Assembly: GCA_020633295.1 (NCBI GenBank)
Contig: JACKDW010000001.1
Span: forward strand, 1,277,828-1,341,827
Length of the DNA stretch: 64,000 nucleotides
Origin: Myxococcales bacterium
GTDB taxonomy: Bacteria; Myxococcota_A; Polyangia; Nannocystales; Nannocystaceae
Direction: 5' to 3'
Shown: positions 1 through 64,000 of the stretch, piece by piece
Position numbering within the stretch: position 1 is the stretch's first letter
Layout: every line of letters starts with the position of its first letter
Translations under genes and position numbers: made by a program
The notes under the pieces: generated by a model
Databases searched by the model: none
What the model saw: the letters and a program-made list of their open reading frames with translations, nothing else
What the model was told of the DNA's origin: nothing

Positions 1-779
1 GCGTCGAACCACACGTAGAAGTACTTCCCCGGGTGGCCCGGGATCTCCCAGCCGAAGTAGGGCTTGTCGCGCGAGATGTCCCAGTCGCGCAGGCCCTTCT
101 CGAGGAAGCTGGTGATGAAGTTGCGGACCTCCGGACGCAGATCCGAGCCGCCGCCCTCGGCCCGCGGCCTCGCCCACTCGCGCACGTAGTCGGCGTAGCT
201 CTCGAGCTTGATGAACACGTGCGGCGAGTCGCGCAGCACGGGCTTGTCACCGCTGACGGCGCTGTACGGATCGAGCAGATCCGTCGGGCTGTAGGTCGCG
301 CCGCAGACCTCACAATTGTCGCCGTACTGGTCCTCGGACTTGCAGTTCGGGCACGTGCCCTTGACGAAGCGATCGGGCAGGAACATCTCGTCCTGCTCGC
401 TGTACAGCTGCTCGACCGCGCGGACATCGGTGTGTCCGCGCTGCTTGAGCGCGCCGAAGATCGCCTCGCAGTGGGCCCGGTCCTCGGGTGAGTGCGTCGT
501 GTAGTAGATGTCGAAGCCGAGGCCGAAGTCCCGGTAGTCGGCGAGGTGCTCGGCGTGCGAGCGCGCGACCAGCTCCTCGGGCGTGATGCCCTCCCGGCGC
601 GCGCGCAGCATGATCGGCGTCCCGTGCGTGTCGGCGGCCCACATCCAGATCACGTCGTCCCCGAGCATCTTGCGCGCGCGCACGTAGACGTCGGTCTGGA
701 TGGCCTCGAGCACGTGCCCGAGGTGGGCAGGCCCGTTGGCGTAGGTCAAAGCGGCGGTGACGAGGACCTGCTTGGACAT
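1..779 (-). CDS. metG: Methionyl-tRNA synthetase, 5' part (gene runs off the window start)
   Basis: Reverse translation from 779 gives [22 protein letters not shown] (class I HIGH motif), then the Zn knuckle [23 protein letters not shown] and [27 protein letters not shown], all MetRS hallmarks. The ORF track misses it because the ORF is open to the window edge. Confidence 0.9.
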   Translation of the reverse strand, partial: [259 protein letters not shown]

Positions 780-907
780 GATGCTGGCTTGTAGCACGGT
801 TCCCCGCTGCCAGCCCGCGCTCGCCAGCGCCCCAGCAGTCGGGCGCGCGGCGCTCGAGCTCCGCGCGCCGCGAGCCGTCCGCGCCCGACATGCACCGCGG
901 TGCGGCG

Positions 908-1438
908 CTACCCGCCTGGCTCGGGCTCGTCGGCGACGGGCCGAGAGCCGCTCGCGCTCGCGGCCGCCGCCTCGAGGTCGCGCAATTCTTCGAGCAAGCT
1001 CTGGGCCGTCTCGCAGCGCCGCTCGACCTGGTTGACGAGCTCGTGAATCTGGCTCGAGATCGCGTCGACGAGATCGGGGAGCACATCGACCGCGGCGTGG
1101 CGCAGGGCCCTCGGCGCGGTCAACAGCGGGATGACCGAGCCAGGCGTCTGGTTGGCCATCGCGGCCTTGTCCTCCATGATCTTCACCGTCTTGATCACGA
1201 GGTGGTACTGCCCGCGCACCGCGAGGTAGCCGAGGTACGCGAGCTCGATGGTCCGCTTGCCGCCCGGGTCCGTCGTCGAGTTCTCGGCCAGCGGGCGCGG
1301 GTGCGTGTACTCCATCCCGATGTTGAGGCGCCCGAGCGCCTTGTCGATCTCGGAGATCAAGCGGTTGAGTCGATCCGAGCCGTCGTTGAGGCGCTTCGCA
1401 CCCTGACCGAGGGCGACCAGTCGCTCGGTGATGGCCAT
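908..1438 (-). CDS. Hypothetical protein (~176 aa)
   Basis: ORF 908..1507. The internal ATG at 1438 is preceded by a strong SD (GAGGAGGAACTCACC-ATG). The protein MAITERLVALGQG...HLVIKTVKIMEDK has non-junk composition. No family recognised. Confidence 0.6.
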   Translation of the reverse strand: MAITERLVALGQGAKRLNDGSDRLNRLISEIDKALGRLNIGMEYTHPRPLAENSTTDPGGKRTIELAYLGYLAVRGQYHLVIKTVKIMEDKAAMANQTPGSVIPLLTAPRALRHAAVDVLPDLVDAISSQIHELVNQVERRCETAQSLLEELRDLEAAAASASGSRPVADEPEPGG

Positions 1439-1858
1439 GGTGAGTTCCTCCTCGCTCCTGTTCAGATCGTCGCCGTCGCGCGTCACGTGCGACTCGCCGC
1501 CCCACATGACGCTAGCGCTTGCCCGGCGTCAGGCGCAAGCGCCAGCGCGCGGTCCGGGGCGCGCGGTCGAGCCACCACGCGCTCGCTGATCGAGATGACC
1601 CTTAGTGCTGGTTCTCGGCGGCCGCAGGGGAGCCCGCGGCGTCCAGATCCGCGCCGGCGCGGCGACGCGCGCCCGGGCGCGCTGCTATGCTGCCCGGGTG
1701 TCGTCGCACCCGCTCCGCGCGCTCGCCCTCGCGACGCTCGTCGGCTGCGCGCCCGCGCCGGGCGACGAAGCCGCGCGCGCGAGCCGAGCGACCGCGAGCC
1801 GGGCGCTGCGGCGCCGCGCGCTGATCCCCCGCGCGCGCCGGGAGACGAGGACGAGCAG

Positions 1859-2677
1859 GTGACACGACGCGACGCGACCGACGCGACCGACGAGACCGCC
1901 GAGACCGCGCCCGACGGCCCGCCGTACGCTGTTGATGGCCCTGGAGACATCTTGATCGCGCGCCTCGTCGAGAACGCGCCGCTGCGCGTCGAGAGCCCCT
2001 CGGAGTACTGCGTCGACGGCACGCTGTACCGCGGCGCGGGCTACCGCGCCGCCGATTTAAATCTGTTTGGAAAGACAGATTTAATAGAGCCGGGCTGGCG
2101 CGGCGCGCCCGTGATCCTGTACGGGCACGTGCGCCGCCCGCTGCTCGCCGCGCTGACCGAGGTCGGCCCGTGTCCGCCCGAGTACGACAACATCCCCATC
2201 CCGCAGATGCGCTCGGACCAGGGCAGCCCGGAGTGCGGGCAGAACATCGGCCGCTCGACCCGCGAGATCCTGGGGCGCCTCGAGTACTTCGAGCTGACGG
2301 GCGCGCGCTCGCTCTCGATCGTCGAGCCCGTGGCGCACGACGACGAGACCCTGACGCTGCGCCTGCGCAACCCGCTCGCGGTCGCGATCGAGGCGCGCGA
2401 GCGCGGCCCGCTGCGCGCGCTCCTGCGCTACGAGGGCACCTACGGCAAGCCCGGCGCCCACGATCGACCGATCGCGCTCTCGATCCCGCCGGGCGCGAGC
2501 CAGGAGCTGACCGTCGATCGCGTGTTCGAAGGCGGACCGCTCGCGCCGCGCGGCCACAAGATAGTCCGCGCCGCCAAGCAGCACGCGCTGTGGTCGCTCG
2601 CGCTGCGCGGGACGATCGGCGCGGCGCGGGTCGAGCTCGAGCTGCCGCTCGCGGGCCTCACCGTCACGCCGCGCTGA
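1859..2677 (+). CDS. Hypothetical protein, possibly a secreted lipoprotein whose signal peptide lies in another frame
   Basis: The long frame-2 ORF has good composition (…YGHVRRPLLAALTEVGPCPPEYDNIPIPQMRSDQGSPECGQNIG…). A GTG at 1859 has a GAGGA SD and overlaps by 4 bp (GTGA) the stop of an upstream frame-0 mini-ORF 1696..1862 that encodes a lipoprotein signal (SSHPLRALALATLVGC). Confidence 0.55.
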   Translation: MTRRDATDATDETAETAPDGPPYAVDGPGDILIARLVENAPLRVESPSEYCVDGTLYRGAGYRAADLNLFGKTDLIEPGWRGAPVILYGHVRRPLLAALTEVGPCPPEYDNIPIPQMRSDQGSPECGQNIGRSTREILGRLEYFELTGARSLSIVEPVAHDDETLTLRLRNPLAVAIEARERGPLRALLRYEGTYGKPGAHDRPIALSIPPGASQELTVDRVFEGGPLAPRGHKIVRAAKQHALWSLALRGTIGAARVELELPLAGLTVTPR

Positions 2678-2695
2678 GCCTCGCCGTCGCCGCGA

Positions 2696-5347
2696 TCAGA
2701 AGTTGATGTTGTCCTCGTACTGCGCGTCGACCGAGTTGGTCCAGCGCGGCAGCTCGCCCTTGTACAGCAGGTCGTAGGCCGCCTTGACCTCGAGCACGCG
2801 CCGCGTGTAGCGGCCGGTCTCGACGAACGGGATCTCCTCGATGAACTCGTCGAGCTCGAGCGGCTGCCCGCCCGCGGCCTTGGCCGCGAGCCAGCGCGAG
2901 ACGTTGAACGGGCCGCCGTTGTAGCTCGCGTAGGCCATGGCCGCCTGACCGTGGAACTTCGCCAGCAGCTCGGCGATGTAGTAGGTGGCCAGGCGCGCGT
3001 TCGTGTCGATGTCGAACAGCGTGTCGGCGTCGAAGCGGCCCTCCTCGCCGAGGCGCTCCGAGAGCTGCTCGCCGGTCCAGGGCATGATCTGCAGCGCGCC
3101 GCGGGCCCCGGCGGACGACACCACGTGCCGGCGGAAGCGCGACTCGGTGTACATCAGCGCCCACAGGTGATTCGGATCGACGCCGCGGACGTCAGCCTCG
3201 CGCTCGAGCACCGGCCGGAACGCGCGCGGGTGCCAGCGCGACTGATACGGGTAGCTGACGCTCGGCGTGAGCCGAGCGAGGCGGTACGGCTCGTCGAGCG
3301 CGCCGGCGAGCGTCCGAAGCTGCTCGCGCACGCGCTCCGAGGTCTCGCCGCTGCGGTAGAGCTTGCGGGCCTCACGGCTCGGCTTGGGCTTCGGCAGGCT
3401 CCAGTCGGACTTCCAGCCCAGGCCGGCGATGTAGTCCTCGTTGCGCGGCGTGTAGCCGCCGCGCTTGCCGTACGCACTCGTGATGTACTCGTCGGCGGCG
3501 ATCCGGAACTCGCGGCGCGCCTCCTCGAGGTAGCCGATCCTGTGCAGCGCGGCCGCCCGGTCGAGCGCCTCGGACGCGCCGCTGACCTCCGCGCGCAGTC
3601 CCTTGAACAGCGCCCGCGTCGCCTCGTAGTCGAGCCGCTCCGACTCGTCGGGCATCGGCTCGAGCTGCGGCAGCGCGCCGGCGTCGAGCCCGGCGTCGAG
3701 CAGCCGCTGACGGGCCTGCAGCCCGTAGTACGACAGCGCCTTGCGCTCGGCGAGCTTGCGGAGCAGGCCCGCGCCCTCCTCACGCTCCTCGGCGTCCTGC
3801 GAGCGCAGCAGCAGCTTGCCGCGGAAGTACTTGGCCTGCGTCGCCTTGCTGTGCACGCGGCGCTCGACCTCGGCGAACGCCGCGATCGCCTCGGCGTCCT
3901 TGCCCAGGCGCATCTTGAGCCAGGCGTCGAGCCAGCGCCGCTCGCTCTGGTAGGCGCGGTACTGCTTGTCGAAGCGCGCGAGCAGCTCGAGCGCCTTGTC
4001 GTACAGCCCGCCGCGGACGGCCACGCCGATCGCCGCCCACAGCTCGCTTTTGCCGATCATGCCCTTCTTGCCGGCGCGCTCGAGGTGCAGCGCGACGACC
4101 TCCTCGTACTGCGCGTCGCGCTCGAGGCAGCGGATCAGGTCGTCGCGCAGCTCGATCCCGCCAGCGTGCTCGTAGACGGCGCGGAAGTCGTTGGCGCAGG
4201 TGCGGTAGTCCTTCTGCTTGTAGGCCGTCCACGCGCGCGAGCGCTGGGCCTGACGACGGATCGAGGGCGGGGTCGAGGGCTCGTCGATGATCTCGTCGAG
4301 CAGGCCGCGCGAGAGCTCGACGTTCTTCAGCTGGCGCGCGTTCTCGGCCCGGATCATGTTCTCGGCCCGCGACCACGGGCGGACCTTGATCTTGCGCTCG
4401 CGCTCGCCGAGCGCGGTCAGCTCGCTCCACGCGGCCTCCGCCTCGGGCTCGCCCGCGCGCTGCAGCGCGATCGAGCGCAGGCGCTCGGCGGCCTCGCTCT
4501 GCTTGCCCGCGCGGATCATCGCCTGGGCGCGCATGAGCTTGAGCTCGCCGATATGCGGGCAGTTGGGGTAGTCGGCGATCACCTTGTCGAGCGCCTTGAT
4601 CGCCCGGTTGGCGGCGGCGCGCGCGGCCGAGGGGTTCGTGCCCTCGATCGCCGCGAGCACGCGCGCCTCGCTGACGCGGACCTCGGGGAGGTTGCGGATC
4701 TTCGTGTGCTTGCGCGCGAGCGCAAGCTGGTGGACCGCGTCGCGCCGGCGCGCGTCGGCGTCGGCGACGGGGAGCGCCCCGCTGCTTGCGAGCGCCTCGA
4801 GGCTGAGCGCGAGCTCGAAGCGCACGCGCTCCGACGGCAGGTGATGGTCGAGCTTCTTCTCGGCGACGAGCGCCTCGAGGGCCGTGACCGCGACCTCGTG
4901 CGCGCCCGTCAGCCGAGCGGCGCGCCCCTCGATGGCCTTGTGTCGGAACCACTCGTCCGCGCCGGCGGGCGGCGCCTCGAGCTCGGCGAGCCGCGCGAGC
5001 GCGACGGCTGGCTCACCGGATTGCAGGAGGAACGCGGCGCCGTCGAGACCTGGCGGCGGGAGCTGCTGGTGCGGCTCGCCGGCGGCGCCTGGGGCCACGT
5101 CGGCGGCGGCCGAAGCGGACGACGCGGCCGCCTCGTCGAGCGCGGCGACCTGCGGGTGGCCAACCTCTCCAGCGGGCCACTGACTCGCCGCCGGCTTGGA
5201 CGCTGCGGCTGGCTGGACGGTTTGCCCCTGAGCCTGGTTCTGATGGGTGGGACGGCAGGCAAACAGCGATGTCGAGAGCAGCGCGCACGCCATCGTCGCT
5301 GCTGTGAAGTACCGCTTGCTCCCGAGCGCCTTGCCGCGCATCACCAC
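2696..5347 (-). CDS. Soluble lytic murein transglycosylase (Slt70 family) lipoprotein
   Basis: N-terminal lipoprotein signal (…LLSTSLFACRP), long TPR-like superhelical region, and a C-terminal SLT domain with ALMYTESRF…GARGALQIMP…ASYNGGP motifs. Confidence 0.85.
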   Translation of the reverse strand: MVMRGKALGSKRYFTAATMACALLSTSLFACRPTHQNQAQGQTVQPAAASKPAASQWPAGEVGHPQVAALDEAAASSASAAADVAPGAAGEPHQQLPPPGLDGAAFLLQSGEPAVALARLAELEAPPAGADEWFRHKAIEGRAARLTGAHEVAVTALEALVAEKKLDHHLPSERVRFELALSLEALASSGALPVADADARRRDAVHQLALARKHTKIRNLPEVRVSEARVLAAIEGTNPSAARAAANRAIKALDKVIADYPNCPHIGELKLMRAQAMIRAGKQSEAAERLRSIALQRAGEPEAEAAWSELTALGERERKIKVRPWSRAENMIRAENARQLKNVELSRGLLDEIIDEPSTPPSIRRQAQRSRAWTAYKQKDYRTCANDFRAVYEHAGGIELRDDLIRCLERDAQYEEVVALHLERAGKKGMIGKSELWAAIGVAVRGGLYDKALELLARFDKQYRAYQSERRWLDAWLKMRLGKDAEAIAAFAEVERRVHSKATQAKYFRGKLLLRSQDAEEREEGAGLLRKLAERKALSYYGLQARQRLLDAGLDAGALPQLEPMPDESERLDYEATRALFKGLRAEVSGASEALDRAAALHRIGYLEEARREFRIAADEYITSAYGKRGGYTPRNEDYIAGLGWKSDWSLPKPKPSREARKLYRSGETSERVREQLRTLAGALDEPYRLARLTPSVSYPYQSRWHPRAFRPVLEREADVRGVDPNHLWALMYTESRFRRHVVSSAGARGALQIMPWTGEQLSERLGEEGRFDADTLFDIDTNARLATYYIAELLAKFHGQAAMAYASYNGGPFNVSRWLAAKAAGGQPLELDEFIEEIPFVETGRYTRRVLEVKAAYDLLYKGELPRWTNSVDAQYEDNINF

Positions 5348-5516
5348 TCCCCCTAGAACATCAAGTCAGACTGAGATCAGCCTAGCATAGGACCCACCGC
5401 GTCCACAGTTTTCGCCAAAAACGAGGAGGGGCCTACGTGTACATACGCGCGGGCGTGCGATCTGATTCAGCGACGCGCGCTCCCTTACGCGGCGATAACA
5501 AATCACGCGGCCGCGT

Positions 5517-5580
5517 CGGGGCGACGCGTAGGGGGGCGACGCGTAGGAGTGCGCGTAGGGGTGCGCGTAGGGGGGCGCGC
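5517..5580. repeat. About 5 direct repeats of GCGCGTAGGGG(T/G) in the divergent slt / beta-oxidation promoter region
   Basis: Read directly: gcgacgcgtaggggggcgacgcgtaggagtgcgcgtaggggtgcgcgtaggggggcgcgc. Confidence 0.6.
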
Positions 5581-5842
5581 AGCGGAGCGCGCGGCGAGAC
5601 GAAGGTGACGCGGTGTGGATCCGATCACGCTCGCGCGAACCTGCCGGCGAACCGCGCAACACCGATCGCGGGCGCGCGAACGCGGCGCGCAGCGACGCAG
5701 CGAGCCCGATCGCCGCGCCGCCGCTCCGGCCCGCGAGCGAGGTGCGTTCTCGCCCCACCCCGGGCCACACGGGACTCATAGGGCGGGCTACAGATCACCG
5801 GAATTCCGCGGTTTCTGGCTCCCGCGGGCGAGAAAACGTTGA

Positions 5843-8302
<2,460 letters not shown>

Positions 8303-8350
8303 CCCGCCACCCACCACAGACGTACCCGTCAACAACAGGAACAACTCGCA

Positions 8351-9502
<1,152 letters not shown>

Positions 9503-10520
9503 TCGCGCTCGTCGTCGCCGTCGCCCCGCGCGACGATCTGCGGGCGGCCCTCGGCGAGGGTCGCCCGCGCGACGTCAGGCCGCGAGTCTGCCAGCGGGCG
9601 CGGCCGCGTATACAACCGACGCGCCGAGAAGTGTGGGCATTCGCGGTCGCGCCGCCGTAAACGCGACACTGTCTCTGGGCCATAAACTGTCTGACAGTAC
9701 ATGCGATTATCGATCGCGCCTCGGCCCGGAATTCCGGCCCGCGCGCTCCCCGACACGAACGCAGATTGAGTGCGCGGGTCACACACCCACAGCGCCCATG
9801 AGGCTTCCAACCCCCTACACGCGTTTAGAGGCAAAATTCGAGCCTGACAGGGGGAATCGGATCCGCGCAGCAGACTCGATCGCAGACCGCGCAACGTGAG
9901 TTCACGAGTCATGTCGACTGGCGCGATCGAGCAACGCAATGGAAAATCCCATCGAGAAAAACATGCGATCACTCACATCTTCGTATGTGCCGGCTGTCCG
10001 GCCTTGGAGATCGCTGGGCGAGGGTCAAGACGCATTAAAAAACGCCTGATAATTGGGCGGAATAGGAGCTCCTGGACGCGGTCCGCCGCGCACGTTTGTG
10101 CGCGCCCGTCGAGCGACGGCCACGCCCGGTAGACCGCGCGCGCCGACGGCGATCCGCGCTCGACCGCCCATCGGCGATTCCGAGAATACGGGCATCACCG
10201 CGGTCACAGGGGCGGATTATCGAGCGACGCGCGCCAGCGCGAGCGTCGGTTAAAACATTGCCCAAGGGACATGTTCGAGCCAACGCGCGCCGCGAAAGTG
10301 ACAGTTCCGCGCGACCTCGAGGTGGCAAAAGTGCACAAGAGCCGCGCGCGATCGGGACTCGCCCATCGCGCGCTCGTGCGCCCCGTAGCGGCGATTTAGG
10401 CGCGAAATCAGGCGCTTGCGCGCGCTCGCGAGCTGAACATCCGCGCACACCAGGCGCAAACTCTACACATTTACGCCCGCATTGCGTCGCGCGATCCGTG
10501 GCGGTGGACGAGACCGCGAG

Positions 10521-10548
10521 TTGACACCTCCCGGGCTTCGCATAGAAA
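10521..10548 (+). promoter_or_regulatory. Candidate sigma70-type promoter: TTGACA, 16-nt spacer, TAGAAA
   Basis: ttgacacctcccgggcttcgcaTAGAAAtgg read directly. The -10 matches TATAAT at 4 of 6 positions. Confidence 0.3.
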
Positions 10549-10554
10549 TGGATC

Positions 10555-10775
10555 AAGATGGTGAAGCGGTACACAGGGCACGCGCGCGTTCGCGGCACCG
10601 GGTCGTCGAGAGTATCGCGACAGCCCGAGGTCGGCGCGCTGGCTGGCTGGCCCGCGGCACACTCTGGCGGCCCGCTCAATCCCGAGAAGGCCGTCAAGAC
10701 CCTTTATTGAGGTCTTTGAGACGAAAAGGCGCAGCATGCGGGTACGGTCATCCGGCCGTACCCGCAGCTTTTTTT
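10555..10775 (+). ncRNA. Candidate small RNA (~220 nt) between a promoter-like element and a strong intrinsic terminator. Family unknown.
   Basis: No coding potential in any frame, inside a 1.3-kb ORF-free gap. It ends in the hairpin GCGGGTACGG-tcatccgg-CCGTACCCGC followed by TTTTTTT (10738..10775). Confidence 0.3.
10738..10775 (+). terminator. Rho-independent terminator (10-bp GC stem plus T7)
   Basis: gcgggtacggtcatccggccgtacccgcagcttttttt. Confidence 0.7.
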
Positions 10776-10803
10776 GGTTCGCGCCGCGGCCAAGCTCCTA
10801 GGC

Positions 10804-12246
10804 CTAGGCGGACGCGCGCGCGCGTCGGGTCCACAGCAGGTAGACCGGGACGCCCGCGAGGATGACCCCGAGGTTGGCGAAGAACGTCCCCGGCTGAGTC
10901 ACCGCGTAGTTCGTGAGCAGGCCGACCGAGGCGACGAGGAACAGCAGCGGCACCACGGGGTATCCCCAGGTCCGGTAGGGACGCGGGAGTTCGGGCCGAC
11001 GCCGGCGCAGCCGCAGCACGGCCGCGACCGCGAGGATGTAGAACGGCCAGATGCCGATGACGAAGCCGTCGGCGAGCTGGGCGAAGTCGCGGATCGAGAC
11101 GAACACGATCCCGAGGCAGACCGAGAGCATGATGGCGGCCGCCGGGGTGCCGTGGACGGGGTGCACGCGGGCGATCCGCTGGAAGAACAGGCGGTCCTCG
11201 GCCATCGCGAAGAACACGCGCGGGCCCGTCATCATGGTGCCGTTGAGCGTGCCGAAGGTGCTCACCATGACGGCGCCGGCGATCAGCGTGACGCCGACCG
11301 GGCCGAGCAGCGCGGCGGCGACGTCGGCGGCGACGAGCTTCGAACCGGGCATGTCCGAGAGGCCGACGACCGTGATGTAGACGTAATTCGCGGCCAGGTA
11401 GAGCGCGACGACCCCCGCCGTGCCGAGGATGAACGCGCGCGGGAGCACGCGCTGGGGGTCACGGACCTCGCCGCTGACGAAGCCCGCGTCGGACCAGCCG
11501 TCGTAGGCCCAGAGCACCGCGATCGTGGCGACGCCGAAGGCCGCGAGCGAGCCCGAGGGCGGCGCCTCGGGGTCGACGGGCGGCGCGGGGATGTCGACGG
11601 GGTGCGACGCGACCATGACGAGCCCGAGGACCACGAGCGCGAGCAGGGCGAAGACCTTGAGCACCGTCGTCAGGTTCTGCACCCACGCGCCGAGGTGCAC
11701 GCCGCGGATGTTGATGAGGCCCACGGCGATGATCATCAGCGCGGCGGTCCCCTGGGCGACCGTCACGCCCTGCGGCGCGAACGACCAGAACAGCGCGAGC
11801 TCGGTCGCGCCGTCGCGACCCAGCACGCGCCAGAGGTACTCCGACGAGGTGATCGAGATGGCGCCGTAGGACGAGGGGCGCAGGATCAGCAGCTGCGCCC
11901 AGCCGAACAGGAACGCGGGCAGGCGCCCGAAGGCCTCGCGGATGTACACGTAGGTGCCGCCGCTGCGCGGGAACGCGGCCGCGAGCTCGGCGAGCGTCAG
12001 CGCGCCCGCGAGCGCGACCGCGCCGCCGACGATCCAGACGAGCGCGAATTGCCAACCGACCGTGACGTGCCCGGCGATCACCGCCGGCGTACGAAAGATG
12101 CCGCTGCCGATCGTCGAGCCGACGAGCACGGCCACCGCGCTGAACAGCCCGAGCCGCCGCGGCAGCCGCTCGCCCCACGGGTCGGCGCCGTCCGGGCGCG
12201 CGGTGTCTTGGGAGGTCGGAGCTCGCGGCGCGCCCTGGGTCACCAC
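10804..12246 (-). CDS. APC-family amino acid permease
   Basis: About 12 TM helices. N-terminal GSTIGSGIFRTPAVIAG is typical of the amino acid/polyamine/organocation family. Confidence 0.8.
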   Translation of the reverse strand: MVTQGAPRAPTSQDTARPDGADPWGERLPRRLGLFSAVAVLVGSTIGSGIFRTPAVIAGHVTVGWQFALVWIVGGAVALAGALTLAELAAAFPRSGGTYVYIREAFGRLPAFLFGWAQLLILRPSSYGAISITSSEYLWRVLGRDGATELALFWSFAPQGVTVAQGTAALMIIAVGLINIRGVHLGAWVQNLTTVLKVFALLALVVLGLVMVASHPVDIPAPPVDPEAPPSGSLAAFGVATIAVLWAYDGWSDAGFVSGEVRDPQRVLPRAFILGTAGVVALYLAANYVYITVVGLSDMPGSKLVAADVAAALLGPVGVTLIAGAVMVSTFGTLNGTMMTGPRVFFAMAEDRLFFQRIARVHPVHGTPAAAIMLSVCLGIVFVSIRDFAQLADGFVIGIWPFYILAVAAVLRLRRRRPELPRPYRTWGYPVVPLLFLVASVGLLTNYAVTQPGTFFANLGVILAGVPVYLLWTRRARASA

Positions 12247-12330
12247 GATCGGGCATACCGCACTGCGGCGCGTTCACCAACGAATCGTCGACGCGCGGAC
12301 GCGACCGTCCGCGTGGGTCGTGCGTGTGCC

Positions 12331-12486
12331 CTGACGACCTTCCTGACGACCTTCCTGACGACCTTCCTGACGACCTTCCTGACGACCTTCCTGACGACCT
12401 TCCTGACGACCTTCCTGACGACCTTCCTGACGACCTTCCTGACGACCTTCCTGACGACCTTCCTGACGACCTTCCTGGCGACCTCG
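12331..12486. repeat. Tandem mini-satellite, 12-bp unit CTGACGACCTTC x ~13
   Basis: Perfect copies read directly in the divergent intergenic region between the permease and the epimerase. The last unit is degenerate (ctggcgacctcg). Confidence 0.95.
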
Positions 12487-12516
12487 AGCGTCACCGATCT
12501 GCTACCGTAGGCGGGC

Positions 12517-13617
12517 GTGCGCGCCCGCTCCCGCCTGATCACGCTGTCGCTGCGCTACCCCTTCGGGCTCTCGCGCAGCACCGACACGCGCCTGCCCACG
12601 GTGCTGTTTCGGCTCGGCGACTGCGGTCTCGGCGAGGCGCCGCCGGTGCGCTACCTCGGCCAGGATCCCGCGAGCGCGCCGCCGCTCTTGCAGGCGATGG
12701 CCGCAGGGGTCGACGCCCACAACCTCGAGGACCTCGAGCTGCACGCGGCGCGCGGGCGCGAGCTCGCGCCCGCGCACTCGTCGGCGCGCTCCGCCTTCGA
12801 CATCGCGCTCTGGGACGCTGCGGCGCGCCGTCGCGGGCTGCCGCTGCACGCCCACCTGACCGCCTTGGGCCTCGCGCCGCCGCTGCAGAGCGACAGCCAC
12901 GACGCTGCCGACGGCGACCACGACGAGCGCGCGCGCACGACCTACACGATCGCGCTCGACTCGCTCGCGGCCATGGAGACGCGCGCGACCACGGCCGCCG
13001 CAGCCGGGCTGCCGCTGCTCAAGATCAAGCTCGGGCGCGATCCGAGCTTCGACGTCGAGGCGGTTCGACGGATCCGCGCGGCCGCGCCTGACGCGACGCT
13101 GCGCGTCGACGTCAACGGCGGCTGGGCCGTGCCCCTCGCCGACGCGCTCGCGCTGTGCCGCGCGCTCGCGGAGCTCGGCGTCGAGCTCATCGAGCAACCT
13201 CTGCCGATCGGCGCGATCGAGCAGACCGCGCGCCTGCGTCGCGCGTCGCCAGTGCCGATCATCGCCGACGAGGACGCCCAGGATCGCCGCTCGCTCGCGG
13301 CGCTGCGCGAGCACGACGCGGTCGACGGCATCAACCTCAAGCTCTCGAAGTGCGGCGGCGTCAGCGAGGCGCTGGCGATGATCTCCGTCGCGCGCGCCCA
13401 GGGCTGGAGGATCCTCCTCGGCTGCATGGTCGAGACGCGCGTCGGGCTGTCGGCCGCGGCCCAGCTCGCCGCGCTGGTCGACGACTTCGATCTCGACGCG
13501 CACATGCTGACGACCGACGACCCCGTGGCCCCGGGCAGCGTGCCGCCGGCGCGCTGGTCCGCTCGCCTGCCGCGGCTCGACGGACCCGGGATCGGCGCGC
13601 CGCTCGACCTCCTGTGA
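12517..13617 (+). CDS. Enolase-superfamily enzyme (MR/MLE subgroup; dipeptide epimerase / o-succinylbenzoate synthase-like)
   Basis: The capping domain is followed by a barrel with KIKLG…VDVNGGW…IEQP…DEDAQ…KLSKCGG metal-ligand and catalytic Lys motifs. GTG start. Confidence 0.75.
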   Translation: MRARSRLITLSLRYPFGLSRSTDTRLPTVLFRLGDCGLGEAPPVRYLGQDPASAPPLLQAMAAGVDAHNLEDLELHAARGRELAPAHSSARSAFDIALWDAAARRRGLPLHAHLTALGLAPPLQSDSHDAADGDHDERARTTYTIALDSLAAMETRATTAAAAGLPLLKIKLGRDPSFDVEAVRRIRAAAPDATLRVDVNGGWAVPLADALALCRALAELGVELIEQPLPIGAIEQTARLRRASPVPIIADEDAQDRRSLAALREHDAVDGINLKLSKCGGVSEALAMISVARAQGWRILLGCMVETRVGLSAAAQLAALVDDFDLDAHMLTTDDPVAPGSVPPARWSARLPRLDGPGIGAPLDLL

Positions 13618-13630
13618 GAACCGGAGCGCG

Positions 13631-13720
13631 AACCCGGAGAGACCCGGAGCGACCCGGAGCGACCCGGAGCGACCCGGAGCGACCCGGAGAGACCCGGAGA
13701 GACCCGGAGAGTAACCCGGA
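13631..13720. repeat. Tandem mini-satellite, 10-bp unit GACCCGGAG(C/A) x ~9
   Basis: Read directly between the epimerase stop and the dynamin-like gene start. Degenerate tail gtaacccggagagtgaccccggg. Confidence 0.95.
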
Positions 13721-13780
13721 GAGTGACCCCGGGAAATTGGACGCGCGCGCCCCCGGAGCGCATCCTCGCAGCCTCAGGAC

Positions 13781-15568
13781 ATGGACTTCGTCTCCCCGCC
13801 CATCGCCGAGCTCCTGACGGCCGAGCGCGCGCTGCTGCAGCGGCTCCACGGGCTGCTCGAGGCCGACGCCGAGGCGCCGCCCGAGACCACCCGCGCGATC
13901 GCGGACATCACCCGGCAGCTCGACCGGCTGTTCCTCGTCATCTTCGTCGGCGAGTTCAACGCCGGCAAGTCGACCGTCGTCAACGCGCTGCTCGGCGACG
14001 CGGTGATGGAGGAGGGGCCGGTGCCGACCACCGACATGATCACGGTGCTGCGCCACGGGCCCGCGCGCGCCGACCGGACCGTGTCGGAGGACCTGCGCGA
14101 GCGCCTGCACCCAGCCGCGCTGCTGCAGCACGTCGACCTCGTCGACACGCCGGGCACGAACTCGATCATCCGGCGCCACCAGACGCTGACCGAGCAGTTC
14201 ATCCCGCGCGCCGACTTGGTGCTGTTCGTGACCTCCTACGACCGCCCGCTGAGCGAGTCGGAGCACCAGTTCCTCAAGTTCATGCGCGAGGTCTGGGGTC
14301 GGCGGCTCGTGTTCGTGCTCAACAAGGTCGACCTCGCGCGCGGCGACGCGAGCAAGCTCGAGCTGGTGCTGCAGCACATCCGCCGCGGCTGCGAGGAGCT
14401 CATGGGCTTCGCGCCGCGGATCTTCCCGGTCAGCGCCGAGCTCGCGCTCGCGGCCAAGTCGGCTGACAAGCAGTCGGTCCACGACGCGCTGTGGCAGCAG
14501 AGCCAGTTCGCGCCGCTGCAGGACTTCATCCACGACACGCTCACGGGCCCCCAGCGCATGCGCCTGAAGCTGATCGCGCCGCTCGACGCCGCCAGCCGCC
14601 AGCTCGACGCGGCCGGCGAGCGCCTCGCCGGCCGCGAGCGCGGCCTGGCGCGGGACGAGGCCAACCTCGGCGAGCTGCAGCGGCGCCTCGACGAGACGCG
14701 CGCGAGCCTGCGCGACGGCTACAAGGCGAACCTCGACTCCATCGACAACCTCATGCTCGAGCTGGACCGCCGCGGCGTCCGCTTCCTCGACGAGACGATC
14801 CGCCCGAGCAACCTCGGGCTCCTGCGCGACCAGGAGCGCTTCAAGCGGGAGTTCGAGAGCGCGGTGGTGCGCAAGCTCGACGCCCGCCTCGAGGGCAAGG
14901 TCGGCGAGACCATCGATCGGCTGCTGCAGCAGGCCTACGGGCTGTGGGAGCAGGTCCTGCGTGAATTCGCCGAGCGCGCGCGCGCGACCGGGCGCGCCGA
15001 GGCGGCTCCGCGCGGCTCGCTCGACTACAACCGCGCCAACGTGTTCGAGGCGATGAAGCGCGAGACCGACGCGCAGCTGACCGTGCACGACCTCGGCGAG
15101 GAGGCGCGGCGCCTCCTCGCGGGCGCCCAGGAGGCCGCCGCGACCTTCCGCAACGTGCAGATCGGCGCGGCCGGCCTCGGCATCATCGGCACGGTGCTGA
15201 TCGTGACGACCGCGCTCGACCTGCTCGGCGGCCTCGGGCTGCTGACGGGCGGCGCCGCGGCGGTGCTCGGCTTCACCGTGCTGCCGCGTCAGCGTCGCCG
15301 GGCGATCCGCGACTTCCAGCGCCGCGTCAGCCGGCTGCGCGAGGAGCTGCGCGAGGCGCTGGCGGCCCAGCTCGACGTCGAGATCGACAAGGTGCTCGGC
15401 CGCATCGACGGGACGACCAAGCCCTACCGCGAGATGGTCGAGCGCGAGCTCAAGGCGCTCAAGACGGCGCGCGCCGACCACGACGAGCTCGCCGCGGAGC
15501 TGCGCCGCCTGCAGGCGCGCGTCGACGAGCTCGCGCCCGCGACCGGCGACGACGAGTCGCTGCGCTGA
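13781..15568 (+). CDS. Bacterial dynamin-like GTPase with a membrane paddle
   Basis: P-loop GEFNAGKST, DTPG and NKVD G-motifs, long coiled-coil stalk, and a C-proximal hydrophobic hairpin IGAAGLGIIGTVLIVTTALDLLGGLGLLTGGAAAVLG. Confidence 0.75.
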   Translation: MDFVSPPIAELLTAERALLQRLHGLLEADAEAPPETTRAIADITRQLDRLFLVIFVGEFNAGKSTVVNALLGDAVMEEGPVPTTDMITVLRHGPARADRTVSEDLRERLHPAALLQHVDLVDTPGTNSIIRRHQTLTEQFIPRADLVLFVTSYDRPLSESEHQFLKFMREVWGRRLVFVLNKVDLARGDASKLELVLQHIRRGCEELMGFAPRIFPVSAELALAAKSADKQSVHDALWQQSQFAPLQDFIHDTLTGPQRMRLKLIAPLDAASRQLDAAGERLAGRERGLARDEANLGELQRRLDETRASLRDGYKANLDSIDNLMLELDRRGVRFLDETIRPSNLGLLRDQERFKREFESAVVRKLDARLEGKVGETIDRLLQQAYGLWEQVLREFAERARATGRAEAAPRGSLDYNRANVFEAMKRETDAQLTVHDLGEEARRLLAGAQEAAATFRNVQIGAAGLGIIGTVLIVTTALDLLGGLGLLTGGAAAVLGFTVLPRQRRRAIRDFQRRVSRLREELREALAAQLDVEIDKVLGRIDGTTKPYREMVERELKALKTARADHDELAAELRRLQARVDELAPATGDDESLR

Positions 15569-15689
15569 GGCGCGCGATCACCTGTCCAAAAAGACGTGAC
15601 TATCGCGCGCCGCCTCCACGACCGCGAGCGGCGTCGCGACCCGTGGCCACGACGCCGCGCGCTCGATCCGAGATGAAAGCGACCGCGCG

Positions 15690-16874
15690 CTACGGGCACG
15701 GGAACAGGGCGTCGAGCGCCGCGATCCCGCCCATGATCTCGTCCCCCGAGGGGTTGTCGTTCGCCAGCAGGCTCGTGTAGATCCCCGCGTTCCCGGCGTC
15801 CGTGTCCTCCGCGGGCTTGATCAGGCCCTGGCCGGCCGTCTGCACGAAGGCCCAGTTCGCGTCGGCCTCGGACCCGCAGAGCCCGAACTGATCGGCCATC
15901 CGCTCGCGCACGACGAGCGCGAGCGCGTGGTTGTTGGCCTGGTCGAGCTGCGCCTTGCCGTAGCCGTAGAGCGGATCGTTGACGTCACCGTCCTCGGTCG
16001 ACATGTAGCCGTTTCGCCAGCAGCGCATCGCCGCGAGGCCGTCGAACACGCGCTGGTTCGCCTGCGAGCTGATCTGCTTGACGAAGCCGCCGAAGCCGAT
16101 CGCGCCGCCGGCCTGCTGACCGCCGCCGTAGTAGCCCCAGGCCGCGTCGCAGTCGCCCGAGTAGTCGGCCGGCGGACAGCTGAAGGTCGCCTCCTTGATG
16201 ACCGAGAGGTAGAGGAACCACGTGATCGCGCCCTCGACCTTGGCGGCGTTGACCATCGGGTCGCCCACGCCGTTCTGCCCGTCGTCGAAGGCCTGGTTGA
16301 TGATCGGCTGGATCTTCATCGGGCCCGCGCAGCGATCGGGGTACTGCTCGCGCAGCTCGAGGACCGTGCACTGCTTGTCGAATTCGACGCCCGCGTCCTG
16401 CTCGGACTCGGGGATGTTCGGGTAGTGCACGTCCTCACGACGCGAGAGGCGCGACTCGAGGCCCTGGGGCAGCGAGTACTGATCGCGCGCCGCGGTGAAG
16501 TCCGTGGGCGTGAGCCCCGCGTTGAAGATCACCATGATCTCCTCGAAGGCCTCGGTGCGCGCCGCGGCGCTGGGCTGCTCGAACGGGTGATACGTCCCGT
16601 CGTCGTTCTCGCACGCCGGCCACACGTCGTCGGCGGAGCCGTTCACGGTCGGCATGTAGTCGTTGGCGTCCGCCTGGCACGCGCTCTCGTCGAGCGGCGC
16701 GCTCGTCGGGTCCTCGTCGGCGCACCCGCCCGCCGTCGTGCCGTTGGTGCTCTCGGAGCCGTCCGAGTCCGACCCCGCGGTCGTGTCGGTGTCCGAGTCG
16801 CCGCACGCGGCCAGGACCAGCGCGCACAAAACCCCCAGGGAGGACCGAAGAATCTGATTTTTATCAAGTCGCAT
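15690..16874 (-). CDS. Secreted lipoprotein, function unknown
   Basis: Lipobox LVLAACGDS, then a Ser/Thr/Asp-rich linker and a Cys-containing globular domain. Confidence 0.7.
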   Translation of the reverse strand: MRLDKNQILRSSLGVLCALVLAACGDSDTDTTAGSDSDGSESTNGTTAGGCADEDPTSAPLDESACQADANDYMPTVNGSADDVWPACENDDGTYHPFEQPSAAARTEAFEEIMVIFNAGLTPTDFTAARDQYSLPQGLESRLSRREDVHYPNIPESEQDAGVEFDKQCTVLELREQYPDRCAGPMKIQPIINQAFDDGQNGVGDPMVNAAKVEGAITWFLYLSVIKEATFSCPPADYSGDCDAAWGYYGGGQQAGGAIGFGGFVKQISSQANQRVFDGLAAMRCWRNGYMSTEDGDVNDPLYGYGKAQLDQANNHALALVVRERMADQFGLCGSEADANWAFVQTAGQGLIKPAEDTDAGNAGIYTSLLANDNPSGDEIMGGIAALDALFPCP

Positions 16875-17208
16875 CGCCCCTTACATTTCACAAGCGCCGG
16901 GCGACAACAACGGGAGAGACCCTCGCTCTCACGGGGGGTTCCACGCGTCCACAGCGTCATCGTGCAATATGCCTCGGATGGACCACAGCAATTTCAACCT
17001 GTCGACATGACCAGAAATGCCCCCTGCCGCGCGAGGTGTTTCGCGGCCGGCTCGCGGCGCGCGCGAGCGAGCGCCGCAGCGCGCGAGCGTCCGTCGAGCC
17101 GCCGACGCCGCGATCGGAAGATGTTCGAAAGAACATCCCGCATCCGCGCGGCGCGACGAGACCGAGAGACGCGCGCACGCGCGGCGAGCTCGCGGTCCCT
17201 GTCGCGGA

Positions 17209-19614
17209 CTAGAAGCCGATCTGCACCTCGGCCATGAGCCCGCGCCCAGGCCCGTTCACGCTCGATCCGTGGTGGCGGTAGGCGGTGTCGAGGATGTTCT
17301 CGAAGGTCAGGCCGACGAGGATGTAGGGATCGAAGCGGTACCCGCCGCGGATGTCGAGCACGACGTAGCCAGGCGTGCCGCCGTCGGGGATCCGCGCGTC
17401 CTTGCCGTCCTGGGGCGCGAGCCGGGTCTGCGCCAGCGCCCACCGGACGACCCCGACCGCGTACGCGCCAAACCGCTTGCTGCGCCACCCCAGCTCGCCG
17501 ATGCCGTTGAGCGGCGGGATCCTCGACAGCGGCACGCGAGCGGGCTCGAGCGGCCGCCCGGCGTTGGGGTTGGCGCCCTCGCCCCACGCGTACGAGATCG
17601 TCGCGCGCGCGCCGAGGTCCAGCGGCAGGTAGAGCCGCACGCCGCCCTCGGCGCCCATCACGACCGCGAGCTCGTCGTAGTTGATCAGCTGCCAGCGGTT
17701 GCGCGACGCGAGGCAGCCCAGGTCGCCCTCGGGGCACTCCTCGAGCTCGCGGGAGGTCCGCTGGATCAGGTCGCGGATGGTCGTGCGATAGACGTGGGCG
17801 TCGAGCTCGATCCACGGGTGACGGACGAGGCCGCCGAGCTCAAGGGACAGCGAGCGCTCGGGCTTCAGGTCCGCGTTCTCGTACTGAAACCCCGGGCCGA
17901 TCTGCTGGCGCGAGGTCAGGTCGTCGAGGTTGGGCGCGCGGAACCCCTGGTCGACGTTGAACACGAAGGTGAGCCACTCGGTCGCGTCGCCGGCGATCCC
18001 GACGTTGCCGATGAGCGCCTCCCAGTGTCGATCGACCGGCTCCGACGCGGTCTCGGGCTCGCCGTCGGCCTGGGCCACGACGAGCGCGCCGCGGCCCCCG
18101 GCCTTGAGGCGGACGCGATCGACGAACTCGGTGTGCGCCTCGGCCCACACGCCCGAGGTCAGGTACTGGGCGCCGTCGAGGTACTGCCCGCGCGGCTGCG
18201 TCGACGTGATCCCCGTGCTCGTGTAGACGAGATCGAGGCTGCTCGAGATCCGATCGTAGTAGGCGTCGACGCCGTAGCGGACGCCGAAGGTGACCCAGGG
18301 CGCGAGCGCGAACTCCTTGGTGTCCAGCTTGAGCGCGATCCCGGCGCTGTTGACGTTGTCCTCGCCGTCGAGCTCGGTCGGCGAGCTCGAGCCGCGGTCC
18401 TCCTGGCGCAGCTCGTGCTGTCGTTGATACGACAGCGAAAGCCGCACGCGCTCCGCCGGCGACGGCCCGTGGCTGTGATCGTAGGCGCCGTACGCGAGCG
18501 TGCGGAACTGGTGCAGGTACGTGAGGCACTCATCCTGGGGCGCCGTCGGCGGCGGACACTTGTCCGTGCGCGGCGCGTCGAGCTGGCGATAGTCGTAGTA
18601 GCCGAGCGTGAAGCGGTGCTTGCGGCTCATCCGCCACACGAGCCGCGCGTCGTCGGTGACCTCGCGAAAGCCGGTGCCGAGCTGCGTCTTCTCGTCGTCT
18701 TCGAACACCGGGGGGACCGTCTGCGGCTCGCCGGTCCCGGGCGCGATGATCCGTCCGCCCGAGCGCAAGAGCCCGAGATCGCGGTAGCCGGCGCCGACCA
18801 GCAGCCCGAGCTTGCCGCCCAGGGACACCGAGGTCTGCGCGCGCCCGCCGGCCTGGCTGTCGGCGGTCGCGAAGCGCACGATCCCGCGGCCGTGGACCGC
18901 GACTTTCTTCTCGAGGTCCAGCGTCGGCTCGACGGGCGTCGCGAGCAGCACGCCGCCGAGCGCGTCGGCGCCCCACCGCGTCGAGCCGCTCCCGCGGATC
19001 ACCTCGAGCTGCTGAATCGAGCGCGAGTCGATGGTGAAGAAGTACTGGTTGGGCCCCTGGCGGAACGTGCTGTTGTTCAGGCGCACGCCGTCGAAGAACA
19101 TCACCGTCTGCTGCCCCGTGAGCCCGCGCAGGTACGGCGAGGCCTGGGAGTGCGCGGTCTGCTGAATGTAGACGCCGGGCTCGCCGCGCAGCGCGTCGGG
19201 GGTCGAGCGGGGCTGTCGCTCATCGAGCTCCGCCCGCGTCACGACGGAGCTCGCCCGGTCTGGCTCGCTCGGACGCGGGCGGCGCGGCTCGACGACGATC
19301 GTCCGCACCTCCACCCCGTCGTCATCGTCGTCGTCGTCCGCGTCGCGCTCGGTCTCCTCGCGCTCCGGCTTGCGCGCGGGCTCCTCGCGCGCGGGCTCCT
19401 CGCGCACAGGCTCTGGCCCCTCACGCTCGAGCTCCGACGGCTTCGACTCGACCGGCCCCTCCGGAGCGCGTCCGTCTCCGGACGCGCTCGCTGGGCCCAT
19501 GAACAGCAGGTATGCAGACGCGCAGGCAATGGTTCCGAGCGTCGAAGCCACGTTCCTCCGCTCCGCAGAACCTCGATCGTCACCGAGGTTCAAAATTTCC
19601 CGCGTAGCAGACAA
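17209..19614 (-). CDS. TonB-dependent outer-membrane receptor
   Basis: Signal peptide, plug domain, beta-barrel, and a C-terminal …AEVQIGF aromatic terminus. Unusual acidic N-terminal extension (EEPAREEPAR…DADDDDDDD). Confidence 0.85.
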   Translation of the reverse strand: MSATREILNLGDDRGSAERRNVASTLGTIACASAYLLFMGPASASGDGRAPEGPVESKPSELEREGPEPVREEPAREEPARKPEREETERDADDDDDDDGVEVRTIVVEPRRPRPSEPDRASSVVTRAELDERQPRSTPDALRGEPGVYIQQTAHSQASPYLRGLTGQQTVMFFDGVRLNNSTFRQGPNQYFFTIDSRSIQQLEVIRGSGSTRWGADALGGVLLATPVEPTLDLEKKVAVHGRGIVRFATADSQAGGRAQTSVSLGGKLGLLVGAGYRDLGLLRSGGRIIAPGTGEPQTVPPVFEDDEKTQLGTGFREVTDDARLVWRMSRKHRFTLGYYDYRQLDAPRTDKCPPPTAPQDECLTYLHQFRTLAYGAYDHSHGPSPAERVRLSLSYQRQHELRQEDRGSSSPTELDGEDNVNSAGIALKLDTKEFALAPWVTFGVRYGVDAYYDRISSSLDLVYTSTGITSTQPRGQYLDGAQYLTSGVWAEAHTEFVDRVRLKAGGRGALVVAQADGEPETASEPVDRHWEALIGNVGIAGDATEWLTFVFNVDQGFRAPNLDDLTSRQQIGPGFQYENADLKPERSLSLELGGLVRHPWIELDAHVYRTTIRDLIQRTSRELEECPEGDLGCLASRNRWQLINYDELAVVMGAEGGVRLYLPLDLGARATISYAWGEGANPNAGRPLEPARVPLSRIPPLNGIGELGWRSKRFGAYAVGVVRWALAQTRLAPQDGKDARIPDGGTPGYVVLDIRGGYRFDPYILVGLTFENILDTAYRHHGSSVNGPGRGLMAEVQIGF

Positions 19615-20040
19615 CGGGCGTCAGCACCCTGTCAAGCCCCCACGCGCGTGGCGTCGCGCGGCGTCATCGAGTGAATCCACCTGCGCTGATCCAGGTGTAT
19701 ACCCGATCGCCAATTGCGCGGCCGCGGCGCGACCCGCTCGAGCGACGAACAATCCCCTTCACTTCGCGGGTCGGGCGTCGACCGCTCGGTGATTCCGCAC
19801 CCGCGATCGAGGCGCGCGAACGTGCGAGGAGGAGCGCCCGAGGTGCAGCTTCGCACACCGGTTGAGTTGAACAACACGAGCGCGAAGACCACGCGCGACG
19901 CCGTGGTCGCGGGACGTGTGCACGGCGAGCGCCGCGGGCGGGCGAGACGCTGCGCCTGCTCCTTCAGACAGCAGCGAGCCGGCGCTCGGATGAGCGCGTC
20001 AGCCCGATCGCCGCGACGTACGCGGCGGCGCGTGAGCTCG

Positions 20041-20751
20041 CTAGCCAGCGCGACCGACCAGCGCCTGCTCGCCCCGCAGCCGTCGGGCCAGGCGCGCCGC
20101 CGCGATCAGCGTGATCACGAGCACCGCGATCGCGAGCACCAGCAGCAGCGCGATGACGCCGTCGCCGAGCGCGTCGCCGCCAGCCCGCAGGGTCAGCAGC
20201 GGGAAGTCGTAGAGGCCGTGCAGGAAGATCGGCAGCGGCAGCGCCAGGATCAGCGCGCGCCCTTCGAAGCGGCTGCGCGCGACCCCGTAGCCGAGCAGCG
20301 CGCCGAGGGCCGCGTGACACGGCACCGCCGTCAGCGCGCGCACGACCGCGAGCCCGATGCCGCCGGTCGCCACGTACAGCACGTTCTCGAGGGCGGCGAA
20401 GCCGAGCGAGGCCGTGGCGCCGTAGACCAGGCCGTCCATGGGCTCGTCGAACGCGCTGTGCCGGCGCACGTAGAGCGCGAGCACGAGGAACTTGCACAGC
20501 TCCTCCGGGATCGCGGCGAACACGAAGGCGTCCATGGCCCCGAGCACGAAGGGGTCCTGGCTCACGGTCGCGAACGCGGCCTGCAGCGCGAGCACGTACG
20601 CGGCCACCGGGATCACCGTGAGCACGCCGAGCCCGAAGGTCGCTAGCACGACGCGGCCGGGCTCGGGGTAGCGATCGCTGAAGTAGAACACCAGCAGCAG
20701 CACGAGCGCGGGGAGGACCGCGGTCAGCAGCAGCACGAGCAGGTTGGACAT
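20041..20751 (-). CDS. prsW: PrsW-family intramembrane metalloprotease
   Basis: Multi-TM protein with EELCKF (EExxK) and a conserved FxxxH-like region. Lies 17 bp downstream of the ARH gene. Confidence 0.65.
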   Translation of the reverse strand: MSNLLVLLLTAVLPALVLLLVFYFSDRYPEPGRVVLATFGLGVLTVIPVAAYVLALQAAFATVSQDPFVLGAMDAFVFAAIPEELCKFLVLALYVRRHSAFDEPMDGLVYGATASLGFAALENVLYVATGGIGLAVVRALTAVPCHAALGALLGYGVARSRFEGRALILALPLPIFLHGLYDFPLLTLRAGGDALGDGVIALLLVLAIAVLVITLIAAARLARRLRGEQALVGRAG

Positions 20752-20768
20752 CGCGTGGCTCCTCCGCG

Positions 20769-22451
20769 TCAGTCGCCGAACAGCGAGAGCTGCGCGTCGG
20801 CCTCGGGCTCAGGTTCGGCTTCGCTCGCGCTGGGCTTCGCGGCTGCCTCGGGCATCTCGGGCTTCTCGGGCTTCTCGGGCTTCTCGGCTGCCTCGGGCTT
20901 CTCGGCCTTCGCGGCGCCGGCGGGCTTCGCCGCGCGCTCGGGCTTGGCGACGCGCTCGGGCTCGCCGGCGCGCGTGGGCTCGGCGCTCGTTGGCTTCGCC
21001 GCGCGCGCGGACCTCCCACCTGGCGCGGGCTTCGCCGACGCGGCCTTGACCCCGCGGCGCGGGCCCTGCTTCGCGGGCGCGCTCGGCCGCGCGTCGTCGT
21101 TGTCTTTGTCCTCGTCCTCATCGAAGACGAAGTCGGCGAGCGGGCTGGCGAACGGGCCCGAGCCGCCGAGGCGCGCCGGCGGGTCCTCGTCCTCGTCCTC
21201 GGCGGTGTCGGTGTCGAAGCCGGGATCGAGGGAGAACTTGCTGCCTGGCCCAAAGCCCAGGCCGAGCGGGCGCGGCTTGAACTTCGGGCGCTCCTTCGCG
21301 AACGGCTCGATCAGCTTCGTGGTCCACGCGCGCTCGAGCTCGACCAGCGACCGCGCCGGTCGCCACCCGCGGGCGCGCTGGACCATGGGCGGCACCCGAT
21401 CGTCAAACGCCCCGCGCGCGACCAGGTCCTCGAGCCACTCCGAGGGCACCGCGCCGAAGCCGAACGCGGCGCCGACCATCGAGCCCACCATCGCGCCGGT
21501 CGTGTCGGCGTCGCCGCCGAGGTTGACCGTGTCGAGGATGCCGTCGAACAGGCTGCGCGCCGTGAGCGTCATGTACAGCGACGCGATGACCGAGGCGACG
21601 GAGTAGCCCGACGTCGCGAACACGCGCCGGTCGGCGGTCTCGTTGGCGATCTTGGCGATGCCCGCGAGCGCCTGGCGACGCTTGCGATCGAACAGGCTGA
21701 GCGCGCGCCGCAGCGAGCTCGAGAACGTGCGGTCTGGGCTCGCGCCGCGCACGAGGCCGCGGTCGGACGCGCGCTCGTGCACGCGCGTCTCGATGTCGAT
21801 GACGAACTCGAGCAGGTCCGTCAGCTCGAGGCCGTCGAAGCCGCCCTCCTGCAGGCCGTGGGCCGTGACGAACGCGACCGCGGCGGCGCTGCCGACCCCG
21901 CAGGTGCTGTGCTGCTTGACCAGCGAGATGTCGATCACGCGCGCGCTCAGGGTCGCCAGGTCGTCGCGCCAGTACCAGGCCGCCGGCGCGATCAGCATGG
22001 CGTTGCCGTTGCCCGCGGACGGCTGGGACGCGCCGTACACACCGGCGCCCTCCTCGAGCTTGAGCACCGTGGTCCGGAAGTTGCGACCGGTCCCGCGGTG
22101 GTGCCCGAACATGTCGCGATCCTTGGGACCGTCGGTGTACAGCTCCACGAGCCCGCGCGCGAAGCCGACCGCGGGCGCGTCGGGGTCCTCGAGGATCGCG
22201 TCGCACAGCGCGATCGCCTGCTGCCCGTCGTCGGAGTGGAGCCCGCGCGGCCTGGGGCTCCAGCCCATGTTCTCCTCCATCATGGCGAGCACGCCGTAGC
22301 GCCGCTGGATCTTGCCCGGAGACCAGCCCTCGATGGGGCACCCCAGCGCGTCGCCGATCAGCAGGCCGTAGAGCGAGCCGCGGATCCGATCCGTGAGCAC
22401 GCTCGCGCTCGGACCGGTGTGGGTGCCGTCTGTCTGTGTCGTGGTCGTCAC
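20769..22451 (-). CDS. ADP-ribosylglycohydrolase (DraG/ARH family) with a Lys/Pro/Ala/Glu-rich C-terminal tail
   Basis: RIRGSLYGLLIGDALGCPIEG and the rest of the ARH fold. The C-terminal ~130 aa is low-complexity (AKPERAAKPAGAAKAEKPEAAEKPEKPEKPEMPE…LSLFGD). GTG start. Confidence 0.75.
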   Translation of the reverse strand: MTTTTQTDGTHTGPSASVLTDRIRGSLYGLLIGDALGCPIEGWSPGKIQRRYGVLAMMEENMGWSPRPRGLHSDDGQQAIALCDAILEDPDAPAVGFARGLVELYTDGPKDRDMFGHHRGTGRNFRTTVLKLEEGAGVYGASQPSAGNGNAMLIAPAAWYWRDDLATLSARVIDISLVKQHSTCGVGSAAAVAFVTAHGLQEGGFDGLELTDLLEFVIDIETRVHERASDRGLVRGASPDRTFSSSLRRALSLFDRKRRQALAGIAKIANETADRRVFATSGYSVASVIASLYMTLTARSLFDGILDTVNLGGDADTTGAMVGSMVGAAFGFGAVPSEWLEDLVARGAFDDRVPPMVQRARGWRPARSLVELERAWTTKLIEPFAKERPKFKPRPLGLGFGPGSKFSLDPGFDTDTAEDEDEDPPARLGGSGPFASPLADFVFDEDEDKDNDDARPSAPAKQGPRRGVKAASAKPAPGGRSARAAKPTSAEPTRAGEPERVAKPERAAKPAGAAKAEKPEAAEKPEKPEKPEMPEAAAKPSASEAEPEPEADAQLSLFGD

Positions 22452-22607
22452 GAGCGCGTCGCCTTCTGCCCGGCGCCGCCGGGAATCGCTGGCAGAGTAC
22501 GTAAACCCGCGCCCGCTGACGAGCCCCGCCGCGCGGGCGCGCGCGAAAACAGCGAGCGCGCGGTCGAGCGCCCGCAGCGCGAGCGCGGCGCTGATTTATA
22601 GTCGGCG

Positions 22608-23726
22608 GTGATGGGCACCGACGCACACAACGACAGCTACGCGGCGCTGTTCGCCGCGCTCCCGACGGCCGTGTTCATCATCAAGGAGGGGCGCCTCGAG
22701 CGAGTGAACGCGGCCTTCGCCGAGCTGCTGGGCAAGGCGCCGGACGAGCTCCACGGCACCCCGATCACCGAGCTCATCGCGCCCGAACACAGAGAGCTCG
22801 TCGTCGAGCGCTACCGCAGTCGACTCGCCGGCGAGGACGTCCCCGCGAACTACGAGTTCAACCTCCTGCGGCGCGACGGCTCGCGCCTGCCCGTGACGAT
22901 GGAGGCGCGCGTCGCCGAGCTCGGCGGCGAGCGCGTGACGATCGGGACCATCACCGACATCCGCGAGCAGCGACGCGCCAAGCAGCTGCTCGCCGCCGTC
23001 GCCCGCGGCGCGCCCATCGTGATCTCCGCCTACGACCGCGACGGGGTCTTCGAGCTCCAGACCGGCCGCGGCCTCGAGAAGCTCGGCCTCGCGGAGGACC
23101 AGCTCGTCGGCCAGAGCGTGTTTGATGCCTTCGCCGGGGCCGACGCCGCGCTCACGCAGATCCGCGCCGCGCTCGCGGGCGAGACCACCTACAACACCCA
23201 GGACCTCGGCGAGAGCATCTGGGACAACTGGTTCATCCCGCTGCGCGACCTCGCGGGCGAGGTCAGCGGCGCGCTCTCGATCTCGACCGACGTCACCGAC
23301 CGCGAGCGGACGCGCGCCGAGCTGCAGCGGCGCATCGAGATCATCGAGGCGCAGACGCGGGCGATCCGCTCCATGGCCGCGCCGATCATCCAGGTGTGGG
23401 CGGACGTGCTCGTGCTGCCGATCGTCGGCGAGCTCGACCGCGAGCGCGCGGCCGAGATGACCGAGCGCCTGCTCTCCGAGCTCGCGGCCCGCCAGGCGCG
23501 GCACGTGATCCTCGACCTCACCGGCGTCGAGGCGATCGACTCCGACACCGCGGGCCTGCTCCTGCGCGTGCTGGCGGCCGCGCAGCTGCTCGGCGTGAAC
23601 GGGCAGCTCTCCGGCATCCGCCCCGACGTCGCCCAGGCGCTGGTCTCGGCCGGCATCGACCTCTCGCGCGTGTCGACGGCGGCCACGCTCCACGACGGCC
23701 TGCGCCGCTGCATGGCCGCGAGCTAG
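22608..23726 (+). CDS. PAS-PAS-STAS sensor (anti-sigma-factor-antagonist-like output)
   Basis: Two PAS-like segments, then a SpoIIAA/STAS domain (VLVLPIVGELDRERAAEMTERLL…HVILDLTGVEAIDSDTAGLLLRVL). Confidence 0.7.
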   Translation: MMGTDAHNDSYAALFAALPTAVFIIKEGRLERVNAAFAELLGKAPDELHGTPITELIAPEHRELVVERYRSRLAGEDVPANYEFNLLRRDGSRLPVTMEARVAELGGERVTIGTITDIREQRRAKQLLAAVARGAPIVISAYDRDGVFELQTGRGLEKLGLAEDQLVGQSVFDAFAGADAALTQIRAALAGETTYNTQDLGESIWDNWFIPLRDLAGEVSGALSISTDVTDRERTRAELQRRIEIIEAQTRAIRSMAAPIIQVWADVLVLPIVGELDRERAAEMTERLLSELAARQARHVILDLTGVEAIDSDTAGLLLRVLAAAQLLGVNGQLSGIRPDVAQALVSAGIDLSRVSTAATLHDGLRRCMAAS

Positions 23727-24021
23727 CCCCCGCGACGAGCGCGTCGAACACGTCGACACGATCGCGCGCCCGAGCGGGCGTCGGACCGCTGCACAAGCGA
23801 CCTCCCCCCTGCGGGCGAGCGCGCGCGAGCGCGAGCGCGTCCCTTCGAAGGTCCATCACGGCGCCGCAGCGTCAGCGCGCAGACGAAGAGAAGCTCTTTT
23901 TGAAAAAATTCGACGGGGGCGCGTAGGGATTCGCTCCCGCCTGACACGGGGAGGATAGAGGCCGCAGGCGGCCTCGCGGACCTCACCCTCACCCTCGTGA
24001 CAGGCAACGGAGCGAACTACG

Positions 24022-24450
24022 ATGACGAACTTCATGGAATTTTATCAGAACGGCGGGATCTTCATGCACACCGTGACGCTGACCCTCGTCGGCGCGCTGG
24101 TGAGCCTCGCGATCCACATCACCACGCGCGCGCGCTCGCCTCGCCACCTCGACCTCGCCGCCGGGCTCGTGCGCGCCGGGGCGCTGTTCGGCGCGCTCGG
24201 GACGGTCATGGGCCTCATCGAGACCGGCATGGCGCTCTCGACCATCGGTGACCTGGCTGTTTGGCCACGCGCGCTCGCGCGCGCGCTGCCGATCGCGCTC
24301 TACCCGACCGCTTGGGCGCTGCTGTGCGCCTCGCCGGTCGTCGCGGCGCTCTGCGTGCTGCGCTTCCGGCACGCGCGCGTACGCGAGTCGCTCGCGCCCC
24401 GCGACGGCCACGCGCGCCTCGCCGGGAACCTCCACGCGACGGCGCCGTGA
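24022..24450 (+). CDS. Minimal MotA/TolQ/ExbB-family membrane protein (142 aa, 3 TM)
   Basis: N-terminal MEFYQNGGIFMHTVTLTLVGALV resembles the ExbB/TolQ start. The conserved GALGTVMGLIETGMAL (ExbB LGTVxGM motif) is present, but the ~90-aa cytoplasmic loop is absent. Confidence 0.55.
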   Translation: MTNFMEFYQNGGIFMHTVTLTLVGALVSLAIHITTRARSPRHLDLAAGLVRAGALFGALGTVMGLIETGMALSTIGDLAVWPRALARALPIALYPTAWALLCASPVVAALCVLRFRHARVRESLAPRDGHARLAGNLHATAP

Positions 24451-24459
24451 GACCGGGGC

Positions 24460-25629
24460 GTGTTCGAGGCCTTCGAATCGTCGCACCACTTCATGACCGG
24501 CTTCGCCGCGTGGACCGGTCTCCTGCTCGCGGCGCTCGCGACCGCGGTCCCGGTGCTGCAAGCGCTGGCGGCCGCGGCCGCGTATCTCAGCCGCGCGCTC
24601 CGGCGCGCGCTCGCGGTCACGCGCCGCCCCGCCGCTCGCGTCGCGCTCTCGCGGCACCCGCTGCGGCCCGACCTCCCGCGCGGGCTCGTGACGCTCGCCG
24701 CCCACACGCGCGTGCTGCTCGCGGCGCTCGAGCCCGCGCTGGCGGGCGCGCACCTCTGGCGCGACGGCGTCGCGCCGCGCTGGCTCGGCGACCCCGCGGA
24801 CCGCGAGTACGCCCCGACCATCGGCGTGACGGGCGAGGTCTGGGCCTGGCTGCAGAGCGCCGAGTCGCTGGGGGACGACTGCGCCAGCGAGCCGACGCTC
24901 GAGCCCGCGATCGCCCGCGTCCGCGCGGCGCTGTTCTCCGGCGTCCCGCTCACGCGGCGACTCGAGGCGGTGGCCGAGGCGCTCGTCTCCTTCGACCTCG
25001 GCCTGCGCGAGCGCGCCCCGCTGCGCTACCGCGGCGCCGCCCTGGCCGAGCCCCCGCGCCTGCGTCATGTCCACGAGCCTGACGGCGAGGTTCGCGGCGA
25101 GCTTCGCGGCGAGCTCGGCGAGCACCTCGAGGACGACGACGCCGAGGATCCACGCGCGCTGCGAGAGCGCCGCTTCAACACCGTGCTCGCGCGGCACGAC
25201 GCCTCGCTGCGCGCGGTCGCCCGCCGCTACGCCCGCGGCAGCGCCTGCGACGACCTCCACCAGGAGATCCGGCTCGGCGTGTGGAGGGCGCTGCCGGCGT
25301 TTCGCGGCGAGGCCTCGCTCAAGACCTACGCCCTGCGGATCGCGCGCTACTGCGGCGCGCGCTTCGTCCGTCGGCAGCCGCGCCACGAGCCCGAGCTCGA
25401 GCTCGTCGACGCCGGCCCGAGCGCCGAGGAGACCCTCGACGCGCGCCGCCGCGAGGCCGCGCTGACGCGCGCGTTCGCGGCGCTCCCGGAGACCCAGCGC
25501 GAGGCCCTGCGCCTCAAGCTCGCCGGCTGCTCGTACCGCGAGATCGCGACGCGCCTGAACATCAGCGAGACCAACGTCTCCGTCCGGATCACGCGGGCGC
25601 GCAAGTCGCTGCGTCCGCGCCCGGCCTGA
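24460..25629 (+). CDS. ECF sigma factor fused to a ~200-aa N-terminal membrane-anchored extension
   Basis: The C-terminal 190 aa has sigma region 2 (FNTVLARHDASLRAVARRYA…LHQEIRLGVWRAL) and region 4 (ALPETQREALRLKLAGCSYREIATRLNISETNVSVRITRARKSL). There is no ATG/GTG/TTG in frame between the TM segment (FAAWTGLLLAALATAVPVL) and region 2. Confidence 0.7.
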   Translation: MFEAFESSHHFMTGFAAWTGLLLAALATAVPVLQALAAAAAYLSRALRRALAVTRRPAARVALSRHPLRPDLPRGLVTLAAHTRVLLAALEPALAGAHLWRDGVAPRWLGDPADREYAPTIGVTGEVWAWLQSAESLGDDCASEPTLEPAIARVRAALFSGVPLTRRLEAVAEALVSFDLGLRERAPLRYRGAALAEPPRLRHVHEPDGEVRGELRGELGEHLEDDDAEDPRALRERRFNTVLARHDASLRAVARRYARGSACDDLHQEIRLGVWRALPAFRGEASLKTYALRIARYCGARFVRRQPRHEPELELVDAGPSAEETLDARRREAALTRAFAALPETQREALRLKLAGCSYREIATRLNISETNVSVRITRARKSLRPRPA

Positions 25630-25644
25630 CCGATCTGTGGCACA

Positions 25645-26172
25645 GTGAACGCGATGGACGACGTGAACGCGACGGACGACGCGCGCGAGCTCGCCGATCT
25701 GCGCAGCCGACTCGACGCGCTCGAGTCGACGCTGTCAGGAGCGCCGCTCGTCACTCTTCACGTCGTCGCGACCCCCGCGGGTCCGCTGCGCGTCGCGTTG
25801 ACCGAGCGCCTCCGTCAGCGCAGCAAGAAAGCCCGCGCGTGGAAGTGCCGCGCGATGCTGCAGACGCTGAAGAACGCGCGCTACGGGTTCCTCCCGGACC
25901 GTCCGCGCGCCCGCGGCGGGCTCGACGGCATCTTCCTCGTCGATCGCCGCTTCCGCCCGGTCAACGCGATGATGCGCAAGCTCTTCGACGGCTTCCTCGA
26001 CAAGCCGGGCTCGCCGGCGTCCGCCATCGCCGACGCGCTCGGCGTGCCGCTCGCGACGCTGCTGCCGGTGCGCCTCGTCTCGCACCACATGCGCCTGCTC
26101 GGCCTGCTCACGCCCGATCTCGACGGCGACGGCCGCGTGCTGGTGCTGGTCGACCTCGACGCGAGCGAGTGA
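25645..26172 (+). CDS. Hypothetical protein downstream of the ECF sigma
   Basis: 175-aa ORF with reasonable composition, 16 bp after the sigma stop. No family recognised. Confidence 0.4.
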   Translation: MNAMDDVNATDDARELADLRSRLDALESTLSGAPLVTLHVVATPAGPLRVALTERLRQRSKKARAWKCRAMLQTLKNARYGFLPDRPRARGGLDGIFLVDRRFRPVNAMMRKLFDGFLDKPGSPASAIADALGVPLATLLPVRLVSHHMRLLGLLTPDLDGDGRVLVLVDLDASE

Positions 26173-26283
26173 CGAGGTCGGTCGACCACGTCCTCCTACG
26201 CGGTCCTCCGCGACGCGGTCCGCGACGTCATCGCCCGAGGACGTCGCGCCGCCGTGATAGCTTCCCGGTCGGAGGAACGACGC

Positions 26284-27981
26284 ATGCGCCCATCTCGACC
26301 TTACTCCCCACGCTGGCTGCTCTCCGCGTGCGTGGCCATGACCGCCTGCTCCGGTGACGACGGCGCCAGCGGGAGCGACTCCGCGTCCACGACCAGCGAC
26401 GACGCGACGGCCGGCTCGGCGAGCAGCGCGACCGACACGACCGCGGGCGCGACCGCGGGCGCGACCTCGTCTCCGACGAGCGCGACGTCATCCCCGACCT
26501 CGTCTCCGACCTCCTCTCCGACCTCCTCTCCGACCGACGCGACGTCGTCGCCGACCGACGCGACATCTTCGCCGACGACGACCGACGCCGCGACCGACGC
26601 CACGACCGACGCCACGACGACCTTGACGACCGACGGCGCGACCTCGGACACGGGCGAGTGCGTGGGCGCCACGGCCTCGCTCACGCGCCCCGCCGACCCC
26701 ATCGTGCTCCGCGGCGCCGACCTGAGCGACGCCGACTGGGGCGGGCTCGCGCCGCAGCCCGGGGACATCGTCGCGTTCCGCTACGAGGGCGGCTGGCAGC
26801 AGATCCCGGTGCAGATCGACGAGCGAGACACGGTCTCGTTCTCCGACGTCTACAACGTCCAGAACAACTTCGACTGGGCGCGCGAGGACTACACCGACGC
26901 GGGCACCTTCACCGGGCCCGACGCCGACCCGACCTTCGACGACAACGACGAGCTCGTGCTGATGGCCCGCGACGCCGGCGACGAGGCCTGCGCCGCCGCG
27001 CCTGCGCCCGACGGCGTGACGCCGGGCAGCGGCGTCGAGCTGCGCGTCACCGACCCCCTGGATCAGGGCGAGGGCTTCGTCTACCTGTTCGTACAGGAAG
27101 GTGGGCTCGACCCCGCGGCCGGCGCCGCCTACGTCACCTACAGCTTCAACCTGCTCTCGGGCGCCTACAAGGCGACCTACGACACGCTCGACGGGCCCAA
27201 CCCCGAGAACACGACGATCGAGACCGACGCCTACACGCGCCGCTTCGCCGACCGCTGGATCACCGACGCGCTGCACATCACCGCCGGCGACGCGAGCGGG
27301 GTCGACATCCTCGATCGCCACAAGGCGCAATTCCCCGGCACCTGCGTGCGCAGCGAGGACACCTTCTCCAACGCCGAGGGCGCGTTCGTGGTCAACCGCG
27401 TCGGCCCGATCCGCGCGCTGCGATCCTACGTCGGCGCCAACAGCGGGCCGCTGACCCAGCGCACGCACCTGTTCTACGACCGCCGCGAGGACGTGATCAC
27501 CGACCTGCGCGTGCACGGGATCCCCGGCATCATGGACTTCTACGACTACGGCCCCATGGCCGCGGGCATGACCTACACGAGCGAGCTCGAGGGCGGCGGC
27601 GAGACGATCGACGGGGCCCCCGACACGCCCGCCGCCGGCCTGCCGACGTGGGAGCTCGTCTCGGGCGACCAGGGCTCGCTGACCCACGTGAGCTGGGTCG
27701 AGGCGTCGTTTAACGTGGCGGGGCTCGGCCACTGGTACCTCGACGACACGACGCCCAACGGGGTCGCGCAGTGCACGGGCGACACCTGGGCGTACGGACA
27801 GCACGGCCTGCTGATCTCCGGCAACATCCCCAACACCGACCCGCTCATGCAGGCGGCCCAGACCTTCGCCGGCCACCGCGTGCTCTACTACGACGCGCCG
27901 GGGCTCGACGACGCGGGCGCGAGCCAGCGCCACGACTGGGTGCACACGCCGCCGACGGTCGAGGCCGTCGCCTGGCCGTAG
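26284..27981 (+). CDS. Secreted lipoprotein with a Ser/Thr/Pro-rich linker
   Basis: Lipobox CVAMTACSG, a TSSPTSSPTSSPTD repeat linker, and a large globular domain. Confidence 0.7.
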   Translation: MRPSRPYSPRWLLSACVAMTACSGDDGASGSDSASTTSDDATAGSASSATDTTAGATAGATSSPTSATSSPTSSPTSSPTSSPTDATSSPTDATSSPTTTDAATDATTDATTTLTTDGATSDTGECVGATASLTRPADPIVLRGADLSDADWGGLAPQPGDIVAFRYEGGWQQIPVQIDERDTVSFSDVYNVQNNFDWAREDYTDAGTFTGPDADPTFDDNDELVLMARDAGDEACAAAPAPDGVTPGSGVELRVTDPLDQGEGFVYLFVQEGGLDPAAGAAYVTYSFNLLSGAYKATYDTLDGPNPENTTIETDAYTRRFADRWITDALHITAGDASGVDILDRHKAQFPGTCVRSEDTFSNAEGAFVVNRVGPIRALRSYVGANSGPLTQRTHLFYDRREDVITDLRVHGIPGIMDFYDYGPMAAGMTYTSELEGGGETIDGAPDTPAAGLPTWELVSGDQGSLTHVSWVEASFNVAGLGHWYLDDTTPNGVAQCTGDTWAYGQHGLLISGNIPNTDPLMQAAQTFAGHRVLYYDAPGLDDAGASQRHDWVHTPPTVEAVAWP

Positions 27982-28029
27982 CGCGGCGGGCACAACCCGC
28001 CTCGCGCGACATGTCCCATAAGACCTGTC

Positions 28030-28663
28030 TCAATCGGCGTCGCCGGGCGCCGTGACCGGCAGCCCGAGCGAGCGCAGCGCGCGACGCAGCGGGCCGATCG
28101 CGCCGCGGTCGTAGCGGATCCCGACGACGCCGCGGGCGCGCGCCGGCGCCAGCGCGCTGTCCTTGTCGTCGACGTAGGCGATCGCCGGCGGCGGGCAGCC
28201 GAGCACCTCCAGGAGGATCTCGACGAAGCGCGGGTCGGGCTTGGTCACGCCGTGCTCGTAGGACCACACCTCGTGGCGAAACAGGTGGCGAAACGGGTGA
28301 CGGGCGTCGAGGTGCTCGACGCGGCTGCGGATGTTGCCGGAGAACGCGACCAGCGGGACCTCGGCGTCGTGGAGCTCGCGCAGCAGCGAGAAGATCTCGG
28401 GATCCGGCGCATAGCTGGCATACCAGGCGTCGCGCAGCGCGTCGCAGGTCAGGCCGGCGGGCAGACGCGGCGCGGCCCAGCGCCAGAACGCATCCTCGTC
28501 CATCGTCCCCGCGCGCAAGGCCTTGGCCTCGGGAGCGCGGAGCAGCGCGATCGCGGCGCGGTGCTCGGGCGCGAGACGCCCGGAGTCAGGGAGCGCGCGC
28601 GTCCCGTCCGCGAACAGCACGCCGCCGAGATCAAAGGCGCAGAAACGGATCGTCGAGTTCACG
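28030..28663 (-). CDS. HAD-superfamily hydrolase (subfamily IA-like)
   Basis: GTG start. Motif I is FDLGGVLF, and motifs III/IV are KPDPRFVEILL…AYVDDKDSAL. Confidence 0.65.
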
Positions 28664-28785
28664 CGCTGTAGCCTACACAACGCCGGGGACGATCGCTGAT
28701 CGCGACGACAGCGCGAGCGGCGCCCGCCGGCGACGATTTTTTCGTTGCACGCACAAGGAACACGGAGTGGCATACTGGGTGGGCT

Positions 28786-32871
<4,086 letters not shown>

Positions 32872-32978
32872 GCCGAAGAGGGGCCGCCGGAGGACGGCGA
32901 GCGCCACGACGCCCGTCTCATCCCTCCGCGAGTTCGGTCGCGCCGCGCTGCGCCGCGATTGTATGGTCGGCTGATCGC

Positions 32979-33635
32979 TCACGGAGCGCCGCGTCGGAGC
33001 CCGCGCTCGAGCAGCGAGAGCGCCGCGTCGACCACCGCCAGCGCGTCCTCGCGCCCCAGCGACTGGGCCGCCGGGTCGAGCGGATCCGTCACGCCGGCCC
33101 GGGCCAAAAACGCGCGCATCAGCCCCTCGCTCAGGAGCCCGTGGACGAGCGGGACCACGAGCTCGAGCGACAGGTCCCCGCGCACCGAGCCTTCCTCCTG
33201 CCCGCGCGCCAGCTGCTCGCGCAAGAACGCCTGCGCCGCCGCCTCGCTCGACGCGCGCAGGCGCGAGATCTCGGGGTCCAGGCTCGGCTCGACCGAGCGC
33301 AGGGCGACCCGCGCCCAGCGGGGGCTCGCGGCGATGAACAGCAGGCCCTGGGCGTACAGCCAGCGCAGGCGCGCGTACAGATCCGCGCCGGTCGGCGGCG
33401 GCGTGGCCGAGACCGCCTCGAGCTTCTTCCGCCCTGCCTCTTCGACCAGCCACGTAAACAGCTCGCGCTTGCCGTCGAAGTACTGATAGAGGCTGCCCTT
33501 GGCGATCCCGAGGCGCGAGACGACCCGGCTGATCGAGGCCTGATCGTAGGGTCGCTCGGCGAACTCCTCGAGCGCGACCTCGATGATCCGCTGCCGCTTG
33601 TCCGCCGGGAGATTGAAGAACGTCGCGCGAGGCAC
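32979..33635 (-). CDS. TetR-family transcriptional regulator
   Basis: N-terminal HTH …YDQASISRVVSRLGIAKGSLYQYFDGKRELF. GTG start. Confidence 0.85.
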   Translation of the reverse strand: MPRATFFNLPADKRQRIIEVALEEFAERPYDQASISRVVSRLGIAKGSLYQYFDGKRELFTWLVEEAGRKKLEAVSATPPPTGADLYARLRWLYAQGLLFIAASPRWARVALRSVEPSLDPEISRLRASSEAAAQAFLREQLARGQEEGSVRGDLSLELVVPLVHGLLSEGLMRAFLARAGVTDPLDPAAQSLGREDALAVVDAALSLLERGLRRGAP

Positions 33636-33650
33636 ACTTCGGTCCTTGAC

Positions 33651-33693
33651 GATGTGACTGGGCAGTCATAGCATATGACTACCCAGTCACATC
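33651..33693. promoter_or_regulatory. Probable TetR operator: 20-bp inverted repeat (one mismatch) with a 3-bp spacer
   Basis: GATGTGACTGGGCAGTCATA-gca-TATGACTACCCAGTCACATC read directly, 16 bp upstream of the TetR start, in the divergent promoter shared with the Coq4-like gene. Confidence 0.7.
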
Positions 33694-33706
33694 GGAGAAT
33701 TGAGAC

Positions 33707-34339
33707 ATGACGCGCCTTGAGGTGTTCCGTGAATTTCGCGCCGCTATGGCCGATCCCGAGCGTCTTGGTGATGTCCCGGCGCTCAAGAGCGAGCTCGGCG
33801 GCACGCGCGCGTATCCCGAGATCGAGGCCCAGCTCGACGGCGTCCGCGGCTTCCACCCCACGCTCGATCTCGAGGCGCTCGCGCGCCTGCCCGCCGGGAC
33901 ATTCGGTCACGAGTACGTCCGCTTCCTGCGGGTCAACGAGCTCAAGCCCATCGTCCTCACCGGCGCGCTCGATCCGGAGCTCGTGGCGCGCAACGCCTTC
34001 GTCGTCCGCTACGGGATCATCCACGACATGGTGCACGTGCTCACCGGCTTCGACACCAGCTGGCCGGGCGAGGTCGGCGTGTGGGCCTTCGTCGGCGCCC
34101 AGCGCTGGAGCCGGACGTTCCGCGTCGCCGGGGTGGCCGCGCTCCTCGTCGCGCTGTTCTTCAGCCCGCTGCGGCTCGGCCGCGCGTGGGCCAGCTTCCG
34201 CCGCGGTCGCGCCATGGCGAGGCGCGCCCCGCTGCTGATCACGCTGCGCCTCGAGGACATGCTCGAGCGCGACCTCGAGGAGGTCCGCGCCGAGCTCGGC
34301 CTCGCCGGCGCGGGCCCGGGGTACTTGCCGAGCGCGTAA
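33707..34339 (+). CDS. Coq4-family (ubiquinone biosynthesis protein Coq4-like) protein
   Basis: HDxxH-type motif IIHDMVHVLTGFDTSW…E characteristic of Coq4. SD ggaga before the ATG. Confidence 0.6.
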   Translation: MTRLEVFREFRAAMADPERLGDVPALKSELGGTRAYPEIEAQLDGVRGFHPTLDLEALARLPAGTFGHEYVRFLRVNELKPIVLTGALDPELVARNAFVVRYGIIHDMVHVLTGFDTSWPGEVGVWAFVGAQRWSRTFRVAGVAALLVALFFSPLRLGRAWASFRRGRAMARRAPLLITLRLEDMLERDLEEVRAELGLAGAGPGYLPSA

Positions 34340-34396
34340 CGGCTGAGCCGCGCGCGCTCCACCGCGCGCGGCCATCATCCGCTACCCTGCGGCTCG

Positions 34397-35239
34397 GTGC
34401 CCGCGTTTCACTGTGACCTCGCGCTGGCGCGTCGACTCGAGCGCGCCAACGCCCTCGACGGGGAGGACGCCGCGCGCGCGGAGGCCACCCTGTTCCCGGG
34501 CCGCGTCGACGTCGCGATCGAGCGCGTCGCCGGCGGCTCGCTGATCTTCTGCGGGGTCGACTCCTTCCTCAGCCACGCGCTCGGCCTCGGCCTCGACGGG
34601 CGCCGCGTCTCCGACGAGGCGCTCGATCAGCTCGAGCGGTTCTACTTCTCGCGCGGCTCGCGAGCCGAGCTCGACCTGTGCCCGCTCGCCGACGCGTCGC
34701 TCGCCGGGCGCCTCGTCGATCGCGGCTTTCGCCCCGATCACTTCGAAGCCGTGCTCGTCCGCCCGCTGCGGCCCGGCGAACCCGCGCGCGCGCCCGAACC
34801 GCCCGCTGGCGTCACGCTGCGCGAGGCCGGCCCCGAGCACACCGAGGCCTACGCCCACGGGCTCGCGGCCGCCTTCGCGACTGCGGACGAGCGCGAGCTC
34901 TACGAGCTCATCGCCGACGTCGGCCGCAGCTCCTTTCATCGCCGGGCTGGCCCGAGGATGATGGCCTGGGCGAGCGGTGACTCGGCGCCCGTCGCCGCCG
35001 CCGCGCTCAACCTCCACGAGGGCGTCGCCTGCCTCAGCGGCGCCTGGACGCGGGCGGACCACCGCCGTCGCGGCATCCAGCGCGCGCTCATCGAGGCGCG
35101 CCTCGTCCTGGCCGCGCGCGCCGGCTGCACGCTCGCGCAGGTCGTCAGCGACCCGGGCTCCGCGACCCAGCGCAACGCCGAGCGCTGCGGCTTCATCCCC
35201 GCGTACACGCGGCTCGTGCTCAGCAAGCCGGCGCCGTAG
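34397..35239 (+). CDS. GNAT-family N-acetyltransferase
   Basis: The C-terminal RRRGIQRALIEARLVLAARAGCTLAQVVSDPGSATQRNAERCGF matches the acetyl-CoA binding motifs A/B. Confidence 0.7.
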   Translation: MPAFHCDLALARRLERANALDGEDAARAEATLFPGRVDVAIERVAGGSLIFCGVDSFLSHALGLGLDGRRVSDEALDQLERFYFSRGSRAELDLCPLADASLAGRLVDRGFRPDHFEAVLVRPLRPGEPARAPEPPAGVTLREAGPEHTEAYAHGLAAAFATADERELYELIADVGRSSFHRRAGPRMMAWASGDSAPVAAAALNLHEGVACLSGAWTRADHRRRGIQRALIEARLVLAARAGCTLAQVVSDPGSATQRNAERCGFIPAYTRLVLSKPAP

Positions 35240-35635
35240 CGGCAAGCGGACGCCTTGGCTGTCCCTCTCGCCATCTCGACAGCGAGACCCGTATACAGCT
35301 CGGCACGAGCGCGCTTCACGCCCTCGCCCGCGGCGAGGCGGCGGCGCGAGGCGGCGGCGCGAGGCGACGCGCGGACGCTCGCGCGGGCTGCTCGGAGCGC
35401 GCGCACGCGCGGCCCGCGAGCGCGCGCGCGGGGATCTGCCCGTGCGCAAAAATGTCGCTAGAGACATGTATAAGCAGTCGCCCGCGCGCACGCGCGCACG
35501 CGCCGCCGCCAAACACTGTCCCATAAGACATAAATAAAGAGACATGTTTATTCAAACATAATCAAACAACCACGCTCACGCGGCGCGCGAGCGCGGCGAC
35601 TATGGCGCGCGCGCGGGCTCCCGTACCGTGGTCAG

Positions 35636-36394
35636 GTGATCGCCTCGACCCTGCTACAGACCGTCCTGCTCACCGCGAGCCCCCACGCCGGCTTCGCGCT
35701 CCCGCCGCTCGAGCTGCGCTTCATGCAGCCCGGGGACGAGGAGGGCGAGGAAGGCGGCGAGGAAGGCGGCGAGGAAGGCGGCGAGGAAGGCGGCGAGGAG
35801 GGCGACGACCCGCTCGCCGGGGACGAGGAGGTGGCGGAGGGCCCGGTCGAGGGCGACGGCGACGGCGATGCCAGCGCCCCGCCCGCGGATCCCTCCGCGG
35901 CCCCCGAGGACTCCGGCGGCAAGCGCAAGAACAAGGAGTGGAACCTGCAGATCCAGGCCGGCGGCGAGTTCTTCGTCTCCGGTCAGTTCCTCGCTAAGGG
36001 CGCGAGCTTCCGCTTCGGCGCGTGGAAGCAGCTGTGGATCCGCGGCTTCATGGTCGGCGGCGGCCCCTTCCTCCACTACAGCATCCTGGTCGACCCGGCC
36101 GCCAGCGACACCGTGGGCCTGCTCACCTTCAACGGCGACTTCATCATCGGCGGCGGCAAGTACCAGAAGTTCGCGGTGTTCTTCCACGCGACCGCGGGCC
36201 TCGGGATCGGGCACGTGAGCGACAACGGGGGCGACACGATCATCGTGCCAATCGGGCGCCCCCTCGCGGGCGTGGGCGGCTACGGGCACATCACCGAGCG
36301 CATCAGCATCGGCGGCCTGGTTGACTTCGGCTACTACGTCGTCGCGGTCGGCGTGGACGCGATGATCACGCTCGGCTTCCACTTCGGCAAGTAG
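35636..36394 (+). CDS. Hypothetical secreted/outer-membrane protein with an (EEGG)n acidic repeat
   Basis: GTG start, hydrophobic N-terminus, a [20 protein letters not shown] repeat (12-bp DNA repeat), and a Gly-rich beta-rich C-terminal half. Confidence 0.55.
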
Positions 36395-36555
36395 CGGCCG
36401 CCCTCGGCGCGTCGCGCCGCACGCCCTCGCTACGCGGGACCCGCGAGGTCACGGGACGTCACGACGCGCGAACGCTTGCGCCGCGCGTCGCCGGCCCTCT
36501 ATGCTCCGCGCGCCTCCGCGCCCTCGCGCACGAGGGTCGAGGCCGGGAGAACACG

Positions 36556-37758
36556 ATGGAACTCGGCACCGCTCTCTGTCCGTCCGCGACCCGCGTCCTC
36601 ATGCTCGGCTCCGGCGAGCTCGGCCGCGAGGTCACGCTCGAGGCCATGCGCCTCGGCGTCGAGGTCATCGCCTGCGACCGCTACGCGAACGCGCCCGCGA
36701 TGCAGCTCGCGCACCGCAGCCACGTGCTCGACATGCAGGACCCCGCGGCCGTGCGCGCGCTCGTCGAGCGCGAGCAGCCCCACTACATCGTCCCCGAGAT
36801 CGAGGCGATCGCCACCGACACGCTGCTCGAGCTCGAGCGCGAGGGCTGGACCGTGATCCCGACCGCGCGCGCGACCCGGCTGACCATGGACCGCGAGGGC
36901 ATCCGCCGGCTCGCCGCCGAGGAGCTCGGGCTGCCCACGAGCCCCTATCGCTTCGCCTCCTCGCTCGACGAGCTCAAGGCGGCCGTCTCGGCGCTCGGGC
37001 TGCCCTGCGTCGTCAAGCCCGTCATGTCGTCGTCGGGCAAGGGCCAGAGCACCCTGCGCGCGCCCGAGGACATCGAGCGCGCCTGGACCTACGCGCTCGA
37101 GGGATCGCGCGGTCGCTCGGCGCGGATCATCGTCGAGGGCTTCGTGTCCTTCGACACCGAGATCACGCTGCTGACGGTGCGCACCAAGGGCGAGGGCACG
37201 CTGTTCTGCCCGCCCGTCGGGCACCGGCAGGAGCGCGGCGACTACATGGAGTCCTGGCAGCCCGAGGCGCTCTCGCCCGCCACGCTCGCGCGCGCCCAGG
37301 AGATCGCCGAGCAGGTCACGACCGCGCTCGGCGGCCGCGGGCTGTTCGGCGTCGAGCTGTTCATCACCGGCGACGCGGCGGACGGCGTGGTCTTCAGCGA
37401 GGTCAGCCCGCGCCCGCACGACACCGGCATGGTGACCATGGCGACGCAGGACATGAGCGAGTTCGAGCTCCACGTGCGCGCGATCCTCGGCCTGCCGATC
37501 GGCGAGATCCGCCAGCGCGCGCCCGGGGCGTCCTCGGTGATCCTGGCCGAAGGACCCGGTCAGAACCCGCGCTTCTCCGGCGTCGACGAGGCGCTGGCGA
37601 CCGACCCCCGCGTGCACCTGCGCCTGTTCGGCAAGCCGAGCACGCGCGCGCACCGGCGCATGGGCGTGACCATCAGCCACGCCGACGACGTCGCCGAGGC
37701 GCGCGCGCTCGCCAACGCCGCCGCCGCCCGCGTGCGCGTCCACGTCGATCCCGCGTAG
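36556..37758 (+). CDS. purT: Formate-dependent phosphoribosylglycinamide formyltransferase (GAR transformylase T)
   Basis: Co-linear with E. coli PurT over the full length: [11 protein letters not shown]…[21 protein letters not shown]…[13 protein letters not shown]…[12 protein letters not shown]…[11 protein letters not shown]. Confidence 0.95.
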
Positions 37759-37803
37759 CCGCTGATCTCGCGTCCTGTCCGCTCGGACATGGCGTGCTGC
37801 GCT

Positions 37804-38550
37804 CTACAGCTTGTTCGGGATGTACTCGCGCGCGAACGCGGCGAACATCGCGATGAAGGTCGGCCACTCGTGGTCGCCCGGCAGCGTGTGCCGTCGCTCC
37901 TCCGGCAGCGCCTCGGCCAGCAGCCCGATCGTCCGCTTGAACGGGTCCGCCATGCCCCAGTACAGATCGAGCGGCGGGCGCGGCTCATCCTTCGCGTACC
38001 CGCGCAGCCAGAACCACGTGCGCTCGATCTGCTCGATCGGTGGTTCGGGCGTCCACTCGGCGAGGCCGCCGGCCTCGAAGATCTCGTCGATGATCACGTC
38101 GGGCCCGAGGAACGGCGCGAACGCGACCAGGCGATCGACGTGGTCGGGGTACACGCGCGCGTAGTCAAACGCGACCAGGCCGCCGGCGGACAGCGCGAGC
38201 CACACGCGGCGCGTGCGATCGCCCTGGGCGACGACATCGCCGCGCAGGTCCGCGACGACGTCGCCGAGGATGTAGGAGGGCGCGAGCCGGTACGCCACGA
38301 GGATGTCCCAGTCGCAGCCCGCGTCGCGCAGCGTCTGGATCACGCCGTGCTCCTCGAGGTCCGCCGGCGTGTCCGTCGCGCCAGGTAGCACGATCAGCAG
38401 CTCGTCGGTGCGCTCCCCCGACGGGCTCGGGTAGTTCGCCACGGACGGCTCGACGACGTTCGAGAGCGGCCGGCAGCCGAGCGCGGGCGCGCTCGCCAGG
38501 GCCATGCACAGCTGTCGACGGCTCACGCGACTCGACACCAGCGCGAGCAT
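37804..38550 (-). CDS. Alpha/beta-hydrolase-fold lipoprotein (tentative)
   Basis: Lipobox ASAPALGC. ALSAGG is a possible nucleophile elbow. The start was chosen at an internal Met; ORF 37804..38745. Confidence 0.4.
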   Translation of the reverse strand: MLALVSSRVSRRQLCMALASAPALGCRPLSNVVEPSVANYPSPSGERTDELLIVLPGATDTPADLEEHGVIQTLRDAGCDWDILVAYRLAPSYILGDVVADLRGDVVAQGDRTRRVWLALSAGGLVAFDYARVYPDHVDRLVAFAPFLGPDVIIDEIFEAGGLAEWTPEPPIEQIERTWFWLRGYAKDEPRPPLDLYWGMADPFKRTIGLLAEALPEERRHTLPGDHEWPTFIAMFAAFAREYIPNKL

Positions 38551-38847
38551 GCCACACGCCGCGACAGAGTCGATCGTGTGCCGCAGATTGTCACGACGGC
38601 TCGCATTGACACACTCGCCGCGCGCGCCCCCGAGCGCGCGCCCGAGTAACGCCGGCGATTCGTCCCCGCGCGCGCGGCTCGGCGTCTGGCACAGCCCATG
38701 CAGTGTCATCAACACGACCGGCGCGACCCAACGCGCCCTCACCACAACCTCGCGGCCCAGCGATCACAAGCAGCGCCAGCCCGCTCGCGCGGCGCCGGGC
38801 CGCCGACAACAACCCCGCCGCGCCCTCACCCCCACAAAAGGACTCCC

Positions 38848-39018
38848 ATGAACACCATCATGAAATGGACCATCATCTTCTTCATCATCGCGCTCATCGC
38901 CGCCGTGCTCGGCTTCACCGGCATCGCCGGCGCCGGCATCAGCATCGCGCAGACCCTGTTCTTCGTCTTCCTCGTCGTCGCCGTCATCACGGGGATCCTC
39001 GGCGCGCTCCGCGGCTGA
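38848..39018 (+). CDS. DUF1328 / UPF0391 small membrane protein (56 aa)
   Basis: MNTIMKWTIIFFIIALIAAVLGFTGIAGAGISIAQTLFFVFLVVAVITGIL is the hallmark of this family. SD aagga before the ATG. Confidence 0.8.
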   Translation: MNTIMKWTIIFFIIALIAAVLGFTGIAGAGISIAQTLFFVFLVVAVITGILGALRG

Positions 39019-39176
39019 GCGAGACGCCGCGCCGACGCGCGCGCGAGTCGAGCACGTCCCCGCGATGTCGGGTCGACGTCCCTCGCCGCGCGAGCCCGAC
39101 GCACGACGCGACGCGTACGCGCCGCGTCGTGCATCGGGCGGCGCGGCCGCGCTCCAACACGATCACGAGCATCACC

Positions 39177-39644
39177 ATGCACATTCGAATTCCCATCATC
39201 CGACCCATCCTCGCGCTCACGCTCCTCGGGCTCGCCGCCCCGGCCTGCGACGACGTCGAGCTGCCGACCGCGAAGGCGGCCAGCGCCGACGCCCCGCGGC
39301 CGGCCAGCGCCGACGCCGACGACGCCGACGACGACGCGAGGCGCCCGGCGCCGCCGCCCACGACCGTGGACGCGGCGCTCGAGGGCTACTCCAGCTGTCA
39401 CGCGCGATGCCACGAGGAGGAGCGGGGCACCGACCTCTCGACCTGCACGCTCAACTGCGGCGTCGCGGCCGAGGCCGCCTACCACACCATCGAGCCCACG
39501 CCCGACAAGGCCGCCTACGACGCGGCGCTCGGCGAGCTGAAGGCGTGCGTCAGCAGCTGCGACGCGGACACCTCGCGCGACACCAACATGTACACCTGCT
39601 ACCTGAACTGCAAGACATCTGCGCAGGTCGACTTCTCGAGCTGA
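39177..39644 (+). CDS. Small Cys-rich secreted lipoprotein with an internally duplicated TCxLNC motif
   Basis: Lipobox LGLAAPAC. 8 Cys; STCTLNCG and YTCYLNCK repeat. Confidence 0.55.
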   Translation: MHIRIPIIRPILALTLLGLAAPACDDVELPTAKAASADAPRPASADADDADDDARRPAPPPTTVDAALEGYSSCHARCHEEERGTDLSTCTLNCGVAAEAAYHTIEPTPDKAAYDAALGELKACVSSCDADTSRDTNMYTCYLNCKTSAQVDFSS

Positions 39645-39760
39645 CCATCTCCGCGCCGACACGCCGCGCGCGCGAGACCTGGCGCGGCTCCGACCCCACC
39701 ACCTGACGTGAGCGCGCGAGCTCGCCGCGCGCGCGCCTACACCCTCTGTGAGACACCAAG

Positions 39761-40030
39761 ATGTACAAGACCACGATCACGATCCTCTCCGCCCTGCTCC
39801 TCTCGACCAGCGCCTGCGCCGCCAAGGACACCAAGGCGACCGCGACCCCCGGTGAGGCGAACGCCGCCGCGGAGGGCGACGCCGCGGCCGCGAGCGCCTA
39901 CAGCGACGAGGACGAGGCCTCCGCCTACGCCGCGGACGAAGACGGCGCCGCCGTCGCTGCGGTCGAGGGCGAGGGCGCCGAGGCGGAGGCCAGCGCCGCG
40001 AGCGACGAGGACGACGCGGGAGCCCAGTGA
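39761..40030 (+). CDS. Small acidic lipoprotein (89 aa)
   Basis: ILSALLLSTSAC lipobox, then an Ala/Glu/Asp-rich body. A GTGA overlap couples it to the next ORF. Confidence 0.5.
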   Translation: MYKTTITILSALLLSTSACAAKDTKATATPGEANAAAEGDAAAASAYSDEDEASAYAADEDGAAVAAVEGEGAEAEASAASDEDDAGAQ

Positions 40031-40608
40031 GCGAGCGCGACGCCCCAGCGCGCGCGCGGCGAGCGAGTGCGCGGCGCTGCTGCGCCGTCGCGCTGCTGTG
40101 CTGCTGCCGGCCAGACGCGAGCCCCCGCGCGCCCGTCGACGACGTCGAGATCGACCTCGACGCGGCGGGCATGGGGGCGACGATCGTCGCCCCCGCGCGG
40201 GCGTCGGTCGCGGCCGAGGCGGACGGGGTGCGGATCACCGGCGGCAGCGACTTCGACATGGTCGTGCGCCGCGGCGCGCTCGACATCTGGGCGCTGCGCT
40301 GCGAGCTCGCGAGCGCCCGCGCGCCCGCGCTGACCCGCTTCGTCGAGGCCCGGCCCGACCGCCTGATCTACGCGGTCGAGGGGCCCGCGGGCCGCGGCCC
40401 GAGCTTTCACTTCGTCGCCCGCGGCGACGCGGCCGGGATCCCCTACTACTGCCGCTCTGCGGGCGACGGCGTGCCGACGCGACGCCGGCTCGACCCCATG
40501 CTCCAGGCCTGCGCCGCGCTCTCGTTTCGACGCGGCGACGTGGCCGAGCACCAGCGCGCCACGCTCGCGCAGGATCGGCGCGTGGCAAAACGCGACGGTG
40601 ACGATTAA
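40027..40608 (+). CDS. Hypothetical protein
   Basis: GTG start overlapping the upstream stop. Cys-rich N-terminal hydrophobic segment. No family recognised. Confidence 0.4.
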   Translation: MSERDAPARARRASARRCCAVALLCCCRPDASPRAPVDDVEIDLDAAGMGATIVAPARASVAAEADGVRITGGSDFDMVVRRGALDIWALRCELASARAPALTRFVEARPDRLIYAVEGPAGRGPSFHFVARGDAAGIPYYCRSAGDGVPTRRRLDPMLQACAALSFRRGDVAEHQRATLAQDRRVAKRDGDD

Positions 40609-40671
40609 CATGTCTTTAAAGACATATTAAAATAGACTCCGAGCCTCTCTCGCATTGCATGAGGTGGCTCG

Positions 40672-41718
<1,047 letters not shown>

Positions 41719-41859
41719 CATGACCTGTCTTAAAAATCTCATTGATCGCGGCGCCCGAGCGGCGCGCGGTCAGCCGCGGCGCCGGTCGAGCTGATCGCGC
41801 GCGCGCCCGAGCGGCGCGCGGTCAACCGCGTGTCTCTTGTGACATATCAAGGCGCGCGC

Positions 41860-42906
41860 TCACGCCGGCGTCTCGACGCGGCCGTCGGCGTGGATCGCGA
41901 AGCGGCCCTTCTCGCGCGCGTGCGCGGGGCCGTCGCTCTCCCACGGCCAGCCGCCGAACTGCGTGCGGTGGTAGTCGACCACCGCCTGCTGGATCTCGGC
42001 CCGCGTGTTCATCACGAACGGGCCGTGCTGCACCACCGGCTCGGCGATCGGGCGCCCTTGCAGCAGCAGCAGCTCGCCCCCGTGAGCGCCGCCCTCGAGC
42101 GCGACCTCGGACTCCGGCCGAAGCTGCGCCGCGGTCGCCTGCGCGAGCGACACGCCCGCGATCGTCGCGTCGCCGCTGATCCCGTAGAGCACCCGGTTCA
42201 CGCTCGCCGGGCCGGCGGGCAGCGTGTAGCGGGCGCCGCGGCCGAGCTTGATCGTGGCGATCAACACGCCGGACTCCGGGCGCGACGCCCACGAGTTCGG
42301 CGGGGGGCTGGGCGCGCGCGCCCCCGCGAGCGCGCCGGCGTAGACCGTGAGCTCGGTCGCACGTCCACGCGCGTCCTCGACCCGCGCGCGCGGGATCGTG
42401 TGGGCCCACAGCATCGTGAAGTGGGGCGCGACCATCTTGTCGACGCGCGGGAGGTTGAGCCAGATCTGGAACAGCTCGGTCGGGTTGCCGCGGTCGCGGT
42501 GCACGAGCGGGAACATCTCGCTGTGGACCACGCCGCGCCCGGCCGTCATCCACTGGCAGTCGCCCTCGCCGAAGCGCGCCGTCGCGCCCATGCTGTCGCT
42601 GTGATCGATGTACCCGCGACGCGCGATGGTCACGGTCTCGAAGCCGCGGTGCGGGTGGCGGGGGAAGCCGGGGATGACGTCGCCGTGGTACATGCGCCAG
42701 CCGTCCTTGCCGGCGAAGTCCATGCCGATCGTGCGGCCGGCGAGCGACGCGTCCGGGCCCATGCGGTCGTCGCCGCGCGGGTACGCGTCGTCGTGGTGAA
42801 CGAGGAACAGGAACGGATCGAGCGTCGGCCACGGCGGGCGCCCGAGCGGCGTCACGGACAGGATCGCGGAATCAGTCACGGTCCAGCACTCCTCCTGGGG
42901 GTTCAC
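41860..42906 (-). CDS. Pirin-family cupin protein
   Basis: HPHRGFETVTIARRGYIDHSDSMG…GDCQWMTAGRGVVHSEMFP is the pirin N-terminal cupin signature. Confidence 0.8.
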   Translation of the reverse strand: MNPQEECWTVTDSAILSVTPLGRPPWPTLDPFLFLVHHDDAYPRGDDRMGPDASLAGRTIGMDFAGKDGWRMYHGDVIPGFPRHPHRGFETVTIARRGYIDHSDSMGATARFGEGDCQWMTAGRGVVHSEMFPLVHRDRGNPTELFQIWLNLPRVDKMVAPHFTMLWAHTIPRARVEDARGRATELTVYAGALAGARAPSPPPNSWASRPESGVLIATIKLGRGARYTLPAGPASVNRVLYGISGDATIAGVSLAQATAAQLRPESEVALEGGAHGGELLLLQGRPIAEPVVQHGPFVMNTRAEIQQAVVDYHRTQFGGWPWESDGPAHAREKGRFAIHADGRVETPA

Positions 42907-43044
42907 TACCGTAGCAGACCCGCGCCCCTCCTCTGCCGCCGGAGGTCGACCGCGGACGCGTCGACCGCGGAGGTGAGCCGAGGAGGTCGATTGTGGACGC
43001 CGGCGCGCGCGGCGACGCGCCCGCCGGTCGCCGGGTGCCTGTCG

Positions 43045-44472
43045 CTACTGCGGGATGATGACGCCCGCGAGCGCGAAGCCGATCATGTCGGAGTAGGTGT
43101 ACGCGCCGGTCAGGCCGCTGTAGGTCGTGAACTCGCCGGTCTCCGGGTTGATCTTGCTCAGCGTGGAGCCGTTGGCGACCGCCCAGACGAAGCCGTCGAA
43201 GCCGACGCTGATCCCGTACGAGCCCGCCGCCGCCCAGGTCTTCTCGACCTGCAGCGTCTCGCGGTTGACGCCGACCACGCCGTCGCCGTTGGACATCCAG
43301 AGGAGGCCGTCGGGGCCGACGTCCGCCATGCAGCCGGTCCAGCCGCCGACCGCCGCGGTCGTCCAGGTCTCGGTCTCGGGGTCGAAGCGGCCGGCCGTGT
43401 TGCTGCACAGCCACACGTAGCCGTCGGAGTCGACCGTCATGCCGTACCAGTGCGGGCCGTCCGGCGTGTCGAAGATCTTATAGGACATGTCCTCACGGAC
43501 AACCTTGATCAGCTTGCCGCTGGTGCCCAGCTGCGAGCCCCAGAAGTTGCCGTCGCCGTCGACCGCCGCGCCGTAGATGCCGTAGAAGTCGGAGTTGAGG
43601 CCGTCGCCGCCGGTCGGCACCGCGATCTGCTCCTTGATCGAGCCGTCGTCGCCGTCGAGCACGATGATGTCGAGCGAGCCGCCCTGGTTGTTGCCCGAGG
43701 TCCACAGCTCCTCGTCCTCCCACGCGCAGGTCTGCGGGTTCTGCACGCCGAGGCCCCACGCGACGGGGCGCTGGCTCGCGTAGTTCATCGGCGTGTGCCA
43801 GGCGATGCACTCCTCGACGCCCCACGCGAGGAACTGGTTGTCGGTCGACGTCTGGATGCCGGGCATCCCGTTGGACTCCTGGCACAGGCTCTCGTCCGAG
43901 TAGATCTTCGTGACGCCGCCGTTGCGGTTGGCCACCGCGACATGTCCCGTGAGGCTCACGGACGTGCGCGAGGGGCTGCCGGCGCTGTCGGGGCGCACGA
44001 TGTAGCGGCCGACCTCGGTGACCGTCTCGGTGTCGATCTTCGAGATCGTGCCCTGGACGCTGTTGGCCGCCCACAGGTACGAGGCCTCGGGCATGACCGG
44101 CGGCATGTTGTCGCAGTCCGGCGGCTCGACGCCGGTGGTGCCGTCCTCCGTGGTCGTCGCGCCGTCGGTCGTCGTGCTGGTCCCGTCGGGGCCGGTGCTC
44201 CCGGTCGCCGGACCGGTGGTCGTGCTGGTCTCGGGCCCCGCCGTGGTCGCGGCGGTCGTCGTGCCGGTCATCCCCTGCCCGCCGGTCCCCGCCGTCGTCC
44301 CGTTCGTGCCGCTGTTGTCGCCGGTGCCCGCGGTCGTCTCGGTCGCGTTGGCGCTCGTCGACGGGCTGCTGTCGCTCCCGCTGGCGCTGTTGGTGTCGCT
44401 GCCCGCGCCGCTGTCACCGCAAGAGACGGCCGCGCAGACGGCCAAGAGAACCCTGTAATTCGTTCGCTTCAT
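43045..44472 (-). CDS. Secreted lipoprotein with a Thr/Gly-rich linker and a beta-propeller-like repeat domain
   Basis: Lipobox AVSCGDSG. TTAGTG/TTT linker. Repeated …DGxxW… blades. Confidence 0.65.
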   Translation of the reverse strand: MKRTNYRVLLAVCAAVSCGDSGAGSDTNSASGSDSSPSTSANATETTAGTGDNSGTNGTTAGTGGQGMTGTTTAATTAGPETSTTTGPATGSTGPDGTSTTTDGATTTEDGTTGVEPPDCDNMPPVMPEASYLWAANSVQGTISKIDTETVTEVGRYIVRPDSAGSPSRTSVSLTGHVAVANRNGGVTKIYSDESLCQESNGMPGIQTSTDNQFLAWGVEECIAWHTPMNYASQRPVAWGLGVQNPQTCAWEDEELWTSGNNQGGSLDIIVLDGDDGSIKEQIAVPTGGDGLNSDFYGIYGAAVDGDGNFWGSQLGTSGKLIKVVREDMSYKIFDTPDGPHWYGMTVDSDGYVWLCSNTAGRFDPETETWTTAAVGGWTGCMADVGPDGLLWMSNGDGVVGVNRETLQVEKTWAAAGSYGISVGFDGFVWAVANGSTLSKINPETGEFTTYSGLTGAYTYSDMIGFALAGVIIPQ

Positions 44473-44700
44473 GATCGCCCCCTCGCGGGTCGCCGCGGCC
44501 GCGCCGCGAAACAGAGAAAACCCGCACATCTCCGCGGTGAAAACACGCGTTCGAGATCGCGCATCCCCGTGGAATCACCCAAGCTACTCCATTCGACCAC
44601 GGCCGGGGCGCCCCCGCGTGTGAGAAACAGCCTGTTATAACGCGTGAAACGCGCGTTGTTTGAACATGATCAGCCGGCCCGGAGCCGGAGAAGCCCGAGT

Positions 44701-45570
44701 ATGGACCCGCGACTGAGCGCCCTTCGACTCCCCGCCCTCACCCTCCCCCTGCTCCTGTCGGCCGCCTGCCCGGCGCCCCCGCAGCACCTCGGAGACTTCA
44801 CCACCGACTCCGACGCCGATGACTCGTCCGCCACGAGCGCGGCGACCGACGACTCGAGCGCCGACCCGAGCGCCGACCCGAGCGCCGGCGAGCAGCCCGG
44901 CGCGCTCGACGGCGTGGAGGTCTCGTTCGTGCAGATCGACGCGCGCTACCCCGGCGCGCCGACGATCGAGCTCACGCCCGCGCTGATCGGGCAGCCGCTC
45001 GAGCTGTCCGGCAGCCTCACGGACGCCGGGGACTTCATCCTGTTCGTCGTCCACGCCTACGACGACTACCGGGTGCAGTTCGGCCCGGTCACGCACGTCG
45101 TCGAGCCCCTGGCGGAGGCGCCGACCGAGAGCGCGCTGGCGTGGGTCCACGCGACCCTGATCTCGGTCGACGAGGACGGGGAGCAGCCGCCCGTGCTCGA
45201 GGTCGACGCCTTCCAGCTCGCGCCGCCCGAGCCGATCGCGGCCGCGCTGGCCGCCGCGTGCGACTGGCTCGACGCGCGCGTCGACCAGATCGACGCGAAC
45301 CTGATCAAGCCGAGCGCGCGCTGGGATGAGCTGCTCGCCGCGCACGAGAACCTCGACGCCGACGCCGATCTCAACGCGCCCGCGTACACGCCGAGCCGGT
45401 ACGCGCTGTTCTGGGACGAGGGCGCCGCGCGGGTGCAGCTGCACTGCGGGTCGCGGCCCATCGCCGCCGACCCGCTGCTGCGGTCGACGACGGAGTACGC
45501 CGTCGTCTACGACCTCGACGCCGACGCGATCGAGCGCGTGCTGGTCGACGAGCTGACGCTCGCGCTGTGA
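44701..45570 (+). CDS. Secreted lipoprotein, function unknown
   Basis: Lipobox LLLSAACPAP. Acidic linker. Confidence 0.6.
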   Translation: MDPRLSALRLPALTLPLLLSAACPAPPQHLGDFTTDSDADDSSATSAATDDSSADPSADPSAGEQPGALDGVEVSFVQIDARYPGAPTIELTPALIGQPLELSGSLTDAGDFILFVVHAYDDYRVQFGPVTHVVEPLAEAPTESALAWVHATLISVDEDGEQPPVLEVDAFQLAPPEPIAAALAAACDWLDARVDQIDANLIKPSARWDELLAAHENLDADADLNAPAYTPSRYALFWDEGAARVQLHCGSRPIAADPLLRSTTEYAVVYDLDADAIERVLVDELTLAL

Positions 45571-45573
45571 GCG

Positions 45574-47697
45574 TCAGCGCGTGACTCGGAGCGCGCCCGC
45601 GTCGGTCGACGCGGGCGCCGGGTCCAGCAGGTGCACGACGTAGTTGTCGGTCTCGCGCAGCACCGCCTCGGAGACGAGGCGCATGATGTGGAGGTACGTG
45701 AGGTCGACGGCGTCGACGCCGGCGTCGACGCGGCCGCGCGCCGCGTCGGGATCGGCGAGCGGGATCTCGAGCGCGAACTCGGGGCCGCGGTAGCGCGCCA
45801 CGCCGTCGCGGCCGCGCTGGGCGGCCGCGTCGAGCTCGACGATGTAGCCGCGCCCCGAGAACCGACCGTACACGCGCAGCGTCGCGCCCTCGCGCTCGAG
45901 GAAGAACCCGTCGCGCTGCGCGAACAGCTCCCAGTCGCCGCGGCTGCCGAAGAAGCGCGGCTTCATGACGTAGGGGCCGCCGTCCTCGGGGCAGAACACG
46001 TCACAGTTGCCGCACTCGTTGCAGAAGTCGGCGAAGTTGCCGATCTGGTGCTTCTTCTCGAGGGTCAGCGGCGTCGACGCCTCGACCGTCCAGCGCCCGC
46101 CGGGGAGCCGGCGCAGGCGCTCGACGGCGACCTCGCCGCGCGGCAGCACGAAGCGGAAGTTCGCGTCGTTGGGGCACACCGGCAGGCACTTGTCACAGGT
46201 CAAGCAGTCGAACAGCACGAGCGCGCTGCCGACCTTGCGCGGCGGCTTGGCGTTGCGCGCCTGCCCGTAGCGCGGGTCGTCGGTCACGCGCGCGACGTAG
46301 GTCTCGGTGTTGAGGCGCTGGGCCTGCTCGACCCACGCGCGCCACTGCGCCTCGCTGAGCCGCGCGCGCGCGTCGTCGCCGGCCGTGAGCGACGCGAGCG
46401 CGGCCGCGCGGCGGTCGTCGTCGAGGCCCTCGACGCGCCCGAGCGCGGTCTCGTGGTGCCCGTAGGCGAGCAGCGCGAAGCCCTCGAGGTCACGCGCGCC
46501 CACGGCCTCCATGCGCGCGTCGAGCTCCTTGAAGTAGGTGTGCCCGCGACCGTAGCCGCCGGGCTTGAGGAAGTCGCTGCACACGGTGATCGGCGTGAGC
46601 CCGAGCGCCACCGCGTCGGCGAAGTTCTGGCGGTCGACGCCGGCCGAGTACGAGATCGGGTAGCGCGCGCCGAAGCGCGCGCGGAACCTGCCGACCAGGT
46701 TCATCGCGATCACGTGCAGCGGCGGGCCCGAGAGGTACATCTCGCGCTCGCCCTTCGGGAAGAAGTCGCGGTGGTTCTCGCAGATCAGCGTGTTCGAGAA
46801 CTTGACGCCGAAGCCGAGCCCGCGCCGCTGCGCCCGCGCCCCCAGGCGCTCGACGAACGAGACCGCCTGATCCCACTTCGTGTCGCGCTCGAAGGCGGCG
46901 TCGGGGACGCGCACGTCGCGGTAGCCGAGGCGCTCGTTGAGCAGGGAGCGCACGCCCTCGGGGCCCAGGAGCGTCGGGTTGAGCTTGACGACGCAGTGCA
47001 GGCCGACGTGATCGAGGAGGTAGCAGATGATGCTCTCGATCTCGTCGGGCGGGCAGCCGTGGAAGGTGCTCAGCGTCAGCGTGTTGCTGATCCGGCGCTG
47101 GAAGTCGAGCTCGCGGAAGCGCGCGAGCTCGTCGGGGATCTGCGCGCGCAGCTGCTCGATGACCGGCGTCGCGTCCAGCATCCCGCGGATGAACTCCTGC
47201 ACGCGGTCGCTCTGGATGCCCTTGAGGTCATATCCGACGCTCATGTCGTAGAGCACCCGGCCGAAGCCCGGCGCGACCTTCAGCGCGCCGGAGGCCGCGA
47301 GGATCTCGACGAGCATCGCGCCCTTGACGTACTCGACGAGCGACTCGCCGAGCCGCAGCTCCTGGGACCACTCGACGTTGTAGCCGACCGTCTGCATGTC
47401 GATGCACGGCCGCGGGATCGTCAGCGTGTCGTTGATCTGGACGGTCTTGAGCTCGATGATCCGGCTCCCGCTGAGCCACGCGAGCACCACGTTCTGGGCC
47501 ATCTGGCTGTGCGGGCCGGCGGCGGGCCCCAGCGGCGTCGCGGCCTCGAGCCCGTGAAAGCGCACGCTGAGGTCGCGCCCGCCTGGGTCGAGCACGAACT
47601 TGCGCGACGGCAGATCGAAGATCGAGCCGCTCGCGGAGAGCTCGGCGAACATGCGCCGGATCAGCGCGGGAAAGGGGTACGGGCGCAGCTCGGCCAT
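45574..47697 (-). CDS. Dihydroorotate/dihydropyrimidine-dehydrogenase-like TIM-barrel flavoprotein with a C-terminal 2x[4Fe-4S] ferredoxin domain
   Basis: DHOD-family barrel (…VKLNPT…ISYSAGVDRQNFADAVALGLTPITVCSDFLKPGGYG) plus CLTCDKCLPVCP and CNECGNCDVFCP cluster motifs. Confidence 0.6.
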   Translation of the reverse strand: MAELRPYPFPALIRRMFAELSASGSIFDLPSRKFVLDPGGRDLSVRFHGLEAATPLGPAAGPHSQMAQNVVLAWLSGSRIIELKTVQINDTLTIPRPCIDMQTVGYNVEWSQELRLGESLVEYVKGAMLVEILAASGALKVAPGFGRVLYDMSVGYDLKGIQSDRVQEFIRGMLDATPVIEQLRAQIPDELARFRELDFQRRISNTLTLSTFHGCPPDEIESIICYLLDHVGLHCVVKLNPTLLGPEGVRSLLNERLGYRDVRVPDAAFERDTKWDQAVSFVERLGARAQRRGLGFGVKFSNTLICENHRDFFPKGEREMYLSGPPLHVIAMNLVGRFRARFGARYPISYSAGVDRQNFADAVALGLTPITVCSDFLKPGGYGRGHTYFKELDARMEAVGARDLEGFALLAYGHHETALGRVEGLDDDRRAAALASLTAGDDARARLSEAQWRAWVEQAQRLNTETYVARVTDDPRYGQARNAKPPRKVGSALVLFDCLTCDKCLPVCPNDANFRFVLPRGEVAVERLRRLPGGRWTVEASTPLTLEKKHQIGNFADFCNECGNCDVFCPEDGGPYVMKPRFFGSRGDWELFAQRDGFFLEREGATLRVYGRFSGRGYIVELDAAAQRGRDGVARYRGPEFALEIPLADPDAARGRVDAGVDAVDLTYLHIMRLVSEAVLRETDNYVVHLLDPAPASTDAGALRVTR

Positions 47698-47889
47698 CGG
47701 GGACGCTCCATCGTCGCGGCGGGGGGTAGAGGCACGAAGTAGCGCAGACTACCGAATCGCGCGATCGCTCGACAATGAGATTGCGCGCTCGCGCCCACCC
47801 TCGTCGCACGGCCGCGAAACACAGTTCAACCGCGTCGTCACCGGTGATTTCGCGCGTCGCCGAGGCCCCCGCGAAGTACGATGCGCGCG

Positions 47890-48342
47890 ATGAAGACGGT
47901 GATTCAGCGAGTGTCCCGCGCCGAGGTCCGCGTCGACGGAGCGCGCGTGGGCGCCGTGGGCCGCGGCGTGCTCGCGCTGACGGCGGTCGAGCGCGGCGAC
48001 GCCCTCGCGGACGTGCAGGCGACGGCGCGCAAGCTCGCCGGGCTGCGGATCTTCCCCGGGCGCACGCCGATGGACGAGACGCTGCTCGACATCGGCGGCG
48101 GCGTGCTGCTGATCTCGCAATTCACGATCGCGGGCGACCTGCGCAAGGGTCGGCGCCCGAGCTTCAACGCGGCCGAGGATCCCGCGCGCGCCCGTGAGCT
48201 CTACGAGGCGCTGGCGACCGCGCTGCGCGGCGAAGGCCTGACTGTTGAGACAGGCGTCTTCGCCGCCCACATGCAGGTCGAGCTCGTCAACGACGGGCCG
48301 GTGACGCTGATCCTCGAGGTCCGCGGCGGCAAGGTCTGCTGA
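47890..48342 (+). CDS. dtd: D-aminoacyl-tRNA deacylase
   Basis: MKTVIQRVSRAEV…LLISQFTIAGDLRKGRRPSF…LVNDGPVTL match the Dtd family end to end. Confidence 0.9.
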   Translation: MKTVIQRVSRAEVRVDGARVGAVGRGVLALTAVERGDALADVQATARKLAGLRIFPGRTPMDETLLDIGGGVLLISQFTIAGDLRKGRRPSFNAAEDPARARELYEALATALRGEGLTVETGVFAAHMQVELVNDGPVTLILEVRGGKVC

Positions 48343-48348
48343 GCCGCG

Positions 48349-49743
48349 TCACAGCCCGCTGATCACCTCGCCGAGCATCTTCGTGAACGCGCCGTCGTAG
48401 CTCGCCAGGCAGATCGAGTCGAGCTGCGGGCCGCCGACGGCGTCGTGGAGCTCGCGGATGCGCACCGGCGGGAGCCCGCGACCGCCCAGGCCGTCGACGC
48501 AGCCCGGGCCGATGCCGAAGCTGATCTGCTGCGCGGGGTCCGGGTCGTCGAGGTACGCGATCTCGGACTGCCCGTCCGCGTAGCCCTCGGGCACGCCCGC
48601 GAGCGCGGTGAAGTGCACGCTGGCGCCGTACTGCTGCTTGTCGCCGATGATCGTCTGGAGCTGCTCGCTGTAGCGATCGAGGTGATGCAGCACCGAGAGG
48701 GCCGGTCCCGCGCCGACGTCGCCGAACAGGTCGCGGTTGACCGCGTAGCAGCTGGTGTAGGGGCCCGGCTCGTCGCCGTCGCACTGCACGCCGGCGTTCC
48801 AGCACACCGCGCTGGTCGCGGACGAGGCGCCCGGCTCCCAGGACCAGTTGGGATCAGGGTCGACGAAGATGCTGTCTTGGTTGGGGACGTACGAGCAGTC
48901 GACCTCGTCGGTGACGAGCACGACGAGCAGGTCCGCCTCGCGCCGCAGGAAGCCGTAGTTCTCCTCGTCGGGGGTCGTCGCGCGCTGCAGCGCCAGGTAG
49001 GCGGCCTCGAGCGGCGCCTCGAAGCCGCAGCCGTTGACGCCCTGCGGCAGGAGGCAGGTGAGCGCCTCGGCCACGGGGATGTCGACGTTGGCGACGCCGT
49101 CGTCCGACTCGATCCAGGCGCGCGGCGCCTCCCCGAGCTCCTCCTGGATCATCGTCGGCGTGACGCCGAGGGAGTCGTGCGCGCACAGGTCCGTGCACGC
49201 CGCCGACTCCTCGATCATCAGCGGCTCCCACGCGAAGTCCTCGATGTGCTCGCGGCAGCTGCGGATGTCGAAGCGCCCCGCGTTCGGGGGCCGCGGGAAG
49301 CTGCCCGGGTTGCAGCGCGGGTTGCCGACGTCGGTCGTCGTGACCGCGATCCGGTAGCGGAGCTCGGCGCCCTCGAGCGCGGCGATGATCGCCGGGGCGC
49401 TCGCGGCCAGCCGAGACTGCGCGGCGCCCATGGTGCCGCTGTTGTCGATCACGAACAGGATGTCGAGCGCGCTGCCGCTCGGCAGCGGCCCCGTGTCGGT
49501 CTCGGTGGTGACGTCGGCGTGGCTCGTCGAGCCGTCGCTGGGGTCCCCGGTGCCGCCCGTGGGCTCGCTGTCGCTGCTGGACGTCGGCCCCGCGCTCGTG
49601 GCCTCGCCGGTCGTCTCGGTCGCGCTCTCGGCCTCGGTGTCGCTCTCGCCCGGGGTCGAGGGCTTACACGCGACGCCGATCGCGATGAGCGGGATGAGCG
49701 GGATGAGCAGCAGCGCGAGCAGCGGTGAGTCCAGGCGAGTCAT
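48349..49743 (-). CDS. von Willebrand factor A-domain lipoprotein
   Basis: Lipobox IAIGVAC. MIDAS-type LDILFVIDNSGTMG. Cys-rich C-terminal domain. Confidence 0.7.
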   Translation of the reverse strand: MTRLDSPLLALLLIPLIPLIAIGVACKPSTPGESDTEAESATETTGEATSAGPTSSSDSEPTGGTGDPSDGSTSHADVTTETDTGPLPSGSALDILFVIDNSGTMGAAQSRLAASAPAIIAALEGAELRYRIAVTTTDVGNPRCNPGSFPRPPNAGRFDIRSCREHIEDFAWEPLMIEESAACTDLCAHDSLGVTPTMIQEELGEAPRAWIESDDGVANVDIPVAEALTCLLPQGVNGCGFEAPLEAAYLALQRATTPDEENYGFLRREADLLVVLVTDEVDCSYVPNQDSIFVDPDPNWSWEPGASSATSAVCWNAGVQCDGDEPGPYTSCYAVNRDLFGDVGAGPALSVLHHLDRYSEQLQTIIGDKQQYGASVHFTALAGVPEGYADGQSEIAYLDDPDPAQQISFGIGPGCVDGLGGRGLPPVRIRELHDAVGGPQLDSICLASYDGAFTKMLGEVISGL

Positions 49744-49872
49744 GGGATCACGGTACCCCATGCGCCGCGCCGCCGATCGCGGGGGCGCGCGCGCTCGTGG
49801 ATTGCACCATCGGCCGCGGGGGCGGGCCGCGTGTGACCGCGCCCCGCCCCCGCGCTCGAGCTCGCGGCGCCC

Positions 49873-50560
49873 TTAGGATCCGAGGTCCTCGAGGAACCCG
49901 CGAGCGTAGCGCTTGTAGCTGGTCCGCGTGCCGCGGACGTGATCGACGACCACGTCGTTGCGGACCTGCACGGTGCGAATCTTGTCGCCCCGCATGCCCG
50001 TGCCGGCGAGTCGCCGGCGCGTGGCCTCGCGCTCGCGTCGGTCCTTCCGCTGCGCCCCTGCGGACAGCTTGGCGCGCAGCAGATCGAGCGCGGCCGCGCG
50101 GTTGAGCGCCTGGCTGCGACCGCCGTCGACGCGCACGGTGATCCCCGAGGGCGCGTGCGTGAGCGCGACCGCGGTCGACGTCTTGTTCCGGTGCTGCCCG
50201 CCCGCGCCGCTGCCCCGAACGAACTTCTCGCTCAGGTCGCGCGGATCGAGCACGAGCTCGCGCGCCTTCGGCTCGTCGAGGACGACGACCGTGACCGTGC
50301 TCGTGTGCACGCGGCCGCGCTTCTCGGTCGGCGGGACGCGCTGCCAGCGATGACCGCCGGACTCGTTGGCGAACAGCTCGCGCGCCCGTCGGCCGCGCGC
50401 CCGGAACGTCAGGATCCCGGGGCGCTGATCGAGCAGCTCGAGGCTAAAGACACTCCCGGGCCGCGAGCTTGCCGTAGATGGCGTACTGCTCGGCGACCAA
50501 GAGCTTCGCGTCCTCACCGCCCTCGGCGGCGCGGATCTCGACGATGATGGATGACTCCAT
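49873..50560 (-). CDS. Domain-1-less class I peptide chain release factor paralog (PrfH/RF-H-like), ORF interrupted by UAG. Expression requires a +1 frameshift at CUU-UAG-C (or the sequence has a 1-nt indel).
   Basis: The ATG at 50560 has an AGGAGAGGA SD. Frame 0 gives MESSIIVEIRAAEGGEDAKLLVAEQYAIYGKLAARECL-stop (TAG = complement of 50444..50446). The +1 frame continues SLELLDQRP…ESGGHRWQRVPPTEKRGRVHTST…RGSGAGGQHRNKTSTAVALTHAPSGITV…GTGMRGDKIRTV… (RF domains 2, 3 and 4 with the GGQ motif) to the stop at 49873. Confidence 0.75.
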
Positions 50561-50870
50561 GATGACGACTTCCTCTCCTGTGCGTCGGATATGCCCCTTA
50601 GGGCATGTCCTATGTTCTCTGGCGTGACGTTGACGACGACGACGCGCGCGCGTCCACGAGCGGCGGGGACCCCCGCGCTCGCCCGCGCGCGCGCGCACTC
50701 AACGGTGCCAGGCCGGCAGGCGACCGCTGCGAGCGGAGCTGTCCTTTTGGACCAGTCGCTGAAGCTGGGCGCGCGCCATGACGAGCGACAGTCTACACGC
50801 GGCGAGACGCGGCGCAAGCCCGAACGCGCGGCGCCCGAACGCGGGCCGTCGCCGGGGGCCCCTCGCCTCG

Positions 50871-53800
50871 CTACGCGAGCATGCCGGAGCGCCGCCGCAG
50901 CTCGATCGCCGGATCGCTGCACCAGTAGCGCATGAGGTCGGCGATCAGCTCCGAGTTGTTCACGATGTCCGCGCCCTCGAGGTACATCAGCGACTGATCC
51001 TCCTGGCGCATCACCGCGACGCAGCCGGGCAGATCCGACGCGAGGATCGCGGCCGCGCGCGTCGTCATCACGCGGTGCTCCTTGAGCCACGCGACGAAGT
51101 CGACCGCGGGTGACTTCGCGTAGGTGCTCGAGGCCTCCTCGAGCAGGCGCCGATCCTTGCGCGGCATGGCGCGGAAGATCCGGCGCTGCAGGACGTCGAG
51201 CTCGGCGCCGTCGGCCAGGTTGTCGCCGAAGCTGGGCGCGCCCGAGCGCGCCGCGGCGGCGAGGATCAGCTTGAGGTCGAGCGGCTTGAAGCGGTACAGC
51301 CCGATCAGCCCGCGCGCGACCGAGACCATCGCGCGCGCGATCGTGAACACCTGCTGCGACTCGCTGAGCTTGAGCACCGTCGCCGGGATCAGGATCGTCG
51401 GCAGGTAGCTGTAGTCGGCCGAGACCAGCGTGCCCGCGCCCCGGTAGATGAACAGGTCGTGGTCGGGCACGCCGAAGATCGCCGCGATGCGGTCGGTCAG
51501 GTTGCGGATCGGTTGGCCCGAGCGCGCCGAGATCTTCTCGCGCGCGGTGACGCCGAACTTCTGCAGGTCGACGGGGTAGAGCTTGCCGAGCGCCGGCGCC
51601 ATGGTCCGCAGCAGCTCCTCCGCGCGCTCGGCCTGCGGCGCGCGGTCGACGAGCGACTGCAGCAGCGACGCCGTCAGCGTGCCCGGCTTCGCCGACGCGG
51701 GCGCGGGCGCGAGCTTGCCGAGCGAGCGCACGTCGGCGTCGCTCGCGTCGCCGAGCACCACCAGCGGCGCGAGCGAGAGCGCCGCCTCGCCGCCGCGCTT
51801 GGTCTCGACGAAGGACTGCACGAGCCCGCGCCACCCCTTCGTGCTCGTCGGCTCGAACTGCAGCAGCTTCTGGTAGGCGCGGATCGCCTCGCTGTGGCGC
51901 GACGCCGCGCGCAGCATCGTCGCGTACTCGAGCCGCACGAGCGGCTCCTTGGGCATCTCGTTGAGCGCCATCTCGAGGGTCGCGAGCGAGCGATCGGGGC
52001 GCTGGAGCTTCTCGTACTGGACGCGCGCGAGCTCGAGATAGGTCTCGGCGAGCGGCTTGCCGGAGGAGCCGCTGCGCAGGTGCTTCATCAGCGCGGACTC
52101 GTAGGGCTCCCAGCTGTCGCCCTCCTCGAGCCGGCGCTTGTACTCCCGCGCCGCGAGCCCGCCGGGCCCCTCGAGCTGGACCGCGCTGAGCAGCACCTCG
52201 AGCGCCTCGCCTCGGCGCCCGGCGTTCATCTGGATCTCCGCGAGGTGGATGATCGACTCGATGCGCTCCTCGAGCGTCGACGAGGCGCGCAGCAGCTGGC
52301 GCGCGCGCTCGGCCGCGCCCTGCAGGTCGCCCTTGCGCGTGTACACGTCGGTCAGCATGCGCAGCGTCGTGCGGTCGTCCTTGCGCAGCACGAGGACCGC
52401 CTCGAGGCACTGGATCGCGCGGTCGTACTGGTTGAGCTGATCGGCGTAGATGACCGACAGCGTCGAGTTCGCGTCGCACAGGATGTCGATGTCAGACGAC
52501 TGCTCGATGACCTGCTCGAAGGTCTTGGCCGCGTCGCCCCACTGCTCGTTGCGGTGCAGCAGGTTGGCGAGCAGCATCCGCATCGACGCGCTGCCCGGGC
52601 GGTCGCGCAGCGTCCGGCGCAGGATCGCGATGCCGCCCGAGGTGTTGCCCAGCTCGTCCGCGTACAGCTCGGCGACCGCGAGCCACAGCCGCGCGATCCG
52701 TTCAGGCGCGCGCGCCGACTCGGCCGCGGCCGAGAGGCGCTCGACGAGGCGCTCGGCCTTGCCGACCGTGAGCAGGATCCGGTGCAGCTCCTCGGCGACC
52801 TCGGCGGAGTCCGGCCAGCGCTCGAGCGCGCGCTCGAGGTCCTGGATCGCGCCCTCGGAGTCGTCGAGGCGGTTGAGCCGCAGCTGCGCGGTCTCGTGCA
52901 GCAGCTTCGCGGCCGTCTCGCCGTCGCGCTCGGTCTCCGCGAGGCGGCTCTTGGCCACGACCATCGCGCGCGGGTCGTCGCACATCGCGGCCGCGCGGAC
53001 CATGCCCTGCATCGCGCCGATCGAGTCGTTGTCGCGATCGAGCGCGGACTCGAAGGCCGCGAGCGCCTCCTTTGGGAGCTGCTGGCGCTCGAGCGTCTCG
53101 CCGAGGCGCACGAGGTAGGTCGCGCGCAGCGAGTCGTCCTCGGGGGCGCCGACCAGCTGCTGGTCGACCGCCGCGAGCATCTGATCGTCGCGCTGCGCGA
53201 GCGCCATCTGCTCGACCGCCAGCAGCGCGAGCGGATCGTCGGGGACGCGCTTGAGGATCTCGAGGTGCGCGCGGCGCAGCCCCTTCTTGTCGCCGAGCGG
53301 CTTGGTCTCGTAGAGCCGCGCGACCTCTCGCAGCGCCGCGACCTGAGCCGCCTTGTCGCCGACGACGACCGCCTCGCGCAGGTAGGTGTCGACGAGCGCG
53401 TTCCAGGCCCCCTTGCGCCGGTAGAGCTGCTCGAGCGAGAGCAGCGCCGCGAGGTGCCGCTCGTCGCGCTCGAGCACCGCCTCGTAGCAGGCGATCGCGC
53501 GGTCGTCCTGGCCGAGGTGCTCGCTCCAGACCTCGCCGGCGCGCAGCAGCGCCGAGCTCGCGACCAGCGGCTCCTTCGTCGCCTTGGCCTCGCGCATGAG
53601 GTCCTCGACGACGCCGCTCCACTTCTTCTCCTTCGCGCGCACGCGCGCGAGCCCGTCGACCGCGGGCCGGTACTCGAGATCGTTCGAGAGCGACTTCTGG
53701 TAGGCGTCGAGCGCGAGCTTGAGGTCGCTGAGGTGCTCCTCGTAGACGCGCCCGATCCGGTACGCCGTGAGCGCGCGCGCCGGCTTGTCGCGCAGGCCCT

Positions 53801-56800
53801 CGAGCTCGGTCTCGAGCGCGTCGACGAGCTCCTTCCAGTCGCCGCGCTGCCGGAGCTTGCGCTGCAGCGCGTGCAGCGAGGGGCCGTGGCGCGGGTCGAT
53901 CTGGATCGCGCGCCGGTAGCAGCCGATCGCCTGCGAGTCGCGCCCGAGCTTCTCCTCGCACAGCGCGCCCATCGAGTGCAGCAGCGAGACGGCCGCGGGG
54001 CTCTCGGCGTCGAGCGCGAGCTCGCGCTCGTAGATCGCGAGCAGATCATCCCAGCGACCTGCCTTGTAGTACAGCTTGCCGCAGCTCGCGAGCGCGGGCT
54101 CGTACTTCGGGTTCAGCTCGAGCACCTTGCGGAACTGCGCCAGCGCGCCCTCGCGGTCGTCGAGCCGGTCGTCGAGCACCGCGCCGGCGCGGTGCAGCAG
54201 CGCGACGATGCGCGGCTTCTCGAAGGTGTTGCGCGCCTCGAGCTCGAGCGCCTCGACGAGGTCCTTGTAGCGGCCCGCGACCTCGGAGGCGCGCTGCAGC
54301 GCGTGCATCGCCCCGAGGTGGTTGGGGTCGAGCTTCAGGATCCGCCGGTAGGTGTGCCCCGACTGCACCGGCGAGCCGAGGTGCTGCTCGAAGATGTCGC
54401 CGATGCGGAACAGGTACGCGATCTTGCGGTCGGCGTCGTTGGTCTCGTCGATGCCGCGCTCGAGCAGCTCGATCAGCTCGCGGTGCTTGCCGCCCTCGCT
54501 GAACAGCCGCGCGAGCGCCTTGAACGACGTCTCGAAGCCCGCGTAGAGCGCGAGCGCGCGGGTGTGCAGCGTGATCGCGCGCTCCTTGTCGCCCTCGTGC
54601 TCCTCGACGAGCTCGGCGACCCGCGCGAGCGCGGCCGCCTCGCGCACGTTGTCGCTGACCGCCGCGGCCTCGCGCGTGTTCATCTCGACGAGCGCCTTCC
54701 AGTCCTTGCGCTTGCGGTACAGCGTCGTGAGGATCTTGAGCGTCGGCTGGAAGGTCGGCTCGAGCGCGAGCGCGGCCTCGTACTTGGCGATCGCGGCGTC
54801 CTCGTCGTTGATCCGCCCGCGGTAGAGCTCGCCGAGGGTGTACAGCGTCGAGATCCGCTCGCGCGGCGACTCGATCAGCGCGAGCAGCCGCTCGTACGCG
54901 CGCACCTGATCGTCGTAGCGCTCCGCGGCCTCGTAGAGCGCGATGAGCTCCTCGTGCACCAGGCGGTAGCGCTGCGACTCGCTGATCGAGCGCTCGAGCG
55001 CCGCGATCGCCTTGTCGCGGGTGCCGAGCCGCTCCGAGTAGATCCGCGCGACGCGGTAGTAGCTCATCGCGCGCAGGTCCGCGTCCTTGAGCTGCTCGGC
55101 CTCGCGCTCGAGCACGTTGATCAGGTCGCGCCAGCGACCTTGCTCATGGTGCAGGCGCTTGAGCGCCGAGAACGCGCCGGCGACGTTGGGGTCGAGGTGC
55201 AGCGCGGTCTCGTAGAGCTCGACCGCGCCGCGCACGTCGTCGTGCCGCAGCTCGAGCAGGTGCGCGCGCCGGACGATCAGCGCGGCCCGGTGGCGCGCGT
55301 CTGTCTCGACCGCGGTCGCCAGCTGCGTGTAGGTCTGGTCGAGCCCGGCCCAGCGCTCGGTGGTCTGATCGAATTGCTCGAGCGCCTTGAGCGTGGACGG
55401 GTTGCCGCCCTCGAGATCGCGCGCGTCGGCGTAGGCCGCCCGCGCCCGCTTCGGATCGTCGAGGTAGTCCTCGAGCACGCGGCCCTTGGCGAACATCAGC
55501 GCCGCCTTGCGCCGCGAGTCCGACTGCAGCCGGATCTCGGCGTCGAACAGCGGCAGCGCCTTCGCGTACTGACGCTGGGCGAGCAGCGTTCGCCGGGCGC
55601 CGCGCAGCGTCGGCAGGTGATCCGGCGCGAGCCCGTTCCCCTTCATGTAGGCGTCCACGGCGCGGGCGAGGTCGCCGATCGGGTGCTCGTAGAGGCGACC
55701 GCACTCGAAGTGCAGCCGCGCCGCGCGGAACAGATCGGGCTGCAGCTTCAGCTCGCGCTCGTAGCCGGCGATCAGCGCGTGCGCGTGACGAACGTAGGGG
55801 TCGCTCGCCGTCGACGCGGTCGAGCGCGCGGACTCGTCGGTCGCGGGCGGAGACTTCGCCGTGAGCGACGGCGGCGGCAGCGGTCCAGGGGCAGGCTGCG
55901 GCGCCGATCGACGCGCGGCCACGCTGGGCCCTGACGGCGGCGGTTTACGGGCGCTCGGCGTGCTGATCGGGCGCGACCGCGGTCGCGGCGCGCTCGGCTC
56001 GCGCGTCCGCGGCACGACCGGGTGCGAACCCGAGGCCAAGCTCGCGCTGACGGAGATCGACGGCGACGGCGGCGGTGGTCGACGCGCGCCGGAGCCCTCG
56101 GACGACAGCTCGCCCGAGATGCTCCCCGAGATGCTCAGCGAAGGACGTCGCCGGCGACCGCTCGCCGACGCGTCGCTGTCATCGCTCGACGGCGGCGGCG
56201 GCGGGGCCTTCGGCGTGGGCGCGGGGGGCACGGGCGCGGGGGGTGCCAGGGTGGGCGTCACCGGCGGCGCCGACGGTGGCGCTGACGGTGGCGCTGACGG
56301 TGGCGCTGACGGTGGCGCTGACGGTGGCGCTGACGGTGGCGCTGTAAGTACCGCTGTCGGTGCCGCTGTCGGTGGAGCCGGCGGCGTCGCGGGCAGCGTC
56401 ACCGGCGGGACCGGCATCACGGGCGCGGGGGCGACCGACATCGCGGGCGGCGCGTCGTCGGTCGACGGCGCGGGCGCCGGCGACGGCTCGTCGCCGCCGA
56501 TCGGGAGCTTGAGGCGCGAGCCCGAGGTCGACGCCTGCGCGGGGCCCTTGGCCTCGCTCGCGCCGCCGCGAACCGGCAGCCCGCCGAGCGCCGCGGCCTT
56601 CGAAGGCCCGCTGGGCTTGCGCGTCGGCAGCCCGCCCAGCTTGACGCCAGGCGGCATCTTCCGCACAGGCAGCGCGCCGGCGGAGGGCCCCGAGGGCTTC
56701 TTGCTGCCGCGCGTCGGCAGGCCGAGCGAGAGCTTCGGCGCCGCGCGGCCCGAGCCGCTCTTGCTGCGGGACTTAGCTCGCACTCGCGACTTCGCGACCT

Positions 56801-57089
56801 CGCTCTTGCTCGCGCTCGGCTTGCGCGGCGGCGGCGAGGGCTTGTCCGGCTCGCTCGCCGGGGACAACGCGTCCGCGAGCGCCCCGTCTACGAGCGCCTC
56901 GACGTCGAGGTCGAGCGGGATCGTCGGGTTCCGCGGAAACAGCTCCTCGTCGACGTCCGTGGCCGGGATGTTCTTCGATCCTGTCTGATTCGACATCTTC
57001 GTCGACGTCGCCGGGGGCGGTTGGCGTCCGCTCCCCCCCGAAGCACTGCCGCCGGGACCGCTGCTAGTTTTGTCATCCTTCGTCGCCAC
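50871..57089 (-). CDS. Giant TPR-repeat protein (>2000 aa) with a disordered Pro/Ser/Ala-rich N-terminus
   Basis: Dozens of 34-aa TPR units (…AIAALERSISE…YERLLAL…). N-terminal (SAPP)n is encoded by 6 copies of the 12-bp repeat GACGGTGGCGCT (56272..56343). Start is either the GTG at 57089 (aggaa SD) or the ATG at 56996. Confidence 0.8.
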   Translation of the reverse strand: MATKDDKTSSGPGGSASGGSGRQPPPATSTKMSNQTGSKNIPATDVDEELFPRNPTIPLDLDVEALVDGALADALSPASEPDKPSPPPRKPSASKSEVAKSRVRAKSRSKSGSGRAAPKLSLGLPTRGSKKPSGPSAGALPVRKMPPGVKLGGLPTRKPSGPSKAAALGGLPVRGGASEAKGPAQASTSGSRLKLPIGGDEPSPAPAPSTDDAPPAMSVAPAPVMPVPPVTLPATPPAPPTAAPTAVLTAPPSAPPSAPPSAPPSAPPSAPPSAPPVTPTLAPPAPVPPAPTPKAPPPPPSSDDSDASASGRRRRPSLSISGSISGELSSEGSGARRPPPPSPSISVSASLASGSHPVVPRTREPSAPRPRSRPISTPSARKPPPSGPSVAARRSAPQPAPGPLPPPSLTAKSPPATDESARSTASTASDPYVRHAHALIAGYERELKLQPDLFRAARLHFECGRLYEHPIGDLARAVDAYMKGNGLAPDHLPTLRGARRTLLAQRQYAKALPLFDAEIRLQSDSRRKAALMFAKGRVLEDYLDDPKRARAAYADARDLEGGNPSTLKALEQFDQTTERWAGLDQTYTQLATAVETDARHRAALIVRRAHLLELRHDDVRGAVELYETALHLDPNVAGAFSALKRLHHEQGRWRDLINVLEREAEQLKDADLRAMSYYRVARIYSERLGTRDKAIAALERSISESQRYRLVHEELIALYEAAERYDDQVRAYERLLALIESPRERISTLYTLGELYRGRINDEDAAIAKYEAALALEPTFQPTLKILTTLYRKRKDWKALVEMNTREAAAVSDNVREAAALARVAELVEEHEGDKERAITLHTRALALYAGFETSFKALARLFSEGGKHRELIELLERGIDETNDADRKIAYLFRIGDIFEQHLGSPVQSGHTYRRILKLDPNHLGAMHALQRASEVAGRYKDLVEALELEARNTFEKPRIVALLHRAGAVLDDRLDDREGALAQFRKVLELNPKYEPALASCGKLYYKAGRWDDLLAIYERELALDAESPAAVSLLHSMGALCEEKLGRDSQAIGCYRRAIQIDPRHGPSLHALQRKLRQRGDWKELVDALETELEGLRDKPARALTAYRIGRVYEEHLSDLKLALDAYQKSLSNDLEYRPAVDGLARVRAKEKKWSGVVEDLMREAKATKEPLVASSALLRAGEVWSEHLGQDDRAIACYEAVLERDERHLAALLSLEQLYRRKGAWNALVDTYLREAVVVGDKAAQVAALREVARLYETKPLGDKKGLRRAHLEILKRVPDDPLALLAVEQMALAQRDDQMLAAVDQQLVGAPEDDSLRATYLVRLGETLERQQLPKEALAAFESALDRDNDSIGAMQGMVRAAAMCDDPRAMVVAKSRLAETERDGETAAKLLHETAQLRLNRLDDSEGAIQDLERALERWPDSAEVAEELHRILLTVGKAERLVERLSAAAESARAPERIARLWLAVAELYADELGNTSGGIAILRRTLRDRPGSASMRMLLANLLHRNEQWGDAAKTFEQVIEQSSDIDILCDANSTLSVIYADQLNQYDRAIQCLEAVLVLRKDDRTTLRMLTDVYTRKGDLQGAAERARQLLRASSTLEERIESIIHLAEIQMNAGRRGEALEVLLSAVQLEGPGGLAAREYKRRLEEGDSWEPYESALMKHLRSGSSGKPLAETYLELARVQYEKLQRPDRSLATLEMALNEMPKEPLVRLEYATMLRAASRHSEAIRAYQKLLQFEPTSTKGWRGLVQSFVETKRGGEAALSLAPLVVLGDASDADVRSLGKLAPAPASAKPGTLTASLLQSLVDRAPQAERAEELLRTMAPALGKLYPVDLQKFGVTAREKISARSGQPIRNLTDRIAAIFGVPDHDLFIYRGAGTLVSADYSYLPTILIPATVLKLSESQQVFTIARAMVSVARGLIGLYRFKPLDLKLILAAAARSGAPSFGDNLADGAELDVLQRRIFRAMPRKDRRLLEEASSTYAKSPAVDFVAWLKEHRVMTTRAAAILASDLPGCVAVMRQEDQSLMYLEGADIVNNSELIADLMRYWCSDPAIELRRRSGMLA

Positions 57090-57310
57090 GCGCGTAGTTC
57101 CTTGTCGAGGCCAGGCGAGTATGCCTGAATCTCTGACCGGGCGTGGGGGCGCGAGCGCGCGCGCGGGCGCCTCTGGCCCCGCTTCGCCGTGCATGTACAC
57201 GCACCGGGCGTCGCCGCCGGGGGCGCCCGCGCCCGTGTCGACGGCGCCCCCCGAACGCCGCTCGCAGGCCCCACGCGCGCGCGGGATCGCAACTCGCCCG
57301 CAACTTCGGT

Positions 57311-60244
57311 ATGTTTTCGCCCATGCGTCACGGACTGGACGATCGGGGAGCGACACGGGGTCACGACGCGCTCACGGACGAGCTCGGGCTCCCCGAAGTG
57401 GATGAGCCCGAACGCGCGGACGCGTCCGCGCCCGCGCGCTCGCGCCAGACGCTGATCGCCCAGCGCTACGTGCTGACGCGCGAGCTCGGGCGCGGCGCGC
57501 TCGGCCCCGTGTTCCAGGCCGAGGACACCCTGCGCCGCCGCGACGTCGCGCTCAAGCAGATCGACGAGGCGGCGCTCGGGCGAGATGACCTTATCGACAG
57601 GATCCAGAGCCGCCTGTGGCGCAACTCGCAGCTCGCCGCGCGCCCGCGTGCGCCGGTCGCCCCGGGGCTGCTCGACGTGATCGATTTCGGCCGCGACTGC
57701 GGCTCGGCGTTCGTGGTCATGGAGCTGATCACCGGTCACGACCTCGCGCGCGCGCTCCGAGCTCGCGGCCCGCAGCCCTGGCCGCTCGTCCGCGTGATCC
57801 TGCGCGAGATCGCGACGCGCCTCGAGGAGGCCCACGCCCGCGACGGCGCCGCGGTCGTCCTGCGGCTCTCGCACTGCTTCGTCGCGCCGCCGCGACGTGA
57901 GGGTCCGCCGCTGGTCGTGCTGGCGAGCGCGCTCGACGAAATCGCCTGTCTCGAAGCGCAGGCTCCTGGGCCGCGCGCGGCCAGCGACGCGCTGCGCTAC
58001 GCGTCGCCCGAGCTGATCATGGGCGAGCGCGTGGGCCCGCCCGGCGACCTCTACTCGCTCGGCGTGATCGCCCACGAGCTGCTCACGGGCCGCGCGCCGT
58101 TCGTCCACGACGACCCCGCGCGGCTGCGGGTCCTGCACTTGACCGCCGACCCGCCCCCGCTGCCGCGCGATCGCGTCCCGCCCGAGATCGCGATCGTGCT
58201 GCGACGACTGCTCGACAAGGACCCGGCGCGACGCTTCGCCAGCGTTCAGGAGCTGCGCGCGGCGATCACCGCTGCGGATCCCTCGCCGCTCGACGCGACG
58301 ATCTTCGCCACCTTCGCCCACGACCTCCAGACGACGACGGTCGCCACGCCGCCGGCCGTCGATCTCGCGCCCTCGCCCCGCTTCCACGACCTGCCGAGCT
58401 TCGTTCCGCGCGCGAGCGCGGCGATGCGCATCGACCGCCCGCCGAACTTCGATCACGGCGCGATCCTCCCCCCGCTCGTACGCGGCCTGGGGGACGAATC
58501 CAGCCCGTTCCTCTCCCTCTCGCCCGAGGATGACGACGCGCCCGCCGTCGACGAGGCGAGCGACGCCGACGCGAGCCCAGCAGCCGGCGCGCCCGAGCCC
58601 GTGTCTGCGCTCCCTGCAGTCGTGCCTACGGCACCTCCCGTCGCTCCGACCGTCGCTCCGACCGTCGCTCCTCCGACCGTCGATCCCCCCGCCGTCGCTC
58701 CTCCGATCGTCGCGGCTCCGATCGTCGCGGCTCCGATCGTCGCTGCGCCGACCGGCGATCCTCCGACCGTCGCGCCGGCGGACATCGCTCGCTCGACCGT
58801 CGATCCCGGGACGCTCGCGCCGCCTGACCCCGGCGCGCCTGAGCATCCTTTTATAGGGGAGCCGGTTACAGGGGAGCCGACCGACGCGTCGAGCTCAACC
58901 TCACCCACGACCCTCGCTGCGACGTCCTCCTCGGCGTCCTCCTCGGCGTCCTCCTCGGCGTCCTCCGCCTCCGCGCTGCGTCCATCGTCCGTCGGCTCGC
59001 GGTCCTCCCTTGATGGGCTCTGGCGCGCGCTCGCGGAGGAGCCCGCGCCGGACGGTCGCTTCGCGGAGATCGACGAGGACGACGATGAGGATCGGACGGA
59101 GGAGGACGACGACTACGACGAGGACGCCGACTACGACGAGAACGCCGACGACTACGACTACGACTACGACTACGACTACGAGCCCGAGCCGCGCGCGGCG
59201 ATCTCGAGCGCCGACGGCCTCGTCGTCTCCGGGGTCATCGAGGGCGAGTCCGCGCTCGAGCGCGCGTCCTTGAGCTCGACCGCGACCCACCTCCGCCAGC
59301 TCAGCGAGCACGAGGCCGCCGTGACGCTCGCGGATATGCGCCGCGCTACCCCGAGCGTCGTCGCGGCCTCCGCGATCGTCGAGCCGCGCGAGCTGCCCAC
59401 GCCGGACTTTGACGAGAACCTCTACCCCACGCGCGCGAACCCGAACGCGACGGCCGCGGCCGAGGTCCCGCCGAATCGCCGCGCGGTGTGGATCGCCGCA
59501 GCGGTGTTCGGGCTGCTCGTGGTCGGCGTGCTCGCGGTCCGCGGGACCGGCGGTGACGCGCCGCAGCGGACCGAGAGCGCCGCGGCTGCGACCCGGCCCC
59601 CCACCCCCCGCGAGACCCCGAACAAGCTCGCGCCCGCGGTCGCCAGGCCTGCAGGGCCGAGCTCGCCCGCGACTCCGCCTCCGTCACCGAGCGAGCCGGC
59701 GGAGGACGCGAGCGACAGCTCGACCGCGAGCGAGCAGGCCGACACCGCTCCCCCCGCGCCGCTCGACTCGGCGCTCGAGCCCGCGCCCGCCCCCGCTGTC
59801 GAGCCTGACGCCCCCGAGGAGCCCGCCGACGCGCCCGCCAAGGCCGCGCCGGCCGTTGACGACGAGCCGCGCGCGCGCGGTTCGAAACGCCGCAAGCGCG
59901 ACGCGGAGGCGCCGGTCGAGACGCCGCCCCCGCTCGACACCGCGCCGGCGACCCAGAAGCCGGCCCCCAAGGCCAAGACCTCGCCGAAGCTCGTCGCCAT
60001 GAACCAGCTGGCCGAGGCCCGGAAGGCCTCGGTCGACGGACGCGTTCGCGAGGCCTATCGCCTCGCGCGCGAGTCCTACCGGACGCACGCGACCACGGAG
60101 GCGCTGCTGCTGGTCGGCGTCACCGCGTGCAAGCTCGGGAAGGCGCCGGAGGCTCGCAAGGTCTACGCCAAGCTCTCCGCCGATCAGCAAAAGCCCCTCC
60201 GCACGCTCTGCGGGCGCGTCGGCGTCGAGCTCGAGTCGCCGTGA
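57311..60244 (+). CDS. Ser/Thr-kinase-like protein (probable pseudokinase) with a long low-complexity region, one TM helix and a C-terminal TPR-like module
   Basis: The kinase-fold N-terminus (YVLTRELGRGALGPVFQAED…ALKQI…VMELITGHDL…DLYSLGVIAHELLTG) lacks a canonical HRD catalytic loop. Repeats PIVAA, SSSA and DYDYDYDY. TM segment AVWIAAAVFGLLVVGVLAV. Confidence 0.65.
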   Translation: MFSPMRHGLDDRGATRGHDALTDELGLPEVDEPERADASAPARSRQTLIAQRYVLTRELGRGALGPVFQAEDTLRRRDVALKQIDEAALGRDDLIDRIQSRLWRNSQLAARPRAPVAPGLLDVIDFGRDCGSAFVVMELITGHDLARALRARGPQPWPLVRVILREIATRLEEAHARDGAAVVLRLSHCFVAPPRREGPPLVVLASALDEIACLEAQAPGPRAASDALRYASPELIMGERVGPPGDLYSLGVIAHELLTGRAPFVHDDPARLRVLHLTADPPPLPRDRVPPEIAIVLRRLLDKDPARRFASVQELRAAITAADPSPLDATIFATFAHDLQTTTVATPPAVDLAPSPRFHDLPSFVPRASAAMRIDRPPNFDHGAILPPLVRGLGDESSPFLSLSPEDDDAPAVDEASDADASPAAGAPEPVSALPAVVPTAPPVAPTVAPTVAPPTVDPPAVAPPIVAAPIVAAPIVAAPTGDPPTVAPADIARSTVDPGTLAPPDPGAPEHPFIGEPVTGEPTDASSSTSPTTLAATSSSASSSASSSASSASALRPSSVGSRSSLDGLWRALAEEPAPDGRFAEIDEDDDEDRTEEDDDYDEDADYDENADDYDYDYDYDYEPEPRAAISSADGLVVSGVIEGESALERASLSSTATHLRQLSEHEAAVTLADMRRATPSVVAASAIVEPRELPTPDFDENLYPTRANPNATAAAEVPPNRRAVWIAAAVFGLLVVGVLAVRGTGGDAPQRTESAAAATRPPTPRETPNKLAPAVARPAGPSSPATPPPSPSEPAEDASDSSTASEQADTAPPAPLDSALEPAPAPAVEPDAPEEPADAPAKAAPAVDDEPRARGSKRRKRDAEAPVETPPPLDTAPATQKPAPKAKTSPKLVAMNQLAEARKASVDGRVREAYRLARESYRTHATTEALLLVGVTACKLGKAPEARKVYAKLSADQQKPLRTLCGRVGVELESP

Positions 60245-60298
60245 GCTGCGTCCCGAGCTCGGCTCGCTCGGAGGCGACCTCGGGGGCGACGACGGCCG

Positions 60299-60688
60299 TT
60301 GCTCGGCCCAGGCGCCTCGCCTATGCTCGATTCGCTGGGGCTCCCCGACACGCCTATGGCTCGACGCGACAACGACAAGGACGATGAGGTCACCCTGCCC
60401 AAAGGCCTCGTGCTCGTCGCCGGCGGGCTGTTCGCCATCGGCGCGGGCTTCTTCGTCTTCAACTACGTGTTCGCGCTGCTCTTCATGCTGTTCAAGGCCA
60501 CCGTCGCGCTCGGGATGATCGCCGGCGGCGGGTACCTCGGCTACAAGCTGCTCACCCGCGATCGAGCGCTCGGCGAGGGCGAGAGCTCGCGCCGCAAGGC
60601 GCTGCCGCCCGCCGACGACTTCGAGCGGAAGATGCGGGAGCTCGAGGCCATGGAGAAGGCGCTCGACGCGGAGATCTCGGGGCGCTGA
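60299..60688 (+). CDS. Small membrane protein (2 TM), function unknown
   Basis: LVLVAGGLFAIGAGFFVFNYVFALLFMLFKATVALGMIAGGGYLGY. Start uncertain (ATG at 60323 or 60356). Confidence 0.5.
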   Translation: MLGPGASPMLDSLGLPDTPMARRDNDKDDEVTLPKGLVLVAGGLFAIGAGFFVFNYVFALLFMLFKATVALGMIAGGGYLGYKLLTRDRALGEGESSRRKALPPADDFERKMRELEAMEKALDAEISGR

Positions 60689-61239
60689 GCCAAGCCCGCG
60701 CCGGGTGCCCACGTCGCGGCGACGCGCGCTCGCTCGAGCGCGCGAACATTTACATGTCCGATTAAACATGTTCATCGTTCCGTGATCGCGCGCGCGCGAG
60801 CGAGCCGCGCGGGCCCGCGCCGCGACGACGCGCGACACGAGTCGAGCTGCGCGCGCTGCTGCGCAGTCACGGACCGCGCGCGCGCGCGGACGCGGACGCG
60901 GCCGAGGCCGCGCGCCCGCGACGGGTGATAGTGCGCCCGATTGCTTGCATGTCCCGTGGTTCACGTCGCGCCTCACCGCGCGCGCGCGACATCGTCTCGC
61001 GCGCGGACGACCCCGCGAGAAATCGCGCCCAGATGGCCAAATTCGAGACCCTCGCGCGAGCGCGTGCGTCGGACGAGAGCGCACATCGACGCGCGCGTGC
61101 ACGAATACATGTCCCTAAATTTATATCGTTATCGACCGGGCTCTGCGGTTGACACTGCCGCGATGACACTCGAAAAGTGGTTCCAGGTCTTGGGTAGAAG
61201 AGCTGGGGTTCGCGGGGACCCTGGTCAGCGAGGTGGCAA

Positions 61240-63575
61240 ATGAGCGAAGAAGATCGCGCGAACGAGCAGGGCGAGGCAGCGGCTGACAATAGCGACATGG
61301 GTCAGACGGCGGAGAACGACGCGGTGACCGCCAACGACGCCGAGAGCGAGGCGCCGGAGGGTGACCAGCAGAGCGAGGGCGAGGCCGGCGGCGAGGATGC
61401 CGGCGACGCCGAGGGCGACGCGAACAACGGCGACGAGGCGGACGAGGCCGGAGACGGGGGCGACGACGCGGACGCCGTCGAGTCCGGCGGCGACGGCGAG
61501 GCTGCCGGGGGCGACGACGCGGACGCGGCTCCCGAAGACGGCGAGGCCGCCGAAGCGGATGACGGCGCCGAGAACGGCGACGCGCCTGCGGACGAGGGCG
61601 GCGGCGACGAAGCGGCGGCCGATGATGGTGACGAGGCTGCGGCGGACGACGGCGGCGGTGAAGCGGCGCCGGACGGTGGTGACGACGCGGCGGCGGACGG
61701 CGGCGGTGACGAAGCTGCGGCGGACGGCGGCGGTGACGAAGCCGCTGCGGACAGCGGTGACGAAGCTGCGGACGGTGGTGATGACGCCGCTGCGGACGGC
61801 GGTGACGAAGCTGCGGCGGACGGCGGCGGTGATGACGAAGCCGCTGCGGACGGCGGTGACGAAGCGGCGGCGGACGGTGGTGGTGATGACGCCGCGGCGG
61901 ACGGCGGTGGTGATGAAGCCGCGGCGGACGGCGGTGACGAAGACCCCGGCGGACGGCGGTGGTGACGACGCCGCTGCGGATGGCGATGGCGACCCGGCGG
62001 ATGGCGGTGGTGATGACGCTGCTGACGCGGGTGATGAGGCCGCGGCGGATGGCGGTGGTGATGACGCTGCTGACGCGGGTGATGAGGCCGCGGCGGATGG
62101 CGGTGGTGATGACGCTGCTGACGCGGGTGATGAGGCCGCTGCGGACGCGGGCGATGACGCTGCGGATGGCGGGGCGATGACGCCGCTGCGGACGCGGGCG
62201 ATGACGCTGCGGATGGCGGTGGTGATGAGGCCGCTGCTGATGGCGACGGCGACGCTGCGGATGGCGGGGGCGATGACGCCGCGGCGGACGCGGGCGATGA
62301 CGCTGCGGATGGCGGTGGTGATGAGGCCGCTGCGGACGCGGGCGATGACGCCGCTGCGGATGGCGGCGACGACGAAGCCGCCCCCGATGACGGGGGCGAC
62401 GCTGCTGCGGAGCCAGGGGACGACGCTGCCTGCAGACGCGGGCGGCGACGACGAAGCCGCCCCGATGATGACGGGGGGACGACGCCGCCGCAGACGCGGG
62501 CGGCGACGACGAAGCCGCCCCCGATGACGGGGACGCTGCCGCAGATGACGGGGACGCTGCCGCAGACGCCGGGGGCGACGACGAAGCCGCCGCGGATGAC
62601 GGGGGCGACGACGTTGCCTGCAGACGCGGGCGGCGACGACGAAGCCGCCCCCGATGACGGGGGGACGACGCTGCCGCAGACGCGGGCGGCGACGACGAAG
62701 CCGCCGCAAATGACGGGGACGCCGCCGCAGACGCCGGGGGCGACGAAGCCGCCGCGGATGACGGGGGCGACGAAGCCGCCGCGGATGACGGGGGCGACGA
62801 CGACGCTGCCGTCGACGCCGGGGGCGACGACGAAGCCGCCGCGGATGACGGGGCGACGACGCTGCCGTCGACGCGGGTGGCGACGACGAAGCCGCCGCGG
62901 ATGACGGGGGCGACGACGCTGCCGTCGACGCGGGGGGCGACGACGAAGCCGCCGCAGACGCAGGGGGACGACGACGAAGCCGCCGCGGATGACAGGGGCG
63001 ACGACGCTGCCTGCAGACGCCGGGGGCGACGACGAAGCCGCCGCAGACGCCGGGGCGACGACGAAGACGACGAAGCCGCCGCAGACGCCAGGGGGCGACG
63101 ACGAAGCCGCCGCAGACGCCGGGGCGACGACAAAGCCGCCGCAGACGCCTGGGGCGACGACGCTGCCGCCGCGGATGACGGGGGGGGTGACGACGAGGTC
63201 GCCGCCGACGACGGCGGCGGGGACGACGAGGCCGCGTCGGACGACGCGGGTGACGACGCGGGCGAGGACGCGCCGGCGGACGAGGCGGCGGACGAGCCCG
63301 CGGCCGCGCCGGAGCCCGACGCGCCCGTGGAGGACTACGTGCCCTCGCATCCCGACGGGCCGGTCGAGATTCCGGCCAACTCAACGCGCGAGACGCTGCT
63401 CAACGCGTACCGCCACATCCTGAACATGATCGGCACCGCGTCGAGCGACGCGGCCGCGGCCGACCAGGTCGCCACGCTGGCGAAGGCCGCGAGTCGCCTC
63501 GTCGCGAGCTCGTTCGCGTACCGCCTCGTGTTCGGGACCGAGCCGCCAGGGGACAGCGACGACGCGGACGACTGA
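61240..63575 (+). pseudogene. Highly acidic (Asp/Glu/Ala/Gly) repeat protein with a conserved C-terminal globular end. The reading frame is broken several times inside the repeat array.
   Basis: SD GAGGTGG before the ATG at 61240. ~27-bp GDEAAADGG-type repeats from 61400 to 63250. At least 4 frame switches (ORFs 61240.., 62524.., 62877.., 62989..). Poly-G tracts (gacgggggggacgacg, ggggggggtgacg) at the break points. In-frame C-terminus …EDYVPSHPDGPVEIPANSTRETLLNAYRHILNMIG…. Confidence 0.6.
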
Positions 63576-63598
63576 TCGCGGCCCGCTCCCTGAGACCC

Positions 63599-63641
63599 CG
63601 AGGCGCCGCTCCGAGCACGGGGCGGCGCCTCGCGTCTTTCC
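63599..63641 (+). terminator. Possible intrinsic terminator after the acidic-protein gene
   Basis: 11-bp GC stem cgaggcgccgc / gcggcgcctcg with an 11-nt loop, followed by cgtctttcc (weak U-tract). Confidence 0.35.
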
Positions 63642-64000
63642 GGCGTACGCCGCGTCCCGAATGACATGTCTTATAAACCATGTGCGTTGAATCAAATCGA
63701 CGGACTTCGCTCGCGCGCGAAGGCCGGCGCGCCCCGACGCGCCGACGCGCCCCTACCCGCCCCGACGCCTTGAAGACGGCACGTAACGCGGGCGGCGCGC
63801 GAGCGCCGGCGCGTTCGCGGGCTGGCGCGCGCCGCCTCCCACGCGGGCGCTCGCGCCTCGTAGCCGCGCGTCGCGCGCGCGCGCGCACGCGGCCGCCGGC
63901 CGCCGAGCCTGGGACCGCCGCGCGTGTATGCGCGAGTACGCGGGCGTGGGCAGCTGTGTCCGCGGCGCGCCCGCTTTGACGCGCGAACGCGTCGCGCGTG

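Follow-up and report, generated by a model that had tools for sequence, protein, structure and literature searches.

Gene content of the locus

The locus lies within a 64-kb window (the whole stretch of DNA that was analysed; 72% GC) and consists of four genes on the plus strand, which encode in order a PAS-PAS-STAS protein, an ExbB-like protein, an ECF sigma factor and ORF D (Table 1). In all four ORFs GC is distributed over the codon positions as in genuine genes (GC3 0.92–0.98), and their coordinates agree with an initial annotation that had described four plus-strand ORFs with short gaps; the gaps of 9 and 15 nt were as given there, but the first is 295 nt rather than 296. The domain calls made for the first three products were matched by Pfam and NCBIfam, ORF D was rightly assigned to no recognised family (no Pfam, NCBIfam or PADLOC match), and the PrsW gene said to lie upstream was found on the minus strand. 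The window also contains a TonB-dependent receptor gene 4.4 kb upstream, on which Pfam detected no STN signalling domain and which is missing from the corresponding place in L001, the closest relative, and a 1361-aa Pkinase-AAA_16 gene (28786–32871) with a counterpart in L001.

Table 1. Coordinates of genes and features at the locus.
Feature	Position	Strand	Basis or remark
PrsW gene	20041–20751	-	Pfam scan of neighbours
PAS-PAS-STAS gene	22608–23726	+	GC3 0.98; Pfam and NCBIfam
A/T tract (TTTTTGAAAAA plus one A)	23897–23908	+	~15 nt upstream of promoter-like motif
Bipartite promoter-like motif CGTAGGGATTCGCTCCCGCCTGACAC	23922–23947	+	74 nt before ExbB-like ATG
Leader hairpin GGCCGC-AG-GCGGCC	23960–23973	+	Alignment
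ExbB-like gene, 142 aa	24022–24450	+	GC3 0.92; Pfam
ECF sigma gene, 389 aa	24460–25629	+	GC3 0.95; Pfam and NCBIfam
Predicted TM anchor, N-out/C-in, residues ~14–42	24499–24585	+	Hydropathy scan of family
Cytoplasmic four-helix bundle, residues 74–183	24679–25008	+	
Disordered acidic linker, residues ~189–230	25024–25149	+	pLDDT
Sigma2 and sigma4, residues ~238–385	25171–25614	+	Pfam, NCBIfam
ORF D, 175 aa	25645–26172	+	GC3 0.93, coding; no family match

The first gene product carries PAS_9/PAS_4 domains and a STAS domain (PF01740, 55 bits) of the RsbR/YtvA-like kind. The anti-sigma antagonist model TIGR00377 scored 38.1 against a cut-off of 53.45, and neither a HATPase_c_2 (RsbW/SpoIIAB-type) kinase nor a SpoIIE/PP2C phosphatase was found among 18 neighbouring proteins scanned; a SpoIIAA/RsbV partner-switching module was rejected on these grounds. 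A YtvA/LOV photoreceptor was likewise rejected, as NF052652 scored 79.6 bits against 250 and matched only the linker and STAS domain (residues 225–362); an NCRFLQ-type LOV flavin-binding cysteine motif was not visible in the PAS1 sequence.

In the circuit envisaged by the initial annotation, a signal sensed by the PAS-PAS-STAS protein leads its STAS domain to bind the sigma factor's extension or a hidden anti-sigma factor, or alternatively PrsW cleaves the sigma factor. Its STAS and PAS domains are real, a tethered sigma factor would need some releasing protease, and in three related lineages the PrsW, ADP-ribosylglycohydrolase and PAS-PAS-STAS genes do adjoin the ExbB-like/sigma pair. However, the PAS-PAS-STAS adjacency is found only in close relatives of the window (sigma or ExbB-like proteins 63–70% identical), which share long-range synteny anyway; in L001 a 947-aa kinase gene is inserted between the PAS-PAS-STAS gene and the pair; neither PAS-STAS nor PrsW genes lie near any of nine more distant sigma-family loci; and the ExbB-like/sigma unit has a promoter-like motif of its own, which stands between it and the PAS-PAS-STAS gene. 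Together with the sub-cut-off TIGR00377 score and the lack of an RsbW-type kinase or PP2C phosphatase among the scanned neighbours, these observations argue against STAS partner switching, and because the synteny of PrsW is restricted in the same way, the comparative data give its participation in the circuit no support either. We therefore regard this model as unlikely indeed, although proteolytic release in general, PrsW aside, is plausible. The PAS-PAS-STAS protein is a light/redox-type sensor and a mere local neighbour of the pair, and with PrsW and the ADP-ribosylglycohydrolase it forms a separate neighbouring unit. ORF D, for which a tblastn search of the related loci gave no homologue and which is missing from the interval that separates the sigma gene from the HAD gene in L001, the closest long-contig relative, appears to be a lineage-specific insertion outside the module.

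The sigma factor and its N-terminal extension

The 389-aa protein is an ECF (group 4) member of the sigma-70 family: TIGR02937 scored 92.9 bits against an NCBIfam cut-off of 42.9, PF04542 (Sigma70_r2) and PF08281 (r4_2) matched residues 245–385, and the best Foldseek matches were E. coli sigmaE, AlgU and M. tuberculosis SigH. No NCBIfam ECF subfamily (RpoE, SigZ, SigM, Sig-70_gvs1, PG0214 and others) was reached, the best scores being 56–58 bits against cut-offs of 124–130, and all 25 subfamily or equivalog models listed, of 66 matched, fell under their own cut-offs. About 235 N-terminal residues are left outside the sigma2/sigma4 matches, and the order along the protein is TM helix, four-helix bundle, acidic disordered linker and sigma2/sigma4.

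The predicted anchor belongs to a long helix (residues 2–54 in the AF2 model); an acidic tail of 13 aa lies before it and basic residues come after it, with no acidic residue in the TM segment. Its N-out orientation is opposite to that of the ExbD, TolR and MotB helices, a point that we count against the explanation favoured below. No Pfam or PDB relative was recognised for the four-helix bundle, in which W130 and R155 are family-invariant, and after it comes a YRG motif with an invariant R191 and a nearly invariant Y190. Within the linker, residues 189–226 have a pLDDT below 50, and it is the acidity, not the sequence itself, that is kept throughout the family. AF2 models of the family place the helix, bundle and sigma domains with confidence and leave the acidic linker disordered; the model of the present protein (pLDDT 84.8), with a pTM of 0.44 at full length, offers no support for a docked, autoinhibited state.

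This extension defines a rare family of myxobacterial, stress-type sigma factors from Nannocystaceae/Polyangia: a search of 1.84 billion representatives with its profile recovered 31 clusters (50% identity). Members are 330–426 aa long except for two fragments and always bear the extension at the protein N-terminus, with ECF sigma domains on record for those looked up; L026 represents the other deep branch. The extensions of 27 members share no common Pfam family (three single-member hits only, E ≥ 0.087). An ECF36-type N-terminal fusion was rejected for this sigma factor: some ECF36 members have an N-terminal extension with 3–4 TM helices and DUF2275 (PMC8999054), whereas here there is a single hydrophobic segment and no common Pfam family in the extensions.

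The proposal that the sigma factor is membrane-tethered through its own N-terminal extension held up well. In alignments the extension is conserved from the first codons in 30+ homologues, hydropathy scanning showed that every family member starts with a hydrophobic helix and continues with basic residues, and the fold is confident. Had the N-terminal 200 codons been untranslated, the arrangement would have been reduced to ordinary adjacent genes, with an extension that either reflects a wrongly assigned start or serves no function, in a cluster without joint meaning. Two of the four genes (PAS-STAS and ORF D) are indeed unlinked neighbours, but GC3 is 0.94–0.99 throughout those codons, and in five other lineages a promoter-like motif stands 11–13 nt before the homologous start. 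Given the conservation of the extension, its confident fold, the coding constraint on it and the promoter that delimits it, and with an ExbB-like/sigma pairing that recurs in unrelated contexts, mere adjacency is extremely improbable.

The tethered sigma factor is a variant of the ECF sigma with a regulatory extension. N-terminal extensions of ECFs are described as rare, as shorter in general than C-terminal ones and as easy to overlook, and a group with the present architecture is absent from the main-text descriptions of ECF classification 2.0 (PMC7826278). Activation by proteolysis of an ECF with a TM extension is established for IutY and has been proposed for ECF48/52/53 and some ECF36 (PMC8999054). 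IutY (Pseudomonas putida, ECF243), ECF48/52/53 and ECF36 resemble the present protein in that an extension of the polypeptide itself ties the sigma2/sigma4 core covalently to the membrane, that a separate classical anti-sigma gene is missing and that control probably works by sequestering the sigma factor and then releasing it. Here, in contrast, the extension is N-terminal, with a single N-out helix and only ~13 periplasmic residues; it comprises a cytoplasmic bundle and an acidic linker and no ZAS, FecR or DUF2275 domain, and the recurrent partner is a separate ExbB-like membrane protein. BldN (ECF121, a pro-sigma), SigC (ECF36s4) and sigmaR' (ECF12s1) also have N-terminal extensions that regulate the ECF core (PMC7826278), whereas the extension here is 235 aa long and begins with a hydrophobic segment, a membrane helix not being noted for those three (PMC7826278); BldN is in addition controlled by the anti-sigma factor RsbN (PMC7826278), and no such gene is present at this locus.

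The ExbB-like partner and the shared motif

By the Pfam criterion the 142-aa protein belongs to the MotA/TolQ/ExbB proton channel family (PF01618, 31.3 bits against a gathering cut-off of 22.9, covering profile positions 40–120 of 127); NCBI names an identical protein MotA/TolQ/ExbB family protein, and PF01618 also matched its L019 homologue. It aligns with the TM2-TM3 core of TolQ (structures 8odt and 9kpz), including a GxxGTVxG-like stretch, and its predicted topology, N-out with three TM helices, also agrees with that of the stator proteins. The cytoplasmic domain that separates TM1 from TM2 in MotA/TolQ/ExbB stators is missing, however, the protein's partner is a sigma factor and not a TonB, Pal or flagellar system, and no ExbD/TolR/MotB-type match was found among the window genes scanned with Pfam (10.8–35.2 kb). 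When the three closest orthologues are compared, the TolQ proton-path residues T145, E173 and T178 are not conserved: the positions of T145 and T178 differ between them (Ala instead of T61 in P0006, and Leu instead of T96 in P0006 and P0007), and E173 is replaced by Ile. Minimal ExbB-like proteins also occur beyond the sigma pairing, many members of the family being orphans without the motif described below. The recurrent partner, a relic of the ExbB/TolQ/MotA stator fold, has a size of 130–160 aa.

In six lineages (window/L005, L001/L015, L006–L010, L018, L019 and L026) the gene that immediately precedes the sigma gene is ExbB-like, and in L018, L019 and L026 the flanking genes are entirely different. 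Synteny comparison did not sustain the view of the four genes as one conserved cluster, since only these two travel together; the ExbB-like gene, undervalued in the initial annotation, is by these comparisons the one conserved partner of the sigma factor. An adjacent ExbB-like gene is missing in half of the sigma-family lineages, and because none occurs inside the available flanks of L002, L004, L011, L013, L016 and L020, the partner in those six is either unlinked or dispensable. No protease is conserved beside members of the sigma family. No scanned neighbour has an anti-sigma domain (ASD/ZAS, RskA, FecR and similar) by Pfam or NCBIfam, and neither ORF D (+1) nor the ExbB-like gene (-1) matches as the second member of a classical ECF/anti-sigma pair, so the absence of a classical downstream anti-sigma factor, noted previously, is borne out, ORF D being also unconserved.

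The bipartite motif follows a family consensus, yGTAGGGAWy-N10-11-sGACAC, of which CGTAGGGATTCGCTCCCGCCTGACAC is the only match in the window (GTAGG-N14-17-GACAC, 1 observed against 0.12 expected). In 248 kb of non-redundant related DNA the strict motif occurs 10 times, in every case in the sense orientation and no more than 100 nt ahead of a gene for an ExbB-like protein or an N-extended sigma factor. The motif precedes the ExbB-like and/or sigma gene in all lineages examined but two, with variant forms in L016, L018, L019 and L020; where the two genes are 33–92 nt apart each has its own copy, and an orphan ExbB-like gene (L027) is also preceded by one. The spacing of 11–13 nt between sigma-proximal copies and the start codon fits the promoter of a leaderless mRNA, and the GGGAAy block is ECF-like. 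We thus predict that CGTAGGGATTCGCTCCCGCCTGACAC is an autoregulated ECF-type promoter of the ExbB-like/sigma operon, although the motif could instead be an operator for another regulator.

Upstream of it lies the AT-rich palindrome TTTTTGAAAAA reported previously, which is present but at 23897–23907, one base away from the position assigned to it; the tract is UP-element-like. Its A-run is invariant in L001 and L006, where palindromic symmetry is not kept, and T- or A-tracts occupy the same relative position in L011, L016, L019 and L027. The leader block around the hairpin is conserved in three lineages; in L001/L006 the hairpin reads GGCGGC-TGAS-GCCGCC, i.e., with one compensatory pair change, and it has no match to an Rfam family.

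Possible modes of control

We consider it somewhat probable that the tethered sigma factor and the ExbB-like protein make up a functional module of two genes, which is probably autoregulated, rather than belonging to a four-gene cluster. Both genes would be transcribed from the family-specific promoter at 23922–23947, and the sigma factor would be held at the inner membrane face through its own N-terminal helix, with no or limited activity until sigma2/sigma4 is set free by a signal at the membrane. Release could most simply occur by intramembrane or juxtamembrane proteolysis, as with IutY or pro-sigmaK, and the freed sigma factor may then raise transcription of its own operon. In Bacillus subtilis, pro-sigmaE and pro-sigmaK are membrane-associated through an N-terminal pro-sequence and inactive until cleavage; they are group 3 sigma factors with pro-sequences of 20–29 residues, their proteases SpoIIGA and SpoIVFB are encoded nearby, and they have no sequence relationship to the present protein. 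The ExbB-like protein may serve as the cognate regulator in the membrane, binding or shielding the sigma anchor through a putative contact, a role likened to that of the anti-sigma factor in ordinary ECF operons. The architecture of the sigma family, the recurrent pairing in different contexts and the shared motif speak for this reading; the six lineages that lack a linked ExbB-like gene, the unconserved proton-path residues, the lack of an adjacent ExbD/TolR-type gene or a conserved protease and the many orphan ExbB-like genes speak against it.

Alternatively, one could envision that the extension alone regulates the sigma factor, the bundle acting as an in-cis anti-sigma and/or the linker as a sigma1.1-like DNA mimic, with the ExbB-like protein a membrane effector among the outputs of the regulon. 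This would accord with the invariance of W130, R155 and R191, the conserved acidity of the linker, the half of family lineages without an adjacent ExbB-like gene and the motif-bearing orphan of L027, which resembles a regulon member; ECFs with regulatory extensions, moreover, commonly lack a separate regulator (PMC7826278, PMC8999054). We judge it a possible but less probable account.

Phosphorylation by a Ser/Thr kinase, as in ECF43-type groups, would leave the anchor only to localise the sigma factor. Anti-sigma factors are missing from kinase-linked ECF groups (PMC7826278). The Pkinase-AAA_16 gene of the window has its counterpart in L001, and genes for Pkinase-TPR proteins (932–951 aa) lie near family members in L001, L011 and L013, but there is no kinase near L002, L018, L019 and L026, and positions and orientations vary by locus. 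Because myxobacterial genomes encode very many such kinases, proximity is weak evidence, and we hold control of this kind to be very unlikely.

Within the two-gene reading, self-anchoring at the N-terminus would be a compact alternative to anti-sigma control that standard annotation overlooks; ECF sigma factors account for much of bacterial signalling, and their control is usually read from a neighbouring anti-sigma gene. If the ExbB-like partner regulates release, the known repertoire of the ECF and ExbB families would widen. The first reading is corrected in that the PAS-STAS sensor and PrsW are unsupported as parts of the circuit. The FecI-FecR-FecA systems (ECF239–243) likewise link ECF control to the ExbB family and the membrane, and a TonB-dependent receptor gene is found upstream here as well; however, there is no FecR-like anti-sigma factor, and this receptor lacks both an STN domain and a counterpart in L001.

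A more speculative and rather unlikely arrangement is a ring of ExbB-like subunits encircling the sigma TM helix, the anchor replacing the ExbD/TolR/MotB helices, in which the state of the ring, set by membrane potential, lipid or envelope stress, would gate exposure to an intramembrane protease. If this were true, a stator-like complex would gate a sigma factor, coupling membrane energetics or integrity to transcription in a new way and giving the MotA/ExbB fold a new job. Canonical 210-aa ExbB genes occur in L032, L034 and L035, each followed by two ORFs of ~180–215 aa. The shared motif, for its part, offers an immediate handle for regulon prediction in Nannocystaceae genomes.

The N-extended sigma factor

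The window is about 72% G+C and as a result has long ORFs in every frame; codon-position GC picks out as real genes the four plus-strand ORFs listed in the initial annotation, the overlapping alternatives showing the wrong pattern. Of the gaps given there, 9 and 15 nt stand, and the first is 295 nt rather than 296. The domain calls were borne out by Pfam and NCBIfam: two PAS domains and one STAS domain in the first protein, with a linker and STAS similar to the RsbR/YtvA type; MotA_ExbB in the second (Pfam, 31.3 bits, cut-off 22.9; TM2-TM3 core only); ECF sigma2/sigma4 in the third, restricted to residues ~238-385 of 389; and zero matches in either database for ORF D. The ExbB-like gene, the sigma gene, ORF D and a following 575-aa ORF (24022-27981) lie in one common frame (coordinate mod 3 = 1).

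Features of the cluster, the sigma model and the upstream motifs (L numbers, related loci in other genomes or metagenomes)
Feature	Position	Strand	Remark
PAS-PAS-STAS gene	22608-23726	+	GC3 0.98
ExbB-like gene	24022-24450	+	GC3 0.92
N-extended ECF sigma gene	24460-25629	+	GC3 0.95
ORF D	25645-26172	+	GC3 0.93
PrsW gene	20041-20751	-	Pfam; adjoins ADP-ribosylglycohydrolase gene
Sigma model (AlphaFold2), long helix	residues 2-54
Sigma model, four helices	residues 74-183
Sigma model, disordered acidic stretch	residues 189-226
Sigma model, sigma domains	after acidic stretch
Sigma-proximal motif copies	L011 7965-8001; L016 ~1826-1864; L018 3825-3863; L019 1845-1883; L026 1452-1489
GCCGGTTTCTT..GGTTSGAGAAACC motif	L022 ~470-540; L023 and L029 ~3900-3960; L024 ~830-890

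The initial annotation had allowed that the first 200 codons of the sigma gene might be untranslated, but their GC3 of 0.94-0.99 is that of coding sequence, and the position of sigma-proximal motif copies in related loci (see below) independently pins down where the extension begins. An initial search gave three full-length homologues (40-67% identity) with extensions alignable from residue 1, and a genome-locus search with a 4-sequence extension alignment gave 3 loci. An extension-only profile, run exhaustively against 1.84 billion cluster representatives, returned 31 clusters, which apart from two fragments are 330-426 aa long; the extension is N-terminal in all and stand-alone in none, and ECF sigma domains are recorded for those members that were looked up. 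The family is visible only by such an exhaustive search, a word-indexed protein search having given 3-6 relatives with the sigma factor, the ExbB-like protein or the extension profile as query. Members with a named source come from Plesiocystis pacifica SIR-1, Enhygromyxa salina, MAGs of Nannocystaceae and a Polyangia MAG; the window is itself matched by a Myxococcales MAG (GCA_020431325.1). To judge from these sequences, the N-terminal extension is genuine and marks out a rare family.

Every member has an N-terminal hydrophobic segment of 20-35 residues followed by Arg/Lys-rich sequence, as expected if, as originally proposed, the sigma factor is tethered through its own extension. In the window protein the 13 residues ahead of this segment are acidic and, with the basic stretch after the helix, predict by the positive-inside rule an N-out/C-in anchor and cytoplasmic sigma domains. 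A cleaved signal peptide was rejected because the tail is acidic and a sigma factor has to remain cytoplasmic. The AlphaFold2 model built on the 31-sequence family alignment has a mean pLDDT of 84.8 and a pTM of 0.44, so that the relative placement of its domains is not predicted. Three extension residues are invariant across the family (W130, R155 and R191), the last in a YRG motif directly after the final helix.

The ExbB-like/sigma pair and its upstream motif

Long-range synteny unites the window and L005, L001 and L015, and L006-L010, whose sigma or ExbB-like proteins are 63-70% identical to those of the window: a dynamin-like GTPase, PrsW, ADP-ribosylglycohydrolase, PAS-PAS-STAS, ExbB-like and sigma genes are followed by a HAD hydrolase, a kinase-AAA_16 protein, TetR and Coq4. 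Because it extends over three close lineages, adjacency inside this group tells little. In three distant lineages (L018, L019 and L026), an ExbB-like gene lies directly upstream of the sigma gene in entirely different surroundings; the proteins are of 158 aa (hhalign probability 99.3%, E = 1.7e-20), 131 aa (PF01618 on record) and 129 aa, respectively, the last preceding a sigma factor of the Plesiocystis-type branch. Of the neighbourhood described initially, it is thus the ExbB-like/sigma pair that is conserved, in six lineages that span the two deep branches of this sigma family, whereas the PAS-STAS link is found in close relatives only.

The two ORFs are in frame in the window, in L001 and in L006; TGA and 9 nt separate them in the window, and the gap is likewise 9 nt in L001 but 6 nt in L006. 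Fusion by stop-codon read-through was rejected, with 0 fused proteins among the 31 family clusters, and is further disfavoured by gaps of 33-92 nt in the three distant lineages.

The window, L001 and L006 share a conserved stretch of 80 nt ahead of the ExbB-like gene, beyond which their sequences are unrelated; its core is GTAGGGATT-N11-GACAC. One instance of the pattern GTAGG-N14-17-GACAC is present in the 64-kb window (0.12 expected), and 10 are present in the 248 kb of related loci after removal of redundancy, where mononucleotide shuffles average 1.9 and dinucleotide shuffles scale to about 0.5. All occurrences are on the coding strand, at most 100 nt upstream of an ExbB-like or N-extended sigma gene, and close variants are found in L016, L018, L019 and L020. 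With a gap of 33-92 nt between the two genes, each is preceded by a copy; with one of 6-9 nt, as in the window clade, a single copy precedes the ExbB-like gene. The motif is also present at an orphan ExbB-like gene adjoining a patatin gene (L027). Copies proximal to sigma genes read GACAC-TGTC and end 11-13 nt ahead of the start codon, which implies that these sigma mRNAs (table) would be leaderless or nearly so; a GGGAAy block 16 nt upstream gives a layout similar to the canonical ECF GGAAC-N16-CGTC. We infer that the motif is a promoter recognised by the sigma factor itself. Autoregulation is the rule in ECF operons. A sigma-70 promoter was rejected for the GTAGGG block, which does not fit a conserved -35/-10 pair across lineages; scans of 22300-28200 gave no sigma-70 promoter, nor any intrinsic terminator separating the genes.

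The palindrome TTTTTGAAAAA noted initially is present at 23897-23907, one base from where it had been placed. It is an A/T tract directly upstream of the motif; an A-run or T-run recurs in other lineages, where the symmetry is absent. In three lineages the ExbB-like gene has a conserved predicted 5' leader (23948-24021), with an invariant ribosome-binding stretch, GGAGCGAACTACGATG, and a GC hairpin (23960-23973) with one compensatory pair change (GGCCGC/GCGGCC vs GGCGGC/GCCGCC). Rfam at gathering thresholds has no match in the window, so the leader belongs to no known class of riboswitch or sRNA.

Proposed control of the sigma factor at the membrane

With the sigma architecture, the recurrent two-gene pairing and the common motif established, the comparison points to the ExbB-like/sigma pair, together with the promoter-like motif ahead of it, as the functional unit. 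The anchor would keep the sigma factor sequestered at the membrane until a cleavage within the membrane, close to it or in the linker sets the factor free, whereupon it would boost expression of its own operon; the ExbB-like protein would act as a membrane-level regulator in place of the anti-sigma factor of ordinary ECF operons, a classical form of which the initial annotation had correctly reported missing. The predicted periplasmic stub of only ~13 residues resembles that of a site-1-processed anti-sigma factor. So short a stub would be an immediate site-2 protease substrate unless shielded, and shielding by the ExbB-like protein is an attractive guess. In the chief competing reading, the extension would suffice by itself and the ExbB-like gene would be an output of the regulon, as would suit the half of the lineages that have no linked ExbB-like copy.

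The ExbB-like protein has three predicted helices in an ExbB-like topology and aligns to TolQ residues 125-202. Its homologues keep the N-terminal sequence MTNFMEFYQNGGIFMH, which favours the ATG at 24022 rather than the shorter NCBI call. Unlike stator proteins, it has no cytoplasmic domain and no ExbD/TolR/MotB gene among the scanned neighbours, and the positions of TolQ T145, E173 and T178 are not conserved in its three closest orthologues; a proton-driven motor function is thus doubtful. A metagenome scan gave further relatives of 129-162 aa, orphans in unrelated contexts and without the motif; two of these, in L021 and L031, are divergent to a conventional 203-aa ECF sigma gene and an uncharacterised 187-aa ORF, so the small ExbB-like family is wider than the sigma pairing. 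A second group of orphan minimal genes (~160 aa) has a different upstream motif (table), two of them (L023, L024) lying upstream of a convergent radical-SAM/DUF2344 gene.

N-terminal ECF extensions, as in BldN, SigC and sigmaR', are uncommon and generally shorter than C-terminal ones (PMC7826278), and membrane-tethered ECFs are described either with the fusion at the C-terminus (IutY, ECF48/52/53) or, in members of ECF36, with 3-4 helices and DUF2275 (PMC8999054). By their descriptions, none has the single N-terminal anchor, unclassified four-helix bundle, acidic linker and ExbB-like partner of the window protein, and a full-text literature search for an ExbB-like/ECF sigma pairing gave nothing relevant. 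We therefore place it, as a variant, among the known ECF sigma factors whose regulatory extension tethers them to the membrane, and not in a category of its own.

Flanking genes

Control by STAS partner switching or by PrsW, which does lie upstream of the cluster as first described, finds little support: the available flanks of six distant loci (L002, L004, L011 from Plesiocystis, L013, L016 and L020) have no PAS-STAS, PrsW or ExbB-like gene. The PrsW and ADP-ribosylglycohydrolase genes (minus strand) face PAS-PAS-STAS (plus strand) in three lineages (window 20041-23726, L001 1664-6406, L006 3150-6760) and may form with it a divergent functional module of their own, unrelated to the sigma factor. 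Beyond PrsW, L001 carries another PAS-STAS gene, of 378 aa.

Membership of ORF D in the cluster, also suggested initially, is likewise unsupported. Neither it nor the 575-aa ORF has a homologue across the related loci searched, and ORF D shows no real similarity when aligned to the genes that follow the sigma homologues of distant loci. Both are missing at this position in L001, and so they look like a lineage-specific insertion (25645-27981, without a Pfam, NCBIfam or PADLOC match; PADLOC gave no defence-system match among five proteins scanned). The frame signal is ambiguous at 26250-26500 and an antisense ORF (26301-26768) also has GC3 0.94, leaving the start of the 575-aa ORF uncertain.

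Kinase control of the sigma factor has little support as well. A 947-aa Ser/Thr kinase-TPR gene is inserted between the PAS-PAS-STAS and ExbB-like genes in L001, and large Ser/Thr kinases lie a few kb from several family members (L001 6611-9454, L011 11863-14661, L013 14064-end, window 28786-32871), as Pkinase-TPR (932-951 aa) or Pkinase-AAA_16 (1338-1361 aa) proteins. Myxobacteria are rich in kinases, and this proximity may be chance.

Between the dynamin-like GTPase and PrsW genes (15690-19614), the window has a 394-aa ORF without a Pfam match and a TonB-dependent receptor (801 aa; Plug and barrel, no signalling domain detected) that has no counterpart at the same position in L001. In L005, a public MAG contig matching the window, PrsW is called in two pieces (174 and 36 aa, 981-1685), probably an assembly or calling difference, the window ORF being intact at 236 aa.
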